From the NCBI GenBank assembly GCA_020402865.1, contig JADBYT010000021.1:7263-71262 (forward strand): a stretch of DNA of 64,000 bases, given 5' to 3'. The notes under the pieces were generated by a model, which saw nothing but the letters and a program-made list of their open reading frames with translations, ran no database searches and was not told the DNA's origin. The stretch comes from Bacteroidota bacterium. GTDB taxonomy: Bacteria; Bacteroidota; Bacteroidia; Palsa-965. A program made the translations under genes and the position numbers. Each line of letters opens with the position of its first letter. Positions within the stretch are counted from its first letter, which is position 1. This document shows positions 1 through 64,000 of this stretch, piece by piece.

Positions 1-1318
1 ACCTGAAGCTGCGCCGGTTTCAAACCCGATACATTGCCACGCTGCCGACGAAACGAAACTGCCCTGCGATAATCCGTAGGCATTTGTAGCCACATACATG
101 GCCGAGCTTACACCGTAGGTCATTACAATATCTTTCAGCATGTTTTTGTCTTTCAAAAACTTCATTGAATGCTGAAAGAAGCGGTTGTAGGTAAGCACCT
201 CCGGGTCGGCATTGTATTTGGGATCGGAGTTTGACACCCACGGTTCGGGATATTTTGGTTGCGGCGGAGCTACCGTTTTAAGCGGATAGGCTTTGTCGGC
301 CTTAAAACGGCGCAGCAGTGCTTCCATGAAATCTTTCATGGTTACATCGCCGTATTTGAAATAGCCGGCGCGCACACCGTCGGTATTGGCCAGCACCATG
401 TTGGCATACTGCTTTTCAATAAACGTGAGGTAATCGTCGGTTATAATTGTGCCCAGTGTAAGCACACAGTCTGATTCGAGAATGGTATTGCGTACCGGCT
501 CAATGGAAGCTGCATCGGAGTATGTGCCCATGAATTTATTGCCCTTCTCGTCGAGCACCGCTTTGCCGAGACTTGTGGTGGTATAGATAAATCCGCTGGC
601 ATCAATAATTTTCTGAAGCAGGTCGGTAAGGCCAAAGCGCAGTATTTCCACACCGGCAAAAATCACCGGCTTTTTAGCTGCCGTAATCTGGCTCCACGCC
701 TGCTCTACCGCATTTTGCAGCGCAAGTGCAGGGCTTTTTACTTCGCGCGGCTTTAGCGGTGTTTTAGGCGGCGGCGGACAGGGCTGTCCCCACACTTCCT
801 TGTAGCAGGCAATATACACCGGGCGTTTTTGCGTAATGGCTTCAATCAGCAATTCATCAATCTGTTCGGCCGCGCCTACGTTTGTGCTGAGCGTAATTGC
901 TTTTACCGTTACGTTTTCATACACATTCTGATCGGCACGAAGATCGCCGGTGGAGTGATGAAAAAGCACATCGTACATATCGGTAATATTTCGCGCATCA
1001 GCACCCGGAGCAGCGCTGATTACCACAATCGGACTACGTTCTACCCAGGCACCGGCAATGGCATTAAGTGCGCTGAAGGTACTCACCCCGAATTGCAGCG
1101 AAACCGCAGCCAGTCCGCGTGTACGGGCATACGCATCGGCTGCATAGGCGGCATCCAGTTCATTGATGGCGCCGATTGTATTTACGCCCGGGAAATATTC
1201 CAGCGCCTGCGTGAAATGCTTTACATAATCGCCCGGAATCTGAAACACATCCGTAACGTTGAGTTGCTTAAGCCGGGTAAGCAGATAATCGGCTACTGTA
1301 AATGTTTTGTTGGCCATG
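1..1318 (-). CDS. Thiamine-pyrophosphate-dependent 2-keto-acid decarboxylase (indolepyruvate/pyruvate decarboxylase family). The N-terminus is in the window and the C-terminus lies beyond position 1.
   Basis: The reverse-strand reading from the ATG at 1318 gives MANKTFTVADYLLTRLKQLNVTDVFQIPGDYVKHFTQAL, with the GxPGDY TPP-enzyme N-terminal motif. The frame stays open to the window edge, which is why it is absent from the ORF track. The overlapping + ORFs (259..474, 829..1365) are antisense artefacts. Confidence 0.65.
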
Positions 1319-1618
1319 CGATAATTGAGTTGAAGTGGCGCTGCCGCAGCAGCTTGCTGATTTGATTACGCAAGCATGAACATGTAAAAACAGCTTGTTT
1401 GAACGAATATTCGTATTTCACTATTCAAATGAAAATGCGAGATATTAACAGCTGCTGAAACTCTTTACCAGCAAGGCATTCAGCGGGTCGGGTAGAATTA
1501 CCTGATTTGTTTTTGCGTAATAATACAGGTAGAAATCTGTATCCAGTTAATCAACAACCGCAGGGTTGCATCATAGCTAAATAACAGCAGGCAAAATCAA
1601 GTACCGGTAATATGAAGG

Positions 1619-2101
1619 ATGTCATTTTCAATTATTCCCGAAATCCGTTACTTTGCACGCATGGAAACACCCGTGAATACCGAGAATTTTTTTATGCTCA
1701 ATCTGCTGATTTTGCTGCTGTTTATTTTTCTGGCAGCCGCAGCGGGCGTTATTGCGTTGTTGTATGGCCGTGTGGTTTACAAACGCTGGTTTTCGTGGGT
1801 TCGTTTATTTGGCGGAGCCATGCTGGGAGGTTTGCTGGCATCAGGTGTAATCTGGTTTGCAAGTGAGTTTGGCAAACTTGATGAAAACAATTCGCTTGCA
1901 GGTTTCAATGATATGATGGTAATGATTTGCGCGTTGTTTTTGCCTCTCATGCTTATTATTCCGCTTCTCAGCATTGCCCAGCGCAACCGGAAAGCCAAAA
2001 TTGCCGAGCTAGAACTTGAAGTAGCGGCACTAAAGGCGCAACTTGCCTCCAAAGGACAATCGCAAACACCTCCTTCACCGCCCCCGGCTGCTACGGTTTA
2101 A
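1619..2101 (+). CDS. Small membrane protein with a C-terminal coiled-coil and Pro-rich tail (hypothetical).
   Basis: 160-aa ORF with three hydrophobic helices (LLILLLFIFLAAAAGVIALL, LFGGAMLGGLLASGVIWF, MMVMICALFLPLMLIIPLL), then KIAELELEVAALKAQLAS and PPSPPP. The start could be the downstream Met at 1661. Confidence 0.4.
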   Translation: MSFSIIPEIRYFARMETPVNTENFFMLNLLILLLFIFLAAAAGVIALLYGRVVYKRWFSWVRLFGGAMLGGLLASGVIWFASEFGKLDENNSLAGFNDMMVMICALFLPLMLIIPLLSIAQRNRKAKIAELELEVAALKAQLASKGQSQTPPSPPPAATV

Positions 2102-3234
2102 AACGCTTCGGCCACCACAAAGTAGAAATAGCCACCTTCGCGGCCGTGGCCGTAATCAAGCCGGATATTGAGCCGCTCGGCCGGATTTACCACAAAGCGT
2201 AAACCGGCACCTACCGAGTATTTAAGTGTGCGCATACTTACATCCGACGGGCGGTTAAACACATCGCCCGCCCCCGCAAAGCCCACCAGCCCGAAACGCC
2301 ACCACACCGGAAAACGATATTCAACCTGTGCCGCCACAAAATTCCGGTCGCGGAAACGGTTCTTCGGATAGCCACGTAAAATATCATCATTGCCCAACGT
2401 AGGCAAATCAAGAAACGGCACTTCACCCTCGGCATGCCGCGCTTTGGCCTGCACTGCCAGCACATGTTTGCGCCTAACCTGCCAGTATTTCTGATAAGTG
2501 GCGTTGATGTTCCAGTAGTTGAACGTGCTGCCCCATGCCGGATTGAAAATGTATGAGGTAAGTTCAATCAGCGACCCTTTGTAGGCATTAATCAGATTGT
2601 CGCGGCTGTCGTAAATAGCCACCAGCCCGATGGCGGATGCCGTGCCGCCCCTGTAGCCCGGAATAGTGCCCTGTTCAAGCAAACCGCCGGGTGTGTAGCT
2701 GAATCCGTACTCACGCCGGAACTGATAATCGAGCCCGGCAAAGAAATCGTACTTGCGGCTCATGCGTTTCAGCATAAGACTTTTTACGCTGATGTAGTTG
2801 TATTCGTATTTCTCGGCATTACTGCTTGAACTCTGATTGCCTATGCCGTAAAAACGATCGGGAAAATCGCGGTAACGCATTTCCCCTTCAAGCAGGTAGT
2901 TTTCGTTTCGCGTAAAAATTTTCCATTGCCCCCACACATCCAGCTGCCGGTTCTGTGTGTAATCGGCAAGGAACTGTACATACGAAATACGCGTTTCTTC
3001 TTCGTGCTCGAATTTAGGCGGCACTTTGAAGTAATATACTCCGGCGGCACCCGCAGCCCAGCGTGTATCAGGTGTGTAGTATAATAAGGGTAAAATGAAA
3101 AAGCCGCTTTTGTCGCTTTCAACCGTATCGCTGAGCGGTGAGAAACCGAAAAACTTCCGTTTTTCTTCTTCCTGTGCATTTGCCTGAAAGGCAGTGACCA
3201 GAAAGACCAATATCAGCATTAATTTACTTTTCAC
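2098..3234 (-). CDS. Outer-membrane beta-barrel protein (Omp85/surface-antigen-like, hypothetical).
   Basis: 378 aa with signal peptide MKSKLMLILVFLVTAFQANAQ, alternating aromatic/hydrophilic beta-strand pattern throughout, and a C-terminal aromatic residue (…VVAEAF) typical of OM beta-barrels. Confidence 0.5.
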   Translation of the reverse strand: MKSKLMLILVFLVTAFQANAQEEEKRKFFGFSPLSDTVESDKSGFFILPLLYYTPDTRWAAGAAGVYYFKVPPKFEHEEETRISYVQFLADYTQNRQLDVWGQWKIFTRNENYLLEGEMRYRDFPDRFYGIGNQSSSSNAEKYEYNYISVKSLMLKRMSRKYDFFAGLDYQFRREYGFSYTPGGLLEQGTIPGYRGGTASAIGLVAIYDSRDNLINAYKGSLIELTSYIFNPAWGSTFNYWNINATYQKYWQVRRKHVLAVQAKARHAEGEVPFLDLPTLGNDDILRGYPKNRFRDRNFVAAQVEYRFPVWWRFGLVGFAGAGDVFNRPSDVSMRTLKYSVGAGLRFVVNPAERLNIRLDYGHGREGGYFYFVVAEAF

Positions 3235-3347
3235 TTACATCGAGGTTTTCATTGGTCAAGATAAGTGCAAAAAACGTAGTGCAAATACACCTCATAAAAA
3301 TTAATACGTGTTTTATTCACGGGTAGGTGCGCCGGGCGCGGCCGCAC

Positions 3348-4442
3348 TCATTGTTTCATGCGCATCCCGATAAAAAGAAACGTCAGCACAGCAGCTCCAA
3401 TACCCAACATCCATAGCCATGTGGAATCTGTGGTCTTTTCTTCCTGCGCTGCAACCGTTGCTGCCGGTGGTTTTCTCATCAATGCAAATTTCTTCTCCTC
3501 TTCAAGGGCTGCTTTAAGTACAGCTTCATCTTTCAGTTTCCAGGCTTTTGCATTCGAAAACTGGGTAAAGCTATGGTAATGAATTTTCAAATAATGATTT
3601 CTAACGGCTTTCGCCGTATCCTCAAAAGGTATTTCTACCAATTCCGACTGAAGTGGTATTTTGCTTCCGGCTTCCCGCAGTTTGGATATGCGCTGTGCGG
3701 GATCGGGACTTACTGCGGGTGTGCCAAATTCTTGGGCCAGTTTCCACCAGGCCATACCCACTTCAATGCTGGTATTTTCAATTATTTGTGCAGCATCCGC
3801 ACAAATATCTCCCATAATCATATCGCCCGGCGAGGTAAATGGCAGGCGTTCATTCAGTTGAATATAAATTGCGTTGAGTGTGTTATACAATTTAACTTTT
3901 GCCGGGTCTTTGCCAAAAATACTTAGCCCAAAGTCCTTGCGGTTTATGTTCAGTACATGATTTTTGTCAAGCCATTGCGGATCTTTGGCAAGATTGATTT
4001 TTGCTTTCAGAATATCGGTATGTACCCACTCGGTTCCCTCGTGGGCATTGGGGTTCAGCGTGAGGCTGTATTCAATCCACTTCAGCGCCGAATCGTTTTG
4101 CCCGGCAAGTTCATAAGCCGTACCCAGATTGGCGGCAATTATATACTCGCGCGGATGAGCGGCGCTCAGCAAAAACAATATCCGAAGCCCTTGCCCCACA
4201 TAACCCCTTTTAAGCTGATTCACGGCAAAGTCTGATGAATCTTTGTACGTGGCACAGGCCGGGTTAAGTACACGTAATTCATCGAAATGACGGTCGGGCA
4301 ATTCTTCAAATCCGTTTAATCCGTGATATGCATTTCCTTTTATTCCATGAAACTCATATTCGTTTAAACAGGCCATGCCCGATACCGGCATAATAAGGCA
4401 GAGCAGAAAGGCTCCGAACAGTTTACCCACAGTCGATTTCAT
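3348..4442 (-). CDS. Exported TPR-like repeat protein with a C-terminal transmembrane anchor (hypothetical).
   Basis: The ORF-track ORF runs to 4496. An internal ATG at 4442 gives MKSTVGKLFGAFLLCLIMPVSGMA (signal-like). TPR-like segment GTAYELAGQNDSALKWIEYSLTLNPN. C-terminal TM WLWMLGIGAAVLTFLFIGM. Confidence 0.45.
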   Translation of the reverse strand: MKSTVGKLFGAFLLCLIMPVSGMACLNEYEFHGIKGNAYHGLNGFEELPDRHFDELRVLNPACATYKDSSDFAVNQLKRGYVGQGLRILFLLSAAHPREYIIAANLGTAYELAGQNDSALKWIEYSLTLNPNAHEGTEWVHTDILKAKINLAKDPQWLDKNHVLNINRKDFGLSIFGKDPAKVKLYNTLNAIYIQLNERLPFTSPGDMIMGDICADAAQIIENTSIEVGMAWWKLAQEFGTPAVSPDPAQRISKLREAGSKIPLQSELVEIPFEDTAKAVRNHYLKIHYHSFTQFSNAKAWKLKDEAVLKAALEEEKKFALMRKPPAATVAAQEEKTTDSTWLWMLGIGAAVLTFLFIGMRMKQ

Positions 4443-4522
4443 GCAAAGAGGTTTTAAATGAAACCACAAAACGCGCATGACTGCATCGTATTGCAAGCAT
4501 GCGCGTTTTGCTTTGTAAGTGG

Positions 4523-5428
4523 TCAGCCCTGCTGTATCCGCTGGTATTTTATACCGTTTCCGGGGTCAATTTTCTGAAGCAGCGGTACAATTTTGCCTTT
4601 CTCATCGGGCATGCCCTGCGTAAAGAGTTTCACTACTTCATCAGATTTTGCATTGAAGAAAATCTGCATCGGAAACGAAAGCGGGCGCTGTGCATGAATG
4701 GCTTCGAGACCTTGCAGGGCTTCGAGCACAGCGGCACGGCCAGCAGCCACATCGTTGTACATGATATCAAAGCCCAGGCGGTGATATTTGTAAATACAGC
4801 TGCGCATGGGCGCAAACAGCGGCTGCAGCATGTTTTCTACAAGCCAGTAGCGGTTTTTGGTGTCTTCCTGCGAACGCCAGCCGCGCTCGGGGGCGTTTTG
4901 CGCATTGGCTACAATGGTTTGCGCTTTTTGCCAGAATGGGGTGCCGCCGTTGAGTGAGAATGAATCGTAATCAAGTGCCAGAATTACATAAGCGTAATAC
5001 GCCAGCACCGAGGTAAGGTTGGTGGTGTGCTGGTTGATGGTGAAATCGAACGCCTGAAACTCGATGTATTTGAACTGAAAGTTTGGATCGTTGTGGTTGA
5101 GCATTACCGAATTGTACGACGATTTAAAGGCCGTGCGGGTTGACTGAATCTGCAACGTGGCTTTGTATTCGTCGTTCGAGAGTTTTTCGGTTACGTTTAT
5201 GAAGAAACTACAATTAATACGTTCATCGGGACCGAATACATCGTTTGTCCATTTCGTGTTATTAATAAACTCGAAAATGGCTTTCTGGAGGTTATCGAAA
5301 ATACGGCGTTCAGATGTGCCCTGAATCTGAGGCGACACCACCTGCACCTGGCAGTTGAGTTCCTGCGCCTGTGCGGCTGTGGCAGAAAAGCAGGCAATAA
5401 AAACAAGTAAGCGACTAAGCAGCTTCAT
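4523..5428 (-). CDS. DUF4835-family protein, the conserved partner downstream of coaBC in Bacteroidota.
   Basis: 301 aa, signal peptide MKLLSRLLVFIACFSATAAQAQ. It overlaps the coaBC stop by 1 nt and has the same position and orientation as DUF4835 genes in Bacteroidota (recalled from memory, not searched). Confidence 0.5.
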   Translation of the reverse strand: MKLLSRLLVFIACFSATAAQAQELNCQVQVVSPQIQGTSERRIFDNLQKAIFEFINNTKWTNDVFGPDERINCSFFINVTEKLSNDEYKATLQIQSTRTAFKSSYNSVMLNHNDPNFQFKYIEFQAFDFTINQHTTNLTSVLAYYAYVILALDYDSFSLNGGTPFWQKAQTIVANAQNAPERGWRSQEDTKNRYWLVENMLQPLFAPMRSCIYKYHRLGFDIMYNDVAAGRAAVLEALQGLEAIHAQRPLSFPMQIFFNAKSDEVVKLFTQGMPDEKGKIVPLLQKIDPGNGIKYQRIQQG

Positions 5429-6633
5429 CAGGTAAGAATAGTTTGGAGATAATCGGCAATATCGGCAGCTACTTCCGATTTTGTCTTCAGTTCAAATTTA
5501 AGTGTTTTTCCCTCGCGGGTCAGCAGGGAAATGCGGTTGGTATCTTTGCCAAAACCGGCCCCTTCATCGCGCAGTGAATTGAGCACAATGAAGTCGAGAT
5601 TCTTGCGTGTAAGTTTGCTTTGGGCGTTGGCTTCTTCGTTGTCGGTTTCGAGTGCGAAGCCGGCCAGTATTTGTTTGCCGGTTTTGCGGCGGCCCAGTTC
5701 GGCCAATGTATCGGGCGTTTGTTCGAGTTCAATTTGCGGCACACCGCCGGCTTCTTTTTTGATTTTGCTGCCTGCCGCATTTTTCGGCCTGAAATCGGCC
5801 ACAGCTGCGCTGAGAATGGCGGCATCACATTGGTCAAATACAGCGGTGGCGGCCTCGTACATTTCCTGCGCCGACGTAATGCTGATGCGTTTAATGCGCG
5901 GATGCTGAGTATGTAGTGCCACCGGTCCTGTAACCAGCGTTACATCAGCGCCACGGCGGGCCAGTTCCTCGGCCAGCGCAAAGCCCATTTTGCCTGTGCT
6001 GTGGTTGCCAATAAACCGCACCGGATCAATAGCTTCGTAAGTCGGGCCTGCCGTCACAAGGATATGTTTACCGCTAAGACGTTCGGCCTGTGCAAACGTT
6101 GCCGCAATGTGCTTTACAATCTCTTCGGGCTCGGCCAGCCGCCCTTCGCCGCTGAGTCCGCTGGCCAGCTCGCCGGTGCCGGGCGGAATTACATGCACAT
6201 CACGGCTTTTCAGCAAATGAAGATTAGCCTGTGTGGCGGCGTGATGATACATGTCCACATCCATGGCCGGCGCCACCATAACCGGGCAACGTGCAGAGAG
6301 GCAAACAGCCAGCAGCAGATTGTCGCACTGTCCGTGGGCAAGTTTGGCCAATGTATTGGCCGTGGCCGGAGCAATTATCAGCACATCGGCCCAGAGACCA
6401 AGTTCTACATGGTTGTTCCACGTGCCGTGCGCATCGGCCACAAACTCAGTAAGCACTTCATGTTTCGAAAGTGTGGCCAGGGTGAGCGGGGTTACAAAAT
6501 CGTGCGCAGCGCGGGTCATTACCACCTTTACTTCTGCCCCGTTTTTTACAAGCAGACGCACCAGCAGCGCAGCCTTATAAGCAGCAATACCGCCGGTTAC
6601 GCCCAGCACAATACGTTTACCCTGAAGGATCAT
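5428..6633 (-). CDS. coaBC: Bifunctional phosphopantothenoylcysteine decarboxylase / phosphopantothenate–cysteine ligase.
   Basis: 401 aa. N-terminal flavoprotein motif KRIVLGVTGGIAAYKAALLVRLL, and a C-terminal CoaB ligase half (…KHILVTAGPTYEAIDPVRFIGNHSTGKMG…). ATG at 6633 confirmed. Confidence 0.9.
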   Translation of the reverse strand: MILQGKRIVLGVTGGIAAYKAALLVRLLVKNGAEVKVVMTRAAHDFVTPLTLATLSKHEVLTEFVADAHGTWNNHVELGLWADVLIIAPATANTLAKLAHGQCDNLLLAVCLSARCPVMVAPAMDVDMYHHAATQANLHLLKSRDVHVIPPGTGELASGLSGEGRLAEPEEIVKHIAATFAQAERLSGKHILVTAGPTYEAIDPVRFIGNHSTGKMGFALAEELARRGADVTLVTGPVALHTQHPRIKRISITSAQEMYEAATAVFDQCDAAILSAAVADFRPKNAAGSKIKKEAGGVPQIELEQTPDTLAELGRRKTGKQILAGFALETDNEEANAQSKLTRKNLDFIVLNSLRDEGAGFGKDTNRISLLTREGKTLKFELKTKSEVAADIADYLQTILT

Positions 6634-6753
6634 GCACGAAAGTTAAGCACAATATCAGCACTCATCGCAAAAAACAAAATACGCTGAGTGCTATAAACAG
6701 AAAGACATGACAACCGTAAACGGAAGTCATGCCTTACTTATTTTATTGCCGGA

Positions 6754-7092
6754 TCAGGCGTTGCTGCCTTCTTCGCGGGCGGGGTTGCGGAAATACACTT
6801 TGTTTTCCACAAACTCCTGCATGGCAATGCTAACGGGTTTGGGCAAACGCTCGTAGAATTTCGAGATTTCAATCTGCTCACGGTTTTCAAACACCTCTTC
6901 GAGGTTGTCTGAATGTGTGGCAAATTCGTTCAGTTTACCCGTCAGTTCTTCGCGGAGTTCAGCGCTGATCTGATTGGCACGCTTGGCAATAATCGCTACC
7001 GATTCGTAGATATTACCGGTTTCGGTGTCGAGCTTGCGCACGTCGCGGGTTACTGTGGTAGGTTCGGCGTTGGTTTTCTTGAAGTCAACCAT
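6754..7092 (-). CDS. rpoZ: Small conserved protein, probably the Bacteroidota-type DNA-directed RNA polymerase omega subunit.
   Basis: 112 aa, acidic, with IYESVAIIAKRANQISAELREEL. Positioned between bamD and coaBC as in many Bacteroidota genomes. Confidence 0.5.
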   Translation of the reverse strand: MVDFKKTNAEPTTVTRDVRKLDTETGNIYESVAIIAKRANQISAELREELTGKLNEFATHSDNLEEVFENREQIEISKFYERLPKPVSIAMQEFVENKVYFRNPAREEGSNA

Positions 7093-7124
7093 GGTTGTTA
7101 TGAACGTTTGAAGTGATTGCTGAA

Positions 7125-7940
7125 TTAACGGGTCTTCTGTTGGTTACTGAATTCAGTTTGCAACTGAAGGGTATTGTTGTAAATCTTCTTCGCCTCGTCG
7201 GTAAACGGACTTACCGGGTAGGCAGTGGTGAATTTCTGGTATTCGTTGAGTGTATCTTTAATACGTAATTCTTTTTTGGTGTCGATACTGTTAACCGCAA
7301 GCTGGTAACGTGCCTGAAGGGTAAGGTACATGGCTTCTTCGCGGTAAATGGAACCCGGATAAGTTTTCACGAGTTGCTCAAACGCAGTAATGGCTGCTTT
7401 GTAATCGCCAATTTTCAGGTATTGGCGGGCAATGAGGAATTCTTTTTTCTGCAGCTTTTCATACATTTTATCAATCAGCTTGTTGCATTCGGGAATGCGC
7501 TTGCTGTTTGGGAATTGCTGGATGAAATACTGAAATTCATTAATGGCCTGATAGGTATCGGTCTGATCGAGTGAATACGGGGGAGAATTGAGATAATGGC
7601 AGTATGCGCTCATGTAGAGGCATTCTTCGGCGCGGGGGCTGAGCGGGAAGCTGCGGAAATAGCTGCGAAACTGGTAGCCGGCCATGATGTAATCACCAAG
7701 ATTGTAATTGCAGAATGCAAGGTGATAGGCCACATTCTCTGCTTTATCGGTGGTGCGCATCTGGGGATACAGCTCATCCAGCAACATCTGCGCTTTCACG
7801 TACTCGGCTTTGCCGAAGTATTCAAGTGCTTTGTTGTACTTCTCTTCCTGCGTGCCTTTTTTTTGAATTTTATTAAATTCATTACAGCCGCCGGCAAGAA
7901 GCAGAGCAAAAATTACAGAAATGAATGCAAGTTGGCGCAT
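7125..7940 (-). CDS. bamD: Outer membrane protein assembly factor BamD-like TPR lipoprotein.
   Basis: 271 aa with lipoprotein signal MRQLAFISVIFALLLAGGC and TPR-like repeats (YNKALEYFGKAEYVKAQ…, LKIGDYKAAITAFEQLVKTYP). Conserved synteny with rpoZ–coaBC. Confidence 0.6.
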   Translation of the reverse strand: MRQLAFISVIFALLLAGGCNEFNKIQKKGTQEEKYNKALEYFGKAEYVKAQMLLDELYPQMRTTDKAENVAYHLAFCNYNLGDYIMAGYQFRSYFRSFPLSPRAEECLYMSAYCHYLNSPPYSLDQTDTYQAINEFQYFIQQFPNSKRIPECNKLIDKMYEKLQKKEFLIARQYLKIGDYKAAITAFEQLVKTYPGSIYREEAMYLTLQARYQLAVNSIDTKKELRIKDTLNEYQKFTTAYPVSPFTDEAKKIYNNTLQLQTEFSNQQKTR

Positions 7941-8017
7941 ACCGATTCAGAAGGGCAAAAGTAATACTTTTTTACGTACCCGGCCCCGCCTTTTTTCAGT
8001 TTACCCACAGCAGGGTG

Positions 8018-8695
8018 TTAACTGCTTTCGGCCAGTTTTTGCAGTCCGGGCACATTCAGCAGACGTATTTTCCGTCCGTCGGTTGCCAGCAGGCCTTCAT
8101 CGCGCAGGCTGTGCAGTAGGCGGATCACCGTTTCGGTGGCTGTGCCCACCAGTCCGGCAACTTCTTCGCGGGTAAGCTGTACAGCCAGCGTACTGCCGTC
8201 TTTTTCAAAGCCGTAGGTTTCGGCCAGCAGCAGGGTTACTTCGGCCAAACGGGCGCGCACATGCTTGCGGGCGAGTCCGGCGAGGTGATGTTCGGCGTGG
8301 CGGAGTTCGGAAGTAAGCAGGCGGATAATGTAATGCGAAAGCACCGGGCTGTGGTCGAGCATTTGAAAGAGCACGGCCTTGGGAATAACCAGCACGGAGG
8401 TGGTTTCGAGCGCCGCCGCCGAGCATGAATATGCATCGTTGCCCAGCACGGCCCGGTAGCCCATCAGATCGCCCGGCCGCGCCAGATGCACAATCTGCTC
8501 ACGCCCCTGCAAATCAGTGGTAAACAGTTTCACTTTGCCGCGCTGCAAAATATACACGGATACCGGCTGTTTGCCCTCCAGAAAAAGCTCCTCACGCCGT
8601 TGAAATACCTGCACTGTACCCGCTTCGGCCAGCAGCTTTTCATCGGCCGGGGTAAGTGCTTCAAACGGGAAAGGCGGCGAATGCGGGACGAACAT
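8018..8695 (-). CDS. Crp/Fnr-family transcriptional regulator.
   Basis: 225 aa with a cNMP-binding-like N-terminal domain (…FLEGKQPVSVYILQRGKVKLF…) and a C-terminal HTH (LTREEVAGLVGTATETVIRLLHSLRDEGLL). ATG at 8695 confirmed. Confidence 0.8.
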   Translation of the reverse strand: MFVPHSPPFPFEALTPADEKLLAEAGTVQVFQRREELFLEGKQPVSVYILQRGKVKLFTTDLQGREQIVHLARPGDLMGYRAVLGNDAYSCSAAALETTSVLVIPKAVLFQMLDHSPVLSHYIIRLLTSELRHAEHHLAGLARKHVRARLAEVTLLLAETYGFEKDGSTLAVQLTREEVAGLVGTATETVIRLLHSLRDEGLLATDGRKIRLLNVPGLQKLAESS

Positions 8696-8770
8696 AGGTA
8701 GTAATGGTATAACAAACCTCCGCAGGCAATGTTGCCGGGCGGAGGTTTGCTGTGTAATTCAATATATTGC

Positions 8771-9985
8771 TTAAGCGCCTACCACCTGCTTCACCAGGTC
8801 GGCTGCTTCCTGAAGCTGAATTGCAGAGAATACTTTCAGGCCCGACTCCTCGATAATTTTCTTGGCTTCCTCAGCATTGGTGCCCTGAAGACGTACAATG
8901 ATGGGGACTTTGACATCGCCAATGTTTTTGTAAGCATCCACAATGCCCTGCGCCACACGGTCGCAACGCACAATGCCGCCAAAAATGTTTACCAGAATGG
9001 CTTTCACGTTTTCATCGCGCAGGATAATGCGGAAAGCCTGCTCAACACGGGCTGCGTTGGCTGTGCCGCCTACATCAAGGAAGTTGGCCGGCTCACCGCC
9101 AGAGAGTTTGATAATGTCCATAGTAGCCATGGCCAAACCGGCGCCGTTTACCATGCAGCCCACGTTTCCGTCGAGCTTCACATAGTTGAGGCCGTAGCTG
9201 CCGGCTTCCACTTCGGTGGCGTCTTCTTCGCTGGTATCGCGCAAGGCGGCCAGATCGGCATGACGATAAAGACCGTTGCCGTCGAGCGTTACTTTCGAGT
9301 CAACCGCGATAATCTTGCTATCACTGGTTTTGAGCACCGGGTTGATCTCAAACATGCTGGCATCAATGCTTTCGTAGGCTTTGTAAAGCGCCTGCACAAA
9401 TTTCACCATGCTTTTGAAGCTCTCGCCGCTCAGGCCGAGGTTGAATGCAATCTGACGGCACTGAAAATCGCGCAGGCCTACACGCGGGTCAATTTCTTCT
9501 TTAAATATCAGGTGCGGCGTATGTTCGGCCACTGATTCAATGTCCATACCGCCCTCGGTAGAATACATAATTACATTACGTCCGCTGCCACGGTTGAGCA
9601 GCACACTCATGTAAAACTCAGAAGGTTTTTCGGCACCGGGATAATACACGTCTTGTGCAATGAGCACTTTGTTTACGGTTTTGCCTTTTTCACCGGTTTG
9701 AAGTGTGATGAGCTTTTTGCCCAGAATGTTTTCTGAGATTTGCTTCACATCATCAAGCGATTTGGCCAAAGCCACACCACGCTGTTCGGTGCCTTCAATT
9801 TTGCCTTTTCCGCGCCCGCCGGCATGAATCTGCGATTTTACAACCCACCAGCCGGTGCCGGTTTGTTCCTGAAGTTTTTTGGCTGCTTCTACGGCCTGTT
9901 CCGGCGTATCGGCTACAATTCCTTCCTGAATGGCCACACCAAACTGCTTGAGAATGGATTTACCCTGATACTCGTGAAGATTCAT
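8771..9985 (-). CDS. sucC: Succinate–CoA ligase (ADP-forming) beta subunit.
   Basis: 404 aa. MNLHEYQGKSILKQFGV…WVVKSQIHAGGRGKG…ATP-grasp signature, and C-terminal CoA-ligase domain (GNVGCMVNGAGLAMATMD). The + ORF 8729..9535 is antisense to it. Confidence 0.95.
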   Translation of the reverse strand: MNLHEYQGKSILKQFGVAIQEGIVADTPEQAVEAAKKLQEQTGTGWWVVKSQIHAGGRGKGKIEGTEQRGVALAKSLDDVKQISENILGKKLITLQTGEKGKTVNKVLIAQDVYYPGAEKPSEFYMSVLLNRGSGRNVIMYSTEGGMDIESVAEHTPHLIFKEEIDPRVGLRDFQCRQIAFNLGLSGESFKSMVKFVQALYKAYESIDASMFEINPVLKTSDSKIIAVDSKVTLDGNGLYRHADLAALRDTSEEDATEVEAGSYGLNYVKLDGNVGCMVNGAGLAMATMDIIKLSGGEPANFLDVGGTANAARVEQAFRIILRDENVKAILVNIFGGIVRCDRVAQGIVDAYKNIGDVKVPIIVRLQGTNAEEAKKIIEESGLKVFSAIQLQEAADLVKQVVGA

Positions 9986-10138
9986 AATCGGCTTTTGTAT
10001 TTGAGAGTGTTAGAATTCGGTTTTGGTAATCGGGGGGTAAAATTAGCAGGATTTTGGAGATATGCTTCACCCTTTTTCTGGCCACTTTGGTTTACCCCTA
10101 ATTAAATTTCTTAAATTTAACTATCCCAAATTACTTGT

Positions 10139-10924
10139 TTGATGAAAAAGCTAACCTCTTTCTTTTTTTTTCTCCCTCTTTCCCTGTTTAGTCAGACCGA
10201 AATCCCCCAAAGGCTTGTTTATTCTGTCTTTGGCGGCACCAATTTCTCCACCATCCGGGTATTTGATCTTTTAGGTCACCAAAATCCGTACGTTAAGCAA
10301 GACCTCTACTATGGGAATACTCCATTGCTGAATCCCTATGAGGAGCATGATTTTACATATACCACCCGTGTGGAAAATGTTAAATACAGTCCCGGATTTC
10401 AATTCGGATTGCGTTTATCCAACCCCGGAAAGTTTGTAAGCGTTGCAGCGCAGCTTGCGTTCAGTCAGTTGAACTTAAATTACGACTATACCAGAACCTG
10501 GTTTAGGGGTCATCACGGCACCATGCAGGGAGCGAAATGGAAAAACAATTGGCTTGATTTTTCAATTATGGCTCAATTTACGTGTGGCACAGGGAGCAGG
10601 TTTAAGTTTTTTGCCGGTTTGGGGGTAAGTAAATGTGTAAGCAGTAAAAATGAGGGATGGATGAACGATCATCAGTATTATACTTATTTAACAAATAATG
10701 GCGGCGGTACAATTAATTCCACCGCGGAATATCAGTTAACTACAAAAATCGACAACCTTAATTACAGTACCAATATCGGAATTGAAGCTCCGCTTACGAA
10801 AAAGGACAATGTTCCGCTTTATGCCTCATTGATGTGGAACAAAGGTTTCTCAAATCTGGCCTTCGAGCACAATGTATCACAAAGCAATCTTCAATTAAAT
10901 ATTATCTATTATTTTTTCCTTTAA
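10139..10924 (+). CDS. Outer-membrane beta-barrel protein (hypothetical porin-like).
   Basis: 261 aa with signal peptide MMKKLTSFFFFLPLSLFSQ, amphipathic beta-strand pattern, and a C-terminal aromatic end (…IIYYFFL). Confidence 0.45.
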   Translation: MMKKLTSFFFFLPLSLFSQTEIPQRLVYSVFGGTNFSTIRVFDLLGHQNPYVKQDLYYGNTPLLNPYEEHDFTYTTRVENVKYSPGFQFGLRLSNPGKFVSVAAQLAFSQLNLNYDYTRTWFRGHHGTMQGAKWKNNWLDFSIMAQFTCGTGSRFKFFAGLGVSKCVSSKNEGWMNDHQYYTYLTNNGGGTINSTAEYQLTTKIDNLNYSTNIGIEAPLTKKDNVPLYASLMWNKGFSNLAFEHNVSQSNLQLNIIYYFFL

Positions 10925-10975
10925 CAACTACATTTGATTACCGAAATCAGTCTGCGGCAAAGCCGTTACTTTTTT

Positions 10976-11701
10976 TCACGAACCACACCCGCCACAACCC
11001 GAACAACCACTGCAACCCGAATCGCCTCCGCAACCAGATCCTCCGCCGTCGCTCAAACAACCGCCTGCGCAGCCGCTGCTGGCTGAAGTCAGAATCATTG
11101 CTGCCCGTTTTTCATCTTCAATTGCCCAGGCTATCGGCCCCCAGCGTGCATCAACGCGGGTTATCCCTTCCGTAAATTCTCCGGTAATAAACCAGCGTCT
11201 GGCGCCAAGCATTTGCAGCAGCGTATGCAGTTGTGTTTTGTTTGCTGCATGCTGCCATATTCCGCGAAGTTGGTTGATTTCGGTTTTCAATGTGTGCTGT
11301 ACCTCCCGTCCTTCGTGTGTGAGTTCAAAGTTTCCGGTAATCCAGCCAAGCAGGTTCTGCGAAAAGTAACCTGCTTTTTTAAGTTTGCGGAGTATGTGCC
11401 GTATGAGTTTGTGCTGGTCAACCGTTTCGGCCAGTATGCGCACGAAGTGACTGAGCAGTGTGCCGTTGCCTTCAGATTTCAAACTATTCAGCAGGTAATC
11501 CAGCTCGTGCGGCTGATTGGTTTGGATATTGGTCATTTGCACATATTCCACATCATCTGTATCGTGAAACCGTATTTGTCCGCTTAGCTCAAACTCCATA
11601 AGCGAGGTGGTGATTATTTCTCTCCGGCTGGCGCTATAGCCTTTCAGGAAAACAAGTATCTCGGCCGGATTGAATCGGGTAAGTAATAAAGTATTGTTCA
11701 T
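10976..11701 (-). CDS. GPP34 (GOLPH3/Vps74)-like protein with a C-terminal Cys/Gly/Ser-rich low-complexity tail.
   Basis: 241 aa. N-terminal pattern LLLTRF…ITTSLMEFELSGQIRFHD resembles the GPP34 fold start. The last 33 aa are SGCAGGCLSDGGGSGCGGDSGCSGCSGCGGCGS. No TM segment or signal peptide. Confidence 0.4.
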   Translation of the reverse strand: MNNTLLLTRFNPAEILVFLKGYSASRREIITTSLMEFELSGQIRFHDTDDVEYVQMTNIQTNQPHELDYLLNSLKSEGNGTLLSHFVRILAETVDQHKLIRHILRKLKKAGYFSQNLLGWITGNFELTHEGREVQHTLKTEINQLRGIWQHAANKTQLHTLLQMLGARRWFITGEFTEGITRVDARWGPIAWAIEDEKRAAMILTSASSGCAGGCLSDGGGSGCGGDSGCSGCSGCGGCGS

Positions 11702-11762
11702 TTGTTTGTTTTTATTGATTACTAAAAATGTCCCGCGCCGTATTGTTTTGTGTGAAATAGTT

Positions 11763-12302
11763 TTACATGATCTTTTTGCGGATTTGATTTGTGAGTGAAT
11801 TGATAATTGTGAGCAGCCAGACCGGTTTGGGAATGATCCAGTTTGTGCGCACGTTTATGCGCTTGTAATGCACATCGCTGAAGCGTTTGGCGGGATGCGG
11901 CCAGATGTCGGCCGGCGGTTCTGATAAAAAAACAGCCCGGTACATTTGCAATGTCCGGGCATACCAATCGTTAAACTTTTCGGCCTCCTGTTTTCCGCCT
12001 TTCGTGGGGCCGTGGTGAATTTCGCGTTTCAGAGTTTGTTCGCAAAAATCTTTCCAGTAAGATTGCGTGTAAAGCATGTGCAGATGCCACACCTGATCGA
12101 CCTGGTCGGACGGGGTTAGCGGGTGTGGCACTACACATATAAGATAGATGAATTTCCTGTATTCATCCACCGCCCGGATTGCATAGCTTGTTTTCCAGTT
12201 GTTCTCCCGCGCAAGGCGCTGTGTAAACTTGAGGGAGGACGCGGGGTTATCTGTTTGAAAGTCTTGTATTGCTTGCCAGAGTGGGTAATCTGTAATACTC
12301 AT
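11763..12302 (-). CDS. Hypothetical cytoplasmic protein, co-oriented upstream of the GPP34-like gene.
   Basis: 179-aa ORF, Trp/His-rich conserved-looking block (VDQVWHLHMLYTQSYWKDFCEQTL). Sits 61 nt from the downstream gene on the same strand. Confidence 0.35.
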   Translation of the reverse strand: MSITDYPLWQAIQDFQTDNPASSLKFTQRLARENNWKTSYAIRAVDEYRKFIYLICVVPHPLTPSDQVDQVWHLHMLYTQSYWKDFCEQTLKREIHHGPTKGGKQEAEKFNDWYARTLQMYRAVFLSEPPADIWPHPAKRFSDVHYKRINVRTNWIIPKPVWLLTIINSLTNQIRKKIM

Positions 12303-12520
12303 ATTCTATTTTCTGATACAAATATTCTCTCTCCATGTGACTGTACTGTGAATGCAGTGTTATAGAATTATGAAAAATAAATTCATGAACTTCTGTTACC
12401 AATCTCCGGTTTATCCGTCCATAAAAAAGAACCATTTATAGCTATTTAACATCCTTTCATCCTTCTTCACAAGATAAAGAAAGATGTTTGCCCTACTTTT
12501 AACGCCAAATTAACCACCTT

Positions 12521-14995
12521 ATGCGCCTTACGCTAACCGCATTAGTTCTGATTATTAACTATTTGTCGCTTTTTGGGGCGGCAGACACAACTGTTATTGT
12601 GCGTAAGGAGGCTTTTGCAGTGCGTACGGATGTGTCGCCCAAAATTGATGGCAAACTGGATGAAGCGATCTGGCAGAAAGCAGCGGTAATAAACGGATTC
12701 CAGCAAAACAGTCCAACTGAAGGGGCGCCGGTACATTTTGATACGGATGTGCGGATTTTGTACGACAATACAGCCATTTACATATCGGCGATGTTGTACG
12801 ACAACAGTCCCGACAGCATTATGCGTCAGCTGGGCATACGTGACACCTGGGTGAATGCCGACAATTTCAGGATGGTGTTTGACACCTACAACACCCAGCA
12901 GGATGCGTTTGACTTTTCGGTAACGGCTTCGGGCGTGCAAAACGACTCGCGTTTCTCAGATATGAATTATAATGCGGTGTGGGCCAGCGAGGTTCAGATT
13001 TTATCGAATGGCTGGAGTGTGGAAGTGGAAATTCCCTGGTCGGCATTGCGTTTCCCAACCGAAAACGGCCGTGAGTGGGGCGTGCAGTTTACACGCAATG
13101 TGCGCCGTTTTCAGGAATTTGATCAGTGGGCGCTTACTCCGAAAGCGGCGTCAAATGCGATGATGTATTGGGGAAAGCTCAAAGGGCTGGCTGATATTGA
13201 CGTGCCTCTGCGGTTACAGCTTACGCCCTACGCATCATTGATCTGGCAAAACGACGACCGTTTTGGCGAAACATCGCCCGTGCTGAATTACGCCGGCGGT
13301 ATGGATGTAAAATACGGCATCAACGAAAGCTTTACCCTCGATATGACACTGCTTCCTGATTTCAGTCAGGTACAAAGCGACAACGTAATTAAAAACCTCG
13401 GTGCTTTTGAGCAGCAGTTTCAGGAACAGCGTCCGTTTTTTACTGAGGGAGTAGATCTGTTTCAGCTGGGCGATTTATTTTATTCCCGGCGAATAGGTAA
13501 ACGGCCGTCGGGATTCTGGAGCGCGCCTTATGAGCTTGACAGTACAGAAGTATTGAAAAAGAATCCTACACAATCGCGGCTCATGAATGCCACCAAAATT
13601 TCAGGGCGCACCAATACGGGGTTAGGCATCGGTATTCTCAATGCATTTGTAGAAGACACTTATGCGGAAGCCCACGACACCATTACGGGCAACAAGCGCA
13701 AACTGCTTACAGAGCCTCGTTCAAATTATAACATTGTGGTTTTTCAGAAGCAAATGAAAAACAGTTCATCGGCTTATGTAATTAACACCAATGTAATACG
13801 CACACACGGCTGGAACAGTTCGAATGTAACGGGGGCCGGTACAGTGCTGAATGATAAAAAGCAAAACTGGCAACTCCGTTTTGACGGCGCGGTGAGTGAT
13901 ATTCTTTCGCCGGTTGACAGTGTAAAAGGAGAGTTTGATGCACGTATTGGTTATCAGTACAACCTGCAGCTGGCACGCACAAGCGGAAAAATTCAGTATT
14001 ACATTGCCCGCAACGTGAAAAGCCTCAATTTTGATGCAAACGACCTGGGCATTACGTTTGAAACCAATTTTGCCCAGCAGAATGCCGGTATCACCTACTT
14101 CATTTTCAACCCGTGGAAACGTATCAATCAGGGCAATTTCGGCTTTAATGCCGGATATCAGTACAACCTGATTACCAAAGAACGGAATGCTTTGTTTTTG
14201 AACATTAACTCCTGGTTGCAGTTCAGGAATTTCTCCAATATGTTTTTCGGCATGGAAGCCAATCCCTACGATCAGCGCGATTATTACGAGCCGCGCGAAC
14301 AGGGCCGGTTCTTCCTGCGCCGGCGAATGATGAACATGTGGGCTGGCTACAATACCAACTCAAACAAGAAAATAAGCGGTGGCGTAAATGTATATTGCGG
14401 CACAACGGATAAAGTGACTGAAACAATCCCCGCAAACCCCTGGATTGGCGGTGGTTTCTGGATGGACTGGCGGGTAAACGACCGGCTCACGCTTTCGGTT
14501 TTTCCCAGTGTACACAACGACATTGGCGACCGGGGCTGGGTAAACACAGAAAACAACGGTAACATTGTGTTTGGCCGCCGCATTTTACGCAATATCGAAA
14601 ACGGTCTTAGCGCAAGCTACGTGTTTAAGCGTGATATGTCGCTTACCATTAACGGCCGCCATTTCTGGGCCACCGGCCGCTATACCGGTTACTACACGCT
14701 TAACAATGAAGGTATTCTGGAAGATTATGCTTACTACACCGGAAATCACAACTTTAACTTCAACTCGTTCAATGTAGATATGGTTTTTCGCTGGATTTTC
14801 GCGCCGGGCAGCATACTGAGCGTGGGCTGGAAACAAAATATTCTTACAGATGAAGTTGGCATTCCGCAAATAAATTACAACTACACCTATAACCTGAAAA
14901 ATACGCTTCAGGCTCCGCAGCTGAACCAGTTCTCGGTGAGGGTGTTGTATTTTATTGATTACGTGTACTTGAAAAAGGCATTGCAACGCAAATAA
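12521..14995 (+). CDS. Large exported DUF5916 / carbohydrate-binding-family-9-like domain protein.
   Basis: 824 aa. N-terminal signal, then AFAVRTDVSPKIDGKLDEAIWQKAAVINGFQQNSPTEGAPV…ILYDNTAIYISAML, the characteristic CBM9-like opening of DUF5916 proteins. The long beta-rich C-terminal part is consistent with a barrel. Confidence 0.55.
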   Translation: MRLTLTALVLIINYLSLFGAADTTVIVRKEAFAVRTDVSPKIDGKLDEAIWQKAAVINGFQQNSPTEGAPVHFDTDVRILYDNTAIYISAMLYDNSPDSIMRQLGIRDTWVNADNFRMVFDTYNTQQDAFDFSVTASGVQNDSRFSDMNYNAVWASEVQILSNGWSVEVEIPWSALRFPTENGREWGVQFTRNVRRFQEFDQWALTPKAASNAMMYWGKLKGLADIDVPLRLQLTPYASLIWQNDDRFGETSPVLNYAGGMDVKYGINESFTLDMTLLPDFSQVQSDNVIKNLGAFEQQFQEQRPFFTEGVDLFQLGDLFYSRRIGKRPSGFWSAPYELDSTEVLKKNPTQSRLMNATKISGRTNTGLGIGILNAFVEDTYAEAHDTITGNKRKLLTEPRSNYNIVVFQKQMKNSSSAYVINTNVIRTHGWNSSNVTGAGTVLNDKKQNWQLRFDGAVSDILSPVDSVKGEFDARIGYQYNLQLARTSGKIQYYIARNVKSLNFDANDLGITFETNFAQQNAGITYFIFNPWKRINQGNFGFNAGYQYNLITKERNALFLNINSWLQFRNFSNMFFGMEANPYDQRDYYEPREQGRFFLRRRMMNMWAGYNTNSNKKISGGVNVYCGTTDKVTETIPANPWIGGGFWMDWRVNDRLTLSVFPSVHNDIGDRGWVNTENNGNIVFGRRILRNIENGLSASYVFKRDMSLTINGRHFWATGRYTGYYTLNNEGILEDYAYYTGNHNFNFNSFNVDMVFRWIFAPGSILSVGWKQNILTDEVGIPQINYNYTYNLKNTLQAPQLNQFSVRVLYFIDYVYLKKALQRK

Positions 14996-15137
14996 GTGTT
15001 GTTTTGCCTATTACCACATTTTCCCTTCCGGCTGCATGATAATTTCTGCCACTTACTTCTGCATCGTTGTAGTTTAGACAGGTCTGTGTATTTTTGACAG
15101 CATCCGGTGCTGCGAACCTGAATGCCGGATACGTTGC

Positions 15138-17846
15138 ATGAGACCACCCTTGCACTGCTTTTTTACTGTTTTGTGTCTGTCGTTCACTGTTTTTCTCCAC
15201 GCTCAGGGCGGGATATGGACATGGATGAAAGGCTCATCGGTAACCAATGCTGCCGGTAATTATGGTGTGCTGGGTGTTTCTTCCCCGGCCAATGACCCGC
15301 CTTCCATGTATGCTGCGTTGAGCTGGACTGATCCGGCGGGTAATTTCTGGCTTTACGGCGGGCTCAACAGCAGTTCCTTTCAGATTTACAGTGCGTTGTG
15401 GCGGTTTGATACGGGTAATTTGCAATGGACCTGGATGAATGGCAGCAGTGCTACGGGTCAATGGCCTGTTTACGGGACACAGGGCGTTTCGGCACCCGGT
15501 AATACACCGGGAGCACGTTTCAGGGGCTGCACCTGGATTGATGCCAATGGGAATCTCTGGCTCTTTGGCGGCTACGGGTTCGACTCGAACGGGCAACAGG
15601 GGCAAATGAGCGATTTGTGGATGTATAATGTGGCCATCAATGAATGGACATGGATGAAGGGGCCTACAATATCGGGGCAGCCGGGCAGCTATGGAACTTT
15701 GCAGGTGGCTTCGGGCGCCAACAACCCGCCCTGCCGGCATGAAGGCAATGCCGCCTGGGTATCAGCCAACGGCGAATTGTGGATGTTTGGCGGCGAGGGC
15801 GGCGGCGGTTTTTACAGCGATATGTGGCGCTATGACCCTGCTACCAACAACTGGACCTGGATGAGCGGGCCCAACACAACCAATGCATTTCCCAACTGGG
15901 GCGTGCTTCAGGTGCCCGCTGCAACCAATACGCCCGGCAGCCGCTCATCATACAACCACTGGACGGATGCGACAGGTAACTTCTGGCTTTTTGGAGGGAA
16001 CCGTTTTACCAACACCTATAACGATATGTGGCGCTACAATCCGGCCACCAATCAATGGACCTGGATGGGCGGCAGTAACTCGGCAAACGATCCGGGCAAT
16101 TACGGCACCTTTTGCACAGCCGGTGGTTTCAGGCCCTCGTCGCGGATGGAAACACGCACCTGCTGGAAAGACAATTGCGGCCGTTTCTGGCTTATGGGCG
16201 GCAGCACCAACAACCAGCTGAATCAGCTCGTGCAGGATATGTGGCTTTACGACCCGGTGCTGAATGAATTTCTGCTTTCGCGCGGGGGACCCGCCACCAA
16301 CCAGCCTGCCAGCTTTGGCGTAATGGGAGTGCCTGCGGCCACAAACGAACCGGCCGGCCTGGCAGGAAGCATGAGCTACACTGCACTGAACGGTGATATG
16401 TGGATGTTTGGCGGGTTGCTTAACGCCGCCGGCGGAACCAGCAATGCCCTCTGGCGCTTTCAACCCGATCTTTCCTGCTTCTCCGTACAGTTCAACCTCA
16501 CCGCATCCCCGTCAACCGGATGTTTCCCGCTGCCGGTAACCTTCCAGCTTTCGCCTGTGAGCAATAATTTCAACTTTCACTGGGACTTTGGCGATCCTGC
16601 CACGCAGGCCGATACAAGCAACCTGCCCGCTCCTTCGTATGTGTACACCAGCGCAGGCACATTTACCGTAACCGCAATTATCACAAACAACTCATGCGGC
16701 TTACTGGCTGATACCATTACCACCACAATACAGGTGAGCGCCGTTCCACTACCCGCGCTGGGGCCTGATACCATTCTTTGCGGAAATGCGTCGCTTACCC
16801 TTGATGCCGGTTATCCCGGCGCCTCATTCAGCTGGAACACCGGCCCGGCCGATACGCTGCAAACCCTTACCATAAACGCACCCGGCACCTATGGTGTGCT
16901 GGTATCGCTGGCCAACTGCTCGGGCAGCGACAGCATAAATGTAACCTACCTGCAACCACCAAACATCGGCAACGACACTACGCTTTGCGAAGGTCAGCCA
17001 CTCACGCTTTCGGCCGGAAACATCTGGGATACCTACCTGTGGAGCAACCAGACTACGGCCTCCACCGTGCAGCCGGATACTACCGGAATCTGGTGGGTAC
17101 AGGTGGCTGCCGGCCCATGCACGTTTACCGATTCGGCCAGCATTACCATACATCCCCTGCCCGTAGTTAATCTCGGCCCCGACACTACGCTTTGCCCTGA
17201 TGTGGTATATGTGCTGGATGCAGGCAACCCGAATGCCACTTTCAGCTGGAACACCGGCGCCAGCACACAACAGGTGGTGGCTTCGCAGCAGGGGGCATAT
17301 TCGGTTTCCGTAACCGAAAATAACTGCACCGTGAATGATCTTGTGCTTGTCAATTTCTATCCGCCACTCGACCTCGGGCCTGATCTAAACCTCTGTCTGG
17401 TGCCCGAACTCTCGCTTGATGCAGGACCGGCACTCAGCTATTTGTGGAACACCGGCGAAACCACACAAACAATCGTGGCCAACACTGCGGGTATGTATTC
17501 CGTATTGCTCGACAATGGCACCTGCCAGCTGCGCGACTCAATAGAAATTACCGGAGGCACCAGTTCGGGTATGCTTTATGTGCCCAATACGTTTACACCC
17601 AATGCAAACGGTACAAATGATTACTTCTTCGTGGCCGGCGACGGAATTACCCAGTTTACAATGCGCATTTACAACCGCTGGGGGCAACTGATTTTCATTT
17701 CCGGCAATATGAACGAGTACTGGGATGGTACATTGAATGGTGTGAAATGCCAGAATGATACGTATGTCTATATCATCGACTACCGTACAGAATGTGGCGG
17801 GGAAAACGATTTCAGAAAAATTGGGCATGTGAATTTATTGCGTTAA
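15138..17846 (+). CDS. Secreted Kelch-repeat beta-propeller / PKD / Ig-like repeat protein with a type-B T9SS (gliding-motility-associated) C-terminal domain. This is paralog 1.
   Basis: 902 aa with signal peptide, then about 7 repeats of the WTWMxG…G…W.FGG Kelch pattern, a PKD-like WDFGD…GTFTVT block, repeated LGPDTTLC…LDAG…WNTG…TQ modules, and a C-terminus YVPNTFTPNANGTNDYFF…RIYNRWGQLIF matching the TIGR04131-type CTD consensus (recalled). Confidence 0.8.
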   Translation: MRPPLHCFFTVLCLSFTVFLHAQGGIWTWMKGSSVTNAAGNYGVLGVSSPANDPPSMYAALSWTDPAGNFWLYGGLNSSSFQIYSALWRFDTGNLQWTWMNGSSATGQWPVYGTQGVSAPGNTPGARFRGCTWIDANGNLWLFGGYGFDSNGQQGQMSDLWMYNVAINEWTWMKGPTISGQPGSYGTLQVASGANNPPCRHEGNAAWVSANGELWMFGGEGGGGFYSDMWRYDPATNNWTWMSGPNTTNAFPNWGVLQVPAATNTPGSRSSYNHWTDATGNFWLFGGNRFTNTYNDMWRYNPATNQWTWMGGSNSANDPGNYGTFCTAGGFRPSSRMETRTCWKDNCGRFWLMGGSTNNQLNQLVQDMWLYDPVLNEFLLSRGGPATNQPASFGVMGVPAATNEPAGLAGSMSYTALNGDMWMFGGLLNAAGGTSNALWRFQPDLSCFSVQFNLTASPSTGCFPLPVTFQLSPVSNNFNFHWDFGDPATQADTSNLPAPSYVYTSAGTFTVTAIITNNSCGLLADTITTTIQVSAVPLPALGPDTILCGNASLTLDAGYPGASFSWNTGPADTLQTLTINAPGTYGVLVSLANCSGSDSINVTYLQPPNIGNDTTLCEGQPLTLSAGNIWDTYLWSNQTTASTVQPDTTGIWWVQVAAGPCTFTDSASITIHPLPVVNLGPDTTLCPDVVYVLDAGNPNATFSWNTGASTQQVVASQQGAYSVSVTENNCTVNDLVLVNFYPPLDLGPDLNLCLVPELSLDAGPALSYLWNTGETTQTIVANTAGMYSVLLDNGTCQLRDSIEITGGTSSGMLYVPNTFTPNANGTNDYFFVAGDGITQFTMRIYNRWGQLIFISGNMNEYWDGTLNGVKCQNDTYVYIIDYRTECGGENDFRKIGHVNLLR

Positions 17847-17922
17847 GCCTGTTTTTGACTGCATACATGCAAACACTTTGTGTACTTATATGTTATATTT
17901 CATGGTAAAACCAATTCTGATG

Positions 17923-18618
17923 ACAAAACTTTTTGCTTCGCTGGCAGCATTGCTGTTTGCCTCATTACTTGCCGCGCAAAGCCCGGTACGTTTTTATGAA
18001 AAAGGAAAAGTTGGCTATAAAAGTGCCGATGGTAAAATTATTGTTGCACCTTCCTATGACGCCGGTGGCGATTTCAGCGAAGGTTTTGCGATTGTGCTGA
18101 AAGGCTCAAAACGCGGATATATCAACGAATCGGGCGAACTGGTTATTCCGATGATTTATGAAGATGCCGGACAGTTTAAAAATGGCATTGCCCGTGTGAT
18201 GAAAGATAAATTGTATGGTTTTATTAATACAAAAGGAAGTATCGTTATTCCGTTCAGCTATGCCTTTGCCGACGATTTTTCTAACGGACTTGCCCGTGTG
18301 GCGGTAAACGGGAAATATGGCTTTATCAACAACACGAATCAGTTTGTGATTGCCGCTCAGTACAGCAACGCCAACAACTTTTCAGAAGGACTTGCCTCCG
18401 TGCAGAAAGACGGGAAATGGGGGTTTATTGATGTAAAGGGACTAACAGTAATTCCTTTTGAATATGATCAGGCCTATACCTTTGTTAAAGGCGAAGCCAA
18501 AGTGCGCAAAGGCGATAAATCATATTTTATTTCCCCTAAAAACAAATTTATACGCAAGGAAGAAAACCGCCACGAAGAAGAAGAACGTGAGCGCGAAAAA
18601 GCCAGAGGCAAAAAATAA
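17923..18618 (+). CDS. WG/KWG-repeat-containing exported protein.
   Basis: The ORF-track ORF starts at 17878. An internal Met gives the signal peptide MTKLFASLAALLFASLLAAQS. Tandem approx. 35-aa repeats each contain KYGFIN / KWGFID (WG repeat). Lys/Glu-rich C-terminus. Confidence 0.7.
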   Translation, partial: TKLFASLAALLFASLLAAQSPVRFYEKGKVGYKSADGKIIVAPSYDAGGDFSEGFAIVLKGSKRGYINESGELVIPMIYEDAGQFKNGIARVMKDKLYGFINTKGSIVIPFSYAFADDFSNGLARVAVNGKYGFINNTNQFVIAAQYSNANNFSEGLASVQKDGKWGFIDVKGLTVIPFEYDQAYTFVKGEAKVRKGDKSYFISPKNKFIRKEENRHEEEEREREKARGKK

Positions 18619-18685
18619 GCTGTTTGCCACATTGATCTTCCGGATTCTAAATTCAGATTGTCTGAATTCTTTCATCATTAGTCAT

Positions 18686-18730
18686 ACCGGATTATCAGCT
18701 AAAATTGATAATCCGGTTTTCTTTTTACAG
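18686..18730 (+). terminator. Rho-independent terminator after the WG-repeat gene.
   Basis: Perfect 12-bp stem ACCGGATTATCA / TGATAATCCGGT with an 8-nt loop, followed by TTTTCTTTTT. A second 8-bp hairpin AATTCAGA-ttgt-TCTGAATT lies just upstream (about 18650–18669). Confidence 0.7.
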
Positions 18731-18954
18731 CAATTTTTACAGGTTGTTTTCATTTGACATTGACACTGGTATTTCCTGCTTCAAACCACTTGATAAAGAT
18801 TAGCTGCCGGATAACAGAATTGCCCTGTTGCCGGCAAATGTTTTATTAACATTACTAACGGTTTTGTGGCATTAGCTGTATTTTGCTTCACACATTCCGC
18901 TCCGTTAAATTGCAGAAACAGGCACGTGCAACCAGCGTTTGGCTGCATGAATTG

Positions 18955-21768
18955 ATGAATAAAGGATGTATGCATAACGTGCACAGTTTATCTGAATTGC
19001 AACATTGTTTTTTATTCCGCGCCAAATGGCTGCTGATAACAGGCTTTATGCTGTTGCATCTTGCAGGTGTATCTCAAAACGGCACATGGACATGGATTTC
19101 GGGTGATACACTGAGTGCTTCACCGGGCGATTTCGGCGTGCAGGGTGTTCCTTCTCCGACCAATGTTCCGCCAGCGTTGTATGAAGCGGCAGAATGGACC
19201 GATTTAAACGGAAATTTCTGGATTTTTGGCGGCTCCAATATTTCTACCCAAAATGCGTATTCGGATCTCTGGAAATTTGATCCGGTTTCGCAACTCTGGA
19301 CATGGGTAAAAGGGTCGTCGATTCCGCTGATGCCGGGAACTTATGGTGTACAGGGAGTGCCCTCTCCGCAAAACAACCCGGGGTATCGCGAACGCGGCTG
19401 TGTAACCTGGGTGGATGCCGCCGGCGATTTATGGTTGTATGGCGGAAGCGGTCCCGATATAAATGGATTCGACGGTACATCAGACGAGCTTTGGAGGTAT
19501 CAGATTTCAACCAATGAGTGGACATGGATGAAGGGTTCGGGTAACGCCAACCAGCTTGCCATTTTTGGCACATTGCAGGTTCCGGCTCCGACAAACAATC
19601 CACCCGGCATACACGAAACAGCCTGCGGCTGGACAGATGCCGCGGGCGATTTCTGGATGTATGGTGGCGAGGGAACGATCACTCCTAACGCTCATGATGC
19701 CATGTGGCGCTACAATATAGCTACCAATACCTGGACCTGGATGAGCGGGCAAACGATATCTCCGGTCATGCCTAATCATGGTGTACTTCAATCTCCATCG
19801 CCAAGTAATACGCCCGGATCGCGTCGGGTGTATGCACATTGGGAAGATTTGCAGGGAAAATTCTGGCTCTATGGTGGTGCCAGTTTTTTCGGACTTTGCG
19901 GTGATCTGTGGATGTATGATCCTACTACATTGGTTTGGACATGGATGGCCGGAACTCCGACAAATGCCAATTTCACAAACTTTACTACACAATGTACACC
20001 GGGCAATGAACACCCGCATGCGGTATATGAAAACCGTGCAAACTGGCGCGATGAATGCGGACGTTTGTGGTCAATGACCGGCGTTGCATCAGACAGTTCA
20101 CAGAACCCCAATAGCCCGCAATCAACCAGTACCAGCACGCTCTGGTGCTTCGATCCGCTTACTAATCAGTTTGTGTGGGTAAGTGGCCCCACGGCTGCCG
20201 GCGTGGCTGCCCATCATGGCACGCAGGGTGTGCCTTCTGTACTTAACCGCCCGCCGTCGCTCATGGGTACTGTTTCGTTTACCGGCGCCAACGGCGATTT
20301 CTGGCTCTGGGGCGGCGTTGAGTTGTATGGCGGTGCAGCAGTAAAAAACACCCTCTGGCGTTATCAGAAGGATCCCAACTGTCCGCGCTTCCCCCTGCTC
20401 GACTCCATTGCTGCAAATCCGGCCGTTTCGGGCTGTGCGCCATTCACCGCTCAATTATCAAGTGTGTACACTGCAAACGTGAGTTACTTCTGGGATTTTG
20501 GCGACAGCACAACACTTGCCGACACGGCTGTTACGGCATCTGCCTCGTACACGTTTCAGCAACCCGGTGTGTACACGGTTACACTGATCACTACAAGCCT
20601 GAACAGTTGTTATCTCGGCGCCGATACATCTTACCTTACCCTTACCGTACATCCTACACCGCAAATCAATCTGGGTAGCGATACCACAATTTGTTCACCA
20701 CCCGTAAACCTGCTGCTCGATGCAGGCAATGCCGGAGCCTCCTACGCATGGAGCACCGGAGCCACTTCACAAACCATACAGACAACTGCAGCCGGGATAT
20801 ACAGCGTAATAGCTTTCTCCGGCCCCAACAACGTGTGCAGCGACGAAGACTCAATTACAATTACACTTCCTGCACAACCCGACCTCGGCAGCGATACTGC
20901 AATTTGTGCCGGACAGTCGCTACTGCTTAATCCGGGCATTACAGGCAGCCAGTACAACTGGAGCACAGGCGATACAACAGCCACACTACTTGTAAATACA
21001 GCCGGTTTATACACTGTGCAAATCATCGCTCAGCCCTGCACACTCAGCAGCAGCATGACACTGAGTATTACACCGCTGCCTGTGGTAAATCTGGGCTCCG
21101 ACACAACACTCTGCCCCGGCGATACATTGCAGCTCAATGCACAAAATGCAGGAGCAACCTATGCATGGAACAACACAGCCACCTCGCAAACAATTGAAGT
21201 TACTGATGCAGGCAGCTATGCCGTGGTTGTAACTGCACAAAACTGCAGCGCCTCCGATTCGGTGCGCATCAATACCATGCAGGATGTGGACTTTGACCAA
21301 ACAGCCACACTTTGCGGCAGCAGCAATGCGCTGGTGCTTGATGCCGGAAATGCAGGCGCAAACTTTATCTGGAGCACCGGCGAAACATCGCAAACCATCA
21401 CCGTGCAACAAGCCGGCACTTACTGGGTCACAATTAACGCACCGCCCTGCATACTTACCGATACCGTGCAGGTAAACGGAATACTTGGCGAAGGACTTGT
21501 ATTTGTGCCAAACAGCTTTACACCCAATGCCGATGGCCTCAACGACCGCTTCACCGCATCGAGTGAAAACTTCACACAGTTTCATCTGATGATTTTTAAC
21601 CGCTGGGGCGAACTTATTTTCGAAACGTTTGACACGGCTGGCTGGGATGGTACATTTAAAAACGAAATTGCCAAAGGCGATGTGTATGTGTATAAACTAT
21701 CGTACTCGAATATCTGCACAGGCAATCAGGTTATCGGCAAGCTGGGGCATGTAACACTGGTGCGTTGA
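18955..21768 (+). CDS. Secreted Kelch / PKD / Ig-like repeat protein with a type-B T9SS CTD. This is paralog 2.
   Basis: The ORF-track ORF starts at 18883. The likely start is Met 18955 or 18970, before the hydrophobic WLLITGFMLLHLAGVSQ. Same architecture as 15138..17846. C-terminus FVPNSFTPNADGLNDRF…MIFNRWGELIF. Confidence 0.75.
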   Translation: MNKGCMHNVHSLSELQHCFLFRAKWLLITGFMLLHLAGVSQNGTWTWISGDTLSASPGDFGVQGVPSPTNVPPALYEAAEWTDLNGNFWIFGGSNISTQNAYSDLWKFDPVSQLWTWVKGSSIPLMPGTYGVQGVPSPQNNPGYRERGCVTWVDAAGDLWLYGGSGPDINGFDGTSDELWRYQISTNEWTWMKGSGNANQLAIFGTLQVPAPTNNPPGIHETACGWTDAAGDFWMYGGEGTITPNAHDAMWRYNIATNTWTWMSGQTISPVMPNHGVLQSPSPSNTPGSRRVYAHWEDLQGKFWLYGGASFFGLCGDLWMYDPTTLVWTWMAGTPTNANFTNFTTQCTPGNEHPHAVYENRANWRDECGRLWSMTGVASDSSQNPNSPQSTSTSTLWCFDPLTNQFVWVSGPTAAGVAAHHGTQGVPSVLNRPPSLMGTVSFTGANGDFWLWGGVELYGGAAVKNTLWRYQKDPNCPRFPLLDSIAANPAVSGCAPFTAQLSSVYTANVSYFWDFGDSTTLADTAVTASASYTFQQPGVYTVTLITTSLNSCYLGADTSYLTLTVHPTPQINLGSDTTICSPPVNLLLDAGNAGASYAWSTGATSQTIQTTAAGIYSVIAFSGPNNVCSDEDSITITLPAQPDLGSDTAICAGQSLLLNPGITGSQYNWSTGDTTATLLVNTAGLYTVQIIAQPCTLSSSMTLSITPLPVVNLGSDTTLCPGDTLQLNAQNAGATYAWNNTATSQTIEVTDAGSYAVVVTAQNCSASDSVRINTMQDVDFDQTATLCGSSNALVLDAGNAGANFIWSTGETSQTITVQQAGTYWVTINAPPCILTDTVQVNGILGEGLVFVPNSFTPNADGLNDRFTASSENFTQFHLMIFNRWGELIFETFDTAGWDGTFKNEIAKGDVYVYKLSYSNICTGNQVIGKLGHVTLVR

Positions 21769-21882
21769 ACGGCACATCGTGTTAAGTCTGCAGTTTTCCG
21801 GCATTTAACATTAATACGTACCTGCATTTTGAACTCTTTTACATAACTGGTGTTTACTTGTTGAACCCAATTTAACATTCAA

Positions 21883-24585
21883 ATGCCCCGTAGCCTCTTT
21901 GTATTTTGCACACTTCTCATTACATGCACTGTTTCTGCACAAAACGGCGTGTGGACATGGATCGGAGGCGGTAATTTACCCAATCAGGCACCGGTATTCG
22001 GCACTCAAACTATACCTGCGGCAGGCAACAGGCCTCCGCCGGTTTACGGCGCAGCTTCGTGGACTGATCTGAACGGTGATTTCTGGGTGTTTGGCGGTTT
22101 GGATAATTCGGCAGTAACGTCTTACTGGGGTAATCTCTGGAAATTCGATCAGGCACTGGGACAATGGGCGTGGATGAAAGGGCCGAATGTGTCAGATAAT
22201 TCTGGCGTATATGGTACTCTTGGTGTTCCTTCACCGCTGAACCAACCGGGGGCGCGTGCATTCGGGGCATCAACCTGGACAGACAATGCGGGCAATCTTT
22301 GGTTATTTGGCGGGTTTGGCATTGATGCTACCGGCCTGCAGGGTGAAATGAACGATTTCTGGAAATTTGATATTACTACCAATGAATGGACATGGATGGG
22401 TGGCAGTCAGAATATTTACGGTGCCGGGAGCTTTGGTACGTTGCAGGTTCCATCGCCCGCAAATATGCCTTCGTACCGGTCAGAAACCTTAGCCAACTGG
22501 AAAGATGGTGCCGGTAATCTCTGGCTGTTTGGCGGCACCTACTATGATGATATGTGGCGTTTTGATCCGCTTACCAACACCTGGACCTGGATGGCAGGCA
22601 GCAATGTAACAGGTGCGCTTGTTGTGCATGGCACACTTGGCGTTTCGTCGCCCGCCAACACACCGGGGCAACGCTGGGCATACGCCCACTGGACCGATCA
22701 GCAGGGGAAATTCTGGCTTTATGGCGGATTGCTTAACAGCACTACGCTCATGGGTGATATGTGGAAGTTTGATCCGGTAACGCTTGAATGGACGTGGATG
22801 GCGGGCAGCAATTTGCCTAACGATTCAACTACTTTTACTCAGCAATGCACCCCGGGCGGTTACCCCGATGCCACTTATGAAGGTCGTTCGTTCTGGACTG
22901 ATGCTTGCGGAAGATTCTGGAATGCACACGGAGGAAGTATTTTTGAAGCAGAAAACCACATCTGGATGTTTGATCCGGTGACCAATCAGTTTTCGTGGAT
23001 AAGCGGTGCGCTTAGTCCGGCCACACCCGCAAATTTTGGAACACAAAATGTACCTTCGCCCGCTAATTATCCGCTTGCCTTGGTGGGGACAGCGTCTTTT
23101 AACGATTTGAGCGGCAATCTTTGTTTGTATGGCGGCATGGATGCGAATACAGGATTTAGCTACAACACCATCTGGCGCTATCAGATTGACCCGGTTTGTC
23201 CGGGAACCAATGTTACGGCGCAGTTTAACGTTTCACCCGGACTTTCAGGTTGTGCCCCGTTTACCACCCAATTTACACCGGCAGTAAATTTGTATTCCGC
23301 ATACACCTGGAATTTCGGCGATACAGCCACCACAGCCGATACAAGTAGCCTGATTTCTCCGGTGTGGACCTACACACAGCCGGGCACATATACGGTAACG
23401 CTGATTACTTCGGGCCTTTCGGCCTGTGGTGGAGGCAGCGATACGGTTTCTGCCACAGTTACCGTATATCCGCAGCCCCAGCCAAACCTCGGCAGCGATA
23501 CCACCATTTGCATTGGCCCCGTTAACCTGCTGCTCGATGCCGGAAATTCCGGCAATAGCTACCTCTGGAATACCGGCGCTACCACACAAACGCTGGCCGT
23601 GAATGCGCCCGGCATCTATTCCGTTACTGTTTCTGCAGGCCCGAACGGACTTTGCAGTGTGCAGGACACCATCGTAATCACCCAACCCGCGCAGCCCGAC
23701 CTCGGCGGCGATACCACCCTTTGCGCCAACCAATCGCTCCTGCTCGATCCGGGTGTTACCGGTACACAATACAACTGGAGCACCGGCGCCACAACGCCTA
23801 CAATTACGGTTAATACTGCCGGCTTGTACAGCGTGCAAATCATCAACCCGCCCTGCACGCTCAGCAGCAGCATGAACCTGAACATAACACCGCTGCCGAT
23901 AGTGAACCTCGGCGCCGACACCACACTTTGTCCCGGCGACAGCATTCTGCTCAACGCACAAAATCCGGGCGCTATGTTTTTATGGAGCAATGCGGCCAAC
24001 ACACAAAGTATCACCACCGCCACAGCAGGAAACTACGCCGTAACCGTTACCGCACAAAACTGCAGCAACAGCGATACAATAAACATAAACACCAGCGCAG
24101 CACTTACTTTTGATGAAACCATATCGCTCTGCGGCAGTTTCAATGCGCTCATACTGGATGCCGGTAATCCCGGAGCCGGCTTCCTCTGGAATACAGGCGA
24201 AAACACACAAACCATCAGCATTGAACAGCCCGGCACCTACTGGGTTACGGTAAATGCTCCGCCCTGTGTACTTACTGATACCATTGAAATAATTGGAAAT
24301 ATTGGCGAAGCTGCAGTGTACATCCCCAACAGCTTCTCGCCAAACGGCGATGGTCTCAACGATAACTTCAGCGGCTACGGCGAGAGTTTTACTTCCTTCC
24401 GCCTCCTCATCTTCAACCGCTGGGGCGAACTCATTTTTGAAACCACCGATCCGGCCGGCTGGGACGGAAATTTCAACGGCACAAAAGTTACCGACGATGT
24501 GTATGTGTACAAACTCAGCTACACCAGCGCCTGCACAGGTGGTAAATTTGTGGACAGGCTGGGGCATGTAATGTTATTAAGGTAA
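21883..24585 (+). CDS. Secreted Kelch / PKD / Ig-like repeat protein with a type-B T9SS CTD. This is paralog 3.
   Basis: 900 aa, signal MPRSLFVFCTLLITCTVSAQ, Kelch WTWMxG repeats, WNFGD PKD-like block, Ig-like modules nearly identical to paralog 2, and CTD YIPNSFSPNGDGLNDNF…LIFNRWGELIF. Confidence 0.8.
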   Translation: MPRSLFVFCTLLITCTVSAQNGVWTWIGGGNLPNQAPVFGTQTIPAAGNRPPPVYGAASWTDLNGDFWVFGGLDNSAVTSYWGNLWKFDQALGQWAWMKGPNVSDNSGVYGTLGVPSPLNQPGARAFGASTWTDNAGNLWLFGGFGIDATGLQGEMNDFWKFDITTNEWTWMGGSQNIYGAGSFGTLQVPSPANMPSYRSETLANWKDGAGNLWLFGGTYYDDMWRFDPLTNTWTWMAGSNVTGALVVHGTLGVSSPANTPGQRWAYAHWTDQQGKFWLYGGLLNSTTLMGDMWKFDPVTLEWTWMAGSNLPNDSTTFTQQCTPGGYPDATYEGRSFWTDACGRFWNAHGGSIFEAENHIWMFDPVTNQFSWISGALSPATPANFGTQNVPSPANYPLALVGTASFNDLSGNLCLYGGMDANTGFSYNTIWRYQIDPVCPGTNVTAQFNVSPGLSGCAPFTTQFTPAVNLYSAYTWNFGDTATTADTSSLISPVWTYTQPGTYTVTLITSGLSACGGGSDTVSATVTVYPQPQPNLGSDTTICIGPVNLLLDAGNSGNSYLWNTGATTQTLAVNAPGIYSVTVSAGPNGLCSVQDTIVITQPAQPDLGGDTTLCANQSLLLDPGVTGTQYNWSTGATTPTITVNTAGLYSVQIINPPCTLSSSMNLNITPLPIVNLGADTTLCPGDSILLNAQNPGAMFLWSNAANTQSITTATAGNYAVTVTAQNCSNSDTININTSAALTFDETISLCGSFNALILDAGNPGAGFLWNTGENTQTISIEQPGTYWVTVNAPPCVLTDTIEIIGNIGEAAVYIPNSFSPNGDGLNDNFSGYGESFTSFRLLIFNRWGELIFETTDPAGWDGNFNGTKVTDDVYVYKLSYTSACTGGKFVDRLGHVMLLR

Positions 24586-24600
24586 GCAATTAGTTGCATA

Positions 24601-25830
24601 CTATTGTACTTCGCTCACCGGCTGTGCAACAGGCACCGGCCAATCGTCACTAAGCCCGATGCCTTTCCACATGCGTGCTATTTCGGCTTCGTTTGCAAGG
24701 CATTGTTCAAGATCGGCGCGTATTTTTTGCTCGTCCATTTGCTGGCCAATAAATACAAGCTCATTTATTCTGTCGCCAAAATTTGTATCCCAGCGGCTTT
24801 CAATCTGCTCTTTATTATTTACAAATGAAGCAAAGCCGATACGTTCACCGAAAGGCATACTCGCCCACCACACGCCCGCACTGTCGGCCCGCAGCGAGCC
24901 TCCGGCCTGGCTCCACGACATTGCCTGCTGCGGACGAGAAGCCAGCCAGAACAAACCTTTGCTGCGCACTATATTGTCGGGAAATTGAGCATTCACATAA
25001 TTCCAGAACCGGTCGGGATGAAACGGCCGGCGTTCCCGATACACAAAGGAACCGATACCGTATTCATCCGTCTCCGGGGTATGATGGTCTTTTTTCAATT
25101 CTTCAATCCAGCCCGCCTGCTTTTCCGCTTCTTCATAATTAAACAAACCTGTATTAATTATTGAACCCAATGGCACTTTCCCAAATTCCGACCGTATAAA
25201 ACGCGCACCGGCATTGAGTTTGCGCAACATTCGCTCAAGCAGATCAACCGATTCTTTCTCTATCAAATCGGTTTTATTCAGCACAATCACATTCGCAAAC
25301 TCAATCTGATCGGTCAGCAAATTCACAATGGTGCGGTAATCGCCATCCATATCGGTAAGTGCACGGTCGGCCAGCGTTTCCGCACTTCCGAAATCGCGGA
25401 AAAAATTATAACAGTCAACCACGGTTACCATGCAATCAATGTAACTGAAGCGGCTCAGATCAATATTCTTTTCCTCGTCGGCAAATGAAAAAGTCTGAGC
25501 CACAGGCACGGGTTCCGAAATACCCGTACTTTCAATAAGCAGATAATCAAACCTGTTTTCTCTGGCCAGCTTTTCCACTTCAGTCATAAGGTCTTCACGC
25601 AGTGTGCAGCAAATACATCCGTTGCTCATTTCCACCAGTTTTTCTTCCGTGCGCGATAAACTGGTTTCCCGCTCCACAAGCTGCGCATCAATATTCACCT
25701 CGCTCATATCATTCACAATCACAGCCACCTTTAAACCTTCTCGGTTATTTAGCACATAATTGAGTAAGGTTGTTTTCCCGGCTCCCAAAAAGCCGCTGAG
25801 CACTGTTACCGGAAGTTTTGTTTGTATCAT
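24601..25830 (-). CDS. COG0523-family G3E GTPase (zinc metallochaperone ZigA/YeiR/CobW-like).
   Basis: Walker [10 protein letters not shown], metal-binding GCICC motif, and a C-terminal CobW_C-like domain. The ORF-track start at 25899 is an upstream in-frame extension. The internal ATG at 25830 ([21 protein letters not shown]) is more plausible. Confidence 0.8.
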
Positions 25831-25912
25831 AAGCTCTTTTTTGTTTAAGAGATTCGATTGTAAGCGATTGTATGTATCAACAATCTTGTTAACTTGCATT
25901 AAACACCAAAAC

Positions 25913-25954
25913 GCAACAATGTTGCAAATATAAGTCGATTACTTAATTTTGCAA
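25913..25954. promoter_or_regulatory. Candidate Fur/Zur operator elements in the divergent promoter between the COG0523 GTPase and the Fur-family regulator.
   Basis: Perfect 13-bp palindrome GCAACAATGTTGC at 25913–25925 overlapping a TTGCAAA(25922–25928)…N19…TTTGCAA(25948–25954) inverted repeat, 18–60 nt upstream of the regulator start codon. Function inferred only. Confidence 0.35.
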
Positions 25955-25971
25955 CTTAACTGCATTAAGAC

Positions 25972-26364
25972 ATGTTAAAAAAACGCGAAACATCGGGAAA
26001 ACGGCAGGTAATGCAAATTCTTGAGAACAGCCAAACGGCGTTAAGTCAGGATATGCTGGAAAAAAATCCTGCCCTGAACATAGATCGCGTTACCATTTAC
26101 CGCATTCTCCGGAGTTTTGAGGAAGACGGCAAGGTGCACCGGATTATGGGTAATGATGGGAAAGCCTATTATGCCTGTTGCCGCAATTGCAGCGAAAGCC
26201 ACGCCCATCATTTGCACTATCATTTACACTTCCAGTGTAATTCGTGCAATAAAGTAGAGTGTCTTCAAACGGAAATGACAATTCCTTTGCCTGAAAACTA
26301 TCAGGTAATTGATGCCAATATTGTACTTAGTGGTATTTGTGCCGGCTGTCGCTTAGCGGGCTGA
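25972..26364 (+). CDS. Fur-family transcriptional repressor (likely zinc-uptake regulator Zur).
   Basis: 130 aa. DNA-binding helix region RVTIYRILRSFEEDGKVHRI, and metal-site residues HHLHYHLHFQCNSCNK…CAGC (two Cys pairs and a His cluster), typical of Fur/Zur. Divergent from a COG0523 zinc-chaperone gene. Confidence 0.75.
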   Translation: MLKKRETSGKRQVMQILENSQTALSQDMLEKNPALNIDRVTIYRILRSFEEDGKVHRIMGNDGKAYYACCRNCSESHAHHLHYHLHFQCNSCNKVECLQTEMTIPLPENYQVIDANIVLSGICAGCRLAG

Positions 26365-26372
26365 ACAACCTC

Positions 26373-27542
26373 TTACTCCTGCTCTTCTTCTCTGAAAAAT
26401 GCGAGGCGGGAAATATGCACAATATCCACGCCTTTGTAATAGTACGTAAGTATATAACGGAATTCAAACCCCTTGCGGGCCATATTAATGGCGCCTTCCT
26501 GACACATGCCCACACCATGTCCGTATCCTCTGCCACGAATAATCACTGAATCGCCCGATTCAGTTACATTGAAATAGGCCGATTTTAATTGCCAGTCGGT
26601 GCGCAGGTTTTTGTAGGCAATGCGCACACCGCCGTAGCTGAAAAAGTTGGTGCGCGAATTTTGTTTCATGTTGCAGGCCAAGCGGCAGGCCACACTGTCT
26701 TCAATCGGATACTTATAGCGTTGGGCAAGTCCGTTCAGCCAGTCGTCTTTAGCGATACGTCGTTCCCAGGTGGCGTGTGGCATACCGTTACAAAAACTAT
26801 CGCTTCGTCCGCGCAGATAAGGCAGCGTGCCGCCCCACACATCTTCCGAATTGGCGGTTTGTCCGCCACAGTTGGAGTGAAAGGCCGCCGTAATCAGTGT
26901 AAGACCTTTATCAACAAGCACCAGCCCGGCGGTAGCCTGCGCGGCGGCCGTAATTTCCGGGTGCGAAGTACGGCTGCGATACACCTGGCAATGCACACCA
27001 TCGCACACGTCAAAACCTTCGGTAATATGCCGTCCAAGCTGCGCAAGCGCATACGTGCGGCAAAGAATGGCCTGCACCTTATAAAACTCGCTTCCGCCCT
27101 GTCCGCCTGATTCCGACTCCACCACGCCACACACATACGACTCCAGTTCCACTTCGTTCCGGCAATGCAGGTAATTATCGCGTATGGAAATGCTGAGTTG
27201 CCCGTCGTATGTGCGGGTACCGGAAAGCGGCTTGATGGGTTTTATTTTAAATATACAACTGTCGGCAAGCGGCTTCAGCACAAAACTCGCAAAGCGTCCG
27301 AGTGTATCGCCCGGCACGCGCACTTCAAGCGAATCATTCACCATAATCAGCTGAAAGGCTTTTGCGGCGAGCGAGTCAGCCTGGCGCTTGCCATCGAGCA
27401 GCAGCATAAAATTGCCCCGCGAAGCCGATACGGAAACAACCTGCACCTTCATGGTGGAAAGCAGTTTCACATCAACCTCATGAGCGGAAAGTAATGCGGA
27501 AAAAAGCAGGGTAAACAGAAATGATAAGGCGGGTCGGGTCAT
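26373..27542 (-). CDS. SpoIID/LytB-domain-containing protein (putative cell-wall amidase activator).
   Basis: 389 aa, signal MTRPALSFLFTLLFSALLSAHE. The central/C-terminal region resembles the SpoIID/LytB domain (…YKVQAILCRTYALAQLGRH…GFDVCDGVHCQVY…NCGGQTANSEDVWGG…GHGVGMCQEGA). Confidence 0.65.
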   Translation of the reverse strand: MTRPALSFLFTLLFSALLSAHEVDVKLLSTMKVQVVSVSASRGNFMLLLDGKRQADSLAAKAFQLIMVNDSLEVRVPGDTLGRFASFVLKPLADSCIFKIKPIKPLSGTRTYDGQLSISIRDNYLHCRNEVELESYVCGVVESESGGQGGSEFYKVQAILCRTYALAQLGRHITEGFDVCDGVHCQVYRSRTSHPEITAAAQATAGLVLVDKGLTLITAAFHSNCGGQTANSEDVWGGTLPYLRGRSDSFCNGMPHATWERRIAKDDWLNGLAQRYKYPIEDSVACRLACNMKQNSRTNFFSYGGVRIAYKNLRTDWQLKSAYFNVTESGDSVIIRGRGYGHGVGMCQEGAINMARKGFEFRYILTYYYKGVDIVHISRLAFFREEEQE

Positions 27543-28642
27543 TTTTTCTGAAGTTCGAGAATAAGTTGTGCAGCTTTGGCCGAAGCTCCGGCACCGCCAA
27601 GTGCTGTTCGCAAAGCTTCATAACCCTCAAGCAGTGCAGCGCGTTTATCGCCCCCGGCTACAATGCGGCGAAGTTCGGCAGCCATGTTTTCGGCAGTCAT
27701 TTCATGTTGTATCAATTCGCGTACCACCTCACGGTCCATCACCAGATTCACCAGCGAAATGTATTTCACGTTCACCAGTCTTCGCGCAATCTGATACGAA
27801 ATGGCACCCGCTTTGTAACACACTACCTGCGGTACTTTAAAAAGTGCCGTTTCAAGGGTAGCGGTGCCGGAAGTAACCAAAGCCGCATGGGCCTGGCTAA
27901 GTAAATCGTAGGTGCGGTTATGAATCAGTTCGGCCTGTGTGCCCTGCATCATACTTCGGTAAAAAGCTTCGGGTTGCGAAGGAGCACCGGCCACCACAAA
28001 CCTGTATTCCGGAAACTGCACCGCGCATTGCAGCATAACCGGCAGTTTGGCTGTAATTTCCTGCTTACGGCTTCCGGGAAGCAAGGCTATAATAGGTTTA
28101 CCGTTGTCGGCAACAGCCGGATCACGTGTAATTTGTGTGACCGCGTCAAGCAGCGGATGGCCCACAAAATGCACCGTATCGCGGTATCCGAACGAGGCAT
28201 AAAAGTCTTTTTCAAAAGGTAAAATTGTAAGCACGGCATCGGTACCTGCCACAATTTTATGCACTCGCTTTTGTTTCCATGCCCAGATTTGCGGCGAAAT
28301 ATAATACACCACTTTTATGCCCAGCGCCTTTGCAAACGGGGCAATGCGCAGGTTAAAGCCGGGATAGTCAACCAGCACTAGCACATCGGGCTGCCACGCC
28401 GCAATATCATTTTTACAGGTATCAATATTCCGTAAAATGGTGCGCAGGTTCATCAGCACTTCAGTGAAACCCATAAAAGCCAGTTCGCGGTAATGTTTCA
28501 CTATAGCACATCCCTGCGCGGCCATGAGATCGCCACCAAAACCACGAAACTGCGCCGCTTCGTCGCGCACCCGAATTTCACGCAACAGGTTGGAAGCATG
28601 CAAATCGCCCGAAGCCTCGCCGGCTATGATATAATACTTCAT
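27539..28642 (-). CDS. lpxB: Lipid-A-disaccharide synthase.
   Basis: 367 aa. MKYYIIAGEASGDLHASNLLREI…VDYPGFNLRIA…YYISPQIWAWKQKRV, the canonical LpxB N-terminal motifs. 4-nt overlap with the downstream gene. Confidence 0.9.
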   Translation of the reverse strand: MKYYIIAGEASGDLHASNLLREIRVRDEAAQFRGFGGDLMAAQGCAIVKHYRELAFMGFTEVLMNLRTILRNIDTCKNDIAAWQPDVLVLVDYPGFNLRIAPFAKALGIKVVYYISPQIWAWKQKRVHKIVAGTDAVLTILPFEKDFYASFGYRDTVHFVGHPLLDAVTQITRDPAVADNGKPIIALLPGSRKQEITAKLPVMLQCAVQFPEYRFVVAGAPSQPEAFYRSMMQGTQAELIHNRTYDLLSQAHAALVTSGTATLETALFKVPQVVCYKAGAISYQIARRLVNVKYISLVNLVMDREVVRELIQHEMTAENMAAELRRIVAGGDKRAALLEGYEALRTALGGAGASAKAAQLILELQKK

Positions 28643-28646
28643 CGGC

Positions 28647-28940
28647 TTAGCTTAGAAATTTTCGATATACCACCCAACCCGCATACGCCATTGTGGCAAA
28701 CATCACTCCGCGCGCACTCTGGTTGCGGTTTGTCCAGAGAAAAATAAAAAACACCGCCAGATTCGAAATCACACACAAACTCAATGCAGGCACCAGATTA
28801 CGAAACCGCTCGAAATACTCAATGAATCCGGAAAATGAGGTCTGGCTGCTGTAAGTAAGCGCATAAAAAAGATAAAGCGTGATGAGTGGTGTAATCAAAC
28901 CAACCGCAATACCGATGAGAATGTGATCGAAACGTTTCAT
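28647..28940 (-). CDS. Small integral membrane protein (hypothetical), between surE and lpxB.
   Basis: 97 aa with three predicted TM helices, tightly packed in the surE–lpxB operon. Confidence 0.4.
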   Translation of the reverse strand: MKRFDHILIGIAVGLITPLITLYLFYALTYSSQTSFSGFIEYFERFRNLVPALSLCVISNLAVFFIFLWTNRNQSARGVMFATMAYAGWVVYRKFLS

Positions 28941-28944
28941 GGTG

Positions 28945-29739
28945 TCAGGGTTTGATGAGCGGAACGGAATTCATGGCAGACAAACTGCCCAGGGCGGCAT
29001 GCGCTGTAAGATCAAACTGAGCCGGCACAACTGACACATAGCCGTGATGCAGCGCCCATACATCAGTATCATCCGCATCGGGTTCAAAACTCTCAAAATG
29101 GCCGGTGAGCCAGAAATAAGTTCGTCCAGAAGGATCTGTACGCTCATCAAGGTCTTCAATCCATGAAGCACGGCCCTGACGGCATACTTTAACGCCTTTA
29201 ATTTCGTCGATATGCAGTTTGGGGATATTTACATTCAGGCAAACGCCTTCGGGCAATCCGCGTTCAAGTACCTGCGCAATAATAGTTGCCGCTGCGGCTT
29301 TGGCGGCAGTAAAATCGGCTTCAATGGAATGATTGAGCAACGAAAAACCAACAGCCGGTATGCCTTCAATTGCAGCTTCAATTGCAGCCGACATGGTGCC
29401 TGAGTAAATAATATTGATGGAGTGATTGGCACCGTGGTTGATACCCGACACACAGAGATCGGGCATGCGCGGCAAGAGTTTATTCACAGCCATCTTCACA
29501 CAATCAACCGGTGTGCCGCTGCAACTCCATGCTTCGGCACCGGCATGCGCATTTACTTTATCTACACGCAGTGTGGAATTAATGGTAATGGCATGCCCCA
29601 TTCCCGACTGCGGTTTATCGGGCGCTACCACCACCACATCGCCAAACGAGCGGGCCACTTCCACCAGCGCGGCAATACCAGGCGCATAAATACCATCGTC
29701 GTTGGTAACAAGGATGAGCGGACGCTTTTGTGCTGTCAT
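28945..29739 (-). CDS. surE: 5'/3'-nucleotidase SurE.
   Basis: The internal ATG at 29739 gives MTAQKRPLILVTNDDGIYAPGIAALVEVA…VVAPDKPQSGMGHAITIN (SurE signature). The ORF-track ORF extends to 29883 through an implausible leader. Confidence 0.85.
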   Translation of the reverse strand: MTAQKRPLILVTNDDGIYAPGIAALVEVARSFGDVVVVAPDKPQSGMGHAITINSTLRVDKVNAHAGAEAWSCSGTPVDCVKMAVNKLLPRMPDLCVSGINHGANHSINIIYSGTMSAAIEAAIEGIPAVGFSLLNHSIEADFTAAKAAAATIIAQVLERGLPEGVCLNVNIPKLHIDEIKGVKVCRQGRASWIEDLDERTDPSGRTYFWLTGHFESFEPDADDTDVWALHHGYVSVVPAQFDLTAHAALGSLSAMNSVPLIKP

Positions 29740-29858
29740 TTTACAAAAATAGGGAAAGCCCCACCATCCAAACCGGCCTGAATCAGGAGTAATGAAGAGC
29801 AGAATGTTGATAAGGGCAATGTACCGGCCGCCCATGCCGGGCATATCCGGCTGTGTAG

Positions 29859-32800
29859 ATGATGCATGGCACGAACAGCGCACCCGGAAACCGCCCCGCC
29901 ATTAACAGAATACCGGTACATTTGTGCGTGCAAAATTTCACCGTTTACAAATCTTCGGCCGGATCGGGTAAAACTTTTACACTGGTAAAGGAATACCTTA
30001 AACTGGCATTGGCCGACGAGGCCGATCCGCCGCAGGTGTACAAGCATATTCTGGCGGTGACATTTACCAATAAGGCCGCGGCAGAAATGAAACAGCGTAT
30101 CATTTCGGCCCTCAAGGAATTGTCGCATGCACAGTCGGGCAAACCCTCTGCCATGGCTCAGGCGCTGGGCAGCGAACTCCTGCTCGACCCGTTTACACTG
30201 GCCGACAGGGCGCAACGTGTGCTAAAAGCAATTCTGCACAACTATACCGACTTTGCCATTGGTACCATTGATGCGTTTGTGCACAGGATTGTGCGCGCCT
30301 TTGCATTCGACCTGCACCTGCCTGTGAACTTTGAAGTGGAAACCGATGCTGACAAGCTGTTGCGGCAGGCGGTTGATCTGCTTATCGGCCGCATTGGCAG
30401 CGACGAACAGCTTACCGAAGTGCTCGTGCAGTTTGCCGAAGCCAAAACGGAAGAAGACCGCAACTGGCAAATTGAACAGGAGCTGCTCACTACGGCACGC
30501 CACCTGCTTGGTGAAGAAGGTGCTGCCAAAGCCGAGCGCCTGCGTAATCTTTCGCTGAACGACTTTCTCGGGTTCCGCGATACACTGCGGAAATCAACCG
30601 AAGCATTCAAAACCTTGATAAAACAAACAGCCGCAAAAGGTGTGCAGCACATTGAACTTTCGGGGATACCGGTTTCGGCATTTTATCACGGCAGCAGCGG
30701 AGTGCCCAAATGGTTCGACGATCTGGCCCAAGGTACGCTTGAAAAGCTGGCCGATTACAGCAGTTATGTAAAACATAGTTTCGAAGAAGACAAATGGTAT
30801 TCGGCCAAAACGCCGGCGGCGCAAAAGGCGGCAATTGATGAACTGAAGCCGCAACTCAGCGAACTGTATGCAAAGCTGCTGGCCTTACGCGATAAGCATT
30901 ACGGCACGTATTTAATACACACGCTGCTGCTGAAAAACATCTATGCCATTGCCGCACTCAACGAAATAGAAAAACTCATTTTCAGTTTCCGCGCCGATCA
31001 GAACATTGTACATATTTCTGAATTCAATCGGATTATTTCAAAAATTGTGTTTGCCGAGCCCGTGCCGTTTATTTACGAACGCCTGGGCGAACGCTACACC
31101 AATTACCTGATCGACGAGTTTCAGGATACATCGGTGCTGCAATGGCAAAACCTGCTTCCGCTCATTGACAATGCTTTGGGAGGAGGAAATTTCACGATGC
31201 TCGTGGGCGACGGGAAACAGGCTATTTACCGCTGGCGCGGCGGCGAAGTGGAACAGTTTGCCCGCCTGCCGTATGTGAAACAGGATGCCGAAAACGAAAT
31301 TATTGCTGATCGCCAGCAAAGTTTAATACGCAACTATCGCGGGTTGCAGCTTGCCCGGAATTTCAGGAGTAAAACTGAAATTGTACAGTTTAACAATGCA
31401 CTTTTCCGCTTGCTGGCGCAGGATTTAACGGCAGGCTATCAGGATATATACGATAAGTTAGAGCAGGAATCAGACACCGCCAACACAGGAGGCAGTGTGT
31501 GTATTGAGCGGCTTGTACCCGAAAAAGGCGACGACGAAAAAGAGCTTCATGTGCAGCGCACGCTTGAAAAAGTGCATGAATTACGCGCACAAGGCTGGGA
31601 ATTGCAGGACATAGCCATACTCACCCGTACCAACAACGAAGGCTCGCGCATTGCGGCGGCACTGCTTGATGCAGGTTATCCGGTTATTTCGTCGGAGTCG
31701 TTGCTCATCAGCCGCTCGCCTGCCGTTGGCTTTGTGCTGGCGGTGCTGCGCATTATCGAACTTCCGTCTGACGCGATTGCGCGCACGCAAATGCTCGGAT
31801 TCTTAGTAAATACCGGCCGTATTCACGGCACATTGCACAGCCTGCTGGAGGAAGCTGCAAAGGACGGACTCGCCGCATTACTGCAAAAGCATAACCTTAT
31901 TTTCAACGAGCTGGTACTGGCACGCATGCCTTTGTATCAGCGTTGCGAAGAAATTATTCGCCGGTTCAGACTGGATAATGAACCAGATGCCTACCTGCTT
32001 TTTTTCCTCGATGAAGTGCTGAGTTTTGGAATGGGACGGGGCAATAATCCCGCCGATTTTCTGAACTGGTGGACAGATCGCAGCTACAAGGCTTCTGTGG
32101 TAGTGCCCGAAGGCATGAATGCCGTGCGCGTAATGACCATTCACAAATCAAAAGGACTGGAATTTCCGGTGGTAATTTTCCCGTTTGCCAATTGGAAATT
32201 CGAAACAAGCCGTAAGGATTTGTGGATTGATCTGGATGACGAGGCACTGCCCGGACTGGAAACTGCAGTGGTTTCTGTAAACGAAAGTTTGCTGCACACT
32301 TCTTATGCCGCGCAATATGAAGAAGAGCGCAACAAATCGCTGCTCGATCATTTGAATGTGCTGTATGTGGCGCTTACACGACCTGAACACCGGCTTTATG
32401 TTTTTACCGGACGCAGCGGCAAAGATGCAGGCACGGAACTGAAAACAGCGTCAGACTGCTTTGCGCGTTTTCTGACAGCCACCGGCGAAGATGCTGAAGA
32501 AACCGTGTATCTTCTCGGCGAAGAAACACCACCTTCGGGGCAGCAACGCAGGCCGGGCGAGTTTTTGAACACCGGCGCTGCAAAAGTTACCGACTGGACC
32601 GAGCGCATAAGCATACGTTCACATGCCCGTGAGCTTTGGACAGACGAGAAAGAGCAGCCGGGCGATAAACACAAGTTGCTGCGCCTGCTTCTCAGTCATT
32701 GCCGCACAGCTGACGATGTGCAGGATGCTGCCCGCCGACTTGTGCTTGAAGGCGTGGCGGAAGACACACAGGCCTTTCTGCTTGCGCATGAAGCCACTCA

Positions 32801-33077
32801 ACTCATACGCCAACCCGCTTTGCAACCGTTTTTTGATGCCGCCAGCCCTATCAGCTCAAACGCCGAACTGCTGTTGCCTGCATCAGGCAGCATAAAGATT
32901 GACCGCGTAACCGACACCGGCGAAAAACTGCTGCTGCTGAATTTTGTTACAGGCATGCCCGCAAAACCGCGAAGAGAAATACTTTTGGCGGCAGCAGCAT
33001 TGGAAAAGAAGAAAAAAACAGAAGCCTGGTTGTATTTTTTGCAGGACGGGAAGTTGTGTAAGGCCACAGAGGTCTGA
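29859..33077 (+). CDS. UvrD/Rep-family ATP-dependent helicase, AddA/RecB-like (helicase-nuclease).
   Basis: 1072 aa. Walker A VYKSSAGSGKTFTL, UvrD motifs (AVTFTNKAAAEMKQR, DEFQDTS, VGDGKQAIYRWRGG, MTIHKSKGLEFPVV, VLYVALTR), and a long C-terminal extension. The true start may be downstream of 29859. Confidence 0.8.
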   Translation: MMHGTNSAPGNRPAINRIPVHLCVQNFTVYKSSAGSGKTFTLVKEYLKLALADEADPPQVYKHILAVTFTNKAAAEMKQRIISALKELSHAQSGKPSAMAQALGSELLLDPFTLADRAQRVLKAILHNYTDFAIGTIDAFVHRIVRAFAFDLHLPVNFEVETDADKLLRQAVDLLIGRIGSDEQLTEVLVQFAEAKTEEDRNWQIEQELLTTARHLLGEEGAAKAERLRNLSLNDFLGFRDTLRKSTEAFKTLIKQTAAKGVQHIELSGIPVSAFYHGSSGVPKWFDDLAQGTLEKLADYSSYVKHSFEEDKWYSAKTPAAQKAAIDELKPQLSELYAKLLALRDKHYGTYLIHTLLLKNIYAIAALNEIEKLIFSFRADQNIVHISEFNRIISKIVFAEPVPFIYERLGERYTNYLIDEFQDTSVLQWQNLLPLIDNALGGGNFTMLVGDGKQAIYRWRGGEVEQFARLPYVKQDAENEIIADRQQSLIRNYRGLQLARNFRSKTEIVQFNNALFRLLAQDLTAGYQDIYDKLEQESDTANTGGSVCIERLVPEKGDDEKELHVQRTLEKVHELRAQGWELQDIAILTRTNNEGSRIAAALLDAGYPVISSESLLISRSPAVGFVLAVLRIIELPSDAIARTQMLGFLVNTGRIHGTLHSLLEEAAKDGLAALLQKHNLIFNELVLARMPLYQRCEEIIRRFRLDNEPDAYLLFFLDEVLSFGMGRGNNPADFLNWWTDRSYKASVVVPEGMNAVRVMTIHKSKGLEFPVVIFPFANWKFETSRKDLWIDLDDEALPGLETAVVSVNESLLHTSYAAQYEEERNKSLLDHLNVLYVALTRPEHRLYVFTGRSGKDAGTELKTASDCFARFLTATGEDAEETVYLLGEETPPSGQQRRPGEFLNTGAAKVTDWTERISIRSHARELWTDEKEQPGDKHKLLRLLLSHCRTADDVQDAARRLVLEGVAEDTQAFLLAHEATQLIRQPALQPFFDAASPISSNAELLLPASGSIKIDRVTDTGEKLLLLNFVTGMPAKPRREILLAAAALEKKKKTEAWLYFLQDGKLCKATEV

Positions 33078-33099
33078 GTATTTTCGGAATTATTCTGCA

Positions 33100-33132
33100 T
33101 AAAAAACCGGTTCCTGCAAAAGCAGAAACCGG
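33100..33132 (-). terminator. Intrinsic terminator for the caspase/TIR–STING operon (read on the - strand).
   Basis: Compound hairpin CCGGTTcCTGCaaaaGCAGaAACCGG at 33107–33132 preceded on the + strand by AAAAAAA (33100–33106), which is a U-tract on the - strand transcript. It lies 43 nt after the stop of the 33175..34113 gene. Confidence 0.55.
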
Positions 33133-33174
33133 CAGCACACAGCAATCACAAATACACATCGGAAGGAATAAGGA

Positions 33175-34113
33175 TTACTGGTGCATTGGGGTGACATGAA
33201 CTATTTTTTGGCATAACGTATCACGTGCGATGTAATGTGAAAGTACCCGGGAAAAATTATTCATTTCACGAATTATCACTTCCTCTTTTGATTCGTTATT
33301 GCCAAAATAGGTTTGGGGAAAAAGCATGTTAATGGCTGCTTCAATTGCTAAGGGCGAAGAAGGTATTATACAAAACTCAATGCGGTTATCAGGAACACGC
33401 AAGTTCCGGTATGCCGCAAATACAGCCCCTTTGCACTCACAAATTATCTTCTTCCATTTTGACTGTGAAAAAAAATAATCAACTGCCGCAAGCGTATGAT
33501 CGTGAATCGAATTGGAAACTAAAATGTGTAGTGATAACTGTTTAATGTTGGCGCCCAATGCATAATTCGGGAGGTTTTCTTTCAGATACACAACCAATGG
33601 CGAAACACAATTAATGTAATACTCATAGGCCAGCACACCCGATGAAAATTTACTCAAAGCCACATTATCCTGTTGTTTCAGAATCTGATTGCGAATAGTA
33701 TTCACCACAGAAAGTAAGCTCAATCTGTCTTCATCAGCTGCACCGGTATTAAACTTTAAAACTACCACACCATCAAGATCAGATGGCAGTTTCACCTTTT
33801 CGTCGCAAATAAGAAATGTGAAATTGTATCCTTTAGCTCCGTCGAAAAGACCAAACTCATACAATACATTATCGCGTGTTGCTGAGTAAATTTCATTTCT
33901 GTATGCTAACTTATCATCGGCCGTAGCCACAAATATCCCGAAATCATAATAGTTCAGCGATCGTTGTAGAATTTGACTTACAGTTTCACCACTTCTGAAC
34001 ACGCCTTCGTTCCAAAGTGTGGCATCGAGTTCTGGTTTAAGTAATGTTTTTACTTTTTCGGCTGCTGCGAGCCCCTCTTTCGAGGATCCGATAAATATTT
34101 TTAGTGGCACCAT
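33175..34113 (-). CDS. TIR-like domain fused to a STING-like cyclic-dinucleotide-binding domain (CBASS Cap12 / bacterial TIR–STING-like effector).
   Basis: 312 aa, ATG at 34113 confirmed. The N-terminal approx. 140 aa show the COG4271-type TIR-like pattern KIFIGSSKEG…LWNEGVF…GETV…DFGIFVATADD. The C-terminal approx. 160 aa carry SGVLAYEYYINCV…LSLHILVSNS…YRNLR…EFCIIPSSPLAIEAAINM, paralleling the STING CBD elements GLAWSYYIGYL…LYILLPLD…R238… (recalled human and bacterial STING features). The gene is AT-rich. Confidence 0.6.
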   Translation of the reverse strand: MVPLKIFIGSSKEGLAAAEKVKTLLKPELDATLWNEGVFRSGETVSQILQRSLNYYDFGIFVATADDKLAYRNEIYSATRDNVLYEFGLFDGAKGYNFTFLICDEKVKLPSDLDGVVVLKFNTGAADEDRLSLLSVVNTIRNQILKQQDNVALSKFSSGVLAYEYYINCVSPLVVYLKENLPNYALGANIKQLSLHILVSNSIHDHTLAAVDYFFSQSKWKKIICECKGAVFAAYRNLRVPDNRIEFCIIPSSPLAIEAAINMLFPQTYFGNNESKEEVIIREMNNFSRVLSHYIARDTLCQKIVHVTPMHQ

Positions 34114-34116
34114 AAA

Positions 34117-35115
34117 TCAGAACATTCCTTTTTTCGACATTTTCCAATAAAGTTTCCCGGACAAGGTAAGTTCTGCGGCCCCGTTTCTCATGGCTGCCCA
34201 GTATAAGTCTTCTTCCGGCTCGCAAGGTTTAAGCAAACCGGCATCGCGGAGTTTTTTGAACACCTTAAACTTCTTCACGTTTTCAGGATTCATAAATTCT
34301 TTCTCCGTTTCCTCCCAGCTTTTATCCATTTTCACCTTCGAATCAGGTGTAATGAATAACTCAGGAAGCCGATGTAGTTCATTTATAGTCAACCGCGTAT
34401 GTGCTTTCCGAATCAGATGCAACCGGTCTGTATGCGTTTTAAACTGCGGGCGTTGCTGCCAGGCACCAAGCATCTGATCGGCATAATTATATAAACTGGC
34501 AGCAGTAACCCGGCCAAGAATATCAGCAGCACCACCATTTAATCCATCACACAGTATTCCGGTAAAAAGCCCGCCATTGCTGTTTTCCCATGAAAGTTCC
34601 TTTGGGGAGCTTGAGGTAAGAATTGATAGGCCGGGAGAAAGCAGTGCATGTGGAATATCGAGAGATGAAAAGTTACCTAAATGACCGGCATAGCAGCAAT
34701 CCAATATCAGTGTAACCTCTTTTATTTTTCGTTTGGCGAGGGCATCATTTGCCAGCGCAAGAAGTTCGGAAACGGGAAATCCCTCATTAAATTTTTCGGG
34801 ATTCTGAGCCACAAGAAAACCTTCGAGATTATTCTCATAGCCATGTCCTGAAAAATAAAATAAAACACGGTCATCAGGTGTTCGGAACAGGTCGTGAATA
34901 TTTTCTCTCAGTTTCCTTAATGTTACATTCGTAACGGGTGAAGTAATTAGTTTACAATCATAATTTATAGAACCATCATGATGACGACTCAGTAATTTAT
35001 TCATTGCAATTGCATCAGGAACGCTTCCTTTAAGCGGTGAAGTGGCATAATCATTAATGCCAACAATTAAAGCACGGGCCATGAGTTTATGAATTAGTGT
35101 GGAAGCAAACATCAT
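34117..35115 (-). CDS. Caspase-family (peptidase C14, metacaspase/orthocaspase-like) protein with an approx. 130-aa C-terminal extension.
   Basis: 332 aa from the ATG at 35115 (the ORF track begins one codon earlier on TTG). N-terminal RALIVGINDY (metacaspase-like start), catalytic His in FYFSGHG, catalytic Cys in LILDCCYAG. Stop is 3 nt before the TIR–STING start. Confidence 0.7.
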   Translation of the reverse strand: MMFASTLIHKLMARALIVGINDYATSPLKGSVPDAIAMNKLLSRHHDGSINYDCKLITSPVTNVTLRKLRENIHDLFRTPDDRVLFYFSGHGYENNLEGFLVAQNPEKFNEGFPVSELLALANDALAKRKIKEVTLILDCCYAGHLGNFSSLDIPHALLSPGLSILTSSSPKELSWENSNGGLFTGILCDGLNGGAADILGRVTAASLYNYADQMLGAWQQRPQFKTHTDRLHLIRKAHTRLTINELHRLPELFITPDSKVKMDKSWEETEKEFMNPENVKKFKVFKKLRDAGLLKPCEPEEDLYWAAMRNGAAELTLSGKLYWKMSKKGMF

Positions 35116-35185
35116 CAAAACACATTCATAATTTTTCCTCAGTTCCCACTATTTTAAATCCTTAGAACTATGGATTTATTAAAAT

Positions 35186-35818
35186 TTAAGCTAATCCCAT
35201 TTCCACAGCCTTACGTACAAGGCCAAGTGTACCTTTCACACCAAGTTTGGCAATCAGGTTGCGGCGGTGTGTTTCAACGGTGCTGGCGGCAATAAAAAGT
35301 TTTTCGGCAATTTCGGGAGTGGTACATTCTCGGGCAATAAGGCGTAAAATTTCCTCTTCACGCCGTGTGAGTTTCACGTTTTTTATTTCCTCTTTTTTCC
35401 TTTTGCTGCTGCGTATTACAGCCATAATTTCCTGACTGAAATAAATACGCCCTGCGGCAAGTTCCTTAATAGCCAGCACCAATTGTTCAGCACCTCTGGT
35501 TTTGAGAATGTAACCCGACACGCCCACATCAATCAGTTCATCCACATGTTCTGACTGATCGGAATACGTAACAATGAGAATGGGAATATCAGGAAATTCA
35601 ATTCGCATGAGTTTGGCCACTTCAATGCCTGAAATTCCGGGCATACCAATATCAAGCACCAGTACATCGGGCATATGTGCTCTTACCAGAGGCAGCACTT
35701 CATTTCCGTTGTTTGCTTCGGCCACAATACTGATACTGTCGCCGGCAAGGCTTTTCAGTACATCATTGAGGCCATCAATAAACATTTTGTGATCGTCGGC
35801 AATAATTAAGCGTATCAT
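35186..35818 (-). CDS. LuxR/NarL-family two-component response regulator.
   Basis: The internal ATG at 35818 gives MIRLIIADDHKMFIDGL… (receiver domain; Asp in VLDIGMPG) and a C-terminal LuxR HTH (LTRREEEILRLIARECTTPEIAEKLFIAASTVETHRRNLIAKLGV). The ORF-track extension to 35914 overlaps the kinase. Confidence 0.85.
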   Translation of the reverse strand: MIRLIIADDHKMFIDGLNDVLKSLAGDSISIVAEANNGNEVLPLVRAHMPDVLVLDIGMPGISGIEVAKLMRIEFPDIPILIVTYSDQSEHVDELIDVGVSGYILKTRGAEQLVLAIKELAAGRIYFSQEIMAVIRSSKRKKEEIKNVKLTRREEEILRLIARECTTPEIAEKLFIAASTVETHRRNLIAKLGVKGTLGLVRKAVEMGLA

Positions 35819-35828
35819 AAGCGTTGGT

Positions 35829-37901
35829 TCAATGAACAGGAATATCAATTGACACGGATGTTCCGTGACCGGGTTGTGAATCGATGTGGAAAGTGGCGTT
35901 AATCTGTGTGGCACGGTTGCGCAAGCTGGTTAACCCAAGTCCTGAGCGCGACTGTGCTTTGGCTGTGTCAAAACCATTTCCATTGTCTTCCACCATAAGG
36001 TTAATATTTCCATTTTGGCGCTGAAGCTGAATTGTAACTTCCGACGCATTGGCATGACGCAAAATATTGGCCATGAGTTCGCGCACGATTTGATAAATAT
36101 TAAACTCGGTAGCTCCGTCGAGCCTGCTGTTCAGGCCGTTTGCATGAAACTCCACCTGAAGTTTATTGAGGCCGTTAATGTTATTGCATAAATTCTCAAT
36201 GGCTCTCACTAATCCGAAGGTTACCAGTTCGCCTTTATGCAAATCAGCCGCCACAAGCCGCACTTCTTCACAGGCCTCGTCGAGTATTGAATTGGCTTTT
36301 TTCAGTTTTTCAAGTTCTTCGGCCGACAGGCTTCCGGCCATATTTTCCATTAAGTTGTAATACAGTTTTGCGGTAGAAAGTTTAACACCGAGGCTATCGT
36401 GCAGATCCTGAGCAATTCGTTGCCGTTCTTTCTCTTGTGTTTCAAGCATGGTTTGAACGGCCAGTTGTTCCTGGTTGCTAAGCAGGTCTTCAATTTGCTT
36501 TTTGCTTTGCTGATTTCGTTTCTCTACAATCCGGTTTCGATACAATGCAAAAAGAAGGATGAGCAGTAAAATAATTATTACCGTCAGTGCAAGAACAATC
36601 AGATTAATTCGCTCGATGCGGGCTTTCTGATGGTCTCTTTCCTTTTCTAATAAAATTCGTTTTGCCTGCTCCTCCTTGTAAGCGATGGCAATTTCAGAGG
36701 CTTGCTGCGAAATATATTCAAGTGTATCGCGGAGTGCTCCTCCGCTTGCAGCATATCGAAAAGCCTCTGAATAGTTTTGCTTTCTGGCGTGAGCCTCGGA
36801 AAGGCAATCGCTAATTTTCTGAAGCAGAAACAAGTCTCTGATTGAAGCGGCTACTGAATCGGCTTTTACCAGATTTAAAATTGCCTCATCATATTTATTC
36901 TGCCTGATCAGCAACCGGCCAATATTAAAGTAGCAAAGCGAAAGCCCCTGTGCATAATTGGTTTTCTGATTAAACTCAAGCGATTTTCGTATATAGGCAT
37001 CAGCCTGCGAATATTCCCCTTCTTTCTCGTAATACTGGCTGATATTGATCTGCACCACAGCTAATTTATTTTCGAGCTTTAAATCAGAATAAATCGAAAT
37101 AGCTTTATTAAACGCATTTAAAGCAACAGTATCACGATTTTCCTTGAGGTAAATTCCGCCAAGATGGTTTAGTATTTCGGCCTGATATTTCTTGGTTTTA
37201 AATGTGTTGGCAATCAGCAGTGCTTCTTCAAACACACCAGCAGCACGGTTGTTTAAATTTTGTCGTTCATACACCTGCCCCATTCCCTGCAGGGCTTTAA
37301 ACCGCATAAGGCTGTCGTTTATTCGCTCAGCAGTATCGAGTACCTGCTGATAGAATGATAATGCTTTGGGATAATTGGAACGTTTCAAATGAATATTTGC
37401 GGCTCCTACCAACGCCTGCACCATTTGCTCCTTTTTATCAGGCATTGTGCCCCATATCCGGGCAGCTTCATTGGTATAATGTAACGCAGAATCATAGCTG
37501 CCTCTGTTTTTCAGGATAACTGAAAGCATATATCGGTCTCGCGCCATGCCGTGCATGTACTTGGCATTATCATCAATTGCCTTTGCGTTACGGTAGTAAT
37601 AAATTGCCGAATCGGTATTGCCGGTATTTTCAGCCAAACGCGCATACTGACAATAGGCATCGGCTTTGAGTAACCGGGTTTGTGGTGTGCCAGCCTGCGC
37701 AATTACCTGCCGAAGTATTTCGCGGCTCTTTGCCGGATCGCCCTCGCGCAACGCATAAGCACTATCAAGATTGCGGGCCAGTCTGGCTGAATCAGCAGAA
37801 ACGGAAACAGCTGACGAAGGCTGATCAGACTGTGTACAGCCTGAAAGTGATACAATAAAGCTGCAAGGAATAAATAGAAGTATAAACAAGATAAATTGCA
37901 T
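35829..37901 (-). CDS. Sensor histidine kinase with a periplasmic/N-terminal TPR array, one TM helix, HisKA_3 and HATPase_c domains.
   Basis: ATG at 37901 (MQFILFILLFIPCSFIVSLSGC, lipoprotein-like signal). Multiple TPR-like repeats, TM LIVLALTVIIILLLILLFAL, H-box RIAQDLHDSLG, ATPase motifs (MVEDNGNGF, GLGLTSLRNRATQI). Followed 10 nt later by the LuxR regulator. Confidence 0.8.
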   Translation of the reverse strand: MQFILFILLFIPCSFIVSLSGCTQSDQPSSAVSVSADSARLARNLDSAYALREGDPAKSREILRQVIAQAGTPQTRLLKADAYCQYARLAENTGNTDSAIYYYRNAKAIDDNAKYMHGMARDRYMLSVILKNRGSYDSALHYTNEAARIWGTMPDKKEQMVQALVGAANIHLKRSNYPKALSFYQQVLDTAERINDSLMRFKALQGMGQVYERQNLNNRAAGVFEEALLIANTFKTKKYQAEILNHLGGIYLKENRDTVALNAFNKAISIYSDLKLENKLAVVQINISQYYEKEGEYSQADAYIRKSLEFNQKTNYAQGLSLCYFNIGRLLIRQNKYDEAILNLVKADSVAASIRDLFLLQKISDCLSEAHARKQNYSEAFRYAASGGALRDTLEYISQQASEIAIAYKEEQAKRILLEKERDHQKARIERINLIVLALTVIIILLLILLFALYRNRIVEKRNQQSKKQIEDLLSNQEQLAVQTMLETQEKERQRIAQDLHDSLGVKLSTAKLYYNLMENMAGSLSAEELEKLKKANSILDEACEEVRLVAADLHKGELVTFGLVRAIENLCNNINGLNKLQVEFHANGLNSRLDGATEFNIYQIVRELMANILRHANASEVTIQLQRQNGNINLMVEDNGNGFDTAKAQSRSGLGLTSLRNRATQINATFHIDSQPGHGTSVSIDIPVH

Positions 37902-37984
37902 GGAAAAGAAATAATGTGGATATGGGAGTTCATACTTATGAACTCCCATAACAGATTGAATGGATCGTGAGGGCATTGGCTGCA

Positions 37985-38350
37985 TTACACAAAAATGATG
38001 GGGCGAACCTGATCTTCATTATCGCCCTGACTCACCACCACATTTACGCTGGCAGAAGAAAGCAGTGTGCTGCCATCCTTTACCATTACATTAATTTCAC
38101 GGGTGGTGCTGAAATCAATGGCTGTTACAGGAATCTGATGGTTTACAAGCGATGCCTGACGCAGCGCAGTGCTGTTTTGCGTTACATAAGCAGTAACTTC
38201 AACCGGATTAACTGTAAGATCGGCTGGCAGTGCGTAGGATTGCGCCACATAGCCCGATTTTGAAAACAGTGAGGTCAGGTAAAGGTAGTGTTCAGTACTA
38301 CCATTTACAGCTTTAGTTACAAGCTGAATAACAGGGTTTTGCATTGACAT
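37985..38350 (-). CDS. Hypothetical protein, possibly spurious.
   Basis: The ORF-track ORF starts on a non-ATG codon. The first ATG gives MSMQNPVIQLVTKAVNG…, about 121 aa, Ser/Thr/Val-rich with no recognisable motif. My coordinate count is ±1 nt uncertain here. Confidence 0.25.
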   Translation of the reverse strand: MSMQNPVIQLVTKAVNGSTEHYLYLTSLFSKSGYVAQSYALPADLTVNPVEVTAYVTQNSTALRQASLVNHQIPVTAIDFSTTREINVMVKDGSTLLSSASVNVVVSQGDNEDQVRPIIFV

Positions 38351-38560
38351 TGTTGTACGTTTAATTGGTTTACCCAAAATTGAAACAACACCGTTTGTCA
38401 ATAGTCCCAATTTTTTACGGTTTGCATATCCTCAGTTCAGAGGATTTTTAAAACCGACAAAAGACTGTTCGGGGGCATTCAATTAAAGCATTGAAATATA
38501 TAAATCTCATTCAGCATAGTTCAGCGTCTGTTGATAAATCAGCCTGAATCAATAGAACTT

Positions 38561-39064
38561 CTACCCGTTACTTTTCCAGATCATTACAAAATCTTCCATA
38601 AAATAACCTTCACCAATATCAAAGTCGGCCACTTTATCAATCACAAACCCCAAACGGAAGTAGAAGTTTACCGACTTGTAATTCTTACGGTTAACCGTAA
38701 GTGTCCACTGCTTCAGTTCTGGAAAAAGCGCAGTTGTGGCTGCAAAAACAGCTTTTCCAAGTCCGCGTGCCTGCAAAGACGGATCAATATAAAATTTGTG
38801 CAGGAAATAATGCCCTTCCTCTTTTTGTGATACGGCAATGTAGCCTGCTTTTATTTCGCCCGCATAAATCAGGTAAAACAGTTGGCCTTCCTGCATTTGT
38901 TTAAGCAGCGCAGGTTCAGAATACATGTTACTGAGCATATAATCAACCTGCTTCTGACCGATAATTTGCGGGTAATGCTGCTGCCAGATGTGTGCCGCCA
39001 GTTTGGCTATGGAACTGGCATCGTGTGTGGTGGCTTCAATAAGTCTTACTTCATGCGGGCTCAT
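38561..39064 (-). CDS. GNAT-family N-acetyltransferase.
   Basis: The internal ATG at 39064 gives MSPHEVRLIEATTHDASSIAKLAAHIWQQHYPQII…, with acetyl-CoA motif QARGLGKAVFAAT and C-terminal FYFRLGF. Confidence 0.65.
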   Translation of the reverse strand: MSPHEVRLIEATTHDASSIAKLAAHIWQQHYPQIIGQKQVDYMLSNMYSEPALLKQMQEGQLFYLIYAGEIKAGYIAVSQKEEGHYFLHKFYIDPSLQARGLGKAVFAATTALFPELKQWTLTVNRKNYKSVNFYFRLGFVIDKVADFDIGEGYFMEDFVMIWKSNG

Positions 39065-39189
39065 ACACAAAGATGGGTAATGCTGCACAAATAAAAAAGC
39101 TTCCGCAGCATCGCAATTCTGAGTAAGATTCAGAATTGCGATGCTGCGGAAGCTCAAAGGCACAACCTATTGCCGGATGAACTGTGGGT

Positions 39190-41196
39190 TTATTCGATCA
39201 CGAGCGGCTGCTTTTCGCGCCCACCATCAGCATAATCCACTGCTAGTAAATAGTAGCCGGAAGAAAGGCCATTAAGTTCGATTGTAATTTTACCGGATGC
39301 GGCAGCACAGCTTACTGATTTTACAACTTTGCCCTGTGCATCGTAAATAGTAATGCTTTGCGGGTTTTCTCGGCCAGGTGTAATTTCAACACGGTCTTTT
39401 GCCGGATTGGGAAATACAAACAAGGTTTGTCCGGCTGGTGTGGTTTGGGCAAGCCGCTGATTAAAATCTCCGGCGTCAACCGAAGTACAATATACATTCA
39501 TACAATCGGTAATTAAATTACCAAACGGATCGTACACACAACTTATAGCGGTAAGGCACACATTGTAGGTTCCGGGATTGCTGTATGTATGAAAAGTAAC
39601 AGGCGTAAACGACTCGGTGCTTCCATCACCAAAATCCCATATATAATTGCATAATGTGCCGTTAGTCACGGTGATATCCTGCATAAATACATGGGAATAG
39701 CCTGATCCCATTGGCCAGAAGAACGCATTCACCTCGCAGTTTACCGAAGACGGATCGGTTGGGCAAACCGTTACCGGTTTACACACTTGCGTGGTGCAGG
39801 CCGGGCCACTTGAGGGTTGTGCCACAATAGTGAGACATACATTGTAGGTGCGTGAAGTAGTTGTAAGGAAAAGATGGCCGGGGTTTTGCTGATTAGAAGT
39901 AGTACCGTCGCCAAAATCCCAGTGCCACGAAACCACATTGGTGCCACCTGTATTGGTGCCACTGAAGGCAACCGGATTACAAAGTGAGGTAGTAAAATCG
40001 GGCTGTGCATTGCAAGGACAATTTACAGGTGCAATATTTACTGTTTGGGTAGCCATACAACTCTGCCTGAAATCACTGATATGCTTTACGGTAAGTGTAT
40101 AGGTGCCGGCCAACTGTTCGGTGACATTTGGAATTGAAAAAGCCGAACCAAATTTACTGAATCCATTAGGGCCACTCCAGCTATATACATAATCATTACA
40201 ACTCAACACAGGCGAGGCACTGAGATTAAGAACTCCTCCGCATTGGGGATTTGTGTTTCCGCTTATGCTAAATGCTGGTGGAGAAGAATTAATAGTGATC
40301 CGAACTTTTTGACCACCATCAGCACATATTTCACAGTTTTCATTGGGTAATACTATTAATGCCTCATACTCTTGTGTAGTACACGGACTAACAGTTACTA
40401 CGGCTCCTTGCGTACTGCTAAGTCCAGGAGCGGGTGTCCATTTCACAATTGCATTTGGTGGAAGATTATTTACAGTAAGTGTAGCAGACTGACACCAGGT
40501 TATATTGTTTGTGCTGGCTGTAATAAATGCGCCGGATAAGGTGGAACTAATTTCATTTACTACTACTTTATCCACCTGAATTTCCAACTGATTCATATTG
40601 TTTCCCAGGTTTCCGTCGCCGCGTGAAGGATAAATCCATAAGCGATTATAGTTTGATGAAGCCTGAAACTGATACGATACCAGTGTCCAGCTGGGGTAGC
40701 TTACCGAGGAAGATGCAATTATCTGCGAGGAAACAGATGGAATGGCATAATTGGCATTGGAGGACGGTGGGGAGTAAACAGGCAGATTATTGGCTGCTTT
40801 CACATTCATTCGTCCGTTTGTCTGATTGCCAAAATTGCCATTGTTTTTTACCCAGAAACATACCTGATACTTTTTTCCATTCTCGAAATTGTAACACGTA
40901 TGTATTCCTTCCCCGATTCCCTCCGCAGCCCACATCCATACCGAACGCTGATTGTTATCTGGAGGGCAATCGGTATTAAATAAAGAGGGATTGCCATGTG
41001 ATACAAACCATTTATCTACAGTGAGGCTTGGGGAGTTCATCTGGTTCATATTACCGGGTGCAGATATAGACGAGAACCCTCCGTTTTCTATACATGTGCA
41101 GCCTTGCGCGCTTGCCTTTTGTGAACCGGCGCTGAGAAAAAGAATCAACAATGCACTTATTGCTGACTTTCTCTGAAAGAAATTATTTGTTTTCAT
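39190..41196 (-). CDS. Secreted multi-PKD-domain protein with a type-A T9SS C-terminal sorting domain.
   Basis: 668 aa with signal peptide. Two WxFGDG…PGTYNVCLT PKD motifs. C-terminal approx. 80 aa LFVFPNPAKDRVEI…ITIYDAQGKVVKSV…GYYLL resemble the Por-secretion CTD (TIGR04183-like, recalled). Confidence 0.7.
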   Translation of the reverse strand: MKTNNFFQRKSAISALLILFLSAGSQKASAQGCTCIENGGFSSISAPGNMNQMNSPSLTVDKWFVSHGNPSLFNTDCPPDNNQRSVWMWAAEGIGEGIHTCYNFENGKKYQVCFWVKNNGNFGNQTNGRMNVKAANNLPVYSPPSSNANYAIPSVSSQIIASSSVSYPSWTLVSYQFQASSNYNRLWIYPSRGDGNLGNNMNQLEIQVDKVVVNEISSTLSGAFITASTNNITWCQSATLTVNNLPPNAIVKWTPAPGLSSTQGAVVTVSPCTTQEYEALIVLPNENCEICADGGQKVRITINSSPPAFSISGNTNPQCGGVLNLSASPVLSCNDYVYSWSGPNGFSKFGSAFSIPNVTEQLAGTYTLTVKHISDFRQSCMATQTVNIAPVNCPCNAQPDFTTSLCNPVAFSGTNTGGTNVVSWHWDFGDGTTSNQQNPGHLFLTTTSRTYNVCLTIVAQPSSGPACTTQVCKPVTVCPTDPSSVNCEVNAFFWPMGSGYSHVFMQDITVTNGTLCNYIWDFGDGSTESFTPVTFHTYSNPGTYNVCLTAISCVYDPFGNLITDCMNVYCTSVDAGDFNQRLAQTTPAGQTLFVFPNPAKDRVEITPGRENPQSITIYDAQGKVVKSVSCAAASGKITIELNGLSSGYYLLAVDYADGGREKQPLVIE

Positions 41197-41511
41197 AATA
41201 ATGTGTTTTTGATGAGAAAAATGAAGCGCGCTTTTGCTTATTCAATATTAAAGTATATGAATAATAAATAGTATTAACTCGTGTTAATTATCCGAAATCA
41301 TTACTAATTTTAGTTTAACACATACCTGAAACACTTTTTACAGGTCTGATATAAATAAAAAACTCCCGCAGCACCCGTTTTCCTGAATTCGGTTCAGAAT
41401 AACGGTTCCGCAGAAGCCGAAAAACGCTAACAGGCTCTAAAGGCTTTTCACGGTTAAATCAGCACTGAGGAGTTTGCTGTTTACCGTTTTAGAGTATAAA
41501 TGTTGTTTTTA

Positions 41512-42240
41512 TTACATCAGCAATATTCGGACAATAGCGGCTCCTCCCATAAAAAGCGAACCTAAAAAAGAAGCTATCATAATGAGCCAACTGAATACAA
41601 GAAACAAAACGGATAATCCACTTCCTCCTGTTACGGCTTTGTTGTTTACCTCTTTAACTTCATTAACTACTGATGATGTTCTTTTGATGCCTGCAATGGA
41701 AAAAATTAATGCGCTGAGAAATGCAATAAAGGAAATAACTGTAAGCCCAACAAGTAAATAGGTACCAATAGTCAGAATCATTAATACAACGGCAAGTACA
41801 AACAGCGTAATGGAAAGCATAAAGTATATTTGCGACCATTTCCGGTTTTCTTCCAGCGAGGCCTTCTTTGCTTTTGAGCGTTCGGGCTTAACAATAAAAG
41901 TATCGGCAGGTATTCGCCGTTGAGCTTCTGTAACAAGCTGAACAGTTGTGATTGCATCTTGCTGTGCAGGCTGTATCGTTTCATTGGCCGGTTTGAGGCC
42001 ATCAGAAGCCGGATAATCAACCACGGCAGTCGTATCGGGAATACCGATATTTTCACTTGTTGTTTTGCAATCCTGCGCAGTGGCATTTGCCGGAATGTTT
42101 TGCTGCACATTATTGTGGTTTCCACCAGACTCGGTTGTTGAAATATACCAGCCTTTGCGGTAGCGACGCTTTTCAATATGATTCATGCTACAGCTACCGA
42201 GCATTAACGTAAACAGGATGAGTAATGACAGCGCTTTCAT
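41512..42240 (-). CDS. Lipoprotein-signal protein with a conserved N-terminal HIEKRRYRKGWY motif, a low-complexity linker and a C-terminal multi-TM domain. Paralog A.
   Basis: 242 aa, MKALSLLILFTLMLGSCS lipobox, three predicted C-terminal TM helices. Paralogous to 42663..43418. Confidence 0.45.
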   Translation of the reverse strand: MKALSLLILFTLMLGSCSMNHIEKRRYRKGWYISTTESGGNHNNVQQNIPANATAQDCKTTSENIGIPDTTAVVDYPASDGLKPANETIQPAQQDAITTVQLVTEAQRRIPADTFIVKPERSKAKKASLEENRKWSQIYFMLSITLFVLAVVLMILTIGTYLLVGLTVISFIAFLSALIFSIAGIKRTSSVVNEVKEVNNKAVTGGSGLSVLFLVFSWLIMIASFLGSLFMGGAAIVRILLM

Positions 42241-42248
42241 TTCTTCAA

Positions 42249-42488
42249 TTATTTAATTCCTTTTGATGATCCAATATACACCAAAATCCCTATACACATA
42301 AGACATTGAACAGCTAAACAAATAAATAATGTCAGGAAAAACCGAATCGGAAACTGTGAATAGATGTAGCCGACACCAATAAGCTGTATGAGTTGAATAA
42401 ACGATAACACAATTAACATATACGAAAGTGCACGAAACTGGCTACCGTTGAAGGAAAACTGTTTCAAACTGAATTTTATCCTTTTCAT
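42249..42488 (-). CDS. Small hydrophobic protein (hypothetical), between the two paralogs.
   Basis: 79 aa, two predicted TM helices, 8 nt from the upstream gene's stop. Confidence 0.3.
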   Translation of the reverse strand: MKRIKFSLKQFSFNGSQFRALSYMLIVLSFIQLIQLIGVGYIYSQFPIRFFLTLFICLAVQCLMCIGILVYIGSSKGIK

Positions 42489-42662
42489 TTTCCTGATGTT
42501 CTACTTTTTTCGCATTGCGGTGGCCGGGTAATATGCCACATTATTAATTTTTACCCGGCCACGTTGTCTGGCTGATGAGGTTATCAGACTTCCCTGAACA
42601 GTGTTGTAATCAGGTAATGAATTGCATTGCCTGCAGATTCAGTTTTATGAGATGCTCGTTTC

Positions 42663-43418
42663 TCAAACAAATTCGCTGAGAATAATAAATGGCATTAACA
42701 CCAATAGCACAAGAAACACAGCTACCATCACAGCGCCAAGTGCGATCATTGCCACCAGCGAACCTCTCAGGTTACGTGCGGCTTTTTCGGGTGTGTGCGT
42801 ACCACGATGACGCTGTACAAGATCAATAATACCTGCTATTAACAGTGCAAGACCCAATAAAAACGAAAAGAACCATAAAAACGGGGTAGCCAATAATAGA
42901 AAGAAGGTAACCACAGTAATTAACACCAAACCAACAGCTATTTTCACTGCCGGATGAATACTTGCCGCAATATTCCGGGTTTCGTCGAGCGTAGGAATAT
43001 GCGGATATCTGTTCACCGGCATTTTCGACGATAGAATGCTGCGTTTACTTTCCTCTGCCTGCACTTGTTTTGTGTCTGAAACATTTCGATTATTATTCTC
43101 TGTTTTGGCTGTTTGGTTGTCTGAACCCGCCTGTGGAGGCATACAGCTGTTCTGTTCACAAGCAGTTGCTGAATCCGTATTTTCAGCGATGATATTTTCC
43201 GATGCCGTAACGGTTTTTACCAATGCTTCCGTTGCAGCCGTTTTTTCGTCGGAATTAATATCCGTAATTGCAGTGTTGGGTGAAACTTTTTCACTGACCT
43301 TGCTGCGGTTAGTATTGCTTACATACCAGCCTTTACGGTACTTGCGCTGTTCGATATGCAACGAGCTGCAGCTGCTGAGAAAAAATGTGATAATAAAAAG
43401 TGCGAGAAAATTTTTCAT
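42663..43418 (-). CDS. Lipoprotein-signal protein with an N-terminal HIEQRKYRKGWY motif and a C-terminal multi-TM domain. Paralog B.
   Basis: 251 aa, MKNFLALFIITFFLSSCS lipobox. Same domain order as 41512..42240. Confidence 0.45.
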   Translation of the reverse strand: MKNFLALFIITFFLSSCSSLHIEQRKYRKGWYVSNTNRSKVSEKVSPNTAITDINSDEKTAATEALVKTVTASENIIAENTDSATACEQNSCMPPQAGSDNQTAKTENNNRNVSDTKQVQAEESKRSILSSKMPVNRYPHIPTLDETRNIAASIHPAVKIAVGLVLITVVTFFLLLATPFLWFFSFLLGLALLIAGIIDLVQRHRGTHTPEKAARNLRGSLVAMIALGAVMVAVFLVLLVLMPFIILSEFV

Positions 43419-43732
43419 TGTTTTAGCTTGTTAAGTGAAATTTATAGAACAAATGGAAATGTTATTTAGGGGATGATTTGGTGAATCAGTAATTTATTGG
43501 GGGTGCAGGTAAACTTCCCGGAACAGTATAGTGAGGGATTTCCGGGGTTGAGTTATGCCAGCCGCTTTGCAACCAGAGCCGCCATGCTTTCTGCCGTTCG
43601 TCAGCACCACGCACAAGCAGGGTGTGCATATCATTGGCTGTAATCCGGCTGAACCAGAAGCAGATGAGTAAACTGAGTTTACAAAGCGGCCAGGCGTGAC
43701 TAAAAAGTAAACGACGCATCTTGGTAGTCAGG

Positions 43733-44881
43733 TTAGCTTCTGTTGCGTGCGTTGTAGCCTATCGAAAGTCCGAAACGCCAGCCGCTGCGGGCCGGAATGG
43801 CATATATATTTACCGGCACGTTCACATTACCTGTGCGGAACGATTTACCCATGGCAAATACAAACGACGAATGCAGCATTACATCGCCCCTGCTGTCGAG
43901 ACGGGAGATGTAATCGGGTTGCGTCAATTGCTGGTTGGCGGGCTCAGCATTCCATTCGTTTTTAGTAATCCAGTTTCCGCTGGCATCATAAAATCCATCG
44001 TTTACGGTAATTAGATTAAGCGAAGGGCCAAAGGCAAACTCCCAGCCGCTTTTGCTGCCGCGTAAACCGTTCATAATGGTGAAACTGGGTATAAACAAAC
44101 CCTGATCGAGACCGGTAATCATGGGAATGAATTCGAACAGCGCCTGAAAATTACCGGCAGTGAGATATTGCTTCTCAAACTGATAGCCAAACTGAAACAT
44201 ATAAGGCACCGCATTAAAGCCACCTTGCGCTTTGGGCAGGCCAAGTATATGTGCTGTTTCACCTGTAAACAGGGTGGCGCCCATGCGAGGCCCGTCGAGA
44301 CGTAGTTTTTCGGTTTTGGGTGAGCGCGAACGCATTTCATAAGCTCCCGGCTTTTGCAGCTGTGCAATTACCAGTTCTTCTACCGGGCGATTAAACATGC
44401 TGCGCAGCATTACCGTAGTCATGGTTTGTATTTCATTCGGATCATAAATAAATTCCATCACTTTGGTGCGTTCCACTGTTTCGGTGGGCACATCAATAAA
44501 CTGAAGTGTATAAACCAGCTGATCGCCCAAACGCTCAATATTGCCTGTAATCATTTTCTGTACACCCAATGCCTTACCAGCCTCTACCACGCACAGGCGT
44601 CCAAAACACTCGTCGGTTTTAAGGCCGGCTTTTTGAAGCAGTGTTTGCATTTCATAACGGTCGAGTACATTAAACGTATCCAGTTTCTGCACTTCAAGCC
44701 TGACCATGCTGCCCATTTGTTCGTCTTTAAATTCGGGCAGATTGGAGTCGATATGCATCACGCCCGCCTTTATGCGCGATGACTGGGCCTGCAGCGGCTC
44801 CGTTTGAAAAAACAGAAAGGCCGCAAAAACAAGTGCTTTGTGAAATACCCGTGAAATAGTATGATTAATGTGTGTTTTCAT
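43733..44881 (-). CDS. Exported hypothetical protein with a CsgG/LpoB-like N-terminal region and a beta-rich C-terminal half.
   Basis: Internal ATG at 44881 (MKTHINHTISRVFHKALVFAAFLFFQTEPLQAQ). Segment CFGRLCVVEAGKALGVQKMITGNIERLGDQLVYTLQFIDVPTETV resembles the CsgG-like fold. Ends in an aromatic/basic beta pattern. Confidence 0.4.
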   Translation of the reverse strand: MKTHINHTISRVFHKALVFAAFLFFQTEPLQAQSSRIKAGVMHIDSNLPEFKDEQMGSMVRLEVQKLDTFNVLDRYEMQTLLQKAGLKTDECFGRLCVVEAGKALGVQKMITGNIERLGDQLVYTLQFIDVPTETVERTKVMEFIYDPNEIQTMTTVMLRSMFNRPVEELVIAQLQKPGAYEMRSRSPKTEKLRLDGPRMGATLFTGETAHILGLPKAQGGFNAVPYMFQFGYQFEKQYLTAGNFQALFEFIPMITGLDQGLFIPSFTIMNGLRGSKSGWEFAFGPSLNLITVNDGFYDASGNWITKNEWNAEPANQQLTQPDYISRLDSRGDVMLHSSFVFAMGKSFRTGNVNVPVNIYAIPARSGWRFGLSIGYNARNRS

Positions 44882-45237
44882 TTTACAGTTCGTTTGTTTG
44901 AACAAGGCAAAACTAAATTGACACATCAACGCTATGAAACGGCTGTTTGCGTTAACCCGGTTGCATGCTGGCGTTAATCGCTTTTTTGGGAAACTGCACA
45001 ATGATTTTGCACTGCTCTTTTGCAATTATTGCAAATACCCTGCTTACTCTTGCACGAATCCCTTGAAAAAATTGAATAACTACGGGTTTCAACCAAAAGA
45101 ATTTTTTGGTGTACGAATATTGTCCTGTCCGAAAACTTAAGTTTGCTCAAAAGTCTGCCCATTCACTAACACATACCGCTGAGTTAAGAAAACAAACAAT
45201 ATATTTATACCAGATCACCCGCTCAGAACCCTCAAGA

Positions 45238-46491
45238 ATGGAAATTAACCGGCGATTTTTCCTGAAAAAAACTGTATTCACAGGAGCTTTATTGGCATCG
45301 GGCATAAAACTTTCGGCCAAAGAAGCAGATACGGAAGTTCAGGGCGACGATTTATGGGCTTCACTACGTGACGAATTTTACCTTCGCAAAGACCGTATTT
45401 ATTTTAACACCGGAAGCCTGGGGCCAAGTCCGAAAGTAGTGGTAAAAACGCTTAATGAGCTTACGATTGAATTAGAAACAGCTGGCGAAATCAGGCATGA
45501 GCTTACTCTTGAAACCAATAAAAAATTAGCTGCATTTCTTAACTGCGACTTTCACGAAATTGCCGTAACCCGCAACGCTACCGAAAGTTTAAACAGCATA
45601 GCCCGCTCATTGCCACTCGCTGAAGGCGATGAAGTAATTATGACCAAAGACGAACATGTGGGCGGATCGCAGATTTGGGTGGCACTGATGAAAGAAAAAG
45701 GGATCCGCATCAAACTTATCGACCTCGATTATTCGGGCGAGAAAAATCTTGAGCTTTTCCGAAACAGCATTTCAAGCCGCACCAAAGTGGTGATGTTTTC
45801 ACATGTAACCTGCACCACCGGTATGGTACTGCCGGCTAAGGAAATTGTGGAATTGTGCCGGTCGAAGAATATTTACTCCTGTGTGGACGGCGCACAGGCC
45901 GTGGGAATGATTGATGTAAATCTGAAAGAGATTAATCCCGATTTTTATGCAGGAAGTGGTCATAAATGGCTGCTTGGCCCGAAAGGAACCGGAATATTAT
46001 ATATCAATAAAGAATTACTTCCCAAACTTAATCCTGTATATGCCGGCGCAAATTCCGATGAAAAATTTAATCTGTTAACGCAAGAACTTGAGTTTACCCG
46101 AACAGCTCAACGCGAAGAATACGGCACACGCAATACCGCATTAACCCTGGCTTTTGGCAAAAGTATTGATTTTATTATGCAAACAGGTCTTCCCAATATT
46201 GTGCAACGAACAAATTATCTGGCCAGTCTGCTGAAGACCGAACTGCAAAAAAACAAACAGGTTGAGCTGTTAACGCCACTTAATCATCAGTATGCAGGTG
46301 CAATTGTTACTTTCCGTATTAAAGGAAAAGATTACATGCAAATAATCAATCAGCTGCAGCAAGAGTTTTCATTTCGTGTACGGGGTATCTATGAGAATAA
46401 ATTAAATGCCATTCGTATTTGCTGCTCCGTGGTGAATATGGATGATGAAGTAATGAAGCTTGTAAAAGCGATTGAAAAACTATCGCAATGA
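45238..46491 (+). CDS. Twin-arginine (Tat)-exported class-V aminotransferase-fold PLP enzyme (cysteine-desulfurase / isopenicillin-N-epimerase-like).
   Basis: ATG at 45238 gives MEINRRFFLKKTVFTGALLASGIKLSA (RRxFLK Tat motif). Class-V features: FNTGSLGPSP…, TRNATESLN, FSHVTCTTGM, PLP-lysine context YAGSGHKWLLGPKGTGILY. Confidence 0.7.
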   Translation: MEINRRFFLKKTVFTGALLASGIKLSAKEADTEVQGDDLWASLRDEFYLRKDRIYFNTGSLGPSPKVVVKTLNELTIELETAGEIRHELTLETNKKLAAFLNCDFHEIAVTRNATESLNSIARSLPLAEGDEVIMTKDEHVGGSQIWVALMKEKGIRIKLIDLDYSGEKNLELFRNSISSRTKVVMFSHVTCTTGMVLPAKEIVELCRSKNIYSCVDGAQAVGMIDVNLKEINPDFYAGSGHKWLLGPKGTGILYINKELLPKLNPVYAGANSDEKFNLLTQELEFTRTAQREEYGTRNTALTLAFGKSIDFIMQTGLPNIVQRTNYLASLLKTELQKNKQVELLTPLNHQYAGAIVTFRIKGKDYMQIINQLQQEFSFRVRGIYENKLNAIRICCSVVNMDDEVMKLVKAIEKLSQ

Positions 46492-46648
46492 GTAGTGATT
46501 GAATAAGAAACTATTGATTGCCCGATTTTAACACCCGGTGCGAATCCGCATCGTTTTTTTTGCGATTTTTGCAACTATACACTTCGTGTATTTGCAAGAT
46601 TTGCAGAAATCATACTCCTCTAAACCGGCATTAGCCGGAAAACAGATC

Positions 46649-47665
46649 ATGCCAACTTCGTCAGACCGTACTGTTCAGCTCAATTTTATTCAGCGACTCA
46701 AAGAGTCGCTTCCCCCGTCGCGCTCATTTGTTGACGAACTGGCCGATATTCTGGATGTAAGTCCCGACAGTGCTTACCGCCGCATCCGTGGTGAAACGGC
46801 GCTTTCGCTGGATGAGGTAGCCTTGCTGTGCGCGCATTTCCGGATTGCGCCTGATTTGCAACCTCCGGGAGCATCGGGCAATACGGTTACCTTCAGCTAT
46901 CATCATCTGGCTGATAACACGCTCAATTTCGAGCAGTATCTTTCGAATATTGCCAGCGATCTGAAACGGATCAAGGCTTCGGCTAAATCAGAAATTATCT
47001 TTGCGGCCGAAGATGTGCCAATTTTCCATCATTTTCAGTTTCCGCTGCTCTCAGCCTTCAAGGTCTTTTACTGGAGCCGTTCTATTTTGAATACGCCACA
47101 GCTTGATGGCGCCCGGTTTAATCCGGCACTTATCAGCGAAGAAATGATTGCCAAAGTGCGTGAGATATACAATATCTATCTCGAAATTCCATCCATCGAA
47201 ATCTGGTCGGAAGATACGCTCAACAGTACGGTAAAACAGGTAGAATATTACTGGGAATCAGGATTGTTTGCCAGCAAGGAAGATGCACTGAATGTATTGA
47301 ATGATGTAGAACTGATGGTTGCCGGCATTGAAAAACAGGCCGCACACAGTACGAAGTTTCAGGGCGATGTGCCACCGGCTGCCTCGCAGCAAAATTATAC
47401 GCTCTATTGCAGCGAACTGATGATTGGCAACAACTGCATTCTGGTGCGTTTTGGCAACAACAGTGTGTCATACATCTCCTACAACACCTTCAATTCAATG
47501 ACCACTACCAACCCGGCGTTTAATGAAGAAACCGATCGCTGGCTGCGCAACCTGATCCGAAAATCAATTCCAATCAGCGGTGTTTCCGAAAAACAACGTT
47601 TCCGCTTCTTCCGCATGATGAATGATAAAATTGCGAAGATGCGCGAAAAGATTTCGGCCGGGTAA
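46649..47665 (+). CDS. Hypothetical protein with an N-terminal HTH-like segment.
   Basis: The internal Met at 46649 avoids the artefactual hydrophobic leader. Segment FVDELADILDVSPDSAYRRIRGETALSLDEVALLCAHF looks like an HTH. The remaining approx. 280 aa are unrecognised. Confidence 0.35.
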   Translation: MPTSSDRTVQLNFIQRLKESLPPSRSFVDELADILDVSPDSAYRRIRGETALSLDEVALLCAHFRIAPDLQPPGASGNTVTFSYHHLADNTLNFEQYLSNIASDLKRIKASAKSEIIFAAEDVPIFHHFQFPLLSAFKVFYWSRSILNTPQLDGARFNPALISEEMIAKVREIYNIYLEIPSIEIWSEDTLNSTVKQVEYYWESGLFASKEDALNVLNDVELMVAGIEKQAAHSTKFQGDVPPAASQQNYTLYCSELMIGNNCILVRFGNNSVSYISYNTFNSMTTTNPAFNEETDRWLRNLIRKSIPISGVSEKQRFRFFRMMNDKIAKMREKISAG

Positions 47666-47676
47666 TAGACAAGTAT

Positions 47677-50394
47677 TTACCGTATCAGCACCACATGTCC
47701 GAGGCGTGTTTGCGGTGCATTGCCCGTGCAGGTACTCTTGTACGAAAGCCTGTACACATACACCTCATTTTGCGCCATATTAGTTGCGTATGCGCCATCC
47801 CAGCCTGCGGGATCAAACGTTTCAAAAATCAAATCGCCCCAGCGGTTGAAAATAAGCAGGTGATATTCAGTAAGCCCTTCCACTGTGCCGGTAAAGCGGT
47901 CGTTAAGGCCATCGCCATTGGGTGTAAAGCTGTTGGGCATAAACAGCATGGCCTCGCCCAAACTGCCGGTTACCAGAATACTGTCGCGCAGCGTACAGGG
48001 CCCCGTGTTTAGCGTAACTGAATAGTTGCCGGGGGTGGTTACTAATATGGTTTGTGTGGTATCTCCCGTATTCCAGAGGTGAGCCGCACCGGGATATCCG
48101 GCATCAAGTGTAATTCCGTTCAGTGTGCCGCATAGCGATGCATCCGGTCCGAGATTTACAGGCCTTGTTATGTTTACCTGTATGCTGTCGGCATCAGAGC
48201 AGTTTCCTGACACGGTTACGTTTACGGCGTAAAGGCCTGTACTGTCTGCAAGCAGTGTTTGGGTTACATCACCCGTGTTCCAGTTCCATGCGGCACCCGG
48301 GTTTTGTGCATCGAGCAAGAGTGTGGCTCCGGGACAAAGTACAGTATCATTTCCAAGATTTACAACCGGCAACGGAATTAAGGTAAGCTGCATGGTGCTG
48401 CTCAGTGAACAGGGTGGTACAATTACAGTTACCGTATAAAAACCACCGGTGTTTACAGTAATGCTTGCTGTGGTGTCACCGGTACTCCATATATAATGCT
48501 GGCCGGGAACACCGGCATTAAGTGTGGTGCTTTGTCCTGCGCAAATGCTGGTATCGCCAAGTGCGGGAGCCACCGGAAATGTAAGTTGCACGGTATCGGA
48601 AGCAATACAGTTTGCAACCGAAACCGTTACACTATATACACCATTGCTTCCCGGCGATATGGTTTGTGTGGTGGCTCCGGTGCTCCAACTGTAATTAAAC
48701 CCCGGATTGCCCGCATCGAGTAAATACGTTTGCTGCGGCGGACAAATTACCGTATCGCTGCCCAAATCAACCACCGGCTGAGGATGAACGGTTATAACCA
48801 CCTGATGCGTATCACGCCACACCTCGCAACGTGAAGAGTCGAATGCGACAAGTGTGGCTGTGTAAGTTCCCGGCTGAGCATAAACCCAGCCCACAGCCGC
48901 TGCCGACGAGGTATCGGCTAATGTTGCCTGATCGCCAAAGTCCCAGCTGAGGCGTCCGCTTAACCCGCAAAGGCCGGTTGATGAAAGCGCAAAGTGTACC
49001 GTATCTCCCAAACAAACAACGGTATCACAGCTAAACCCGGCACTGGGCGGACTTGGCGTAAAACGCCATAACTCGTCACTGGTATTTGAAAATCCACCAT
49101 AAACCCAGAAATTTCCATCGTAGTCAACCCAGCCTACCCCACCCATATGAACGCCGGGTAACACATTGGGGCCTGGCACCTGATAGGTACCATACACACG
49201 TTGTCCGGTAAAATCTTCGTGAAGCAATGTCCATTGATTGGTGGCTACGTTATAGCGGTATAGCGTTAAATGTGGCGACAAAGGCCCCGGATTGCCGCCA
49301 AACGTATAAAACAAATCGCAATCAGGTTTATTCCCATTCAAGTGCCATTCCGAATCTCTCACCGGGTAATCAGTTGCCGAGGGTACACAAATACCACCGG
49401 ACAGCGGCGTGGGATATACTTGTTGCGCTCCCTGTATTCCCGAAACCCAAGTCCATTCGTTTGTCTGATAATTATACTTCCACATATCATAATACGCCCC
49501 GCCTACTGCGGCATATTCCCCATTACCATAGAGATAAAATTCATCTGCCGTTGATTGCCAGTTGATATATACATTTCTTGTTCCGGGTGTGTTGGCTGCT
49601 GAAGGAACATTCTGAGTACCATACACCGGAGCCACATAACCAACACCCGGATTTCCTTTCACCCATTTCCATTGATTCAATTGCGTATCGTAAGTCCAGA
49701 CTACATCAGACGCGCCTGAAACATTAACCCCTGCTCCACCAAAAAACCATAAGTTCCCGAGTGAATCGCCCCAACCACAATGGTGTTCGGTTAAAGACTG
49801 AGGCAATGTTGTGGGCGTAAACACATTTTGCGGCCCCGGATTACCGTTGGGCATACTTCCCAAACCCGGTCCGTTCATCCATGCCCACTGATAAATACTC
49901 ACGTCGAATTTCCATAAATTCTGACTGCCATTCCCTTCCAGAAGCCAGAAATTACCATCTTTATCAATAAACTCAGTACTTCCGAAATTTACCGGACAAG
50001 GATAATAGGCAGGTGAAAATACCCCTTGCGACACATACGTACCTGCATAAGGAAATACGCCCCACATAGGCCCGTTCATCCATACCCACATACCCAGCGA
50101 TATATCATACATCCACATGTCAGCAAAGGCACATACTCCGAATTGCGGATCCTGGCTTACACCTCCGTGAAGCCATAAGTTGCCCTGATGATCAGTCCAA
50201 CGTGCCGCCTGATAACGAGAGCCAGGTGTATTGGTTGGAGAAGGAAGCCCCATTACTCCATAACTGGCCATCGCATTTGAGGGTTGATTTCCCTTCATCC
50301 ATGTCCACTCTCCGCCCGACTGCGCAAAAACACTTCCGCATCCGATTGAGAGTATGCATAACAGCATACAAAAACTATATCGTATTCTATTCAT
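47677..50394 (-). CDS. Secreted Kelch / PKD / Ig-like repeat protein with a type-B T9SS CTD. This is paralog 4.
   Basis: ATG at 50394 (MNRIRYSFCMLLCILSIGCGSVFAQ). Same architecture as the + strand paralogs. C-terminus FMPNSFTPNGDGLNDRF…LIFNRWGDLIF. Confidence 0.8.
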   Translation of the reverse strand: MNRIRYSFCMLLCILSIGCGSVFAQSGGEWTWMKGNQPSNAMASYGVMGLPSPTNTPGSRYQAARWTDHQGNLWLHGGVSQDPQFGVCAFADMWMYDISLGMWVWMNGPMWGVFPYAGTYVSQGVFSPAYYPCPVNFGSTEFIDKDGNFWLLEGNGSQNLWKFDVSIYQWAWMNGPGLGSMPNGNPGPQNVFTPTTLPQSLTEHHCGWGDSLGNLWFFGGAGVNVSGASDVVWTYDTQLNQWKWVKGNPGVGYVAPVYGTQNVPSAANTPGTRNVYINWQSTADEFYLYGNGEYAAVGGAYYDMWKYNYQTNEWTWVSGIQGAQQVYPTPLSGGICVPSATDYPVRDSEWHLNGNKPDCDLFYTFGGNPGPLSPHLTLYRYNVATNQWTLLHEDFTGQRVYGTYQVPGPNVLPGVHMGGVGWVDYDGNFWVYGGFSNTSDELWRFTPSPPSAGFSCDTVVCLGDTVHFALSSTGLCGLSGRLSWDFGDQATLADTSSAAAVGWVYAQPGTYTATLVAFDSSRCEVWRDTHQVVITVHPQPVVDLGSDTVICPPQQTYLLDAGNPGFNYSWSTGATTQTISPGSNGVYSVTVSVANCIASDTVQLTFPVAPALGDTSICAGQSTTLNAGVPGQHYIWSTGDTTASITVNTGGFYTVTVIVPPCSLSSTMQLTLIPLPVVNLGNDTVLCPGATLLLDAQNPGAAWNWNTGDVTQTLLADSTGLYAVNVTVSGNCSDADSIQVNITRPVNLGPDASLCGTLNGITLDAGYPGAAHLWNTGDTTQTILVTTPGNYSVTLNTGPCTLRDSILVTGSLGEAMLFMPNSFTPNGDGLNDRFTGTVEGLTEYHLLIFNRWGDLIFETFDPAGWDGAYATNMAQNEVYVYRLSYKSTCTGNAPQTRLGHVVLIR

Positions 50395-50593
50395 GCAAAA
50401 TAAATTTGAATTACCTCTCAAATCTATTCCGATAAATTGATCTAATTTGTTTAGCAATTTTGCACTAAACAAAATTTTAAAAAACTGATTATCTGTTAGA
50501 TAAAATGAAATTAATTAGTTTTATCGTAATATAATAGTTATCATCAACAACTAAATCAATTAAATCAGTAAAATGGTAATATTAAATAAATCA

Positions 50594-50620
50594 GAGCCTC
50601 GTGTGTGAGGCTTTTTGTAT
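50594..50620. terminator. Hairpin terminator between two - strand genes.
   Basis: AGCCTC-gtgtgt-GAGGCT followed by TTTTTG on +. The - strand version is followed by TGATTTATTT. It lies about 150 nt after the stop of 50766..54278. Confidence 0.45.
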
Positions 50621-50665
50621 TTCATCCTTTGATTTTGTAATGGCTCATTTTCCTCATCTTGCATT

Positions 50666-50708
50666 GGTATTTTTTGTCGATACTTGGAGAGGATCGACAA
50701 AAAATACC
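50666..50708. repeat. Perfect 16-bp inverted repeat (palindrome with 11-nt spacer).
   Basis: GGTATTTTTTGTCGAT (50666–50681) … ATCGACAAAAAATACC (50693–50708), with spacer ACTTGGAGAGG. Lies in the 294-nt intergenic region upstream of Kelch paralog 4. Confidence 0.6.
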
Positions 50709-50765
50709 AACGATGAGGTGCCCCAAAGACACAAAATTATTAGTAAGTAGTTCCCAAACAGGTTC

Positions 50766-53700
50766 TCAGTGATACACTACTATTTTACGCACAGCCCTTG
50801 CGCCGTTATACTCTACTTCACAGCTATACACTCCGGCCGGCAAGGTACTTACATCAATATTCCGCACCTGTATTCCGGGAGAACATACAGAGCTTTCAGT
50901 AAAGACTGTTTTACCGGTAATATCGCGCAATGTAATTATGGCCTGCGCAGCCTGTAAGACAGTAAATGAAATTGCTGTGGTTTGCGAAGCCGGATTGGGA
51001 GAACAGCTAAGCTGTATTTCATTGCCCGTAATTTCTTCCAGACCAACCGTTGAGATCAATTCAAATCCGTCTATTGCCCAACCATCATCGGCAGGGTAAA
51101 TTACACCCGGATCTGATACCAGTGCAAAGCGGAACTGCACAGGTTGCGGATTACCATTGAGAAAGGTTAGATTATACTCAGACTGAATGTAGGAAGTTTG
51201 CAAGCCTGACCAGCCGGGTGTATTTGAGGCAAAAATAAATGATTGATTATACCACATTACACCAGCCTGATCGTTAAAGACGCCGAGATGAATCCAGTTG
51301 GCTCCGGCATCGGTACTGTATTCGATATAGCAGCCATCGCCACCGGTATCTGTTGAAAATGCATGCCAGAATTTCAGGCGCACATAACTGTTGCCGGAAA
51401 AATCAAAGAATGGCGAGTAGAGATATTCTTTAGCATCCGGCTGGTATGCGCCGCCAAGATTAACCTCCCAAGCATTGGGTGCCGAATGCGCATTAAGAAT
51501 TTGAGGGGCAAGCGGTGTGCCCAGCTGCCATGAGGGTGAAAATGAATTCTGAGGCGTGAAAAACGTCGAAGGCCCGTCGAAATTATCCGAAAACGGAAGC
51601 GGTAGTACCGGTAAGCCCGCAGTTGTAACACAGGCTGTATCGTTACTAAGATTTCCATCAGTTAACAGTGAAGTCCAGGCACAAATGGTATATGCACCTG
51701 CGGGTACAGTAAAAGGCACGGTAAAAGTAAATACCGCTGAGGTGTTTGGCGCCAGTGAACCTGTCCAGGTTTGCACCACAGGTACTGACGATCCGATCTG
51801 ATACTGTACCGGAATTGATGTAAGGGTATTAGCACCGTTATTACGCAGTTTTACTTTCACTGTATGCTGGCTGCCTGCTACAAATGGTGCGGTTGGATCG
51901 GTTATCGCCTCCACCATGGCATCTTGCGGATATATTTCAAAAATGCGCACATTATCAAGCAGCACACCGGAACTGCTTGATAAGAAATTATCCCCAACCT
52001 TCGCTTCAAAATCAATCGCTATTGAAGCCGCTGGAAGAAACGGTGTAAGGTCAAAGCGGTAGGTAGTCAACATAGAAGCCGATTGTGATTGCAAATGCGG
52101 CGAAATCATAACCCCGTTTACCAAAACCCTGAAATACGAGGCCCCGGTCCACGGGTTCGAACTCAAAAAATTATCAAACTCAAGCGCCAGACTGCTATAA
52201 CCTGTGGAATTAACAATTAACCGAAGATTTGAACGAAAGTCACGGTTTACCGATGGCAGCCAGATATAATTGGGTGAGTTCACAAGCGTGTCTGTCAAAA
52301 AATTCCATGTTGTACCTGTTTGTGCATCAAACAAAGCCCCCTGACTACCTGTAATTGCCGCAAAAGGCGATTGGTTTACCTGCCCCCAGGTTGTGTTTGT
52401 GACACAAAAATCATTATACGCTGCCGTTGTCTCGAAACCATTAAAATAAGGGACTGATACAGCTGATTTTGCGTTAAAAATAAACCTGAGTGTGTCGTTG
52501 GCCGAATAGCCATCGTTAACAAGCGACGTATAAAGTGTAATGGTATGAGTACCCGGACTAATATTAACAGGAGTAAGAAACGAATATACCGCAGTTTGTG
52601 CGGGAAGAAGTGAACCTGAAAACTGTTCGGTAACCGGCGCATTGTTATCGAGCTGATAGGAAACCGCTACTGGCCCGTTAATATTCAGCCCTCCGGCATT
52701 AAACAACCGCACGTCAATTGTATTTGAACCTGATGGCACACAATTACTCACATCAGGAGCTTCCAGCACACGCATTTGTATATCCTGCGCAAAGGGTAAA
52801 CTAATCTGAAAGTCATCAATCGAATACCCATCTAAACCGGTTATCGGATCAGACACAAATACAAATCTGAATTGTACAGCATTCGGCATAGAATTAAAAC
52901 TGCTTAACTGATATTCCGAATACACCCATCCATTACTTTGACCAGACCATGCCGAGGAGTTATTGGCATAAATTGAAATATCGGTGTACCAGTTTACCGC
53001 GTTCGGATCGGTCGGTGTGCCCAGCAGGTGCCAGGTGCTTCCGTTGTCTGTGGTGTATTCAATATACATCCCGTCAAGCCCCTGTTCAGTATTATAATTA
53101 TGCCAGAAACTCATACGCGCATTCACGGTTTGCGAAAAGTCGAACACCGGTGTGTACAACTCAGCGCGGGAAGACGACGCATATCCGGTTATCAAATTGA
53201 TATCCCACGCATTTAGTCCTGAATTTGCTCCGGTGGTTAGTCCAAACGCCGGGGCGCCATACTGCCAAACAGACATGCCATTTACCACCTGCTCTGTCCA
53301 GAGCAGGTTATTTACTTCAAAATCATCCATAAACGGAGGCATCAAAGGTGCAGTAGCAATAAATGGTCTGCATCCGGCAGAAGGCTGAACAGCGGTATTC
53401 GCCATTAACGATCCATCCACAGCCATTATATAATAACAAACGGTATCAGTAAAATTTACGGATGGAATATTTCCCACCCAGGTATTTCCCGAAGTATTAT
53501 TCATGCCTGCAACCTGCTGGGGGCCTCCGTTTACAGTGTAATAGACATAAGCCGTATCCACTCCGCTTGTATCTGTAATTTCAGCGGTTATGGGAAATGG
53601 ACCTGATGAATACACACTATTCAGAAACAACGGAATTTGGTAGGAAATTACAGGCGGAGTAATTTCAGACAGGGCGCCGGTAACTTTAATATTGTCAAGC

Positions 53701-54278
53701 AACCAGCCGTATGCCGCTCCCGGGCCGTTGCCATTTCCGTCACTTAGTTTAAAGCGGATTAAAACACCAGCCGCATTTGCGCAAAGGGCCGATAAATCAA
53801 ATGTTTCATGTTTCCACCATGTATTCGAAGGTGCTGTGGCGTCTTGATTAAATAGCCAGTCGGGATAAGATGCCGAACAGAAACGATTATTGATTGCACC
53901 AAATATTCCTGCCCCCAAATAATGAGCACTGGTTACTGCCTGCCAGGTATTACCATTGTTATTGGATACTTCTATACGTGCATTATCCAGAAACTGAATT
54001 TTACAGATCTGATCAAACTCCAGAAATACATAGGGGCTGCCCAGTGTACTGAATGAAATTGTGGTAAGCCTTGAAGAATCATTAAGAGCAACCTGATTAC
54101 GATAACTCAGCAAACCACCAGCCTGATATACTGCGTTGGAACTCCATACCGGATTGCCGGACGAGGCCACAGAATCTGCCGTTTCAAAATCTTCGTGAAA
54201 GACGGTTGTCTGTGCCATTAATAGGCTACAAGCGCATAGGGCTAAAACAAGAAGCGTAATTTTTTTTTGCATTTTCAA
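50766..54278 (-). CDS. Large secreted choice-of-anchor-J / MAM-like multi-domain protein with a type-A T9SS C-terminal sorting domain.
   Basis: 1170 aa with signal peptide. N-terminal HEDFE…W… block. Three MAM-like repeats each with FWH…Y…DG.YIEY(S/T)TD.G..W..LG. C-terminal CTD …ITLRDITGKTVFTESS…LPAGVYSCEVEYNG…IVVYH. Confidence 0.65.
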   Translation of the reverse strand: MKMQKKITLLVLALCACSLLMAQTTVFHEDFETADSVASSGNPVWSSNAVYQAGGLLSYRNQVALNDSSRLTTISFSTLGSPYVFLEFDQICKIQFLDNARIEVSNNNGNTWQAVTSAHYLGAGIFGAINNRFCSASYPDWLFNQDATAPSNTWWKHETFDLSALCANAAGVLIRFKLSDGNGNGPGAAYGWLLDNIKVTGALSEITPPVISYQIPLFLNSVYSSGPFPITAEITDTSGVDTAYVYYTVNGGPQQVAGMNNTSGNTWVGNIPSVNFTDTVCYYIMAVDGSLMANTAVQPSAGCRPFIATAPLMPPFMDDFEVNNLLWTEQVVNGMSVWQYGAPAFGLTTGANSGLNAWDINLITGYASSSRAELYTPVFDFSQTVNARMSFWHNYNTEQGLDGMYIEYTTDNGSTWHLLGTPTDPNAVNWYTDISIYANNSSAWSGQSNGWVYSEYQLSSFNSMPNAVQFRFVFVSDPITGLDGYSIDDFQISLPFAQDIQMRVLEAPDVSNCVPSGSNTIDVRLFNAGGLNINGPVAVSYQLDNNAPVTEQFSGSLLPAQTAVYSFLTPVNISPGTHTITLYTSLVNDGYSANDTLRFIFNAKSAVSVPYFNGFETTAAYNDFCVTNTTWGQVNQSPFAAITGSQGALFDAQTGTTWNFLTDTLVNSPNYIWLPSVNRDFRSNLRLIVNSTGYSSLALEFDNFLSSNPWTGASYFRVLVNGVMISPHLQSQSASMLTTYRFDLTPFLPAASIAIDFEAKVGDNFLSSSSGVLLDNVRIFEIYPQDAMVEAITDPTAPFVAGSQHTVKVKLRNNGANTLTSIPVQYQIGSSVPVVQTWTGSLAPNTSAVFTFTVPFTVPAGAYTICAWTSLLTDGNLSNDTACVTTAGLPVLPLPFSDNFDGPSTFFTPQNSFSPSWQLGTPLAPQILNAHSAPNAWEVNLGGAYQPDAKEYLYSPFFDFSGNSYVRLKFWHAFSTDTGGDGCYIEYSTDAGANWIHLGVFNDQAGVMWYNQSFIFASNTPGWSGLQTSYIQSEYNLTFLNGNPQPVQFRFALVSDPGVIYPADDGWAIDGFELISTVGLEEITGNEIQLSCSPNPASQTTAISFTVLQAAQAIITLRDITGKTVFTESSVCSPGIQVRNIDVSTLPAGVYSCEVEYNGARAVRKIVVYH

Positions 54279-54318
54279 TCTGTGAATTAATTTAATGTAT
54301 GGCTGATTCTTTTTGTCA

Positions 54319-57024
54319 TTACCGCATTAGCAATACATGCCCAAGCCTCATCTGTACGGCATTTCCGGTACAGCTGCTTTTATAAGAAAGCCGGTACACG
54401 TAAACCTCGTTTTCGGCCAGCTTATTGGCATATTTTCCATCCCATCCCATCGGATTCCTTGTTTCAAAAATGAGTTCACCCCAGCGGTTGAATACCATTA
54501 AATGAAATTCGGTGATACCGTCGCCCACTGGCGCAAACCAATCATTCAGCCCGTCGCCGTTGGGTGTAAAAGTGTTTGGCACAAACACAATAGCTTCGCC
54601 AAGGTTACCGGCAACCGTAATAGTATCTGTTTGCGTACAGGAACCACTAACTGTAGTTACCCAATACTGTCCGGGCTGCGTAACCGTAATTGTGCGGGAT
54701 GTGTCGCCTGTATTCCATAAATAGAATGTGGCATTACTATCTGCCTGAAGGACTATCCCGTTAAGCTGTCCGCAAAGTGATACATCTGGTCCTAAGCTTA
54801 ATTGCCCTGCTACTTGTAAGTTGATACTGTCGCTGCTGAAACAGTTTCCGGGTTGGGAGATTACAGTTACCCCATAAATTCCACCGCTGTTTACCAGTAA
54901 CGTTTGCGTGTTGGCGCCGGTATTCCAGTTCCACACAGCACCGGAATTCTGCGCATCAAGCAGCAAGGTGCTGCCAGGACACAGTATCGTATCCGCCCCC
55001 AGGTTTACAACGGGCAACGGATTAACAATAAGCTGCATACTGCTCATGAGCGTACAGGGCGGATGTATGACTGTAACAGAATAAATTCCGGATGCAGTTA
55101 CCGTAATTGCTGCAGTAGTATCTCCCGTACTCCAGATATACTGACCGGGTACGCCTGCATTAAGTGTAATACTTTGCCCCGCACAAATACTGGTATCCGT
55201 AAACACTGGTGCGGCAGTAAATGTGAGCTGCACCGTATCGCTGGCCGAACAAGATGCCGCTGATACAGTAACGCTGTACACACCACTGCTGCCCGGCGAA
55301 ATGGTTTGCGTAGTGGCACCAGTACTCCAGCTGTAAGTAAAACCGGGATTGCCGGCATCGAGCAAATAATTTTGCTGTGGCGGACAAAGTACGGTATCAC
55401 TTCCCAAATCAACTACAGGCTGCGGGTACACCGTAATTACAACCTGATGCGTATCGCCCCAAATATCGCAGCGTGTTGAATCAAATGCAATCAACGTTGC
55501 GGTGTATGTTCCGGGTTGCGCATACACCCACCCGATAGCTGCTGCTGAGGAGGTATCAGTAGTAACGGATGGATCGCCAAAATCCCAATGCAAACTACCG
55601 GTTAAACCACACAAACCGGTTAAGGAAAGTGCAAAATGCACGGTATCGCCAAGGCAAACTGCAGTGTCGCACGTAAAATCGGCCTGAGGAATTGTGGGAA
55701 TGAATCGCCATAACTCATTACTTCCATTATACATTCCTCCATATACCCAGTAATTCCCGTTGTTATCTACCCACGCCACGCCGCCCCAATGTTCGCCCGG
55801 CATTACATTCGGCCCAGGTACCTGATAAGTACCATAAACCCGCTGTCCGGTAAGATCCTCAAAAAGTAATGTCCACTTATTGGTAGCTGCATTATACCGG
55901 TACAGTGTGAGGTGTGTGGTTATCAAATTGGCTTCACCGCCATAGGTATAAAACAAATCACAATTGAGTTTATTGGCATTCAGATGCGACTCAAGACTAC
56001 GCACCGGAAAATCGGTAGCTGAGGGGACACAGATGCCACTTGTTTGCTGATTGGGCAAAGTAAACTGCGGCCCCTGAATTCCCGAAACCCAGGTCCACTC
56101 GCCCGTTCCAATATTGTATTTCCATAAATCAAGAAAATCAGCTCCGCAAAAACCGCCGTGTCCGTATATGTATAACTCATCTGCAGATGACTTCCAAGAT
56201 ATATATACATTACGCGGCCCGGGGGTATTTAATGGCGATGGTACATTCTGAATCCCATACACAGGTAACCCGGAGAGCTGAGCCGGGTTACCACTTACCC
56301 ATTTCCACTGATTAAGCTGTGTGTCATACGTCCACACAAGATCAGAACATCCCGGAACAGTGATATAATTACCTCCGAAGAGCCAAAGATTTCCCAATGT
56401 ATCGCCCCATCCGCTGTGATGCTCGGTAAAACTGCCGGGCATATTGGTAGGCGCAAAAACATTTTGTGTACCCGGACTGCCATAAGGCAAGAGTGGAAAA
56501 CCTGGGCCATGCATCCATGCCCATTGATTGATACTTACATCATACTTCCACAAGTTGGGGCTTCCATTTCCTTCAAGCAGCCAGAAATTTCCATCGGCAT
56601 CTGTAAATTCCGTGTTTCCAAATCCGGCAGATGCCGGATAATAATTTGGCGAAAAAACGCCTTTCTGAATATATGTTCCGAACGAAGTTGAAGACCACAT
56701 CGGCCCATTCATCCACACCCACATGCCCAGCGAAATATCATACATCCACATGTCTGAAAATGATCCACCACCGCCCTGAGGATCATTGCTCTGACCGCCA
56801 TGCAGCCAAAGATTGCCTTGTAAATCAACCCAGCGCAATGATTCGTACCTGAAACCGGGAGTATTTGTAGGCGATGGCACTCCCTGTACTCCGTAATTTG
56901 CCAACGCATTGGCCGGCTGATTCCCATGCATCCACGTCCATTCACCCCCTTGCTGAGCAGAAAGAAATCCGGCAGAAGTAAGAAAAATCAACAGCCCGAA
57001 AAACAACCTGATTAGCTTGTTCAT
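54319..57024 (-). CDS. Secreted Kelch / PKD / Ig-like repeat protein with a type-B T9SS CTD. This is paralog 5.
   Basis: 901 aa, signal MNKLIRLFFGLLIFLTSAGFLSAQ. Closest to paralog 4, with long stretches near-identical. C-terminus FVPNTFTPNGDGLNDWF…MVFNRWGELIF. Confidence 0.8.
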   Translation of the reverse strand: MNKLIRLFFGLLIFLTSAGFLSAQQGGEWTWMHGNQPANALANYGVQGVPSPTNTPGFRYESLRWVDLQGNLWLHGGQSNDPQGGGGSFSDMWMYDISLGMWVWMNGPMWSSTSFGTYIQKGVFSPNYYPASAGFGNTEFTDADGNFWLLEGNGSPNLWKYDVSINQWAWMHGPGFPLLPYGSPGTQNVFAPTNMPGSFTEHHSGWGDTLGNLWLFGGNYITVPGCSDLVWTYDTQLNQWKWVSGNPAQLSGLPVYGIQNVPSPLNTPGPRNVYISWKSSADELYIYGHGGFCGADFLDLWKYNIGTGEWTWVSGIQGPQFTLPNQQTSGICVPSATDFPVRSLESHLNANKLNCDLFYTYGGEANLITTHLTLYRYNAATNKWTLLFEDLTGQRVYGTYQVPGPNVMPGEHWGGVAWVDNNGNYWVYGGMYNGSNELWRFIPTIPQADFTCDTAVCLGDTVHFALSLTGLCGLTGSLHWDFGDPSVTTDTSSAAAIGWVYAQPGTYTATLIAFDSTRCDIWGDTHQVVITVYPQPVVDLGSDTVLCPPQQNYLLDAGNPGFTYSWSTGATTQTISPGSSGVYSVTVSAASCSASDTVQLTFTAAPVFTDTSICAGQSITLNAGVPGQYIWSTGDTTAAITVTASGIYSVTVIHPPCTLMSSMQLIVNPLPVVNLGADTILCPGSTLLLDAQNSGAVWNWNTGANTQTLLVNSGGIYGVTVISQPGNCFSSDSINLQVAGQLSLGPDVSLCGQLNGIVLQADSNATFYLWNTGDTSRTITVTQPGQYWVTTVSGSCTQTDTITVAGNLGEAIVFVPNTFTPNGDGLNDWFAPVGDGITEFHLMVFNRWGELIFETRNPMGWDGKYANKLAENEVYVYRLSYKSSCTGNAVQMRLGHVLLMR

Positions 57025-57175
57025 AATTACGATTATGAGATTGTAGTTTCAAACATAGATGCATTTCTTCGGCTAATCTGTTTAGCTGCAAAGCAATTTA
57101 TCGGACTGAAAAACAGAATTTTAAACCTAATCATATTAGATCAGTCCGCTGTAGCCCGGAATGACCAGGAGGTAG

Positions 57176-57988
57176 TTGAACCGGTTTCCCGAAAATGGTG
57201 TTCTTTGTACCATGTTCGATCCATCCGATACAGAACTTCGGTACTTACTCGAAACGAGTGTGCAGCGTTTCAATACGTTTACATTTATCGAAACCGATCC
57301 GGTGAGCATTCCGCATTTGTTTACAGCGCGGGCTGATATTGAAATTGCCGGTTTTCTTGCTGCCACCATTGCCTGGGGCCAGCGGCCGGTTATTTTGCGC
57401 AATGCGCTGCAACTCATGCAACGCATGGACATGGCGCCCGCACAATTTGTGCTGCACGCCGATGCGCGCGAGCTGAAACACCTCAATGGCTTTGTACACC
57501 GCACATTTAACGGCGAAGATGCGCGCACACTGGTACTGGGTTTGCGGCATCTTTACAAAAAGCACGGCGGGCCGGAAGCGGTGTTTGCAAATGCACTCCG
57601 GCAGGGCAACATGGCGCAGGCCATAAGTACATTCCGCGCCGCGTTGCTCGAAAAACCGCATCCTGCACGCAGCCGCAAACACGTAGCCGATCCGGCTGCA
57701 GGATCCTCGGCCAAACGTATTAATATGTGGCTGCGCTGGATGGTACGCAGCGATAAAGCCGGCGTTGATTTCGGCCTCTGGAAAAACCTATCGCCCGCCC
57801 TGCTCCACTGCCCGCTCGATTTGCATTCGGGCAATGTGGCACGCAAACTCGGCCTGCTGCAACGCACTCAAAACGACTGGAAAGCCGTAGAAGAACTCAC
57901 CGCCAACCTGCGCCTGCTTGATGCCAAAGATCCCGTGAAATATGACTTTGCACTTTTCGGCTTGGGGGTGTTTGATGGCGTGAAGTAA
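57176..57988 (+). CDS. TIGR02757 / DUF2400-family conserved hypothetical protein.
   Basis: 270 aa. The pattern FLAATIAWGQRPVILRNALQLM…NGFVHRTFNGEDA… matches my recollection of this family. A possible alternative start is at 57212. Confidence 0.5.
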   Translation: MNRFPENGVLCTMFDPSDTELRYLLETSVQRFNTFTFIETDPVSIPHLFTARADIEIAGFLAATIAWGQRPVILRNALQLMQRMDMAPAQFVLHADARELKHLNGFVHRTFNGEDARTLVLGLRHLYKKHGGPEAVFANALRQGNMAQAISTFRAALLEKPHPARSRKHVADPAAGSSAKRINMWLRWMVRSDKAGVDFGLWKNLSPALLHCPLDLHSGNVARKLGLLQRTQNDWKAVEELTANLRLLDAKDPVKYDFALFGLGVFDGVK

Positions 57989-58189
57989 CCTCTTGCCTCG
58001 TCTCGACTACGCCTGAGGTGACAAAAGGCTTTAGTTTTTTGAGCACAGCTGTTAACGCCTTCGCTCCGCTTGATGCGACTGATTAATGTGATTTCAAGTC
58101 AGTTGTTTTCAAACTAAAGCCGAACCTAACTGACAAGCCTGCATATCACCCATCATTTCAAACTAAATGAGTGCTGTGACTAAAAACTA

Positions 58190-58232
58190 AAATGCGGCAA
58201 ACCGGCGGCCTGGTTTTGCGACGGGTGAATGT
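58190..58232 (-). terminator. Probable intrinsic terminator downstream of rarA.
   Basis: Imperfect hairpin GCAAAACC…GGTTTGC around 58196–58225, followed on the - strand by a T-rich run (TTTTAGTTTTTAG). Confidence 0.35.
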
Positions 58233-58242
58233 GCTTAATAAA

Positions 58243-59520
58243 TCAGTAGCCGTATTTATCGCCCCAGCATTTACGAAGGTAAGCGCGTAGTTCGTTTTCG
58301 CGGGCCGATTGACCGGGCTCGTAGAGTTTGTGATTACTGAGCGCATCGGGCAAATATTCCTGTTCCCCGAAATTGCCGGTGTGGCTGTGGCTGTAGTCGT
58401 ACTCGCGGCCGTAGCCTATTTCTTTCATGAGTTTGGTGGGCGCGTTGCGCAAATGCAGGGGCACGGGCAAATCGCCGGTTTGGTTAACCAGCGCCATGGC
58501 TTCGTTAATAGCCATGTACGAGGCATTGCTCTTTGGCGAGGAAGCGAGATACGTAACCGTTTGCGCAAGTATGATGCGCGCTTCGGGCATGCCTATGGTG
58601 TGTACGGCCTGAAAGCAGTTGTTGGCCAGCAGCAGCGCATTCGGATTGGCATTGCCTACATCTTCCGAGGCCAGAATGAGCAGGCGGCGGGCAATAAAGA
58701 GCGGATCTTCGCCGCCAGCCAGCATGCGCGCCAGCCAGTACACGCCCGCATTGGGGTCGCTGCCGCGGATGGATTTAATGAAGGCGGAGATAATGTCGTA
58801 ATGCTGCTCGCCGGTTTTGTCGTACCGCGCCATGTTCTGCTGCACGTGTTTCAGTACCTCGTCGTTGGTAATCACCACCGGCGACCCGCCAATGGCATTG
58901 ATGACCAGTTCAAACACGTTGAGCAGCTTGCGCGCATCGCCGCCCGAAAGCCGCAGCAGGGCTTCGTATTCGCGGATTTCCACCTGCTTCTGCCGCAGCA
59001 GTTCGTCTTTCTCCAGCGCATCGTGCAATAGCTGGATCAGGTCGTCCTTGCTGAGCGATTCGAGAATATACACCTGGCAGCGCGAAAGCAAAGCAGAAAT
59101 CACCTCAAACGAGGGATTTTCGGTAGTAGCACCAATCAGCGTAACCGTGCCCTTTTCCACCGCGCCCAGCAGCGAGTCCTGCTGCGCCTTGCTGAAACGG
59201 TGAATCTCGTCGATAAAAAGTACGGGCTGGTTGGTGCCAAAAAACGACTGGCTCTTTGCCTTGTCAATCACTTCGCGCACATCCTTTACGCCGGAGTTAA
59301 TGGCGCTGAGCGCATAAAACGGACGTTTAAGCTGCCCGGCAATGATATTGGCCAGCGTGGTTTTGCCCACACCGGGCGGCCCCCAGAAAATCATGGAAGG
59401 CAAAACCCCGGCCTCAATGGCGCGGCGTATTACACCCGTTTCACCCACCAGATGGCGCTGACCAATATACGTATCAAGCGATGTGGGGCGAAGGCGTTCG
59501 GCAAGCGGTGCGGATGTCAT
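58243..59520 (-). CDS. rarA: Replication-associated recombination protein A (AAA+ ATPase RarA/MgsA).
   Basis: ATG at 59520 gives MTSAPLAERLRPTSLDTYIGQRHL…, Walker A GPPGVGKTT, Walker B/sensor VLFIDEIHRFSKAQQD, and C-terminal MgsA helical domains. Confidence 0.9.
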   Translation of the reverse strand: MTSAPLAERLRPTSLDTYIGQRHLVGETGVIRRAIEAGVLPSMIFWGPPGVGKTTLANIIAGQLKRPFYALSAINSGVKDVREVIDKAKSQSFFGTNQPVLFIDEIHRFSKAQQDSLLGAVEKGTVTLIGATTENPSFEVISALLSRCQVYILESLSKDDLIQLLHDALEKDELLRQKQVEIREYEALLRLSGGDARKLLNVFELVINAIGGSPVVITNDEVLKHVQQNMARYDKTGEQHYDIISAFIKSIRGSDPNAGVYWLARMLAGGEDPLFIARRLLILASEDVGNANPNALLLANNCFQAVHTIGMPEARIILAQTVTYLASSPKSNASYMAINEAMALVNQTGDLPVPLHLRNAPTKLMKEIGYGREYDYSHSHTGNFGEQEYLPDALSNHKLYEPGQSARENELRAYLRKCWGDKYGY

Positions 59521-59618
59521 GGCATAAAGATACAATGGAGCACAGCCGCTGTCAAACACCAGCACGTTTTGGCACATTTTTTTCATTACACCATCCAAAC
59601 AATTATCTTTAACGTCGT

Positions 59619-60065
59619 ATGAAACGTTATTTCTCCCTTTTTACCGTGGCCGGACTCTTTATGCTGTTCTGCTCGGTGGCCTTGCCCGGCGATACCGAAA
59701 CCATTGAAGGCAAAGCCTATAAAGTAACCATGACCGAAGCCAAAAAAGGCGGCAAATCAGGCCAGCCTGAGCAGGATGTACTGAGCATCAAAAACGGAAA
59801 ACTCCGCTCCAAACTCCTCGGCCGCGAAATGGGCGCCGATGCCATCAGCATCGAACTCACCGTTGATTCGGTGTACCGCGACGATGGCTACGAAATTCTT
59901 TACGTTGAGTTTGAAGGCACTGCTACCAACAAACTTGAGGAAACCGTTGAGGTAAAAGGCACCATAGACGGCTACGGCATTGAAGGTTCTGCGGAGCTTT
60001 CGAAGAAAGGTAAAGTAAAACGCCATTACGATTTTGTAGGCTCGGAGAAGGAAGGGAAAAAGTAA
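59619..60065 (+). CDS. Small secreted protein (hypothetical).
   Basis: 148 aa, signal MKRYFSLFTVAGLFMLFCSVA, Lys/Glu-rich. Confidence 0.4.
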   Translation: MKRYFSLFTVAGLFMLFCSVALPGDTETIEGKAYKVTMTEAKKGGKSGQPEQDVLSIKNGKLRSKLLGREMGADAISIELTVDSVYRDDGYEILYVEFEGTATNKLEETVEVKGTIDGYGIEGSAELSKKGKVKRHYDFVGSEKEGKK

Positions 60066-60153
60066 GCTTTTCCTATCAAGCGATATAGTTGGGAAAGCGG
60101 TCTCTGTTTGGGGCCGCTTTTTTTGTGGGTAATTCAATCGTACAAAGCTATAC

Positions 60154-60741
60154 TTGCCCAAAAAGCATAAATTAACAGGATTAATATATAAAGCTATTTT
60201 GGCAAATTCATTTCTACATTCCATACTATACGGGTTTGCAGTGTACAGCCTGATTGTGCTATTGTGTAACCTATTTCCGGGTAGCCGGATAAAAAATCAA
60301 ATCGAAAAATTCGATCAATCGGTTTGCACGTTTATTCCTGTTGTTGGCCTGCTTTTATTGATTATCAATATTCTCTATCTGTATTCAGAAATAACTATCA
60401 CGCCAAATCCGAATGAAGGAGATTTGCTCCAACGCATCACTGGCCCTTATTGGTATGCATACTGGTTCCAGTACATGATTTATCTATCTTCTGTTCTTCT
60501 TTGGATGAAGAGATTGCGTAAAAATGGATTAATCAGAATAATAGTTTCTGTAATCATTCTTTTTCCGTTAGAGAGAATTGTTAACTATCTGACATCATTC
60601 AACCGCGATTATCAACAAAGCAATTGGACAATGTATCATCCTGAACAAATAACAAACTGGCTTTGGCATATTGTTATTTTTTGTCTCGTGGCTGTAATTT
60701 TTCATTGGATACGACTGAGATTTATGAAGAATATGAAGTAA
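60154..60741 (+). CDS. Integral membrane protein (hypothetical).
   Basis: 195 aa with 4–5 predicted TM helices. AT-rich coding sequence. Confidence 0.35.
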   Translation: MPKKHKLTGLIYKAILANSFLHSILYGFAVYSLIVLLCNLFPGSRIKNQIEKFDQSVCTFIPVVGLLLLIINILYLYSEITITPNPNEGDLLQRITGPYWYAYWFQYMIYLSSVLLWMKRLRKNGLIRIIVSVIILFPLERIVNYLTSFNRDYQQSNWTMYHPEQITNWLWHIVIFCLVAVIFHWIRLRFMKNMK

Positions 60742-60787
60742 CTTAATGTTACCTAGAAAAATATTGAATTGCTAATAATAACACACA

Positions 60788-61633
60788 ATGCCATTTTTAG
60801 TGCATCTTGCTGATGAAAGAGACGCAGCAACTATTCGTAAAAACGGAATAAAAATCGGGAAATACAGACCCGGTGTGTTCTGTATGCCTGTTCTTCCAAA
60901 TTATTATTTTACCCATCAATGGCTCAGGGAACTAAAAAGACGTGGTGCAAGAACTTATGTGGGTGTGTATTTCAAATTAAATTCCAATGAGATCGTTTAT
61001 GCAGGCAAATACAATCAACCGCACAAACAAATTACACTTGGTGAAGCAATAAAGGAAATAATGAGTCTGGATGATCCGCTTGGCTATGAATTGATCATTG
61101 GCAGAAAAATAGGAACAAAAGAAATAGATAAAATCAAAATCTTACCTCAAAAAACAGGATGGCGATACTTTCCCGGAAGTAACCGAAAAAAACCTGCATG
61201 TGCATGTAATATGTGTATCCCTATTGGTTCGATAAAAGGGAAACGTCTTCGTGAAAAGCTTGAACCACCGGTAAAAGCAATGGATTATTATCAGATAATT
61301 GAAAAATTAAAGGTTGCTAACACTGAGAACGAAATTGATGAGCTACTTTGGACAGTAAGGCGAACAAGAAGGCGTGCTGACCCAACAAATCTGCTTTTCC
61401 TACTGGATAGAAAGTCTGATTCGATAAATCAGTCTGTTGCACTGGCGTTAGGAATGTATAGACATAAAAATACACGTCCAATTTTATTGGAGTTACTAAA
61501 AAGTGCTGATGTAACTACCAAAGAATTTGCTGCCGACAGTTTATTGAAGCTGTATGGGAAAGATATTGAAAAGATGCTTGTTGAAATGAATGATTATGCC
61601 ATAAATTATGTGGTTGAGGAGTGGAAACGATAA
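60788..61633 (+). CDS. Hypothetical protein with a C-terminal HEAT-like repeat.
   Basis: 281 aa. C-terminal …SVALALGMYRHKNTRPILLELLKSADVTTKEFAADSLLKLYGKD resembles HEAT/PBS lyase repeats. N-terminal domain unrecognised. AT-rich. Confidence 0.35.
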   Translation: MPFLVHLADERDAATIRKNGIKIGKYRPGVFCMPVLPNYYFTHQWLRELKRRGARTYVGVYFKLNSNEIVYAGKYNQPHKQITLGEAIKEIMSLDDPLGYELIIGRKIGTKEIDKIKILPQKTGWRYFPGSNRKKPACACNMCIPIGSIKGKRLREKLEPPVKAMDYYQIIEKLKVANTENEIDELLWTVRRTRRRADPTNLLFLLDRKSDSINQSVALALGMYRHKNTRPILLELLKSADVTTKEFAADSLLKLYGKDIEKMLVEMNDYAINYVVEEWKR

Positions 61634-61709
61634 TCTCTGCGCTAACAGTCTCTAACACATGTTCAAAATTTACAATTCTCCCGCCCCGGCTCTTTTGTAA
61701 TTTTCACGC

Positions 61710-62564
61710 GTGAAAAATACACTACCCGTTCCCGTTACAGAAATCAACGCCGGCACTTCCCGTTTCTGGATGCACAGGCCGCAGGGCGTGGTGGCCGATG
61801 CGGTGAGTCTGATCTGGGCTTCGGCGGGTGTGGCGGCTTTTCGTGAGGAGCGGATTATTCCCGACGGGGCCGGTGTGTTGTTGTTCAACTTTGGTGATGC
61901 GGTGCGCAGTGAAGCGGCCGGAAGCGGTGAAACGACTTTGTTTAACCGCGTAATGCTTTCGGGCGTGTTTACGCATGCGGCTTCCATGTTTTACCAGCCG
62001 GGTATGCAGCACGAGCAGCTGGGCATTATTTTTTATCCTTATGCCATTGGACAGTTGCTGGGCTTTGCAGCCGAAGCAGTGAACAACTTAGCCATTACAC
62101 AAACCGATTTACCGGCTCACCTGCATCTGCTTTGGGAACAGCTGGCCGCGTGTACACATCCTGCGCAGCGCATTCCCCTTGTGCTGCACTGGCTGCAAAA
62201 TCAACTCCATGCAGCGCCGGTGTCGCAGCCGCTGGTGCAGCTCATACGCCGCTACCGCCACGAAACTGCAGCCGAAATTACCGCGCGTACCGGCTACAGC
62301 CAGCAGCACCTCAACCGCCTGCTGCGCCGCGACACAGGCGTAAACCTCAAAGCCCTGCAACGCATTTTCCGCCTCAATGATGCCGTGCAGGCGCTTTCAC
62401 TTCCGCCAAAGCACAGCGACAATCTCACCGCCCTTGCCGTGGACGCAGGTTATTTCGATCAGGCACATTTCAACCACGAGTTTAAGGCCATGACGGGCTT
62501 TACACCTGCGGCTTTCCGCAAAATGGGCGGCGTAGTGGCCGGGCGCGTTATTTATCTGCACTGA
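61710..62564 (+). CDS. AraC-family transcriptional regulator.
   Basis: 284 aa. C-terminal double HTH (ITARTGYSQQHLNRLLRRDTG… and ALAVDAGYFDQAHFNHEFKAMTGFTPAAFRK). Confidence 0.75.
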   Translation: MKNTLPVPVTEINAGTSRFWMHRPQGVVADAVSLIWASAGVAAFREERIIPDGAGVLLFNFGDAVRSEAAGSGETTLFNRVMLSGVFTHAASMFYQPGMQHEQLGIIFYPYAIGQLLGFAAEAVNNLAITQTDLPAHLHLLWEQLAACTHPAQRIPLVLHWLQNQLHAAPVSQPLVQLIRRYRHETAAEITARTGYSQQHLNRLLRRDTGVNLKALQRIFRLNDAVQALSLPPKHSDNLTALAVDAGYFDQAHFNHEFKAMTGFTPAAFRKMGGVVAGRVIYLH

Positions 62565-62637
62565 TGTCCGGCAGCATGTTCAGTATTTACAAGTTTGCTG
62601 ATGCAGCTGCATGTAGGTTTGCCGAAAAATCAAACCA

Positions 62638-63276
62638 ATGAAAAAACTCAAACGCATCATGCTTGGCTTTCTCCTTTTACTCGTATTCTGGTTTGGCCTT
62701 GTAGGCATTCTCATGAATCATATTTTTCCGCCCGATCCGTCGCAGGCCATTGCCGCATTAAAGCCGGGCAGCGTAATTGAAAGCGCACAGGAAGGCATTT
62801 CGCAAACTGTGTTGCAGGAAAACAACGGCATGCTGTGTATGCACATCGAACTGAAACCACACGCCCCCGGCCCGCCCGAACACATTCACTTCACATTCGA
62901 TGAAACGTTTGTGGTGAAAGAAGGCACACTGAGCATGCAGCTGGCTGGAAGCAAAAAAACGTTCGGCCCCGGCAGCATTGTGACTGTGCCCGCCGGTACA
63001 CCGCACCGCATTTACAACGAAACCAATTCAACCGTAGTGCTGCATGATACCACGCTGCTGCACGCCACCATGCCCGCGGGCTTTGCCGCCGGACTGGCCA
63101 GCCTTTATCCCGCCATGGACAAAGCCGGCAACCCGAAATCGGGCAAAGTGCTTTTACAACTTGCCGCACAAGGCAACAGTTTCGATACCTGGATTGCCGA
63201 TGCCCCACCAGGCGCGCAAAAAACCATACGCTGGCTGCTTGGGCCCACAGCACGGTTGCTGGGTTACGGATACTGA
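62638..63276 (+). CDS. Cupin-domain protein with an N-terminal TM/signal anchor.
   Basis: 212 aa. Cupin motifs HIHFTFDETFVVKEGTL and TVPAGTPHRIYN. Confidence 0.55.
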   Translation: MKKLKRIMLGFLLLLVFWFGLVGILMNHIFPPDPSQAIAALKPGSVIESAQEGISQTVLQENNGMLCMHIELKPHAPGPPEHIHFTFDETFVVKEGTLSMQLAGSKKTFGPGSIVTVPAGTPHRIYNETNSTVVLHDTTLLHATMPAGFAAGLASLYPAMDKAGNPKSGKVLLQLAAQGNSFDTWIADAPPGAQKTIRWLLGPTARLLGYGY

Positions 63277-63358
63277 CACAAAAAAAGCAAAACGCCCGGC
63301 CATTGCAGCCGGGCGTTTTTACACATCCTCTTTTCAATCCTAACCAAATTTTACGCTG

Positions 63359-63877
63359 TTATTCCCATTTATTCTTGTCTTTATCCTTCTCCTTCTCTTC
63401 ATCTATTTCCGACTGCTCAAGTACATTCGAAAACTCAAACCGTTCCTTGATTCCATTGCTGTTGGTACATTCCAGATACAGATCGTTTTGAGTGAGACGC
63501 AAAATTTTGAAACGGCGGTCGCCATACTCGCGGCCATTGGGTTGAAGAAGAATTTCTTCCTTGTCGTTTTCAAAGCGCCATTTGCCTGTCCAGCTCAGCT
63601 GATCCGAGCAGCCGGCACATTCCTGTAAATATTCCGTGTAATCGCCATCATTCACATCGGAAAAACGCAGTTGATAGTTGTAACCGAGATAATGAAACGC
63701 ACTGTCGGTTTTGTCTATTCCCTCGCGCGAGTATTTTTCCAATTTCCAGAGTTCTTCCAAACGAACTTCTTTGGGGATGAGCGAAAGTCCGGGGCCTTCT
63801 TCATATTTCCCGCACGAACTGAAGGTTAAAAGCAATCCCCAACAAATAGCCGAAAGTAATAATTTGAAATTTTTCAT
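63359..63877 (-). CDS. Lipoprotein (hypothetical) with an acidic Lys/Glu/Asp-rich tail.
   Basis: 172 aa, lipobox LLLTFSSCGK, C-terminal EIDEEKEKDKDKNKWE. Confidence 0.4.
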   Translation of the reverse strand: MKNFKLLLSAICWGLLLTFSSCGKYEEGPGLSLIPKEVRLEELWKLEKYSREGIDKTDSAFHYLGYNYQLRFSDVNDGDYTEYLQECAGCSDQLSWTGKWRFENDKEEILLQPNGREYGDRRFKILRLTQNDLYLECTNSNGIKERFEFSNVLEQSEIDEEKEKDKDKNKWE

Positions 63878-64000
63878 CGTTTTTTTTGTGTTAGTGAATA
63901 CATCAATATGACAGCAAAGAGCATACTTTCCCCTATCAGAATATATTAAATTGGAATTAGGATACCGGTAAATCCATTTAGAAACCAGCTGCTAAAAGAT

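Follow-up and report, generated by a model that had tools for sequence, protein, structure and literature searches.

The window, that is, the whole 64,000-nt stretch of DNA analysed here, carries five paralogous genes, A to E, of which A, B and C occupy one site (the array site) on the forward strand and D and E a second site on the reverse strand (Table 1). All five open reading frames to which the first-pass annotation had assigned a single architecture are present at these coordinates, with lengths of 900–937 aa, and the three motifs that it had quoted for the family are found in the sequences. The common layout consists of a predicted signal peptide, a six-bladed Kelch propeller, a PKD domain, four two-cysteine modules and a C-terminal domain (CTD) of type B for the secretion system of type IX (T9SS). 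The tandem array of A, B and C is also present as described, but it is not uninterrupted, because a WG-repeat gene splits it between A and B. The reading frame of this gene opens with the TTG at 17878, and its likely start is the ATG at 17920, giving 'MTKLFASLAALLFASLLAAQ'.

By eye, the putative signal peptide in each of A, C, D and E consists of a basic n-region and a hydrophobic core followed by ...AQ before the first propeller strand, and the predicted signal-peptide ends are ...A|Q in these four proteins and VSQ in B. The start of B is ambiguous among ATG 18955, ATG 18970 and TTG 18997, and its signal peptide is, by eye, complete only with a start in this interval. The database entry P0019 (906 aa) implies a start of B at 19048, which would truncate the signal peptide.

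Table 1. Features of the two paralog sites and of their surroundings in the window.
Feature	Position (nt)	Strand	Remarks
PorD (DUF4835), T9SS component	4523..5428	-	PF16119 at 2e-102
CBM9 + DUF5916 protein	12521..14995	+	conserved left flank of array site
Paralog A	15138..17846	+	902 aa; MCA6364212.1 in NCBI
Paralog A, module block	16749-17549	+	four Ig_7-like two-Cys modules
WG-repeat protein	17878..18618	+	five WG_beta_rep repeats; PF14903 at 4e-57
Terminator-like hairpin	18686..18717	+	13-bp stem then T-run, just after WG gene
Paralog B	18955..21768	+	ORF opens at TTG 18883
Paralog B, module block	20662-21474	+	
Paralog C	21883..24585	+	900 aa; 100% identity to P0001 / MCA6364215.1
Paralog C, predicted signal peptide		+	aa 1-20
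Paralog C, propeller	21943-23202	+	aa 21-440
Paralog C, PKD	23221-23475	+	aa 447-531
Paralog C, four modules	23479-24291	+	aa 533-803
Paralog C, type-B CTD	24316-24582	+	aa 812-900
CobW/COG0523-type GTPase	24601..25899	-	conserved right flank of array site (synteny)
Paralog D	47677..50394	-	905 aa from ATG 50394; ORF opens at TTG 50472
Paralog D, module block	47971-48774	-	
MAM/CARDB protein	50766..54278	-	1170 aa; type-A T9SS CTD; 40 bp downstream of E
Paralog E	54319..57024	-	901 aa; MCA6364238.1 in NCBI
Paralog E, module block	54613-55416	-	

Both sites are syntenic hotspots. The CBM9/DUF5916 gene is also found upstream of the array in the syntenic loci L083, L084 and L086 (94% and 87% identity), and the CobW-type GTPase gene and C are convergent, their stop codons separated by 15 bases (24586–24600). 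The array site, with the same genes at its borders, holds 3, 3 (of different content) or 7 copies, and the copy number of the second site is 2 or 1. Orthologs of A are one-to-one (identity 92% for L083, 82% for L086) and always form the first copy; A is the conserved "anchor" copy of the array. In each of the three genomes examined, the WG-repeat gene separates copy 1 from the other copies of the array, and syntenic genes of 232–234 aa are present in L081, L083 and L086 (91% and 73% identity). For B, the close relative L083 contains no ortholog, and the nearest sequence is L81_7 (61% identity). At the second site, D is an extra copy that is absent from the syntenic locus L085, and the pair of E and the MAM gene is kept there, with 72% identity.

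The hairpin that follows the WG-repeat gene suggests that A and this gene are transcribed as one unit, and B and C apart from it. The total of terminator-like sites in the array region is not above the shuffled expectation, nor is the outcome of a promoter scan of the array with sigma-70 models, which do not cover Bacteroidota promoters.

Kelch profiles score above their curated thresholds. Kelch_4 reaches 25.8–90.8 bits in all five proteins against the Pfam cut-off of 21.6, and Kelch_3 reaches 27–72 bits against a cut-off of 22, with the lowest Kelch scores in D and E. The AF2 models of C and E (pLDDT 83.7 and 79.7, respectively) are all-beta and contain a closed propeller of six four-stranded blades, in which the N-terminal strand completes blade 6. 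Thus, the beta-propeller proposed initially is borne out, but its count of about seven blades must be lowered to six. The best propeller matches in Foldseek are the six-bladed Kelch domains of LZTR1, NS1-BP and KLHDC2 at TM 0.7–0.8, with TM 0.72 between the E model and the NS1-BP Kelch domain. The window propellers have the same fold as this LZTR1-type group (LZTR1, NS1-BP/IVNS1ABP, KLHDC2/10 and KEAP1), whose propellers are ligand-recognition modules, although the sequence identity is only 11–17%. LZTR1-type proteins are eukaryotic, cytosolic substrate adaptors, whereas the window propellers are putative extracellular heads. Unlike LZTR1-type domains, they have long D-A loops bearing the motif G.YG..GV.SP.N.PG.R. 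Variation among the heads is concentrated in the B-C loops, where the entropy is 2.36 compared with 1.05–1.64 elsewhere and where indels are most frequent, with 25 of the indel columns. Together with the difference in copy number between relatives, these peaks agree with the diversification among copies that had been postulated. The loops that differ most all face the same side of a conserved scaffold, so the binding partner probably differs from copy to copy. An adhesin or lectin function of the paralogs is putative; domain searches of A–E returned no match to a carbohydrate-binding family.

The propeller is followed by a stalk. PKD_4 scores 33–51 bits in all five proteins against a cut-off of 27, and each protein contains exactly four two-cysteine modules of about 62–71 aa. 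In the AF2 models of C and E, the PKD domain is followed by four six-stranded modules and then by the CTD. The modules are Ig-like, as had been noted, but there are four of them rather than about five, and five units are obtained only when the PKD domain is counted. Domain searches of the window proteins gave no above-threshold match for the module; taken together, C's four modules reach 25.2 bits with Ig_7 (PF19081), under the gathering cut-off of 27.3, and 8 of the 20 single modules match Ig_7, with a best E-value of 0.0024. A profile built from the 20 modules has hits in 88,468 cluster representatives, a single protein containing as many as about 90 copies, and multi-copy relatives of the modules match PF19081 at 1e-16 to 1e-64, usually together with CHU_C. 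Through these intermediate sequences, the modules are most suitably classed as domains of the Ig_7 type that are short and divergent. The possibility that the two-cysteine module is an undescribed domain is ruled out by these relatives and by the alignment to the repeats of GhpA.

Among characterised proteins, GhpA of Aureispira sp. CCB-QB1 is the one most closely related to A–E in stalk and CTD. It is a T9SS substrate of 5,898 aa with 52 disulfide-bonded Ig-like stem repeats and a hook module, forms a heptamer, and is thought to be anchored by PorP/PorE homologues, the genes for which follow ghpA (bioRxiv 10.1101/2024.01.29.577165); its structures are available as PDB 9flp and related entries. 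The family profile matches GhpA with an E-value of 1.6e-127 in 23 stretches across the Ig-like stem. The stem repeats and the window modules have the common pattern DTxxCxG...YxW...GxYxVxV...C. GhpA has a Sec signal peptide, as predicted for A–E, and a homologous C-terminal sorting domain, which scores 44 bits with the family profile. Consistently, Foldseek matches the C and E models to GhpA stem segments with E-values of 1e-15 to 2e-21, the best being that of the E model (2e-21). GhpA was reached only with the full-length family profile; a module-only profile gave nothing significant against PDB sequences (T4 Hoc at E 0.12) and missed it.

The type-B T9SS CTD assigned at first inspection is upheld by both of its curated profiles in all five proteins. 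TIGR04131 scores 44.5–50.4 bits against a cut-off of 35 and extends to the last residues, and CHU_C (PF13585) scores 46.7–61 bits against a cut-off of 27. The product of the PorD gene matches the equivalog NF052317 (T9SS_PorD) with 360 bits against a cut-off of 170, and because PorD is present in the window, a T9SS is encoded in the genome. PorD is the only T9SS core component in the window, which also carries two type-A CTD cargo genes. The MAM/CARDB protein next to E matches PF20773 (1e-11), Por_Secre_tail (4e-9) and TIGR04183 (35 bits against 23). Neither PorP/SprF nor PorE was matched by Pfam or NCBIfam among the window ORFs of at least 250 aa, and neither was found in the five related syntenic loci (L081–L086). 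Because no PorP/SprF gene is adjacent, A–E fall into the orphan subclass of type-B substrates, and the shuttle step is drawn by analogy. In this respect they resemble Fjoh_1123, Fjoh_1720 as well as Fjoh_4934 of Flavobacterium johnsoniae, which have a TIGR04131 CTD without a linked porP/sprF-like gene and all three of which share the shuttle Fjoh_1677 (PMC12618676). Five CTD motifs are defined in that paper. By this analogy, several of the A–E proteins may plausibly travel on one shuttle. However, the CTD of A is only 42–45% identical to the other four, so that one shuttle for all five is not assured.

The domains of A–E are all of known kinds (Kelch, PKD, Ig_7-type and TIGR04131 CTD), and the proteins are probably ordinary secretion-system cargo. 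The interpretation that we favour, with a probability of about 60%, is that they are type-B T9SS cargo in which a stalk-borne Kelch binding head is anchored by a shuttle and which is encoded in evolving arrays. The pre-protein would be exported by Sec and would fold in the periplasm into the six-bladed propeller and then the five small beta-sandwich domains of the stalk (PKD and four Ig_7-type), the two conserved cysteines of each module probably forming a disulfide by homology to the GhpA stem repeats. A PorP/SprF-type outer-membrane shuttle would recognise the TIGR04131 domain, and the paralogs would probably share one such shuttle encoded elsewhere, as the F. johnsoniae orphans share theirs. 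After passing the SprA/Sov translocon, the protein would most likely stay on that shuttle; SprB is anchored on the surface in this way by binding its PorP-like partner SprF (PMC9143113). A type-B CTD is no guarantee of retention on the cell, since some type-B reporter fusions are released (PMC12618676). The stalk would hold the propeller roughly 15–20 nm from the cell surface, where it may act as the ligand-binding head, probably with a different partner for each copy.

The propellers could instead be secreted or displayed enzymes that act on environmental glycans, for example NanM-like sugar mutarotases or copper-radical oxidases akin to galactose oxidase or glyoxal oxidase. Many propeller-only relatives carry the JGI label "N-acetylneuraminic acid mutarotase", galactose oxidases, in which a propeller precedes an Ig-like domain, are among the Foldseek matches, and the conserved upstream neighbour is the CBM9/DUF5916 gene. 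However, the JGI label is a generic one for an orthologous group, the fit to galactose oxidases is poor (TM 0.32–0.44, rmsd 16–21 Å), and no enzyme family passes in Pfam or NCBIfam. The six blades of both models, together with the six-bladed Kelch domains as best fits, exclude a seven-bladed, galactose-oxidase-like propeller. Furthermore, variability peaks in surface loops, as it would in a recognition surface but not in a conserved active site. An enzymatic role is accordingly unlikely, and a binding head on a shuttle-anchored stalk is preferred.

Another explanation is that A–E are strict SprB-type gliding adhesins that move along a track, with paralogs for traction on different substrata. 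In line with the resemblance to SprB families pointed out in the first-pass annotation, SprB also combines a type-B CTD with an Ig-like repetitive passenger and pairs with a PorP-like protein, SprF (PMC9143113), and the public name of the proteins is [quoted passage not shown]. But this name describes the CTD only. The SprB repeat PF13573 matches just 1 of the 20 modules (E 0.024), and A–E, with about 900 aa, are about seven times shorter than SprB, which has 6,497 aa. No sprF-like gene is adjacent and no gld genes are seen in the window. The SprB-like label is therefore imprecise, and a strict gliding function is quite improbable.

The homology of stalk and CTD to GhpA, whose segments are the top structural matches, raises the further possibility of miniature oligomeric grappling hooks that catch prey or partner cells in an ixotrophy-like contact. 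We consider this very unlikely. Compared with GhpA, A–E have a total of five Ig-like domains (one PKD and four modules) rather than 52 stem repeats, their modules are about 67 aa long relative to the 84-position Ig_7 profile, a Kelch head takes the place of the hooks, and the PorP/PorE neighbours are absent.

A–E were listed from the outset as paralogous copies, and their divergence confirms this. The pairwise amino-acid identity is 37–69%, the codon-aligned nucleotide identity is 46–66% with a third-position identity of 32–44%, and exact nucleotide matches between copies extend to 20 nt at most. Because the proteins are so far apart and the third codon positions are near saturation, A–E are old paralogs, and assembly duplicates are ruled out by the identity range and the short exact matches. 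An origin of the five copies as artefacts of assembly or binning (repeats collapsed or duplicated, or strain-chimeric contigs) is extremely improbable, even though the source is a metagenome-assembled genome and exact runs of up to 78 nt common to related arrays could mislead short-read assemblers: besides the divergence just given, the flanks differ for each copy, A, C and E each have their own ortholog in independent assemblies, and C is identical in the NCBI and Logan assemblies.

The stalk of C is a mosaic relative to its ortholog. Over residues 649–708, the nucleotide identity is 96–99% between C and X and 73–78% between C and its ortholog C2, and the exact runs of 50–78 nt that paralogs have in common are confined to the stalk or CTD. 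Within the window there is no recent gene conversion, exact matches being at most 20 nt, and it is clear in relatives. All the sequences derive from metagenome assemblies, so that a chimeric assembly could in principle account for some mosaic tracts; against this, the NCBI and Logan assemblies give an identical C and C2 is found on three contigs. On the sequence comparisons, the family evolves by birth and death of copies in arrays at two fixed sites of the chromosome, with heads that keep their lineage identity and with segments of the stalk and CTD exchanged between neighbouring copies by gene conversion. The two syntenic hotspots, the concentration of head variation in the B-C loops and the exchange of stalk and CTD between array members are new here.

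These observations permit a tentative extension, which we regard as possible rather than probable, in which the arrays form a cassette-type diversification system. The anchor copy A and the WG gene would be followed, at a fixed site, by a variable series of copies subject to gain, loss and recombination; gene conversion would keep the stalk and CTD interchangeable, which would fit one shared shuttle, and the Kelch heads would diverge in their B-C loops to give strain-specific binding repertoires. If so, such repertoires might be directed at prey, partners or particles, or serve to evade phages. Variable copy numbers and mosaic stalks point to cell surfaces that vary at the strain level in uncultured Bacteroidota, and such variation bears on particle attachment, predation and phage–host interactions.

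Current understanding is not overturned by these findings. Literature searches on Kelch and type IX secretion returned nothing relevant, only an unrelated Burkholderia review, and nothing relevant was found on Ig_7 / PF19081. Far less work has been done on type-B than on type-A T9SS substrates, and the cases with experiments include SprB, Fjoh_3952, the three F. johnsoniae orphans, PG1035 of P. gingivalis and GhpA of Aureispira. The present family is a compact orphan type-B model of about 900 aa with a well-predicted fold, which can be used to ask whether one shuttle serves several cargoes and what the ligand of a bacterial extracellular Kelch head is. In a scan of the genome collection with stalk and CTD patterns, most matches carried other heads on the same stalk instead of being further Kelch-headed copies.

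Five long ORFs of one shared architecture (paralogs A to E) lie at the coordinates reported by the first-pass annotation. All five encode Kelch repeats (Kelch_4, 25.8-90.8 bits; cut-off 21.6), a PKD domain (PKD_4, 33-51 bits; cut-off 27) and a type-B C-terminal T9SS sorting domain (CTD), the last recognised both by CHU_C (47-61 bits; cut-off 27) and by the NCBIfam model TIGR04131 'T9SS type B sorting domain' (44.5-50.4 bits; cut-off 35), whose match reaches the last residues. The sequence motifs quoted earlier are all present. Where B starts is uncertain: ATG 18955, ATG 18970 and TTG 18997 each give back a normal-looking signal peptide, whereas the start at 19048 (M56 of the ORF, 'MLLHLAGVSQ...') implied by its 906-aa database entry P0019, which lies on the same 137,425-bp contig, would cut into the hydrophobic core and remove most of the signal peptide.

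Features of the window
Feature	Coordinates	Strand	Remark
Paralog A	15138-17846	+	
WG-repeat protein	17878-18618	+	five PF14903 repeats, lysine- and glutamate-rich tail, secreted-looking
Paralog B	18883-21768 (ORF)	+	
Paralog C	21883-24585	+	
CobW/COG0523 GTPase	24601-25899	-	conserved right flank of array
Fur-family, Zur-like regulator	25972-26364	+	130 aa; conserved right flank of array
TIR-STING CBASS-type effector	within 33175-35914	-	full-length; PF10137 4e-28, PF20300 5e-10, PADLOC PDLC00729 1.5e-71
Caspase-like Peptidase_C14	34117-35118	-	adjoins TIR-STING gene
242-aa ORF	35186-35914	-	weak CARF-like match
Type-A CTD cargo	39190-41196	-	668 aa, two PKD domains
Paralog D	47677-50394	-	ORF opens at TTG 50472; ATG at 50394
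MAM/CARDB protein, type-A CTD	50766-54278	-	40 bp downstream of E
Paralog E	54319-57024	-	

With a family alignment of 32 sequences as input, AlphaFold2 modelled C at a mean pLDDT of 83.7 (about 90 over the propeller); the model of E, from the most divergent clade, reaches 79.7. Both models are all-beta with the same layout: an N-terminal strand, six four-stranded blades rather than the roughly seven proposed before, PKD, four six-stranded sandwiches and the CTD. The short N-terminal strand, directly after the predicted signal-peptide cleavage site (...A|Q), completes blade 6. The best Foldseek matches of the propeller in the PDB are six-bladed Kelch structures, namely LZTR1 (TM 0.78-0.80), NS1-BP (0.72-0.79), KLHDC2/10 and KEAP1. 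An enzymatic head is conceivable in that galactose oxidases are among the PDB matches, but they superpose poorly (TM 0.32-0.44), and we consider it unlikely that the Kelch head is an enzyme. The lectin-like role proposed before may hold, but no carbohydrate-binding family was found to match the head. Among 32 family members, propeller variation is concentrated in the B-C loops (mean entropy 2.36; 25 indel columns); mean entropy is lower in the strands (1.05-1.61) and in the D-A loops (1.64), which are long and motif-bearing.

The five proteins are very probably T9SS type-B cargo. The organism has a T9SS, as indicated by a PorD equivalog (360 bits; cut-off 170) and two proteins with type-A CTDs in the window; the N-terminal ~500 aa of the 668-aa one match no family. 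Searches of window ORFs of at least 250 aa and of related loci gave no PorP/SprF-family or PorE-like gene. Three 'orphan' substrates have been found to share one orphan shuttle, Fjoh_1677 (PMC12618676), and PorP-like proteins keep type-B cargo bound at the surface (PMC9143113). By analogy, the five paralogs would be orphan type-B substrates whose shuttle is encoded elsewhere. Because the CTDs of B-E share 58-70% identity among themselves and just 42-45% with that of A, A may use a shuttle other than that of B-E. In the best-supported overall reading (probability about 0.6), the pre-protein would be exported by Sec and fold in the periplasm, its CTD would be recognised by a PorP/SprF-type shuttle encoded elsewhere, and the protein would pass the SprA/Sov translocon and stay attached to the shuttle. 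Its PKD domain and four Ig_7 modules would then form a stalk that presents the Kelch head. A true SprB-type gliding adhesin, which the earlier comparison with SprB-like families may bring to mind, seems slightly less probable than an enzyme, even though A, C and E (MCA6364212.1, MCA6364215.1 and MCA6364238.1) are publicly annotated as 'gliding motility-associated C-terminal domain-containing protein'.

Regular-expression dissection and alignment put the number of stalk modules at exactly four per protein instead of about five; each has 62-71 aa and two invariant cysteines. No Pfam or NCBIfam model scores above threshold on them. The nearest is PF19081 (Ig_7, 'Ig-like domain CHU_C associated'), which gives 25.2 bits when the four modules of C are scored as one (cut-off 27.3) and matches 8 of 20 single modules (best E 0.0024). 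When 1.84 billion cluster representatives were searched with a profile of the 20 modules, 88,468 proteins matched at E <= 0.001, of which 50,740 also passed E <= 1e-10; some have up to about 90 tandem copies. Four multi-copy matches are strong Ig_7 proteins (1e-16 to 1e-64), three with a type-A or type-B T9SS CTD. The best PDB matches of the stalk are segments of GhpA, the Aureispira grappling-hook protein and a T9SS substrate (Foldseek E 1e-15 to 2e-21). The full-length family profile reaches GhpA at E 1.6e-127; 23 stretches tile its Ig-like stem, keeping DTxxCxG...YxW...GxYxVxV...C, and the sorting domain at its C-terminus is matched separately at 44 bits. In contrast, the profile of isolated modules does not retrieve GhpA from PDB sequences at E <= 1, although the same region is concerned. 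Given the Ig_7-scoring intermediates and the GhpA stem match, the modules belong to a known and very large family of repeats, of which they are short and divergent representatives, and they now have solved homologues in the GhpA stem repeats. GhpA repeats carry intramolecular disulfides, and the 240-nm hook has a stem of 52 Ig-like repeats (bioRxiv 10.1101/2024.01.29.577165). By comparison, the two invariant cysteines of each module would fit such disulfides, and the stalk would be roughly 15-20 nm long when scaled from the hook. Despite this homology, a small GhpA-like oligomeric appendage is improbable, more so than a gliding adhesin.

A protein deposited from a 'Bacteroidetes/Bacteroidota bacterium' MAG matches C at 100% identity, and more than 3,600 database proteins match C at E <= 1e-10, dozens of them with the same ~900-aa Kelch/PKD/CHU_C architecture and from uncultured Bacteroidia, in which one contig often encodes several. 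Scanning a single genome for each species gave 565 relatives; 79 of the best 80 align only over residues ~370-900, mostly ~440-900, and the hosts of these 79 include Flavobacteriales, Chitinophagaceae, Saprospiraceae and Marinifilaceae. Examples of other heads on CHU_C-ending stalks are DUF7948, SBBP propeller repeats and unannotated regions. Thus, the stalk and CTD form a widespread chassis, of which Kelch is one of several heads. T9SS is known in the phylum Bacteroidota. Stalk/CTD relatives L022, L038, L039 and L052 lie on contigs binned outside it, as Competibacteraceae, Thermoanaerobaculia and Chromatiales, which could reflect horizontal transfer or contaminated bins. None of the domains is new, nor is the secretion route or the general plan of an Ig-like stalk that bears a head and ends in a T9SS CTD, and the proteins are already deposited under a generic name. 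Literature searches turned up no relevant paper on Kelch-headed T9SS proteins. The novelty is descriptive and consists of a Kelch-headed family of orphan type-B cargo that shares homology with the GhpA stem and whose evolution involves hotspots and mosaics.

Locus 1 is syntenic in three genomes, in the order CBM9/DUF5916, copy 1, WG-repeat gene, variable copies, cobW, Fur-like gene, SpoIID and LpxB. The three paralogs proposed as a tandem array are there, but the WG-repeat gene (PF14903, 4e-57) separates A from B. A close relative (L083/L084) has three copies (A', C' and X; copy 1 92% identical to A, flanking genes 94-96%), and GCA_025454955.1 (L081/L086) has seven (copy 1 82%, flanking genes 84-88%). 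In a neighbour-joining tree, B has no ortholog in L083 and X none in the window. At locus 2, the window carries E, the MAM protein and D, whereas in the relative L085 E' and the MAM protein are present without a D copy. An assembly artefact is the least credible explanation, as duplicates are ruled out by identities among copies of 37-69% in protein (B/C 55%, D/E 69%), 46-66% in codon-aligned nucleotides and 32-44% at third positions, and by a longest exact match of 20 nt between any two.

Codon-aligned sliding windows show the stalks to be mosaic. A caveat here and for the evolution of the family is that every sequence comes from a metagenome assembly, but C and its ortholog C2 each turned up in identical form in independent assemblies. 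For C and C2, most of the head stands at 82-99% identity (a single 30-codon window falls to 74%), whereas the PKD domain and module 1 reach just 60-72%. C is 96-99% identical to the non-orthologous X at residues 649-708 (exact run 67 nt), and C2 and X, from the same genome, share tracts at 94-97% (exact run 74 nt). Six pairs of downstream copies in the seven-copy array have stretches of 50-78 nt exactly in common, all at residue 530 or beyond; for copy 1, no shared run exceeds 23 nt. Copy-number variation and mosaic tracts indicate that the family evolves by gene birth and death and by segmental gene conversion, the latter confined to the stalk and CTD of variable copies.

The WG-repeat gene directly follows the first Kelch copy in all three genomes (1188-1892 in L081, 7183-7881 in L083 and 9291-9995 in L086), and a functional link with A is possible. 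Its product is 91% and 73% identical in the relatives and thus evolves faster than the flanks. E and the MAM/CARDB gene, kept together in L085 (MAM gene 12750-16256), apparently form an operon of one type-B and one type-A cargo gene. Between the window and L085, E is 88% identical and the MAM protein only 72%, with flanking genes at 93-98% (DUF2400 93%, MgsA 98%, HTH-like gene 93%). The CobW/COG0523 and Zur-like genes resemble a zinc-homeostasis pair and are not evidently linked to the Kelch genes. No CD-NTase turned up in the ORFs neighbouring the TIR-STING gene, which together with the Peptidase_C14 gene and the CARF-like ORF could be an unusual defence-gene arrangement.

What the first reader, a model, noticed from the sequence alone, without database searches (positions are those of the whole stretch)
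33175..35115. Compact operon: metacaspase-like peptidase + TIR–STING-like protein, with no cyclic-dinucleotide synthase
Two - strand genes separated by 3 nt encode (i) a C14 caspase-family protein with an intact His/Cys dyad and (ii) a 312-aa protein whose N-terminal half looks TIR-like and whose C-terminal half looks like a STING cyclic-dinucleotide-binding domain. Bacterial TIR–STING (Cap12) effectors are known from minimal CBASS operons, where they sit next to a cGAS/DncV-like nucleotidyltransferase (CdnE) that makes c-di-GMP. Here no CD-NTase is present within at least 25 kb on either side, and the partner is a caspase-like protease instead. I do not recall a caspase + TIR–STING pairing having been described. 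Caspase-like proteases are established activators or effectors in other prokaryotic immune modules (gasdermin operons, type III-E Craspase). Possible readings: (a) a new abortive-infection architecture where proteolysis and NAD+ depletion are coupled; (b) a STING-family sensor responding to a nucleotide made elsewhere, or by the phage; (c) a decayed CBASS remnant.
Basis: partly seen in the sequence, partly recalled or inferred. Interest (0 to 1): 0.9.

Follow-up and report, generated by a model that had tools for sequence, protein, structure and literature searches.

The report
Thoeris-type caspase paired with degenerate TIR–STING
A bacterial immune protease of the known "type IV Thoeris" kind sits next to a TIR–STING protein that has kept its NAD-cleaving site but lost the residues that bind cyclic di-GMP, so this looks like a rare hybrid of two known anti-phage systems rather than a broken CBASS or a wholly new one.

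Summary
Two minus-strand genes 3 nt apart encode a C14 caspase-like protease and a 312-aa TIR + prokaryotic-STING protein, and the 64-kb window has no CD-NTase. The interpretation needs revising. [quoted passage not shown] TIR + caspase is therefore a published architecture. What is new is the TIR partner: a divergent Cap12-like TIR–STING known from only four protein clusters, all of them next to this caspase. It keeps every NADase active-site residue. It has lost the lid Arg in three of the four clusters, the guanine-reading Asp in all four and the presumed stacking Phe in all four (conservative Tyr in one). These are near-invariant in 199 canonical Cap12 proteins. The pair is the 3' end of a five-gene cassette (small ORF, TPR histidine kinase, LuxR regulator, caspase, TIR–STING) at a fixed core-genome site. 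The cassette is swapped by recombination between related genomes. My best reading (about 0.45) is a Thoeris-like pathway in which the TIR makes a signal that activates the caspase, with the STING fold repurposed. Verdict: new variant of known kinds, moderately interesting, no biochemistry.

The parts
33106..33133 (-). Intrinsic terminator-like hairpin (12-bp stem, 4-nt loop, T6) closing the operon, 42 nt after the TIR-STING stop codon
   Evidence: Found by the terminator scan and visible in the sequence. The breakpoint in DNA identity between cassette and flank lies here, at about 33015-33100.
33175..34113 (-). Divergent TIR-STING-like protein, 312 aa. TIR domain is about aa 5-122 (nt 33748..34101), with catalytic Glu E86. 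STING-fold domain is about aa 156-307 (nt 33193..33648), with a degenerate cyclic-dinucleotide pocket (A230, I249, C169 in place of the lid Arg, the Asp and the stacking Phe).
   Evidence: Pfam, PADLOC, NCBIfam and PDB hits. AF2 plus Foldseek TM 0.77-0.84 to 9lmq, 9lmr and 7un8. Residue analysis against 115 and 199 canonical Cap12 proteins. dN/dS by domain.
34117..35082 (-). ThsE-type caspase-like protease, 321 aa. C14 domain is aa 1 to about 228 (H80, C129/C130). A conserved C-terminal domain of about 95 aa follows; in type IV Thoeris this domain is proposed to bind the signal.
35186..35818 (-). LuxR/NarL-type response regulator (Response_reg + GerE), 210 aa, 103 nt upstream of the caspase
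   Evidence: Pfam. Gene call in the source contig. The same order, kinase-regulator-caspase, is found in at least 12 Bacteroidota genome loci and in L081-L086.
35829..37985 (-). Sensor histidine kinase: lipoprotein-type signal sequence, TPR repeats, one transmembrane helix, HisKA_3 and HATPase_c; 718 aa
   Evidence: Pfam. Full-length homologues upstream of caspases in other Bacteroidota. The TPR half evolves fast (dN/dS 0.23) and the kinase half slowly (0.03).
37985..38344 (-). 119-aa ORF of unknown function. Its stop overlaps the kinase start. It co-varies with the cassette and is found only in this lineage.
   Evidence: Gene call. No Pfam family. Identity follows the cassette and not the flanks: 84% to L001 but 44-50% to L081, L082 and L085. 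dS 0.06 against 0.45-0.88 in the flanks. Homologues only in syntenic loci.

Best explanation
[quoted passage not shown] It sits at a fixed core-genome site and is exchanged by recombination among related Bacteroidia.

I propose that the last two genes work as a Thoeris-type signalling pair.
1. The TIR-STING-like protein takes the place that ThsB-type or TIR_2-type TIR proteins hold in sister cassettes.
2. On infection it oligomerises through its STING-fold domain. That domain no longer reads c-di-GMP and serves as a scaffold or as a sensor for another cue.
3. Its intact TIR active site turns NAD+ into a nucleotide signal, with NAD+ consumption as a side effect or a second hit.
4. The signal binds the conserved C-terminal domain of the caspase and switches on broad arginine-specific proteolysis. 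This aborts the infection.
5. The two-component system probably sets expression of the operon.

Shown here: the identity and integrity of all parts, family membership of the caspase, loss of the cyclic-dinucleotide contacts, absence of a CD-NTase in 64 kb, tight gene spacing with a single terminator (consistent with co-transcription, which was not measured), and co-inheritance of the cassette.

Inferred: the direction of signalling, the nature of the signal, the cue that is sensed, and the role of the two-component system.
For: Caspase family membership:
- The caspase is a full-length homologue of type IV Thoeris effectors. It is 41-46% identical over about 315 of 321 residues, including the C-terminal domain, where Q210, R211, K215, R225, F243, E257, G309 and Y312 are invariant.
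- In 47 of 80 genome loci a roughly 136-aa PF08937 ThsB_TIR gene lies directly upstream.
- Those TIRs are 44-50% identical to the experimentally validated PsTIR.
- L043 (P. ganghwense) is in the published list of type IV systems.

The slot 3' of the caspase: in homologous kinase-regulator-caspase cassettes it holds a ThsB TIR (L011), a TIR_2 protein (L058, E 3.6e-10), or this TIR-STING (window, L001, L089, L173/L174).

State of the two domains:
- All NADase active-site residues of SfSTING are kept (F6, S10, W33, F37, L47, R78, N80, E84, D110), as are 26 of 27 columns that are at least 95% conserved in the TIR domain.
- The TIR domain has 0 non-synonymous against 3 synonymous changes to the nearest relative.
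- The STING fold is retained (TM 0.77-0.84). R234 becomes A, D259 becomes I, the presumed stacking F165 becomes C, and the filament salt-bridge residue E290 becomes I. Canonical Cap12 proteins keep these in 192-198 of 199 cases.
- This matches the lack of any CD-NTase.

Evolutionary pattern:
- The TIR-STING diverges much faster than the caspase (43-57% against 82-83%). Divergence is greatest in the linker and the STING-like domain, as expected for a component that faces the phage.
- All four known clusters of this clade lie next to the caspase.
- The gap between the genes is 3 nt, and the only terminator follows the TIR-STING gene.
- The cassette is inherited as a block. Its dS is 0.06-0.24 while the flanks have dS 0.45-0.88.
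Against: - Cap12/PF10137 TIR domains are known as NAD+-depleting effectors, not signal generators (PMC9402430; the Yirmiya et al. preprint discards them for that reason). No product chemistry can be inferred from sequence.
- The closest caspase alleles (L081-L086, 51-57% identity) have kinase-regulator-caspase and no TIR gene at all. Other cassettes carry a membrane protein (PF24838, 8xMP) in the same slot. So this caspase clade does not strictly need a TIR encoded in cis.
- The partner gene is downstream of the caspase. In canonical type IV systems the TIR is upstream.
- The pair is known from only four sequence clusters of one lineage.
- The setting is core genome and not a defence island, and no other defence gene is in the window.
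- Nothing shows that the two-component system acts on the pair.
Confidence: 0.45

Rival explanations
1. Two-effector module. The TIR-STING-like protein is an NAD+-depleting executioner, not a signal maker. It acts beside or downstream of the caspase, for example released or licensed by caspase cleavage, or induced together with it by the two-component system. The signal that activates the caspase comes from elsewhere.
For: Cap12-family TIRs are established NADase effectors that act by filament formation (PMC9402430). Sister cassettes carry another effector-like gene, the 8xMP membrane protein, in the same slot with no TIR nearby (L023, L049, L057, L076). Other alleles have the caspase alone (L026, L061, L081-L086). 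Protease-plus-executioner operons such as gasdermin systems are an established pattern (own knowledge).
Against: [quoted passage not shown] The same slot also holds plain ThsB and TIR_2 proteins (L011, L058). No conserved Arg cleavage site stands out in the poorly conserved linker. The filament-interface residue E290 is lost, so canonical Cap12 filament activation is in doubt.
Confidence: 0.25
2. Not an anti-phage system. A kinase- and regulator-controlled protease with an accessory NADase serves a physiological role such as a stress response, programmed death or surface-protein processing in these T9SS-rich Bacteroidia. The defence-like domains are co-opted.
For: The setting is core genome, between UvrD-like helicase/SurE/LpxB and an acetyltransferase, with no neighbouring defence genes. 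The kinase-regulator-caspase unit is syntenic across related genomes.
Against: The cassette shows the marks of conflict genes. There are allelic replacements: flanks are 87-97% identical to L082/L085 while the cassette is 44-71%. There has been recent recombinational spread: dS 0.06-0.24 against 0.45-0.88. The sensor parts evolve fast. The 3' slot is variable and filled with TIR or membrane-effector genes. The caspase family is experimentally a phage-defence effector.
Confidence: 0.12
3. Orphan CBASS receptor. A Cap12 that still senses a cyclic dinucleotide made in trans, by a CD-NTase elsewhere in the genome, by host c-di-GMP metabolism or by the phage. Its position next to the caspase is an accident of insertion into a variable slot.
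For: The architecture and fold are those of Cap12. The rest of the genome could not be searched. One clade member (P0123, locus L001) keeps the lid Arg.
Against: Residues that contact the ligand and are kept in 197-198 of 199 canonical proteins are replaced: the Asp (D259) and the presumed stacking Phe (F165) in all four clade members (the Phe conservatively, to Tyr, in P0122), and the lid Arg (R234) in three of the four. NCBIfam Cap12 equivalog scores are 194 and 164 bits against a cutoff of 450. Canonical Cap12 genes sit in a CBASS operon with their cyclase, directly or behind a small E2-like gene (PMC8748872). The clade is found only next to this caspase, across 43-95% divergence.
Confidence: 0.08
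4. Decayed CBASS remnant. The TIR-STING is a non-functional leftover after loss of CdnE.
For: There is no CD-NTase, the ligand contacts are lost, and dN/dS of the linker plus STING part is raised (0.38).
Against: The reading frame is intact in all lineages despite divergence down to 43% identity. The TIR catalytic core is fully conserved, with 0 non-synonymous changes to the nearest relative. The STING fold is predicted with confidence. Many clade-specific invariant residues remain in the STING part.
Confidence: 0.03

Closest known systems
Type IV Thoeris (ThsB TIR + ThsE caspase-like protease; Rousset et al. 2025)
   Same: The protease is a full-length homologue, 41-46% identical, with the catalytic His/Cys and the conserved C-terminal domain. 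It is encoded next to, and probably co-transcribed with, a TIR-domain protein that has an intact catalytic Glu. The family occurs across many phyla. The logic is abortive infection.
   Different: The TIR partner is not a short ThsB or TIR_2 protein. It is a Cap12-class TIR (PF10137) fused to a STING-fold domain, it shows no match to a ThsB HMM, and it lies downstream rather than upstream. The pair is embedded in a cassette with a kinase and a response regulator, in a core-genome site. The signal molecule is unknown.
CBASS Cap12 / bacterial TIR-STING (SfSTING, PDB 7UN8; 9LMQ)
   Same: Same two-domain architecture, length and fold (TM 0.77-0.84). Identical NADase active-site residues. Found in Bacteroidota.
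   Different: There is no CdnE or any CD-NTase nearby. The lid Arg, the guanine-N2 Asp, the presumed stacking Phe and the filament-interface Glu are replaced. Identity to canonical members is only 27-32% (STING part about 20%). It scores below the NCBIfam equivalog cutoff. It is linked to a caspase instead of a cyclase.
Thoeris systems in general (types I-XI): TIR sensor makes an NAD+-derived signal for a variable effector
   Same: Modular pairing of a fast-evolving TIR protein with a more conserved effector. Partner genes vary at one position.
   Different: Described ThsB proteins are single-domain or carry other N- or C-terminal extensions. A STING fold as the accessory domain, and linkage to a two-component system, are not mentioned in the papers I read.
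Protease-plus-executioner immune operons (bacterial gasdermin with caspase-like protease; SAVED-CHAT; type III-E Craspase)
   Different: There is no gasdermin, SAVED, CHAT or Cas7-11 component. The protease belongs to the ThsE family, not the CHAT family.

Membership tests
Type IV Thoeris | Caspase-like (C14) effector of the ThsE family, with a C-terminal domain beyond the protease fold | tested here: met
   41-46% identity over about 315 of 321 residues to homologues whose neighbour is a ThsB TIR, including P. ganghwense, which is listed in Rousset Table S1. The N-terminus of PsCaspase, MRKALVVGI, fits the family consensus.
Type IV Thoeris | Catalytic Cys (C129 in PsCaspase) and His present | tested here: met
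Type IV Thoeris | Adjacent TIR-domain protein with a catalytic Glu | tested here: met
   The TIR-STING gene starts 3 nt after the caspase stop. E86 corresponds to SfSTING E84, and all active-site residues are kept.
Type IV Thoeris | The TIR partner matches PF08937 (ThsB) or PF13676 (TIR_2), as in the published detection rule | tested here: not met
   Pfam reports only PF10137 and PF20300. A ThsB HMM built from 32 caspase-linked TIRs gives no meaningful match, although the same HMM hits PsTIR at 1e-39.
Type IV Thoeris | The TIR produces N7-cADPR, which activates the protease | not testable with these tools
   This needs LC-MS of the reaction products and a protease reporter assay.
Type IV Thoeris | Located in defence islands or on mobile elements | tested here: inconclusive
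   The window holds core-genome genes and no other defence gene. But the cassette is allelically replaced and recently recombined.
CBASS Cap12 (TIR-STING effector) | N-terminal PF10137 TIR followed by a C-terminal prokaryotic STING domain | tested here: met
CBASS Cap12 (TIR-STING effector) | Encoded in an operon with a CD-NTase (CdnE) | tested here: not met
   No CD-NTase in 64 kb by Pfam annotation of all genes, by tblastn or by HMM. In the canonical example L090, CdnE overlaps the start of Cap12.
CBASS Cap12 (TIR-STING effector) | Cyclic-di-GMP contacts: lid R-x-(Y/F/R) Arg, the Asp that reads guanine N2, and a stacking Phe/Leu | tested here: not met
   The window has A230, I249 and C169, where 197-198 of 199 canonical proteins have R, D and F. 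The assignment of F165 as the stacking residue is my inference from spacing.
CBASS Cap12 (TIR-STING effector) | Score above the NCBIfam equivalog cutoff | tested here: not met
   193.8 and 164.2 bits against a cutoff of 450.
CBASS Cap12 (TIR-STING effector) | NADase active site (SfSTING F6, S10, W33, F37, L47, R78, N80, E84, D110) | tested here: met
   All nine are identical in the window protein.
CBASS Cap12 (TIR-STING effector) | STING-STING filament interface (E290-R307 salt bridge) | tested here: not met
   E290, kept in 192 of 199 canonical proteins, is I280 in the window protein and V or I in the other clade members.
Gasdermin-type protease/executioner operon | A gasdermin or other pore-former encoded next to the protease | tested here: not met
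   No such gene in the window cassette. Some sister cassettes carry the 8xMP membrane protein instead.

The most novel reading that the evidence does not exclude
A STING-fold domain that has given up cyclic-dinucleotide sensing has been recruited as the sensor or oligomerisation module of a signal-generating TIR. That TIR drives a Thoeris-type caspase, so this would be a natural CBASS/Thoeris chimera. The whole unit is wired to a TPR histidine kinase and a LuxR regulator, forming a recombining cassette that is widespread in Bacteroidota with interchangeable 3' partner genes.
Probability: 0.35. Interest if true: 0.8.

Novelty: new variant of a known kind. Interest (0 to 1): 0.6.

Why it matters
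If the proposed flow is right, three things follow.
- The STING fold can be uncoupled from cyclic dinucleotides and reused as a different trigger for TIR assembly.
- Cap12-class TIR domains, until now filed as NAD+-depleting effectors, could act as signal generators. Surveys that discard 'CBASS-type' TIRs would then miss such systems.
- Thoeris-type caspases in Bacteroidota appear as part of a larger unit controlled by a two-component system, with a swappable partner gene. That would link envelope or environmental sensing to abortive infection.

The pair gives a compact and testable case: two proteins, two point mutants and existing reporter assays. It bears on how immune modules are shuffled between CBASS and Thoeris.

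Tried and rejected
- The full PsCaspase sequence could not be recovered, because the supplementary cells are truncated. Family membership therefore rests on PsTIR orthology, the P. ganghwense entry and the N-terminal peptide.
- A metagenome scan and a profile search of 5.8 billion proteins found no further members of the caspase-linked TIR-STING clade.
- A single-sequence and then iterated CdnE search recognised the cyclase in only 4 of 21 canonical TIR-STING metagenome loci. Many contigs are short, or have a small E2-like gene in between. I therefore did not use it as a quantitative baseline.
- The sigma-70 promoter scan gave no more hits than shuffled sequence, and it does not suit Bacteroidota promoters.
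- GC content drops at 33-38 kb, but the next 10 kb is similar, so I did not take it as evidence of foreign origin.
- The search for '8xMP' in the paper library gave nothing relevant.
- I considered gasdermin-like, Craspase-like and SAVED-CHAT readings and dropped them because the defining partners are absent.
Full report
**1. The observation**

The two minus-strand ORFs are present as described.

The downstream ORF (33175..34113, 312 aa):
- It matches Pfam PF10137 (CAP12/Pycsar TIR; E 4e-28, residues 5-122) and PF20300 (prokaryotic STING; E 4.6e-10, residues 160-291), both above their gathering scores.
- It matches a PADLOC CBASS 'Effector TIR' model end to end (1.5e-71).
- It matches the solved Cap12 proteins 9lmq (7e-35) and 7un8 (1.4e-26).
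- An AlphaFold2 model built on 57 homologues (pLDDT 88.1) superposes on the TIR-STING/c-di-GMP cryo-EM chains with TM 0.77-0.84, and on isolated bacterial STING domains with target-normalised TM 0.76-0.82.

The upstream ORF:
- It matches Peptidase_C14 (E 8e-18).
- Homologues and the gene call in the source assembly place its start at 35082 (321 aa) rather than 35115/35118.
- The catalytic H80 and C129/C130 are invariant or nearly so in the family.

The junction reads TGA-ttt-ATG. The only strong terminator-like hairpin, with a 12-bp stem and a T6 run, follows the TIR-STING gene at 33133..33106.

**2. No cyclase in the window**

All gene-sized ORFs of the window were annotated. I used the precomputed Pfam hits of the matching source contigs and my own scans of the remainder.

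- The window is core genome. It holds Omp85, CoaBC, RpoZ, BamD, Crp, SucC, Fur, SpoIID, LpxB, SurE, a UvrD-like helicase, HisRS and several Kelch/PKD/CHU_C secretion cargo proteins.
- There is no CD-NTase, no GGDEF protein and no other recognisable defence gene.
- A CdnE taken from a canonical Cap12 locus (L090, where it overlaps the start of Cap12) finds nothing by tblastn or as an HMM.
- The rest of the genome could not be examined.

**3. What the caspase is**

The caspase has 651 full-length homologues of about 315-321 aa in many phyla. The conserved region includes an extra C-terminal domain of about 95 residues, with invariant Q210, R211, K215, R225, F243, E257, G309 and Y312.

I fetched 80 genomic loci and examined the neighbours.
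- In 47 loci, a gene of about 125-220 aa (most about 136 aa) lies directly upstream and matches a ThsB-type TIR HMM built from these neighbours; a representative matches Pfam PF08937, ThsB_TIR.
- This is the architecture published as type IV Thoeris. [quoted passage not shown] The protease then cleaves proteins after arginine (bioRxiv 10.1101/2024.10.24.620036). The effector is now called ThsE.

The link to the published system rests on three points.
- The validated PsTIR, translated from their Table S2, is 44-50% identical to the TIRs of my loci and hits an HMM built from them at 1e-39.
- Photobacterium ganghwense, my locus L043 (caspase 41% identical to the window's over 315 residues), is in their Table S1. 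That JCM 12487 and DSM 22954 are the same type strain is my own knowledge.
- The first residues of PsCaspase (MRKALVVGI) fit the family consensus.

TIR + caspase is therefore a known kind of system, and this caspase is a member of its effector family.

**4. What the TIR-STING is**

It is not an ordinary Cap12.
- Two searches of 5.8 billion proteins find only three relatives above 40% identity: P0121 at 95%, P0122 at 57% and P0123 at 43%. Everything else is at most 32% identical, and the profile score falls from 553 to 220 bits.
- The NCBIfam Cap12 equivalog scores (194 and 164 bits) are far below the cutoff of 450.

I aligned it with 115 and then 199 canonical Cap12 proteins and with SfSTING.
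- The TIR domain keeps 26 of 27 columns that are at least 95% conserved.
- It keeps all nine residues that form the SfSTING NAD+ pocket, including the catalytic Glu (E86 here) and the trans-acting D110 (PMC9402430).
- The STING domain keeps only 10 of 22 such columns.

The losses fall on the ligand site described for bacterial STING (PMC8748872 and PMC9402430):

| SfSTING residue | Role | Canonical Cap12 | Window | P0122 | P0123 |
|---|---|---|---|---|---|
| R234 | lid Arg, reads the guanine Hoogsteen edge | 198/199 R | Ala | Asn | Arg |
| D259 | reads guanine N2 | 198/199 D | Ile | Ile | Leu |
| F165 | stacking Phe (my assignment, from spacing) | 197/199 F | Cys | Tyr | Thr |
| E290 | filament salt bridge | 192/199 E | Ile | Val | Ile |

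So the fold is STING but the cyclic-di-GMP pocket is degenerate. This fits the missing cyclase.

**5. The pairing is specific**

Every member of this clade whose context is known lies just after the same caspase:
- the window (3 nt);
- L173 and L174 (95% identical);
- L089 (partial caspase 82% identical, then 31 nt, then a TIR-STING 57% identical);
- L001, a Bacteroidia MAG (caspase 83%, TIR-STING 43%, 11 nt).

None of 80 metagenome loci with canonical TIR-STING or related TIR genes carries this caspase.

The TIR-STING diverges much faster than the caspase. Divergence is greatest in the linker and the STING-like part: against P0123, the TIR is 53% identical, the linker 16% and the STING part 38%. 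In canonical type IV pairs, TIR and caspase usually diverge together (for example 83% and 80%), with occasional TIR swaps.

**6. The unit is larger than two genes**

The closest caspase relatives (51-57% identity; L081-L087) lie in exactly the same chromosomal synteny: acetyltransferase, 119-aa ORF, TPR/HisKA_3 kinase, LuxR regulator, caspase, then a convergent UvrD-like helicase, SurE, LpxB, SpoIID, Fur and CobW. They have no TIR-STING gene.

Gene-by-gene comparison shows a discordant block:

| Compared with | Flanking genes | 119-aa ORF | Kinase | Regulator | Caspase | TIR-STING |
|---|---|---|---|---|---|---|
| L082 and L085 | 87-97% (acetyltransferase 79%) | 44-46% | 41-44% | 71% | 51-54% | absent |
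| L001 | 80-88% | 84% | 70% | 88% | 83% | 43% |

Against L173 the pattern reverses at synonymous sites:

| Gene | dS |
|---|---|
| UvrD (flank) | 0.88 |
| Acetyltransferase (flank) | 0.84 |
| 97-aa ORF (flank) | 0.63 |
| SurE (flank) | 0.54 |
| LpxB (flank) | 0.45 |
| Caspase | 0.24 |
| Kinase | 0.21 |
| Regulator | 0.18 |
| TIR-STING | 0.08 |
| 119-aa ORF | 0.06 |

There is a sharp break in DNA identity at about 33015-33100, at the terminator. The five genes therefore behave as one cassette that is replaced and spread by recombination at a fixed site.

Within the cassette, the sensor-like parts evolve fastest:
- kinase TPR half, dN/dS 0.23, against 0.03 for the kinase core;
- TIR-STING linker plus STING part, 17 non-synonymous and 12 synonymous changes, against 0 and 3 in the TIR domain.

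**7. The cassette type is widespread in Bacteroidota**

At least 12 further genome loci, from Flavobacteriales, Cytophagales, Chitinophagales and unclassified Bacteroidia, have the same order kinase-regulator-caspase. The gene after the caspase varies:
- a ThsB TIR (L011; L077 has ThsB genes on both sides);
- a TIR_2 protein (L058, E 3.6e-10);
- the PF24838 '8xMP' membrane protein (L023, L049, L057, L076);
- a second caspase (L054);
- nothing (L026, L061).

In L063, L067 and L072 a 417-433-aa TPR-S protein precedes the caspase. Its N-terminal domain shows weak, sub-threshold similarity to the Cap12-type TIR around the catalytic motif (hhalign E 1e-3 but probability only 20%; PF10137 E 0.015).

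A neighbour-joining tree places the window clade among the other kinase-linked caspases, outside the large ThsB-linked group. I treat the tree only as a guide.

**8. How it most likely works**

The caspase family is a signal-activated terminal effector, and its C-terminal domain is as conserved here as in validated systems. The gene beside it encodes a catalytically intact TIR, and in sister cassettes the same position holds ordinary Thoeris-type TIRs. I therefore favour a Thoeris-like flow (confidence about 0.45): the TIR-STING-like protein is triggered and oligomerises, its TIR converts NAD+ into a nucleotide signal, and the caspase is switched on and aborts the infection. In this reading the STING fold has been repurposed, and the two-component system tunes expression.

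The main rival (about 0.25) is that the TIR-STING is a second NAD+-depleting effector. Three things favour it: the known behaviour of Cap12 TIRs, the TIR-less alleles, and the cassettes that carry a membrane protein in the same slot.

The remaining readings rank lower:
- A physiological, non-defence role (about 0.12) fits the core-genome setting but not the recombination and diversification pattern.
- An orphan cyclic-dinucleotide receptor (about 0.08) conflicts with the lost contacts.
- A decayed remnant (about 0.03) conflicts with the purifying selection on the TIR.

**9. Novelty and limits**

In the papers I could search, TIR-STING and this caspase are never discussed together. The type IV Thoeris paper mentions STING only in the phrase 'cGAS-STING pathway'. 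The systematic TIR survey mentions neither STING nor two-component systems, and it explicitly discards TIRs found in CBASS contexts. I therefore rate the locus as a new variant of known kinds and not a new category.

The limits are as follows:
- There are only four sequence clusters, all from one lineage.
- There is no biochemistry.
- No complete genome was available to exclude a cyclase or a TIR acting in trans.
- The library search cannot prove that no description exists.

Noticed in passing
L011, L023, L026, L049, L054, L057, L058, L061, L063, L076, L077 (caspase at about 6001 in each); window 34117..37985: A TPR/HisKA_3 histidine kinase and a LuxR response regulator lie directly upstream of ThsE-type caspases in many Bacteroidota, in the same order and on the same strand. 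I found no mention of this linkage in the two Thoeris papers I read.
   Followed up: partly
L007 1462..1917; L023 7038..7607; L049, L057, L064, L076 downstream of the caspase; L019: A PF24838 '8xMP' octameric membrane protein (E 1.7e-41 for L007) sits next to the caspase. In several loci no TIR gene is within about 5 kb. In L019 it follows a second ThsB gene. It may be another effector or a substrate.
   Followed up: partly
L002 1956..2438 and equivalents in L003, L016, L035, L038, L042, L055, L060, L067, L069: A roughly 160-aa ORF directly after the caspase in ten otherwise canonical type IV Thoeris-like loci. It has only a weak YpsA/SLOG match (E 0.019), which hints at a nucleotide-binding accessory protein.
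   Followed up: partly
L063 3836..5089; L067 4623..5924; L072 4737..5993: Proteins of 417-433 aa with a TPR-S sensor domain (PF20308), directly upstream of the caspase in place of ThsB. Their N-terminal domain weakly resembles Cap12-type TIR or nucleoside deoxyribosyltransferase folds.
   Followed up: partly
L014 6001..7972; L054 6001..8010; L035: Tandem paralogous ThsE-type caspase genes (two 317-aa copies in L014 and L054).
   Followed up: no
window 38715..39014 against L173: A mosaic identity profile. The acetyltransferase gene is a low-identity patch (79% DNA identity, dS 0.84) between two blocks of 92-98% identity. This suggests several recombination tracts around the cassette.
   Followed up: partly
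window 15138..24585 and 47677..57024: Six large paralogous secretion cargo genes (Kelch, PKD or MAM domains with a CHU_C or Por_Secre_tail C-terminal signal for type IX secretion), plus a WG-repeat protein at 17878..18618. This is typical of gliding Bacteroidota.
   Followed up: no
L096, L097, L098, L100, L102, L103, L105, L111 (gene just upstream of the canonical TIR-STING): In eight canonical TIR-STING metagenome loci the gene directly upstream is a 138-172-aa protein with an 'HMYSDGSLCLYYP' motif that looks E2-like (my own reading of the sequence, not tested), rather than the cyclase itself.
   Followed up: no
L022 7993..9189: A 398-aa protein about 1 kb downstream of a canonical ThsB-caspase pair, with a weak Cap12-type TIR match (E 6e-5, query residues 47-125).
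   Followed up: no

Follow-up and report, generated by a model that had tools for sequence, protein, structure and literature searches.

A 312-amino-acid (aa) protein encoded in the window, the 64,000-nt stretch of a Bacteroidota bacterium contig that was analyzed here, is almost certainly a bacterial TIR-STING fusion with a STING fold, as judged from sequence matches and a predicted structure. By its sequence, it is probably a derivative of Cap12, an effector of CBASS, in a lineage that is very rare, and serves as the TIR partner of a Thoeris-IV caspase. A preliminary description of this DNA dealt with the C-terminal domain; the CAP12-type TIR at the N-terminus, the missing CD-NTase and a translationally coupled caspase gene alter what the role of the protein most likely is. 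Because residues of the ligand pocket and the cyclase are missing and the gene is tightly packed into an operon with that of a Thoeris-type caspase, the locus is read as a hybrid of two anti-phage signaling systems, and a TIR-STING that is uncoupled from a cyclase and works with the caspase is the explanation that we favor by a little over an even chance. The more specific composite, in which a STING domain that does not read a cyclase-made cyclic dinucleotide serves as the sensing or oligomerizing module of a signal-producing TIR that activates a caspase executioner, making a CBASS/Thoeris chimera under two-component control, is offered tentatively and may well be wrong.

The TIR-STING gene occupies positions 33175..34113 on the minus strand (ATG at 34113, stop codon at 33175-33177, from the list of open reading frames), and the same gene is called on the public contig SRR12871546_665. 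Its product matched both of the Pfam families CAP12-PCTIR_TIR (PF10137, aa 5-122, E = 4.3e-28) and prok_STING (PF20300, aa 160-291, E = 4.6e-10, 40.1 bits; gathering score 27.1). The protein is divided into a predicted NADase TIR domain (aa 1-125; 33739..34113), assigned by PF10137, whose catalytic Glu86 is encoded at 33856-33858, a linker helix (aa 126-155; 33649..33738; AF2 helix at 133-148) and a STING-fold domain (aa 156-312; 33178..33648), assigned by PF20300, fold matches and column analysis, all on the minus strand. Full-length matches were obtained with the PADLOC model of CBASS TIR effectors (PDLC00729, E = 1.5e-71) and, in phmmer searches of the PDB, with the TIR-STINGs 9lmq (ElSTING, E = 7e-35) and 7un8 (SfSTING, E = 1.4e-26), and the isolated STING domain matches the bacterial STING CBDs 8hwj, 7ebd, 7ebl, 8hwi and 6wt5. 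The AF2 model (pLDDT 88, pTM 0.82) was aligned by Foldseek with the cryo-EM filament structures of TIR-STINGs 9lmq, 9lmr and 7un8 at TM 0.80-0.85, as well as with the bacterial CBDs 8hwj, 7ebl and 7ebd and the human STING CBD; because its input alignment is dominated by canonical homologues, the model says nothing on the chemistry of the pocket. The residues F6, S10, W33, L47, R78, N80, E84 and D110 of the SfSTING active site, whose roles have been described (PMC9402430), are kept without exception in the window protein and in its three relatives, Glu86 and Asp112 corresponding to the catalytic E84 and the trans-acting D110, and the predicted NADase site of the TIR is thus intact in sequence.

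The preliminary description, which covered 33175-33720 (aa 132-312 and the stop codon), had likened the C-terminal domain to a STING ligand-binding domain by way of four peptides, each of which is present in the translation: SGVLAYEYYINCVSPLVVYL (aa 158-177), LSLHILVSNS (aa 194-203), YRNLRVPDNRIEF (aa 235-247) and EFCIIPSSPLAIEAAINML (aa 246-264). The likeness is borne out by the PF20300 and PDB matches, which lie far above chance, and structure prediction returned a STING fold rather than an unrelated one; the tail-less bacterial domain, estimated at about 160 aa, spans 157 aa and runs to the last residue of the protein. Alignment and consensus also place three of the four motif equivalences as had been proposed, namely the dimerization (stem) helix, the beta-strand corresponding to the canonical 'KFxILIPxDL' and the core strand-helix element corresponding to 'DIPxT...AIEMY'. 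The fourth was mistaken: the true position of the lid Arg (R238-equivalent) is Ala230, and the two Arg residues of 'YRNLRV', Arg236 and Arg239, come later in the sequence, past beta-strand 3. Nor is the implied c-di-GMP pocket supported, its contacts being replaced by Cys169, Ala230 and Ile249.

This mapping was agreed by five alignments, three pairwise (9lmq, 7un8 and 7ebl) and two made with MAFFT, and it refers to pocket residues with described roles (MySTING L169/R230/Y232/D251, PMC8748872; PMC9402430). On the minus strand, Cys169 (33607-33609) takes the place of the stacking Phe (Sf F165 = My L169 = Pc F171), Ala230 (33424-33426) that of the lid Arg (SfSTING R234 = MySTING R230) and Ile249 (33367-33369) that of the Asp contacting guanine N2 (Sf D259 = My D251); the lid aromatic of the RX(Y/F) motif, Phe232 (33418-33420; MySTING Y232), is the sole residue of the c-di-GMP motif that remains. 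The three positions are F, R and D in 105/105 canonical TIR-STINGs, and of 52 representatives of diverse TIR-STINGs (50% clusters), 50 have R at the lid position and 51 have D at the Asp position, whereas the four members of the subclade to which the window protein belongs carry C/C/Y/T, A/A/N/R and I/I/I/L, respectively. The NCBIfam Cap12 equivalogs NF050172 and NF050171 scored the window protein at 193.8 and 164.2 bits, well below the cut-off of 450, which the canonical protein P0004 exceeds with 480 bits. Sf E290, the salt-bridge residue of the filament, does not vary among the first 105 sequences and was considered as an additional diagnostic loss, but it was dropped because K, L, V and I occur there among the diverse representatives.

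These data bear on whether the protein could be an ordinary CBASS effector, i.e., a Cap12 TIR-STING answering a cyclic dinucleotide from an unlinked CD-NTase or GGDEF cyclase, with the caspase as a mere neighboring defense gene. Full-length homology to Cap12, the STING fold with its lid hairpin retained in the AF2 model, and the presence of Phe232 and of the invariant Tyr165 and Pro251 are what such an effector would display, and the lid Arg is present in one subclade member, P0003. Lys228 could provide a phosphate contact, and some cyclic nucleotide may still be bound, which, like the lid Arg of P0003, counts against the composite explanation. The loss of all three near-invariant contacts and the failed equivalog cut-off point the other way, and the window protein is probably not a canonical c-di-GMP/CBASS effector. 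The surroundings of the gene argue in the same direction. Pfam annotation of every called gene, covering about 2.5-64 kb of the window, revealed no CD-NTase, and neither the window nor any related locus was matched in tblastn when the CdnE of control locus L013 served as query, the sensitivity of the search being that of one CdnE query plus Pfam applied to the 64-kb window. Canonical TIR-STINGs abut their CD-NTases, as does P0004 at L013, where the two genes overlap at start and stop within a defense island; the window gene is surrounded by housekeeping genes instead. Caspase genes were found beside canonical TIR-STING or PycTIR genes at none of 80 metagenome loci. The 3-nt coupling to a caspase gene is kept in all four known subclade members. 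An ordinary CBASS effector is accordingly the least probable of the readings considered here.

The caspase-like protease gene lies immediately upstream on the same minus strand (34117..35082; ATG at 35082, stop codon at 34117-34119), with 3 nt between its stop codon and the ATG of the TIR-STING gene, and encodes a protein of 321 aa, a length also called on public contigs, with a Peptidase_C14 domain (Pfam, E = 8e-18). The residues of its His/Cys dyad, His80 (34843-34845) and Cys130 (34693-34695), are invariant in an alignment with 39 homologues (40 sequences), in which conservation extends over the full length, including a C-terminal domain at about aa 231-321 (34120-34392); W208, Q210, R211, P212, K215, R225, F243 and E257 are among the C-terminal invariants. 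A TIR gene of the ThsB cluster neighbors the caspase homologue at 61 of 80 genome loci, and the 79 neighbor proteins concerned carry PF08937 in 68 cases and TIR_2 in 28. To caspases flanked by such ThsB TIR genes, the window caspase shows 36-47% full-length identity, the C-terminal domain included, and by these comparisons it is a full-length homologue of the type IV Thoeris effectors (ThsE family), whose mechanism of action, activation by N7-cADPR from the ThsB TIR, has been reported (Rousset et al., bioRxiv 10.1101/2024.10.24.620036 / Science 2025). Its AF2 model (pLDDT 89.8) matches MALT1 and generic caspases, and its sequence had no match in the PDB at E <= 0.01; as the fold search gave these caspases only, there is no solved ThsE structure with which the C-terminal pocket could be compared. 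In the TIR-STING itself, ThsB_TIR (PF08937) was not detected by Pfam at E <= 0.1, and PF10137 is the only TIR match. The TIR-STING is likely to be functionally coupled to the caspase.

The two genes appear to form one transcription unit. A hairpin resembling an intrinsic terminator (33106..33133, minus strand; 12-bp stem with 7 GC, followed by TTTTTT) lies 42 nt past the TIR-STING stop codon and, by its sequence, is the 3′ end of the unit, which converges with a UvrD-like helicase gene on the plus strand (29859-33077). At the other end, the box GATGTTTG (35106..35113, minus strand), 23 nt upstream of the caspase ATG, is invariant in six orthologous intergenic regions; we take it to resemble the Bacteroidota promoter consensus TAnnTTTG and regard it as a candidate -7 element of that phylum. 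A scan for sigma-70 promoters returned 13 sites against 11.5 expected. The dyad ATCCATAG-TT-CTAAGGAT (35158..35175, minus strand), a candidate operator situated 10 nt past the stop codon of the response regulator gene, occurs once in the window, where 0.03 chance matches are expected, and its symmetry is held by different bases at loci L004 and L009. Further upstream on the minus strand are genes for a LuxR/NarL-type response regulator (35186..35818; 210 aa as called; Response_reg and GerE), a TPR-sensor histidine kinase (35829..37985; 718 aa), for which Pfam and sequence features indicate a lipoprotein-like N-terminus, TPR repeats, one TM segment, HisKA_3 and HATPase_c, and a 119-aa protein (37985..38344) that overlaps the kinase start, has no Pfam match and is not assigned a function. 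Synonymous divergence (dS) is 0.06-0.24 from the 119-aa protein gene through the TIR-STING gene and 0.45-0.88 in the flanking genes; the 119-aa protein follows the cassette in its divergence, not the flanking genes, and the caspase/TIR-STING pair sits in a recombining cassette that is inherited together with the kinase and regulator. Full-length kinase homologues, paired with LuxR regulator homologues, adjoin caspase homologues at 9 Bacteroidota genome loci. The neighboring kinase and regulator probably control transcription of the caspase/TIR-STING pair, and the recurrent linkage of Thoeris-IV caspases with TPR kinases in Bacteroidota suggests that an abortive-infection system is gated at the level of transcription.

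Such control could be all that sets the system, if the STING domain were a degenerate sensor that serves as a ligand-less dimerization or filament scaffold, with a toxic caspase/TIR pair governed by two-component transcription as a regulated suicide or stress module. The loss of the polar ligand contacts, the conserved promoter-like box and dyad between regulator and caspase, the chromosomal, syntenic cassette inherited together with its kinase and regulator, and the nine loci with TPR kinase/LuxR pairs all accord with this reading. The evolution of the protein does not. The STING domain is full length and non-neutral (omega about 0.35, from small dN/dS counts; 42 subclade-invariant positions), and the caspase retains its C-terminal invariants, from which it is argued that ligand gating of the caspase persists. 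Moreover, all 16 of the amino-acid changes outside the linker that separate the TIR-STINGs of the window and of locus L002 map to the STING domain and leave the TIR untouched, a sensor-like pattern in these sequences, as would be expected for a domain meeting a changing target. A degenerate sensor is thus rated unlikely, if slightly less so than the ordinary CBASS effector.

The subclade comprises four known proteins, those of the window, P0001, P0002 and P0003, with the caspase gene upstream in 4/4, and is monophyletic on a long stem in a neighbor-joining tree built with no outgroup. An exhaustive HMMER search of 1.84 billion representatives recovered only two subclade clusters, P0002 and P0003; a scan of metagenome contigs for further members returned canonical TIR-STINGs (<= 32% identity) or TIR-only proteins only, and STING HMMs run against 379 neighbor ORFs of 80 caspase loci matched only at L017, of the P0003 lineage. 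Between the window and locus L004, identity is 83% for the caspase and 84-88% for housekeeping genes but just 43% for the TIR-STING, again a sensor-like pattern. Within the subclade, conservation of the protein is lowest in the linker (23-47% identity to P0003 and P0002). The sister lineages L008, L009 and L177 also possess the kinase/regulator/caspase cassette; their caspase is intact, and no TIR-STING or other TIR lies nearby, which indicates that an adjacent TIR is not obligatory for the caspase; no remnants of a TIR-STING gene were detected in the gap between the caspase and UvrD genes of L008, L009 and L010.

Under the composite explanation, the remodeled STING domain would still dimerize or oligomerize the protein, but its cue would not be c-di-GMP from a cyclase; another nucleotide or a trigger of phage origin could act instead, and this assembly would switch on the TIR domain. 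The TIR would convert NAD+ into a product, N7-cADPR-like or a further derivative of ADPR, which would then bind the C-terminal domain of the caspase and release indiscriminate proteolysis, with NAD+ consumption by the TIR-STING contributing to growth arrest. That the TIR-STING acts upstream of the caspase and generates its signal is a possibility that we hold slightly less probable than its opposite. Several observations stand against the composite: its TIR is of the CAP12/PycTIR effector type and not ThsB, the sister cassettes L008, L009 and L177 have no TIR, and characterized TIR-STINGs hydrolyze NAD+ to ADPR and nicotinamide, with no cyclic signaling product reported (PMC12421889). In addition, the genome may carry a CD-NTase, GGDEF or ThsB gene outside the 64-kb window. 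Some of these would suit two effectors acting in parallel or in series with the caspase upstream, either because both read the signal of an unlinked TIR, the STING pocket binding an ADPR-type molecule, or because an Arg-specific caspase cleaves the TIR-STING and thereby turns on its NADase. The TIR belongs to an NAD+-depleting effector class; an external activator of the caspase is implied by the sister lineages that have the caspase without a TIR; and the pocket is hydrophobic yet constrained, with Y165, Y235, P251 and S253 invariant in the subclade and the omega value given above. Against cleavage, the TIR protein of Pseudomonas type IV Thoeris is not cleaved by the caspase (bioRxiv 10.1101/2024.10.24.620036), and no conserved linker Arg is evident by eye in an alignment of the four proteins; against an unlinked signal, no second TIR gene was found in the cassette or among the annotated genes of the window. 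Taken jointly, the two versions are improbable, though a little less so than a degenerate sensor, and the cyclase-uncoupled TIR-STING working with the caspase is retained as the preferred reading.

A TIR-STING paired with a caspase, or one without a cyclase, was not found described in the literature: descriptions to date present bacterial STING as the receptor for c-di-GMP in CBASS, invariably partnered with a CD-NTase, and ThsE with short ThsB TIRs, and this locus joins both. If the chimera reading is true, there would be a new STING ligand or trigger, and CAP12-type 'effector' TIRs would be able to generate signals. If the remodeled STING domain binds another molecule or a phage component, the range of STING-fold ligands would be wider, and the C169, A230 and I249 substitutions make this a directly testable ligand hypothesis; the locus would also illustrate the re-wiring of immune modules between signaling systems and would unite in a single bacterial operon three components that are hallmarks of innate immunity in animals: STING, TIR and caspase.

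Compared with the TIR-STING/Cap12 proteins (SfSTING, ElSTING, PcSTING and MySTING 7ebd/7ebl), the window protein shares a two-domain organization of about 310 aa with 25-32% full-length identity, all residues of the NAD+ site, among them the catalytic Glu and trans-acting Asp, and a tail-less STING fold, but it has Cys/Ala/Ile for Phe/Arg/Asp, scores below the equivalog threshold and falls in its own long-stemmed group, and its locus lacks an adjacent CD-NTase, lies outside a defense island and has a caspase as operon partner. With type IV Thoeris, it shares a two-gene operon of TIR and caspase, the His/Cys dyad and the C-terminal putative N7-cADPR-binding domain, whereas its TIR belongs to a 312-aa protein in which a CAP12-type domain is fused to STING instead of being a short (about 135 aa) ThsB_TIR, its TIR gene is located downstream of the caspase gene and not upstream, as is usual for ThsB, and its cassette is chromosomally syntenic and under apparent two-component control. 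Pycsar PycTIR has a TIR of the same family, PF10137 (8jsj matches aa 5-134, E = 4.9e-17), but its sensor is a cyclic-mononucleotide-binding domain in place of the STING fold, and no cyclase gene adjoins the window gene. Metazoan STING (human TMEM173) has a homologous ligand-binding fold (Foldseek E = 1e-5 to 1e-7), with corresponding stem helix, central strand and core helix; the window protein differs in lacking the four-TM domain, the C-terminal tail and the lid Arg, and in possessing a two-stranded lid and a soluble TIR.

The 312-aa protein is encoded on the minus strand (33175-34113), and Pfam assigns to it a CAP12/Pycsar-type TIR domain at aa 5-122 (PF10137, E 4.3e-28) and a prokaryotic STING domain at aa 160-291 (PF20300, E 4.6e-10; score 40.1 bits, threshold 27.1). 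Full-length matches were obtained with the PADLOC model for CBASS TIR effectors (E 1.5e-71) and, in a phmmer search of the PDB, with the TIR-STINGs ElSTING (9lmq, E 7e-35) and SfSTING (7un8, E 1.4e-26). An AF2 model with 109 homologues as input (pLDDT 88, pTM 0.82) superposes on cryo-EM structures of TIR-STINGs (TM 0.80-0.85) and also on stand-alone STING domains, both bacterial and human. The preliminary description, which was silent on the fusion nature of the protein, had assigned its C-terminal part to the STING ligand-binding fold; the Pfam, PADLOC and PDB matches and the AF2 superposition show this call to be correct and far above chance. Its four quoted peptides are all present in the translation (aa 158-177, 194-203, 235-247 and 246-264), and the domain is, as it had said, ~160 aa long without a C-terminal tail. 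The protein is a genuine TIR-STING fusion with an intact TIR site, in which all SfSTING-defined NAD+-site residues, including the catalytic Glu86 and the trans-acting Asp112, are conserved. With the NCBIfam Cap12 equivalog model it scores 193.8 bits, short of the 450-bit cut-off; a canonical relative reaches 480.

Ligand contacts were mapped in an alignment that joined the window protein and three close relatives with SfSTING, ElSTING and 105 canonical (Cap12-type) TIR-STINGs, and were cross-checked by pairwise alignments to 9lmq, 7un8 and MySTING (7ebl). Cys169 aligns with the Phe or Leu that stacks on the base (Sf F165, My L169, Pc F171), Ala230 with the lid Arg that confers specificity in the RX(Y/F) motif (SfSTING R234, MySTING R230; PMC9402430, PMC8748872), and Ile249 with the guanine-N2-reading Asp (Sf D259, My D251). 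The canonical proteins have F, R and D at the stacking, lid and guanine-N2 positions in 105/105 cases; among 52 full-length representatives from diverse 50%-identity clusters, the lid R is found in 50 and the guanine-N2 D in 51, the exception being E. In the subclade of four, the same positions read C/C/Y/T, A/A/N/R and I/I/I/L, and retention is limited to Phe232, the lid aromatic, and some structurally invariant residues (Tyr165, Pro251). The window TIR-STING has lost the three conserved c-di-GMP contacts. The stem-helix, central-strand and core strand-helix motifs had been assigned properly, but the proposed lid Arg had not: Arg236 and Arg239 of "YRNLRV" come later, on beta-strand 3 and in the loop that follows.

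The TIR-STING gene shares its strand with a caspase-like gene (Peptidase_C14, 321 aa) whose stop precedes its start by 3 nt and beside which it is the sole TIR-domain gene; a strong terminator-like hairpin lies 3′ of the pair, followed by a convergent UvrD-like helicase gene. The surrounding genes are housekeeping neighbors (SurE, LpxB, SpoIID, CoA ligase and T9SS cargo proteins). There is no cyclase in the TIR-STING operon or among the annotated window genes: no CD-NTase was found among genes called over ~2.5-64 kb of the window, and tblastn with a CdnE query gave no match. At the control locus of P0004, the closest canonical TIR-STING (30% identity), which is a restriction-modification/HipA/AbiC defense island, a CD-NTase gene abuts with start/stop overlap. 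The protein might nevertheless be a canonical CBASS effector with a cyclase unlinked to the locus, as the cyclase search was limited to the 64-kb window and a distal cyclase is possible; we consider this very improbable. We lean slightly toward a TIR-STING that has ceased to act as a CBASS effector gated by c-di-GMP and now works for the caspase.

A word-indexed search of 5.8 billion proteins returned only three close relatives of this TIR-STING (P0001, 95% identity; P0002, 57%; P0003, 43%), beyond which identity falls to ~30% in canonical Cap12 proteins. When a profile of the STING domain alone was run exhaustively with HMMER against 1.84 billion cluster representatives, only P0002 and P0003 fell below E 1e-30, the next match being at 2e-15, and a scan of metagenome contigs yielded no additional subclade members. 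The caspase gene is directly upstream of the TIR-STING in all relatives; a caspase was found at 0/80 metagenome loci with canonical TIR-STING or PycTIR genes, and among 379 ORFs adjoining 80 caspase homologues in species-representative genomes a STING domain occurs only in the P0003 lineage. The coupling of the TIR-STING to a ThsE-family caspase is tight and conserved.

The window caspase has a caspase fold (AF2 pLDDT 89.8; fold matches to MALT1 and caspases), a His80/Cys130 dyad, and a C-terminal domain of ~90 aa with invariant residues common to 39 homologues (42-94% identity). Its homologues are type IV Thoeris effectors; across many phyla they have a neighbor from one protein cluster at 61/80 genome loci, and 68 of the 79 proteins in this cluster match Pfam ThsB_TIR and 28 match TIR_2. 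A Paenibacillus homologue carries a ThsB_TIR gene on each side (two in total). The TIR protein of type IV Thoeris responds to infection by making N7-cADPR, which activates the caspase-like protease, probably via its C-terminal domain, leading to indiscriminate protein cleavage (bioRxiv 10.1101/2024.10.24.620036); this effector was named ThsE (10.64898/2025.12.03.692087). For the window pair the likeliest reading, which we put forward tentatively, is that the TIR-STING would act as the TIR partner of the caspase, its NAD+-derived product activating the caspase C-terminal domain and its remodelled STING domain allowing trigger-dependent oligomerisation. Two points count against it: CAP12-type TIRs are known only to hydrolyse NAD+ to ADPR (PMC12421889), and three sister lineages keep the caspase without an adjacent TIR. 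An arrangement in which the two proteins are parallel effectors, or the TIR is activated by the caspase, is unlikely.

Other loci of caspase homologues show further arrangements. In Paenibacillus polysaccharolyticus (L011, 5571-10173), the type IV Thoeris unit ThsB, caspase, ThsB adjoins a 361-aa CAP12-type TIR and a 522-aa TIR_2 protein and then a GGDEF kinase-like gene, forming a TIR-rich island. At L031 (3581-7189), a ThsB TIR and caspase are followed by a 354-aa protein and a 398-aa protein with a CAP12-type TIR (PF10137) and a ~250-aa C-terminal region without an assigned family, a second case of such a TIR near a ThsE caspase, with no STING signal. A small membrane protein of the 8xMP family (PF24838, "octameric membrane protein"), on which the literature search returned nothing, lies directly downstream of the caspase at the kinase-linked loci L048 (4979-5488) and L055 (4949-5380) and near it at L047, L051, L066 and L091; it is a candidate alternative partner or effector. 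The cluster 2 family (~160-180 aa; no Pfam match) is directly downstream of the caspase in 9/80 loci (e.g., L018, 1956-2438), usually accompanied by a ThsB TIR.

In all relatives, a GNAT gene on one side and UvrD/SurE/LpxB on the other enclose a cassette of unk119 (a 119-aa protein), TPR histidine kinase, LuxR regulator, caspase and TIR-STING. Between the window and locus L004, housekeeping proteins are 84-88% and caspases 83% identical, versus only 43% for the TIR-STINGs (TIR 54%, STING 37%). Locus L009, whose cassette has no TIR-STING, shares ~90% identity with the window in flanking genes, versus 44% in the kinase, 71% in the regulator and 51% in the caspase. The sister lineages (L008, 6001-7345; L009, 6001-7228; L177, 5200-6424) have the kinase/regulator/caspase cassette at the same chromosomal position with the caspase intact, and no TIR-STING or other TIR gene within their ~12-kb loci. 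The TIR-STING is inherited jointly with the two-component system. Synonymous divergence between the window and locus L002 is 0.06-0.24 across the cassette (33175-38344, unk119 through TIR-STING) versus 0.45-0.88 in the flanking GNAT, UvrD, SurE, LpxB and SpoIID genes, and the cassette therefore appears to move between related genomes as one unit. The two TIR-STINGs differ by 17 amino-acid changes: 16 lie in the STING domain (omega ~0.35), the remaining one is in the linker, and the TIR is unchanged, all these counts being small. The STING domain is maintained, yet it is the fast-changing part of the protein, which fits a sensing domain. The unk119 gene (37985-38344, minus strand), whose product has no match in Pfam, shares one base with the start of the kinase gene. 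It co-varies with the kinase (84% identity in L004, 46-50% in L008 and L009) and probably encodes an accessory protein for the two-component system.

The TPR-sensor histidine kinase and LuxR response regulator are encoded at 35186-37985 (minus strand). On the same strand, the regulator-caspase intergenic region contains an invariant GATGTTTG box (35106-35113), a candidate promoter 23 nt before the caspase ATG, and the dyad ATCCATAG-TT-CTAAGGAT (35158-35175), a candidate LuxR-type operator that occurs once in the window and whose symmetry is kept with changed bases in L004 and L009. Full-length homologues of kinase and regulator adjoin caspase homologues at 9/80 species-representative loci, all Bacteroidota (same strand in L017, L023, L033, L048, L055 and L058; also L056, L073 and L093), which suggests two-component control of type IV Thoeris-type caspase modules. 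The downstream partner of the caspase varies among these nine: TIR-STING, ThsB TIRs, a TIR_2 protein, 8xMP or none. A reading in which STING is no more than a ligand-free scaffold, with the activity of the pair set by transcription, we regard as distinctly unlikely.

The literature searched contained no TIR-STING/caspase operon and no STING lineage without the Arg and Asp contacts; every TIR-STING described there is paired with a CD-NTase, and every ThsE with a short TIR protein. The window pair, rare and so far wholly computational, joins these two known kinds, a TIR-STING and a ThsE caspase.
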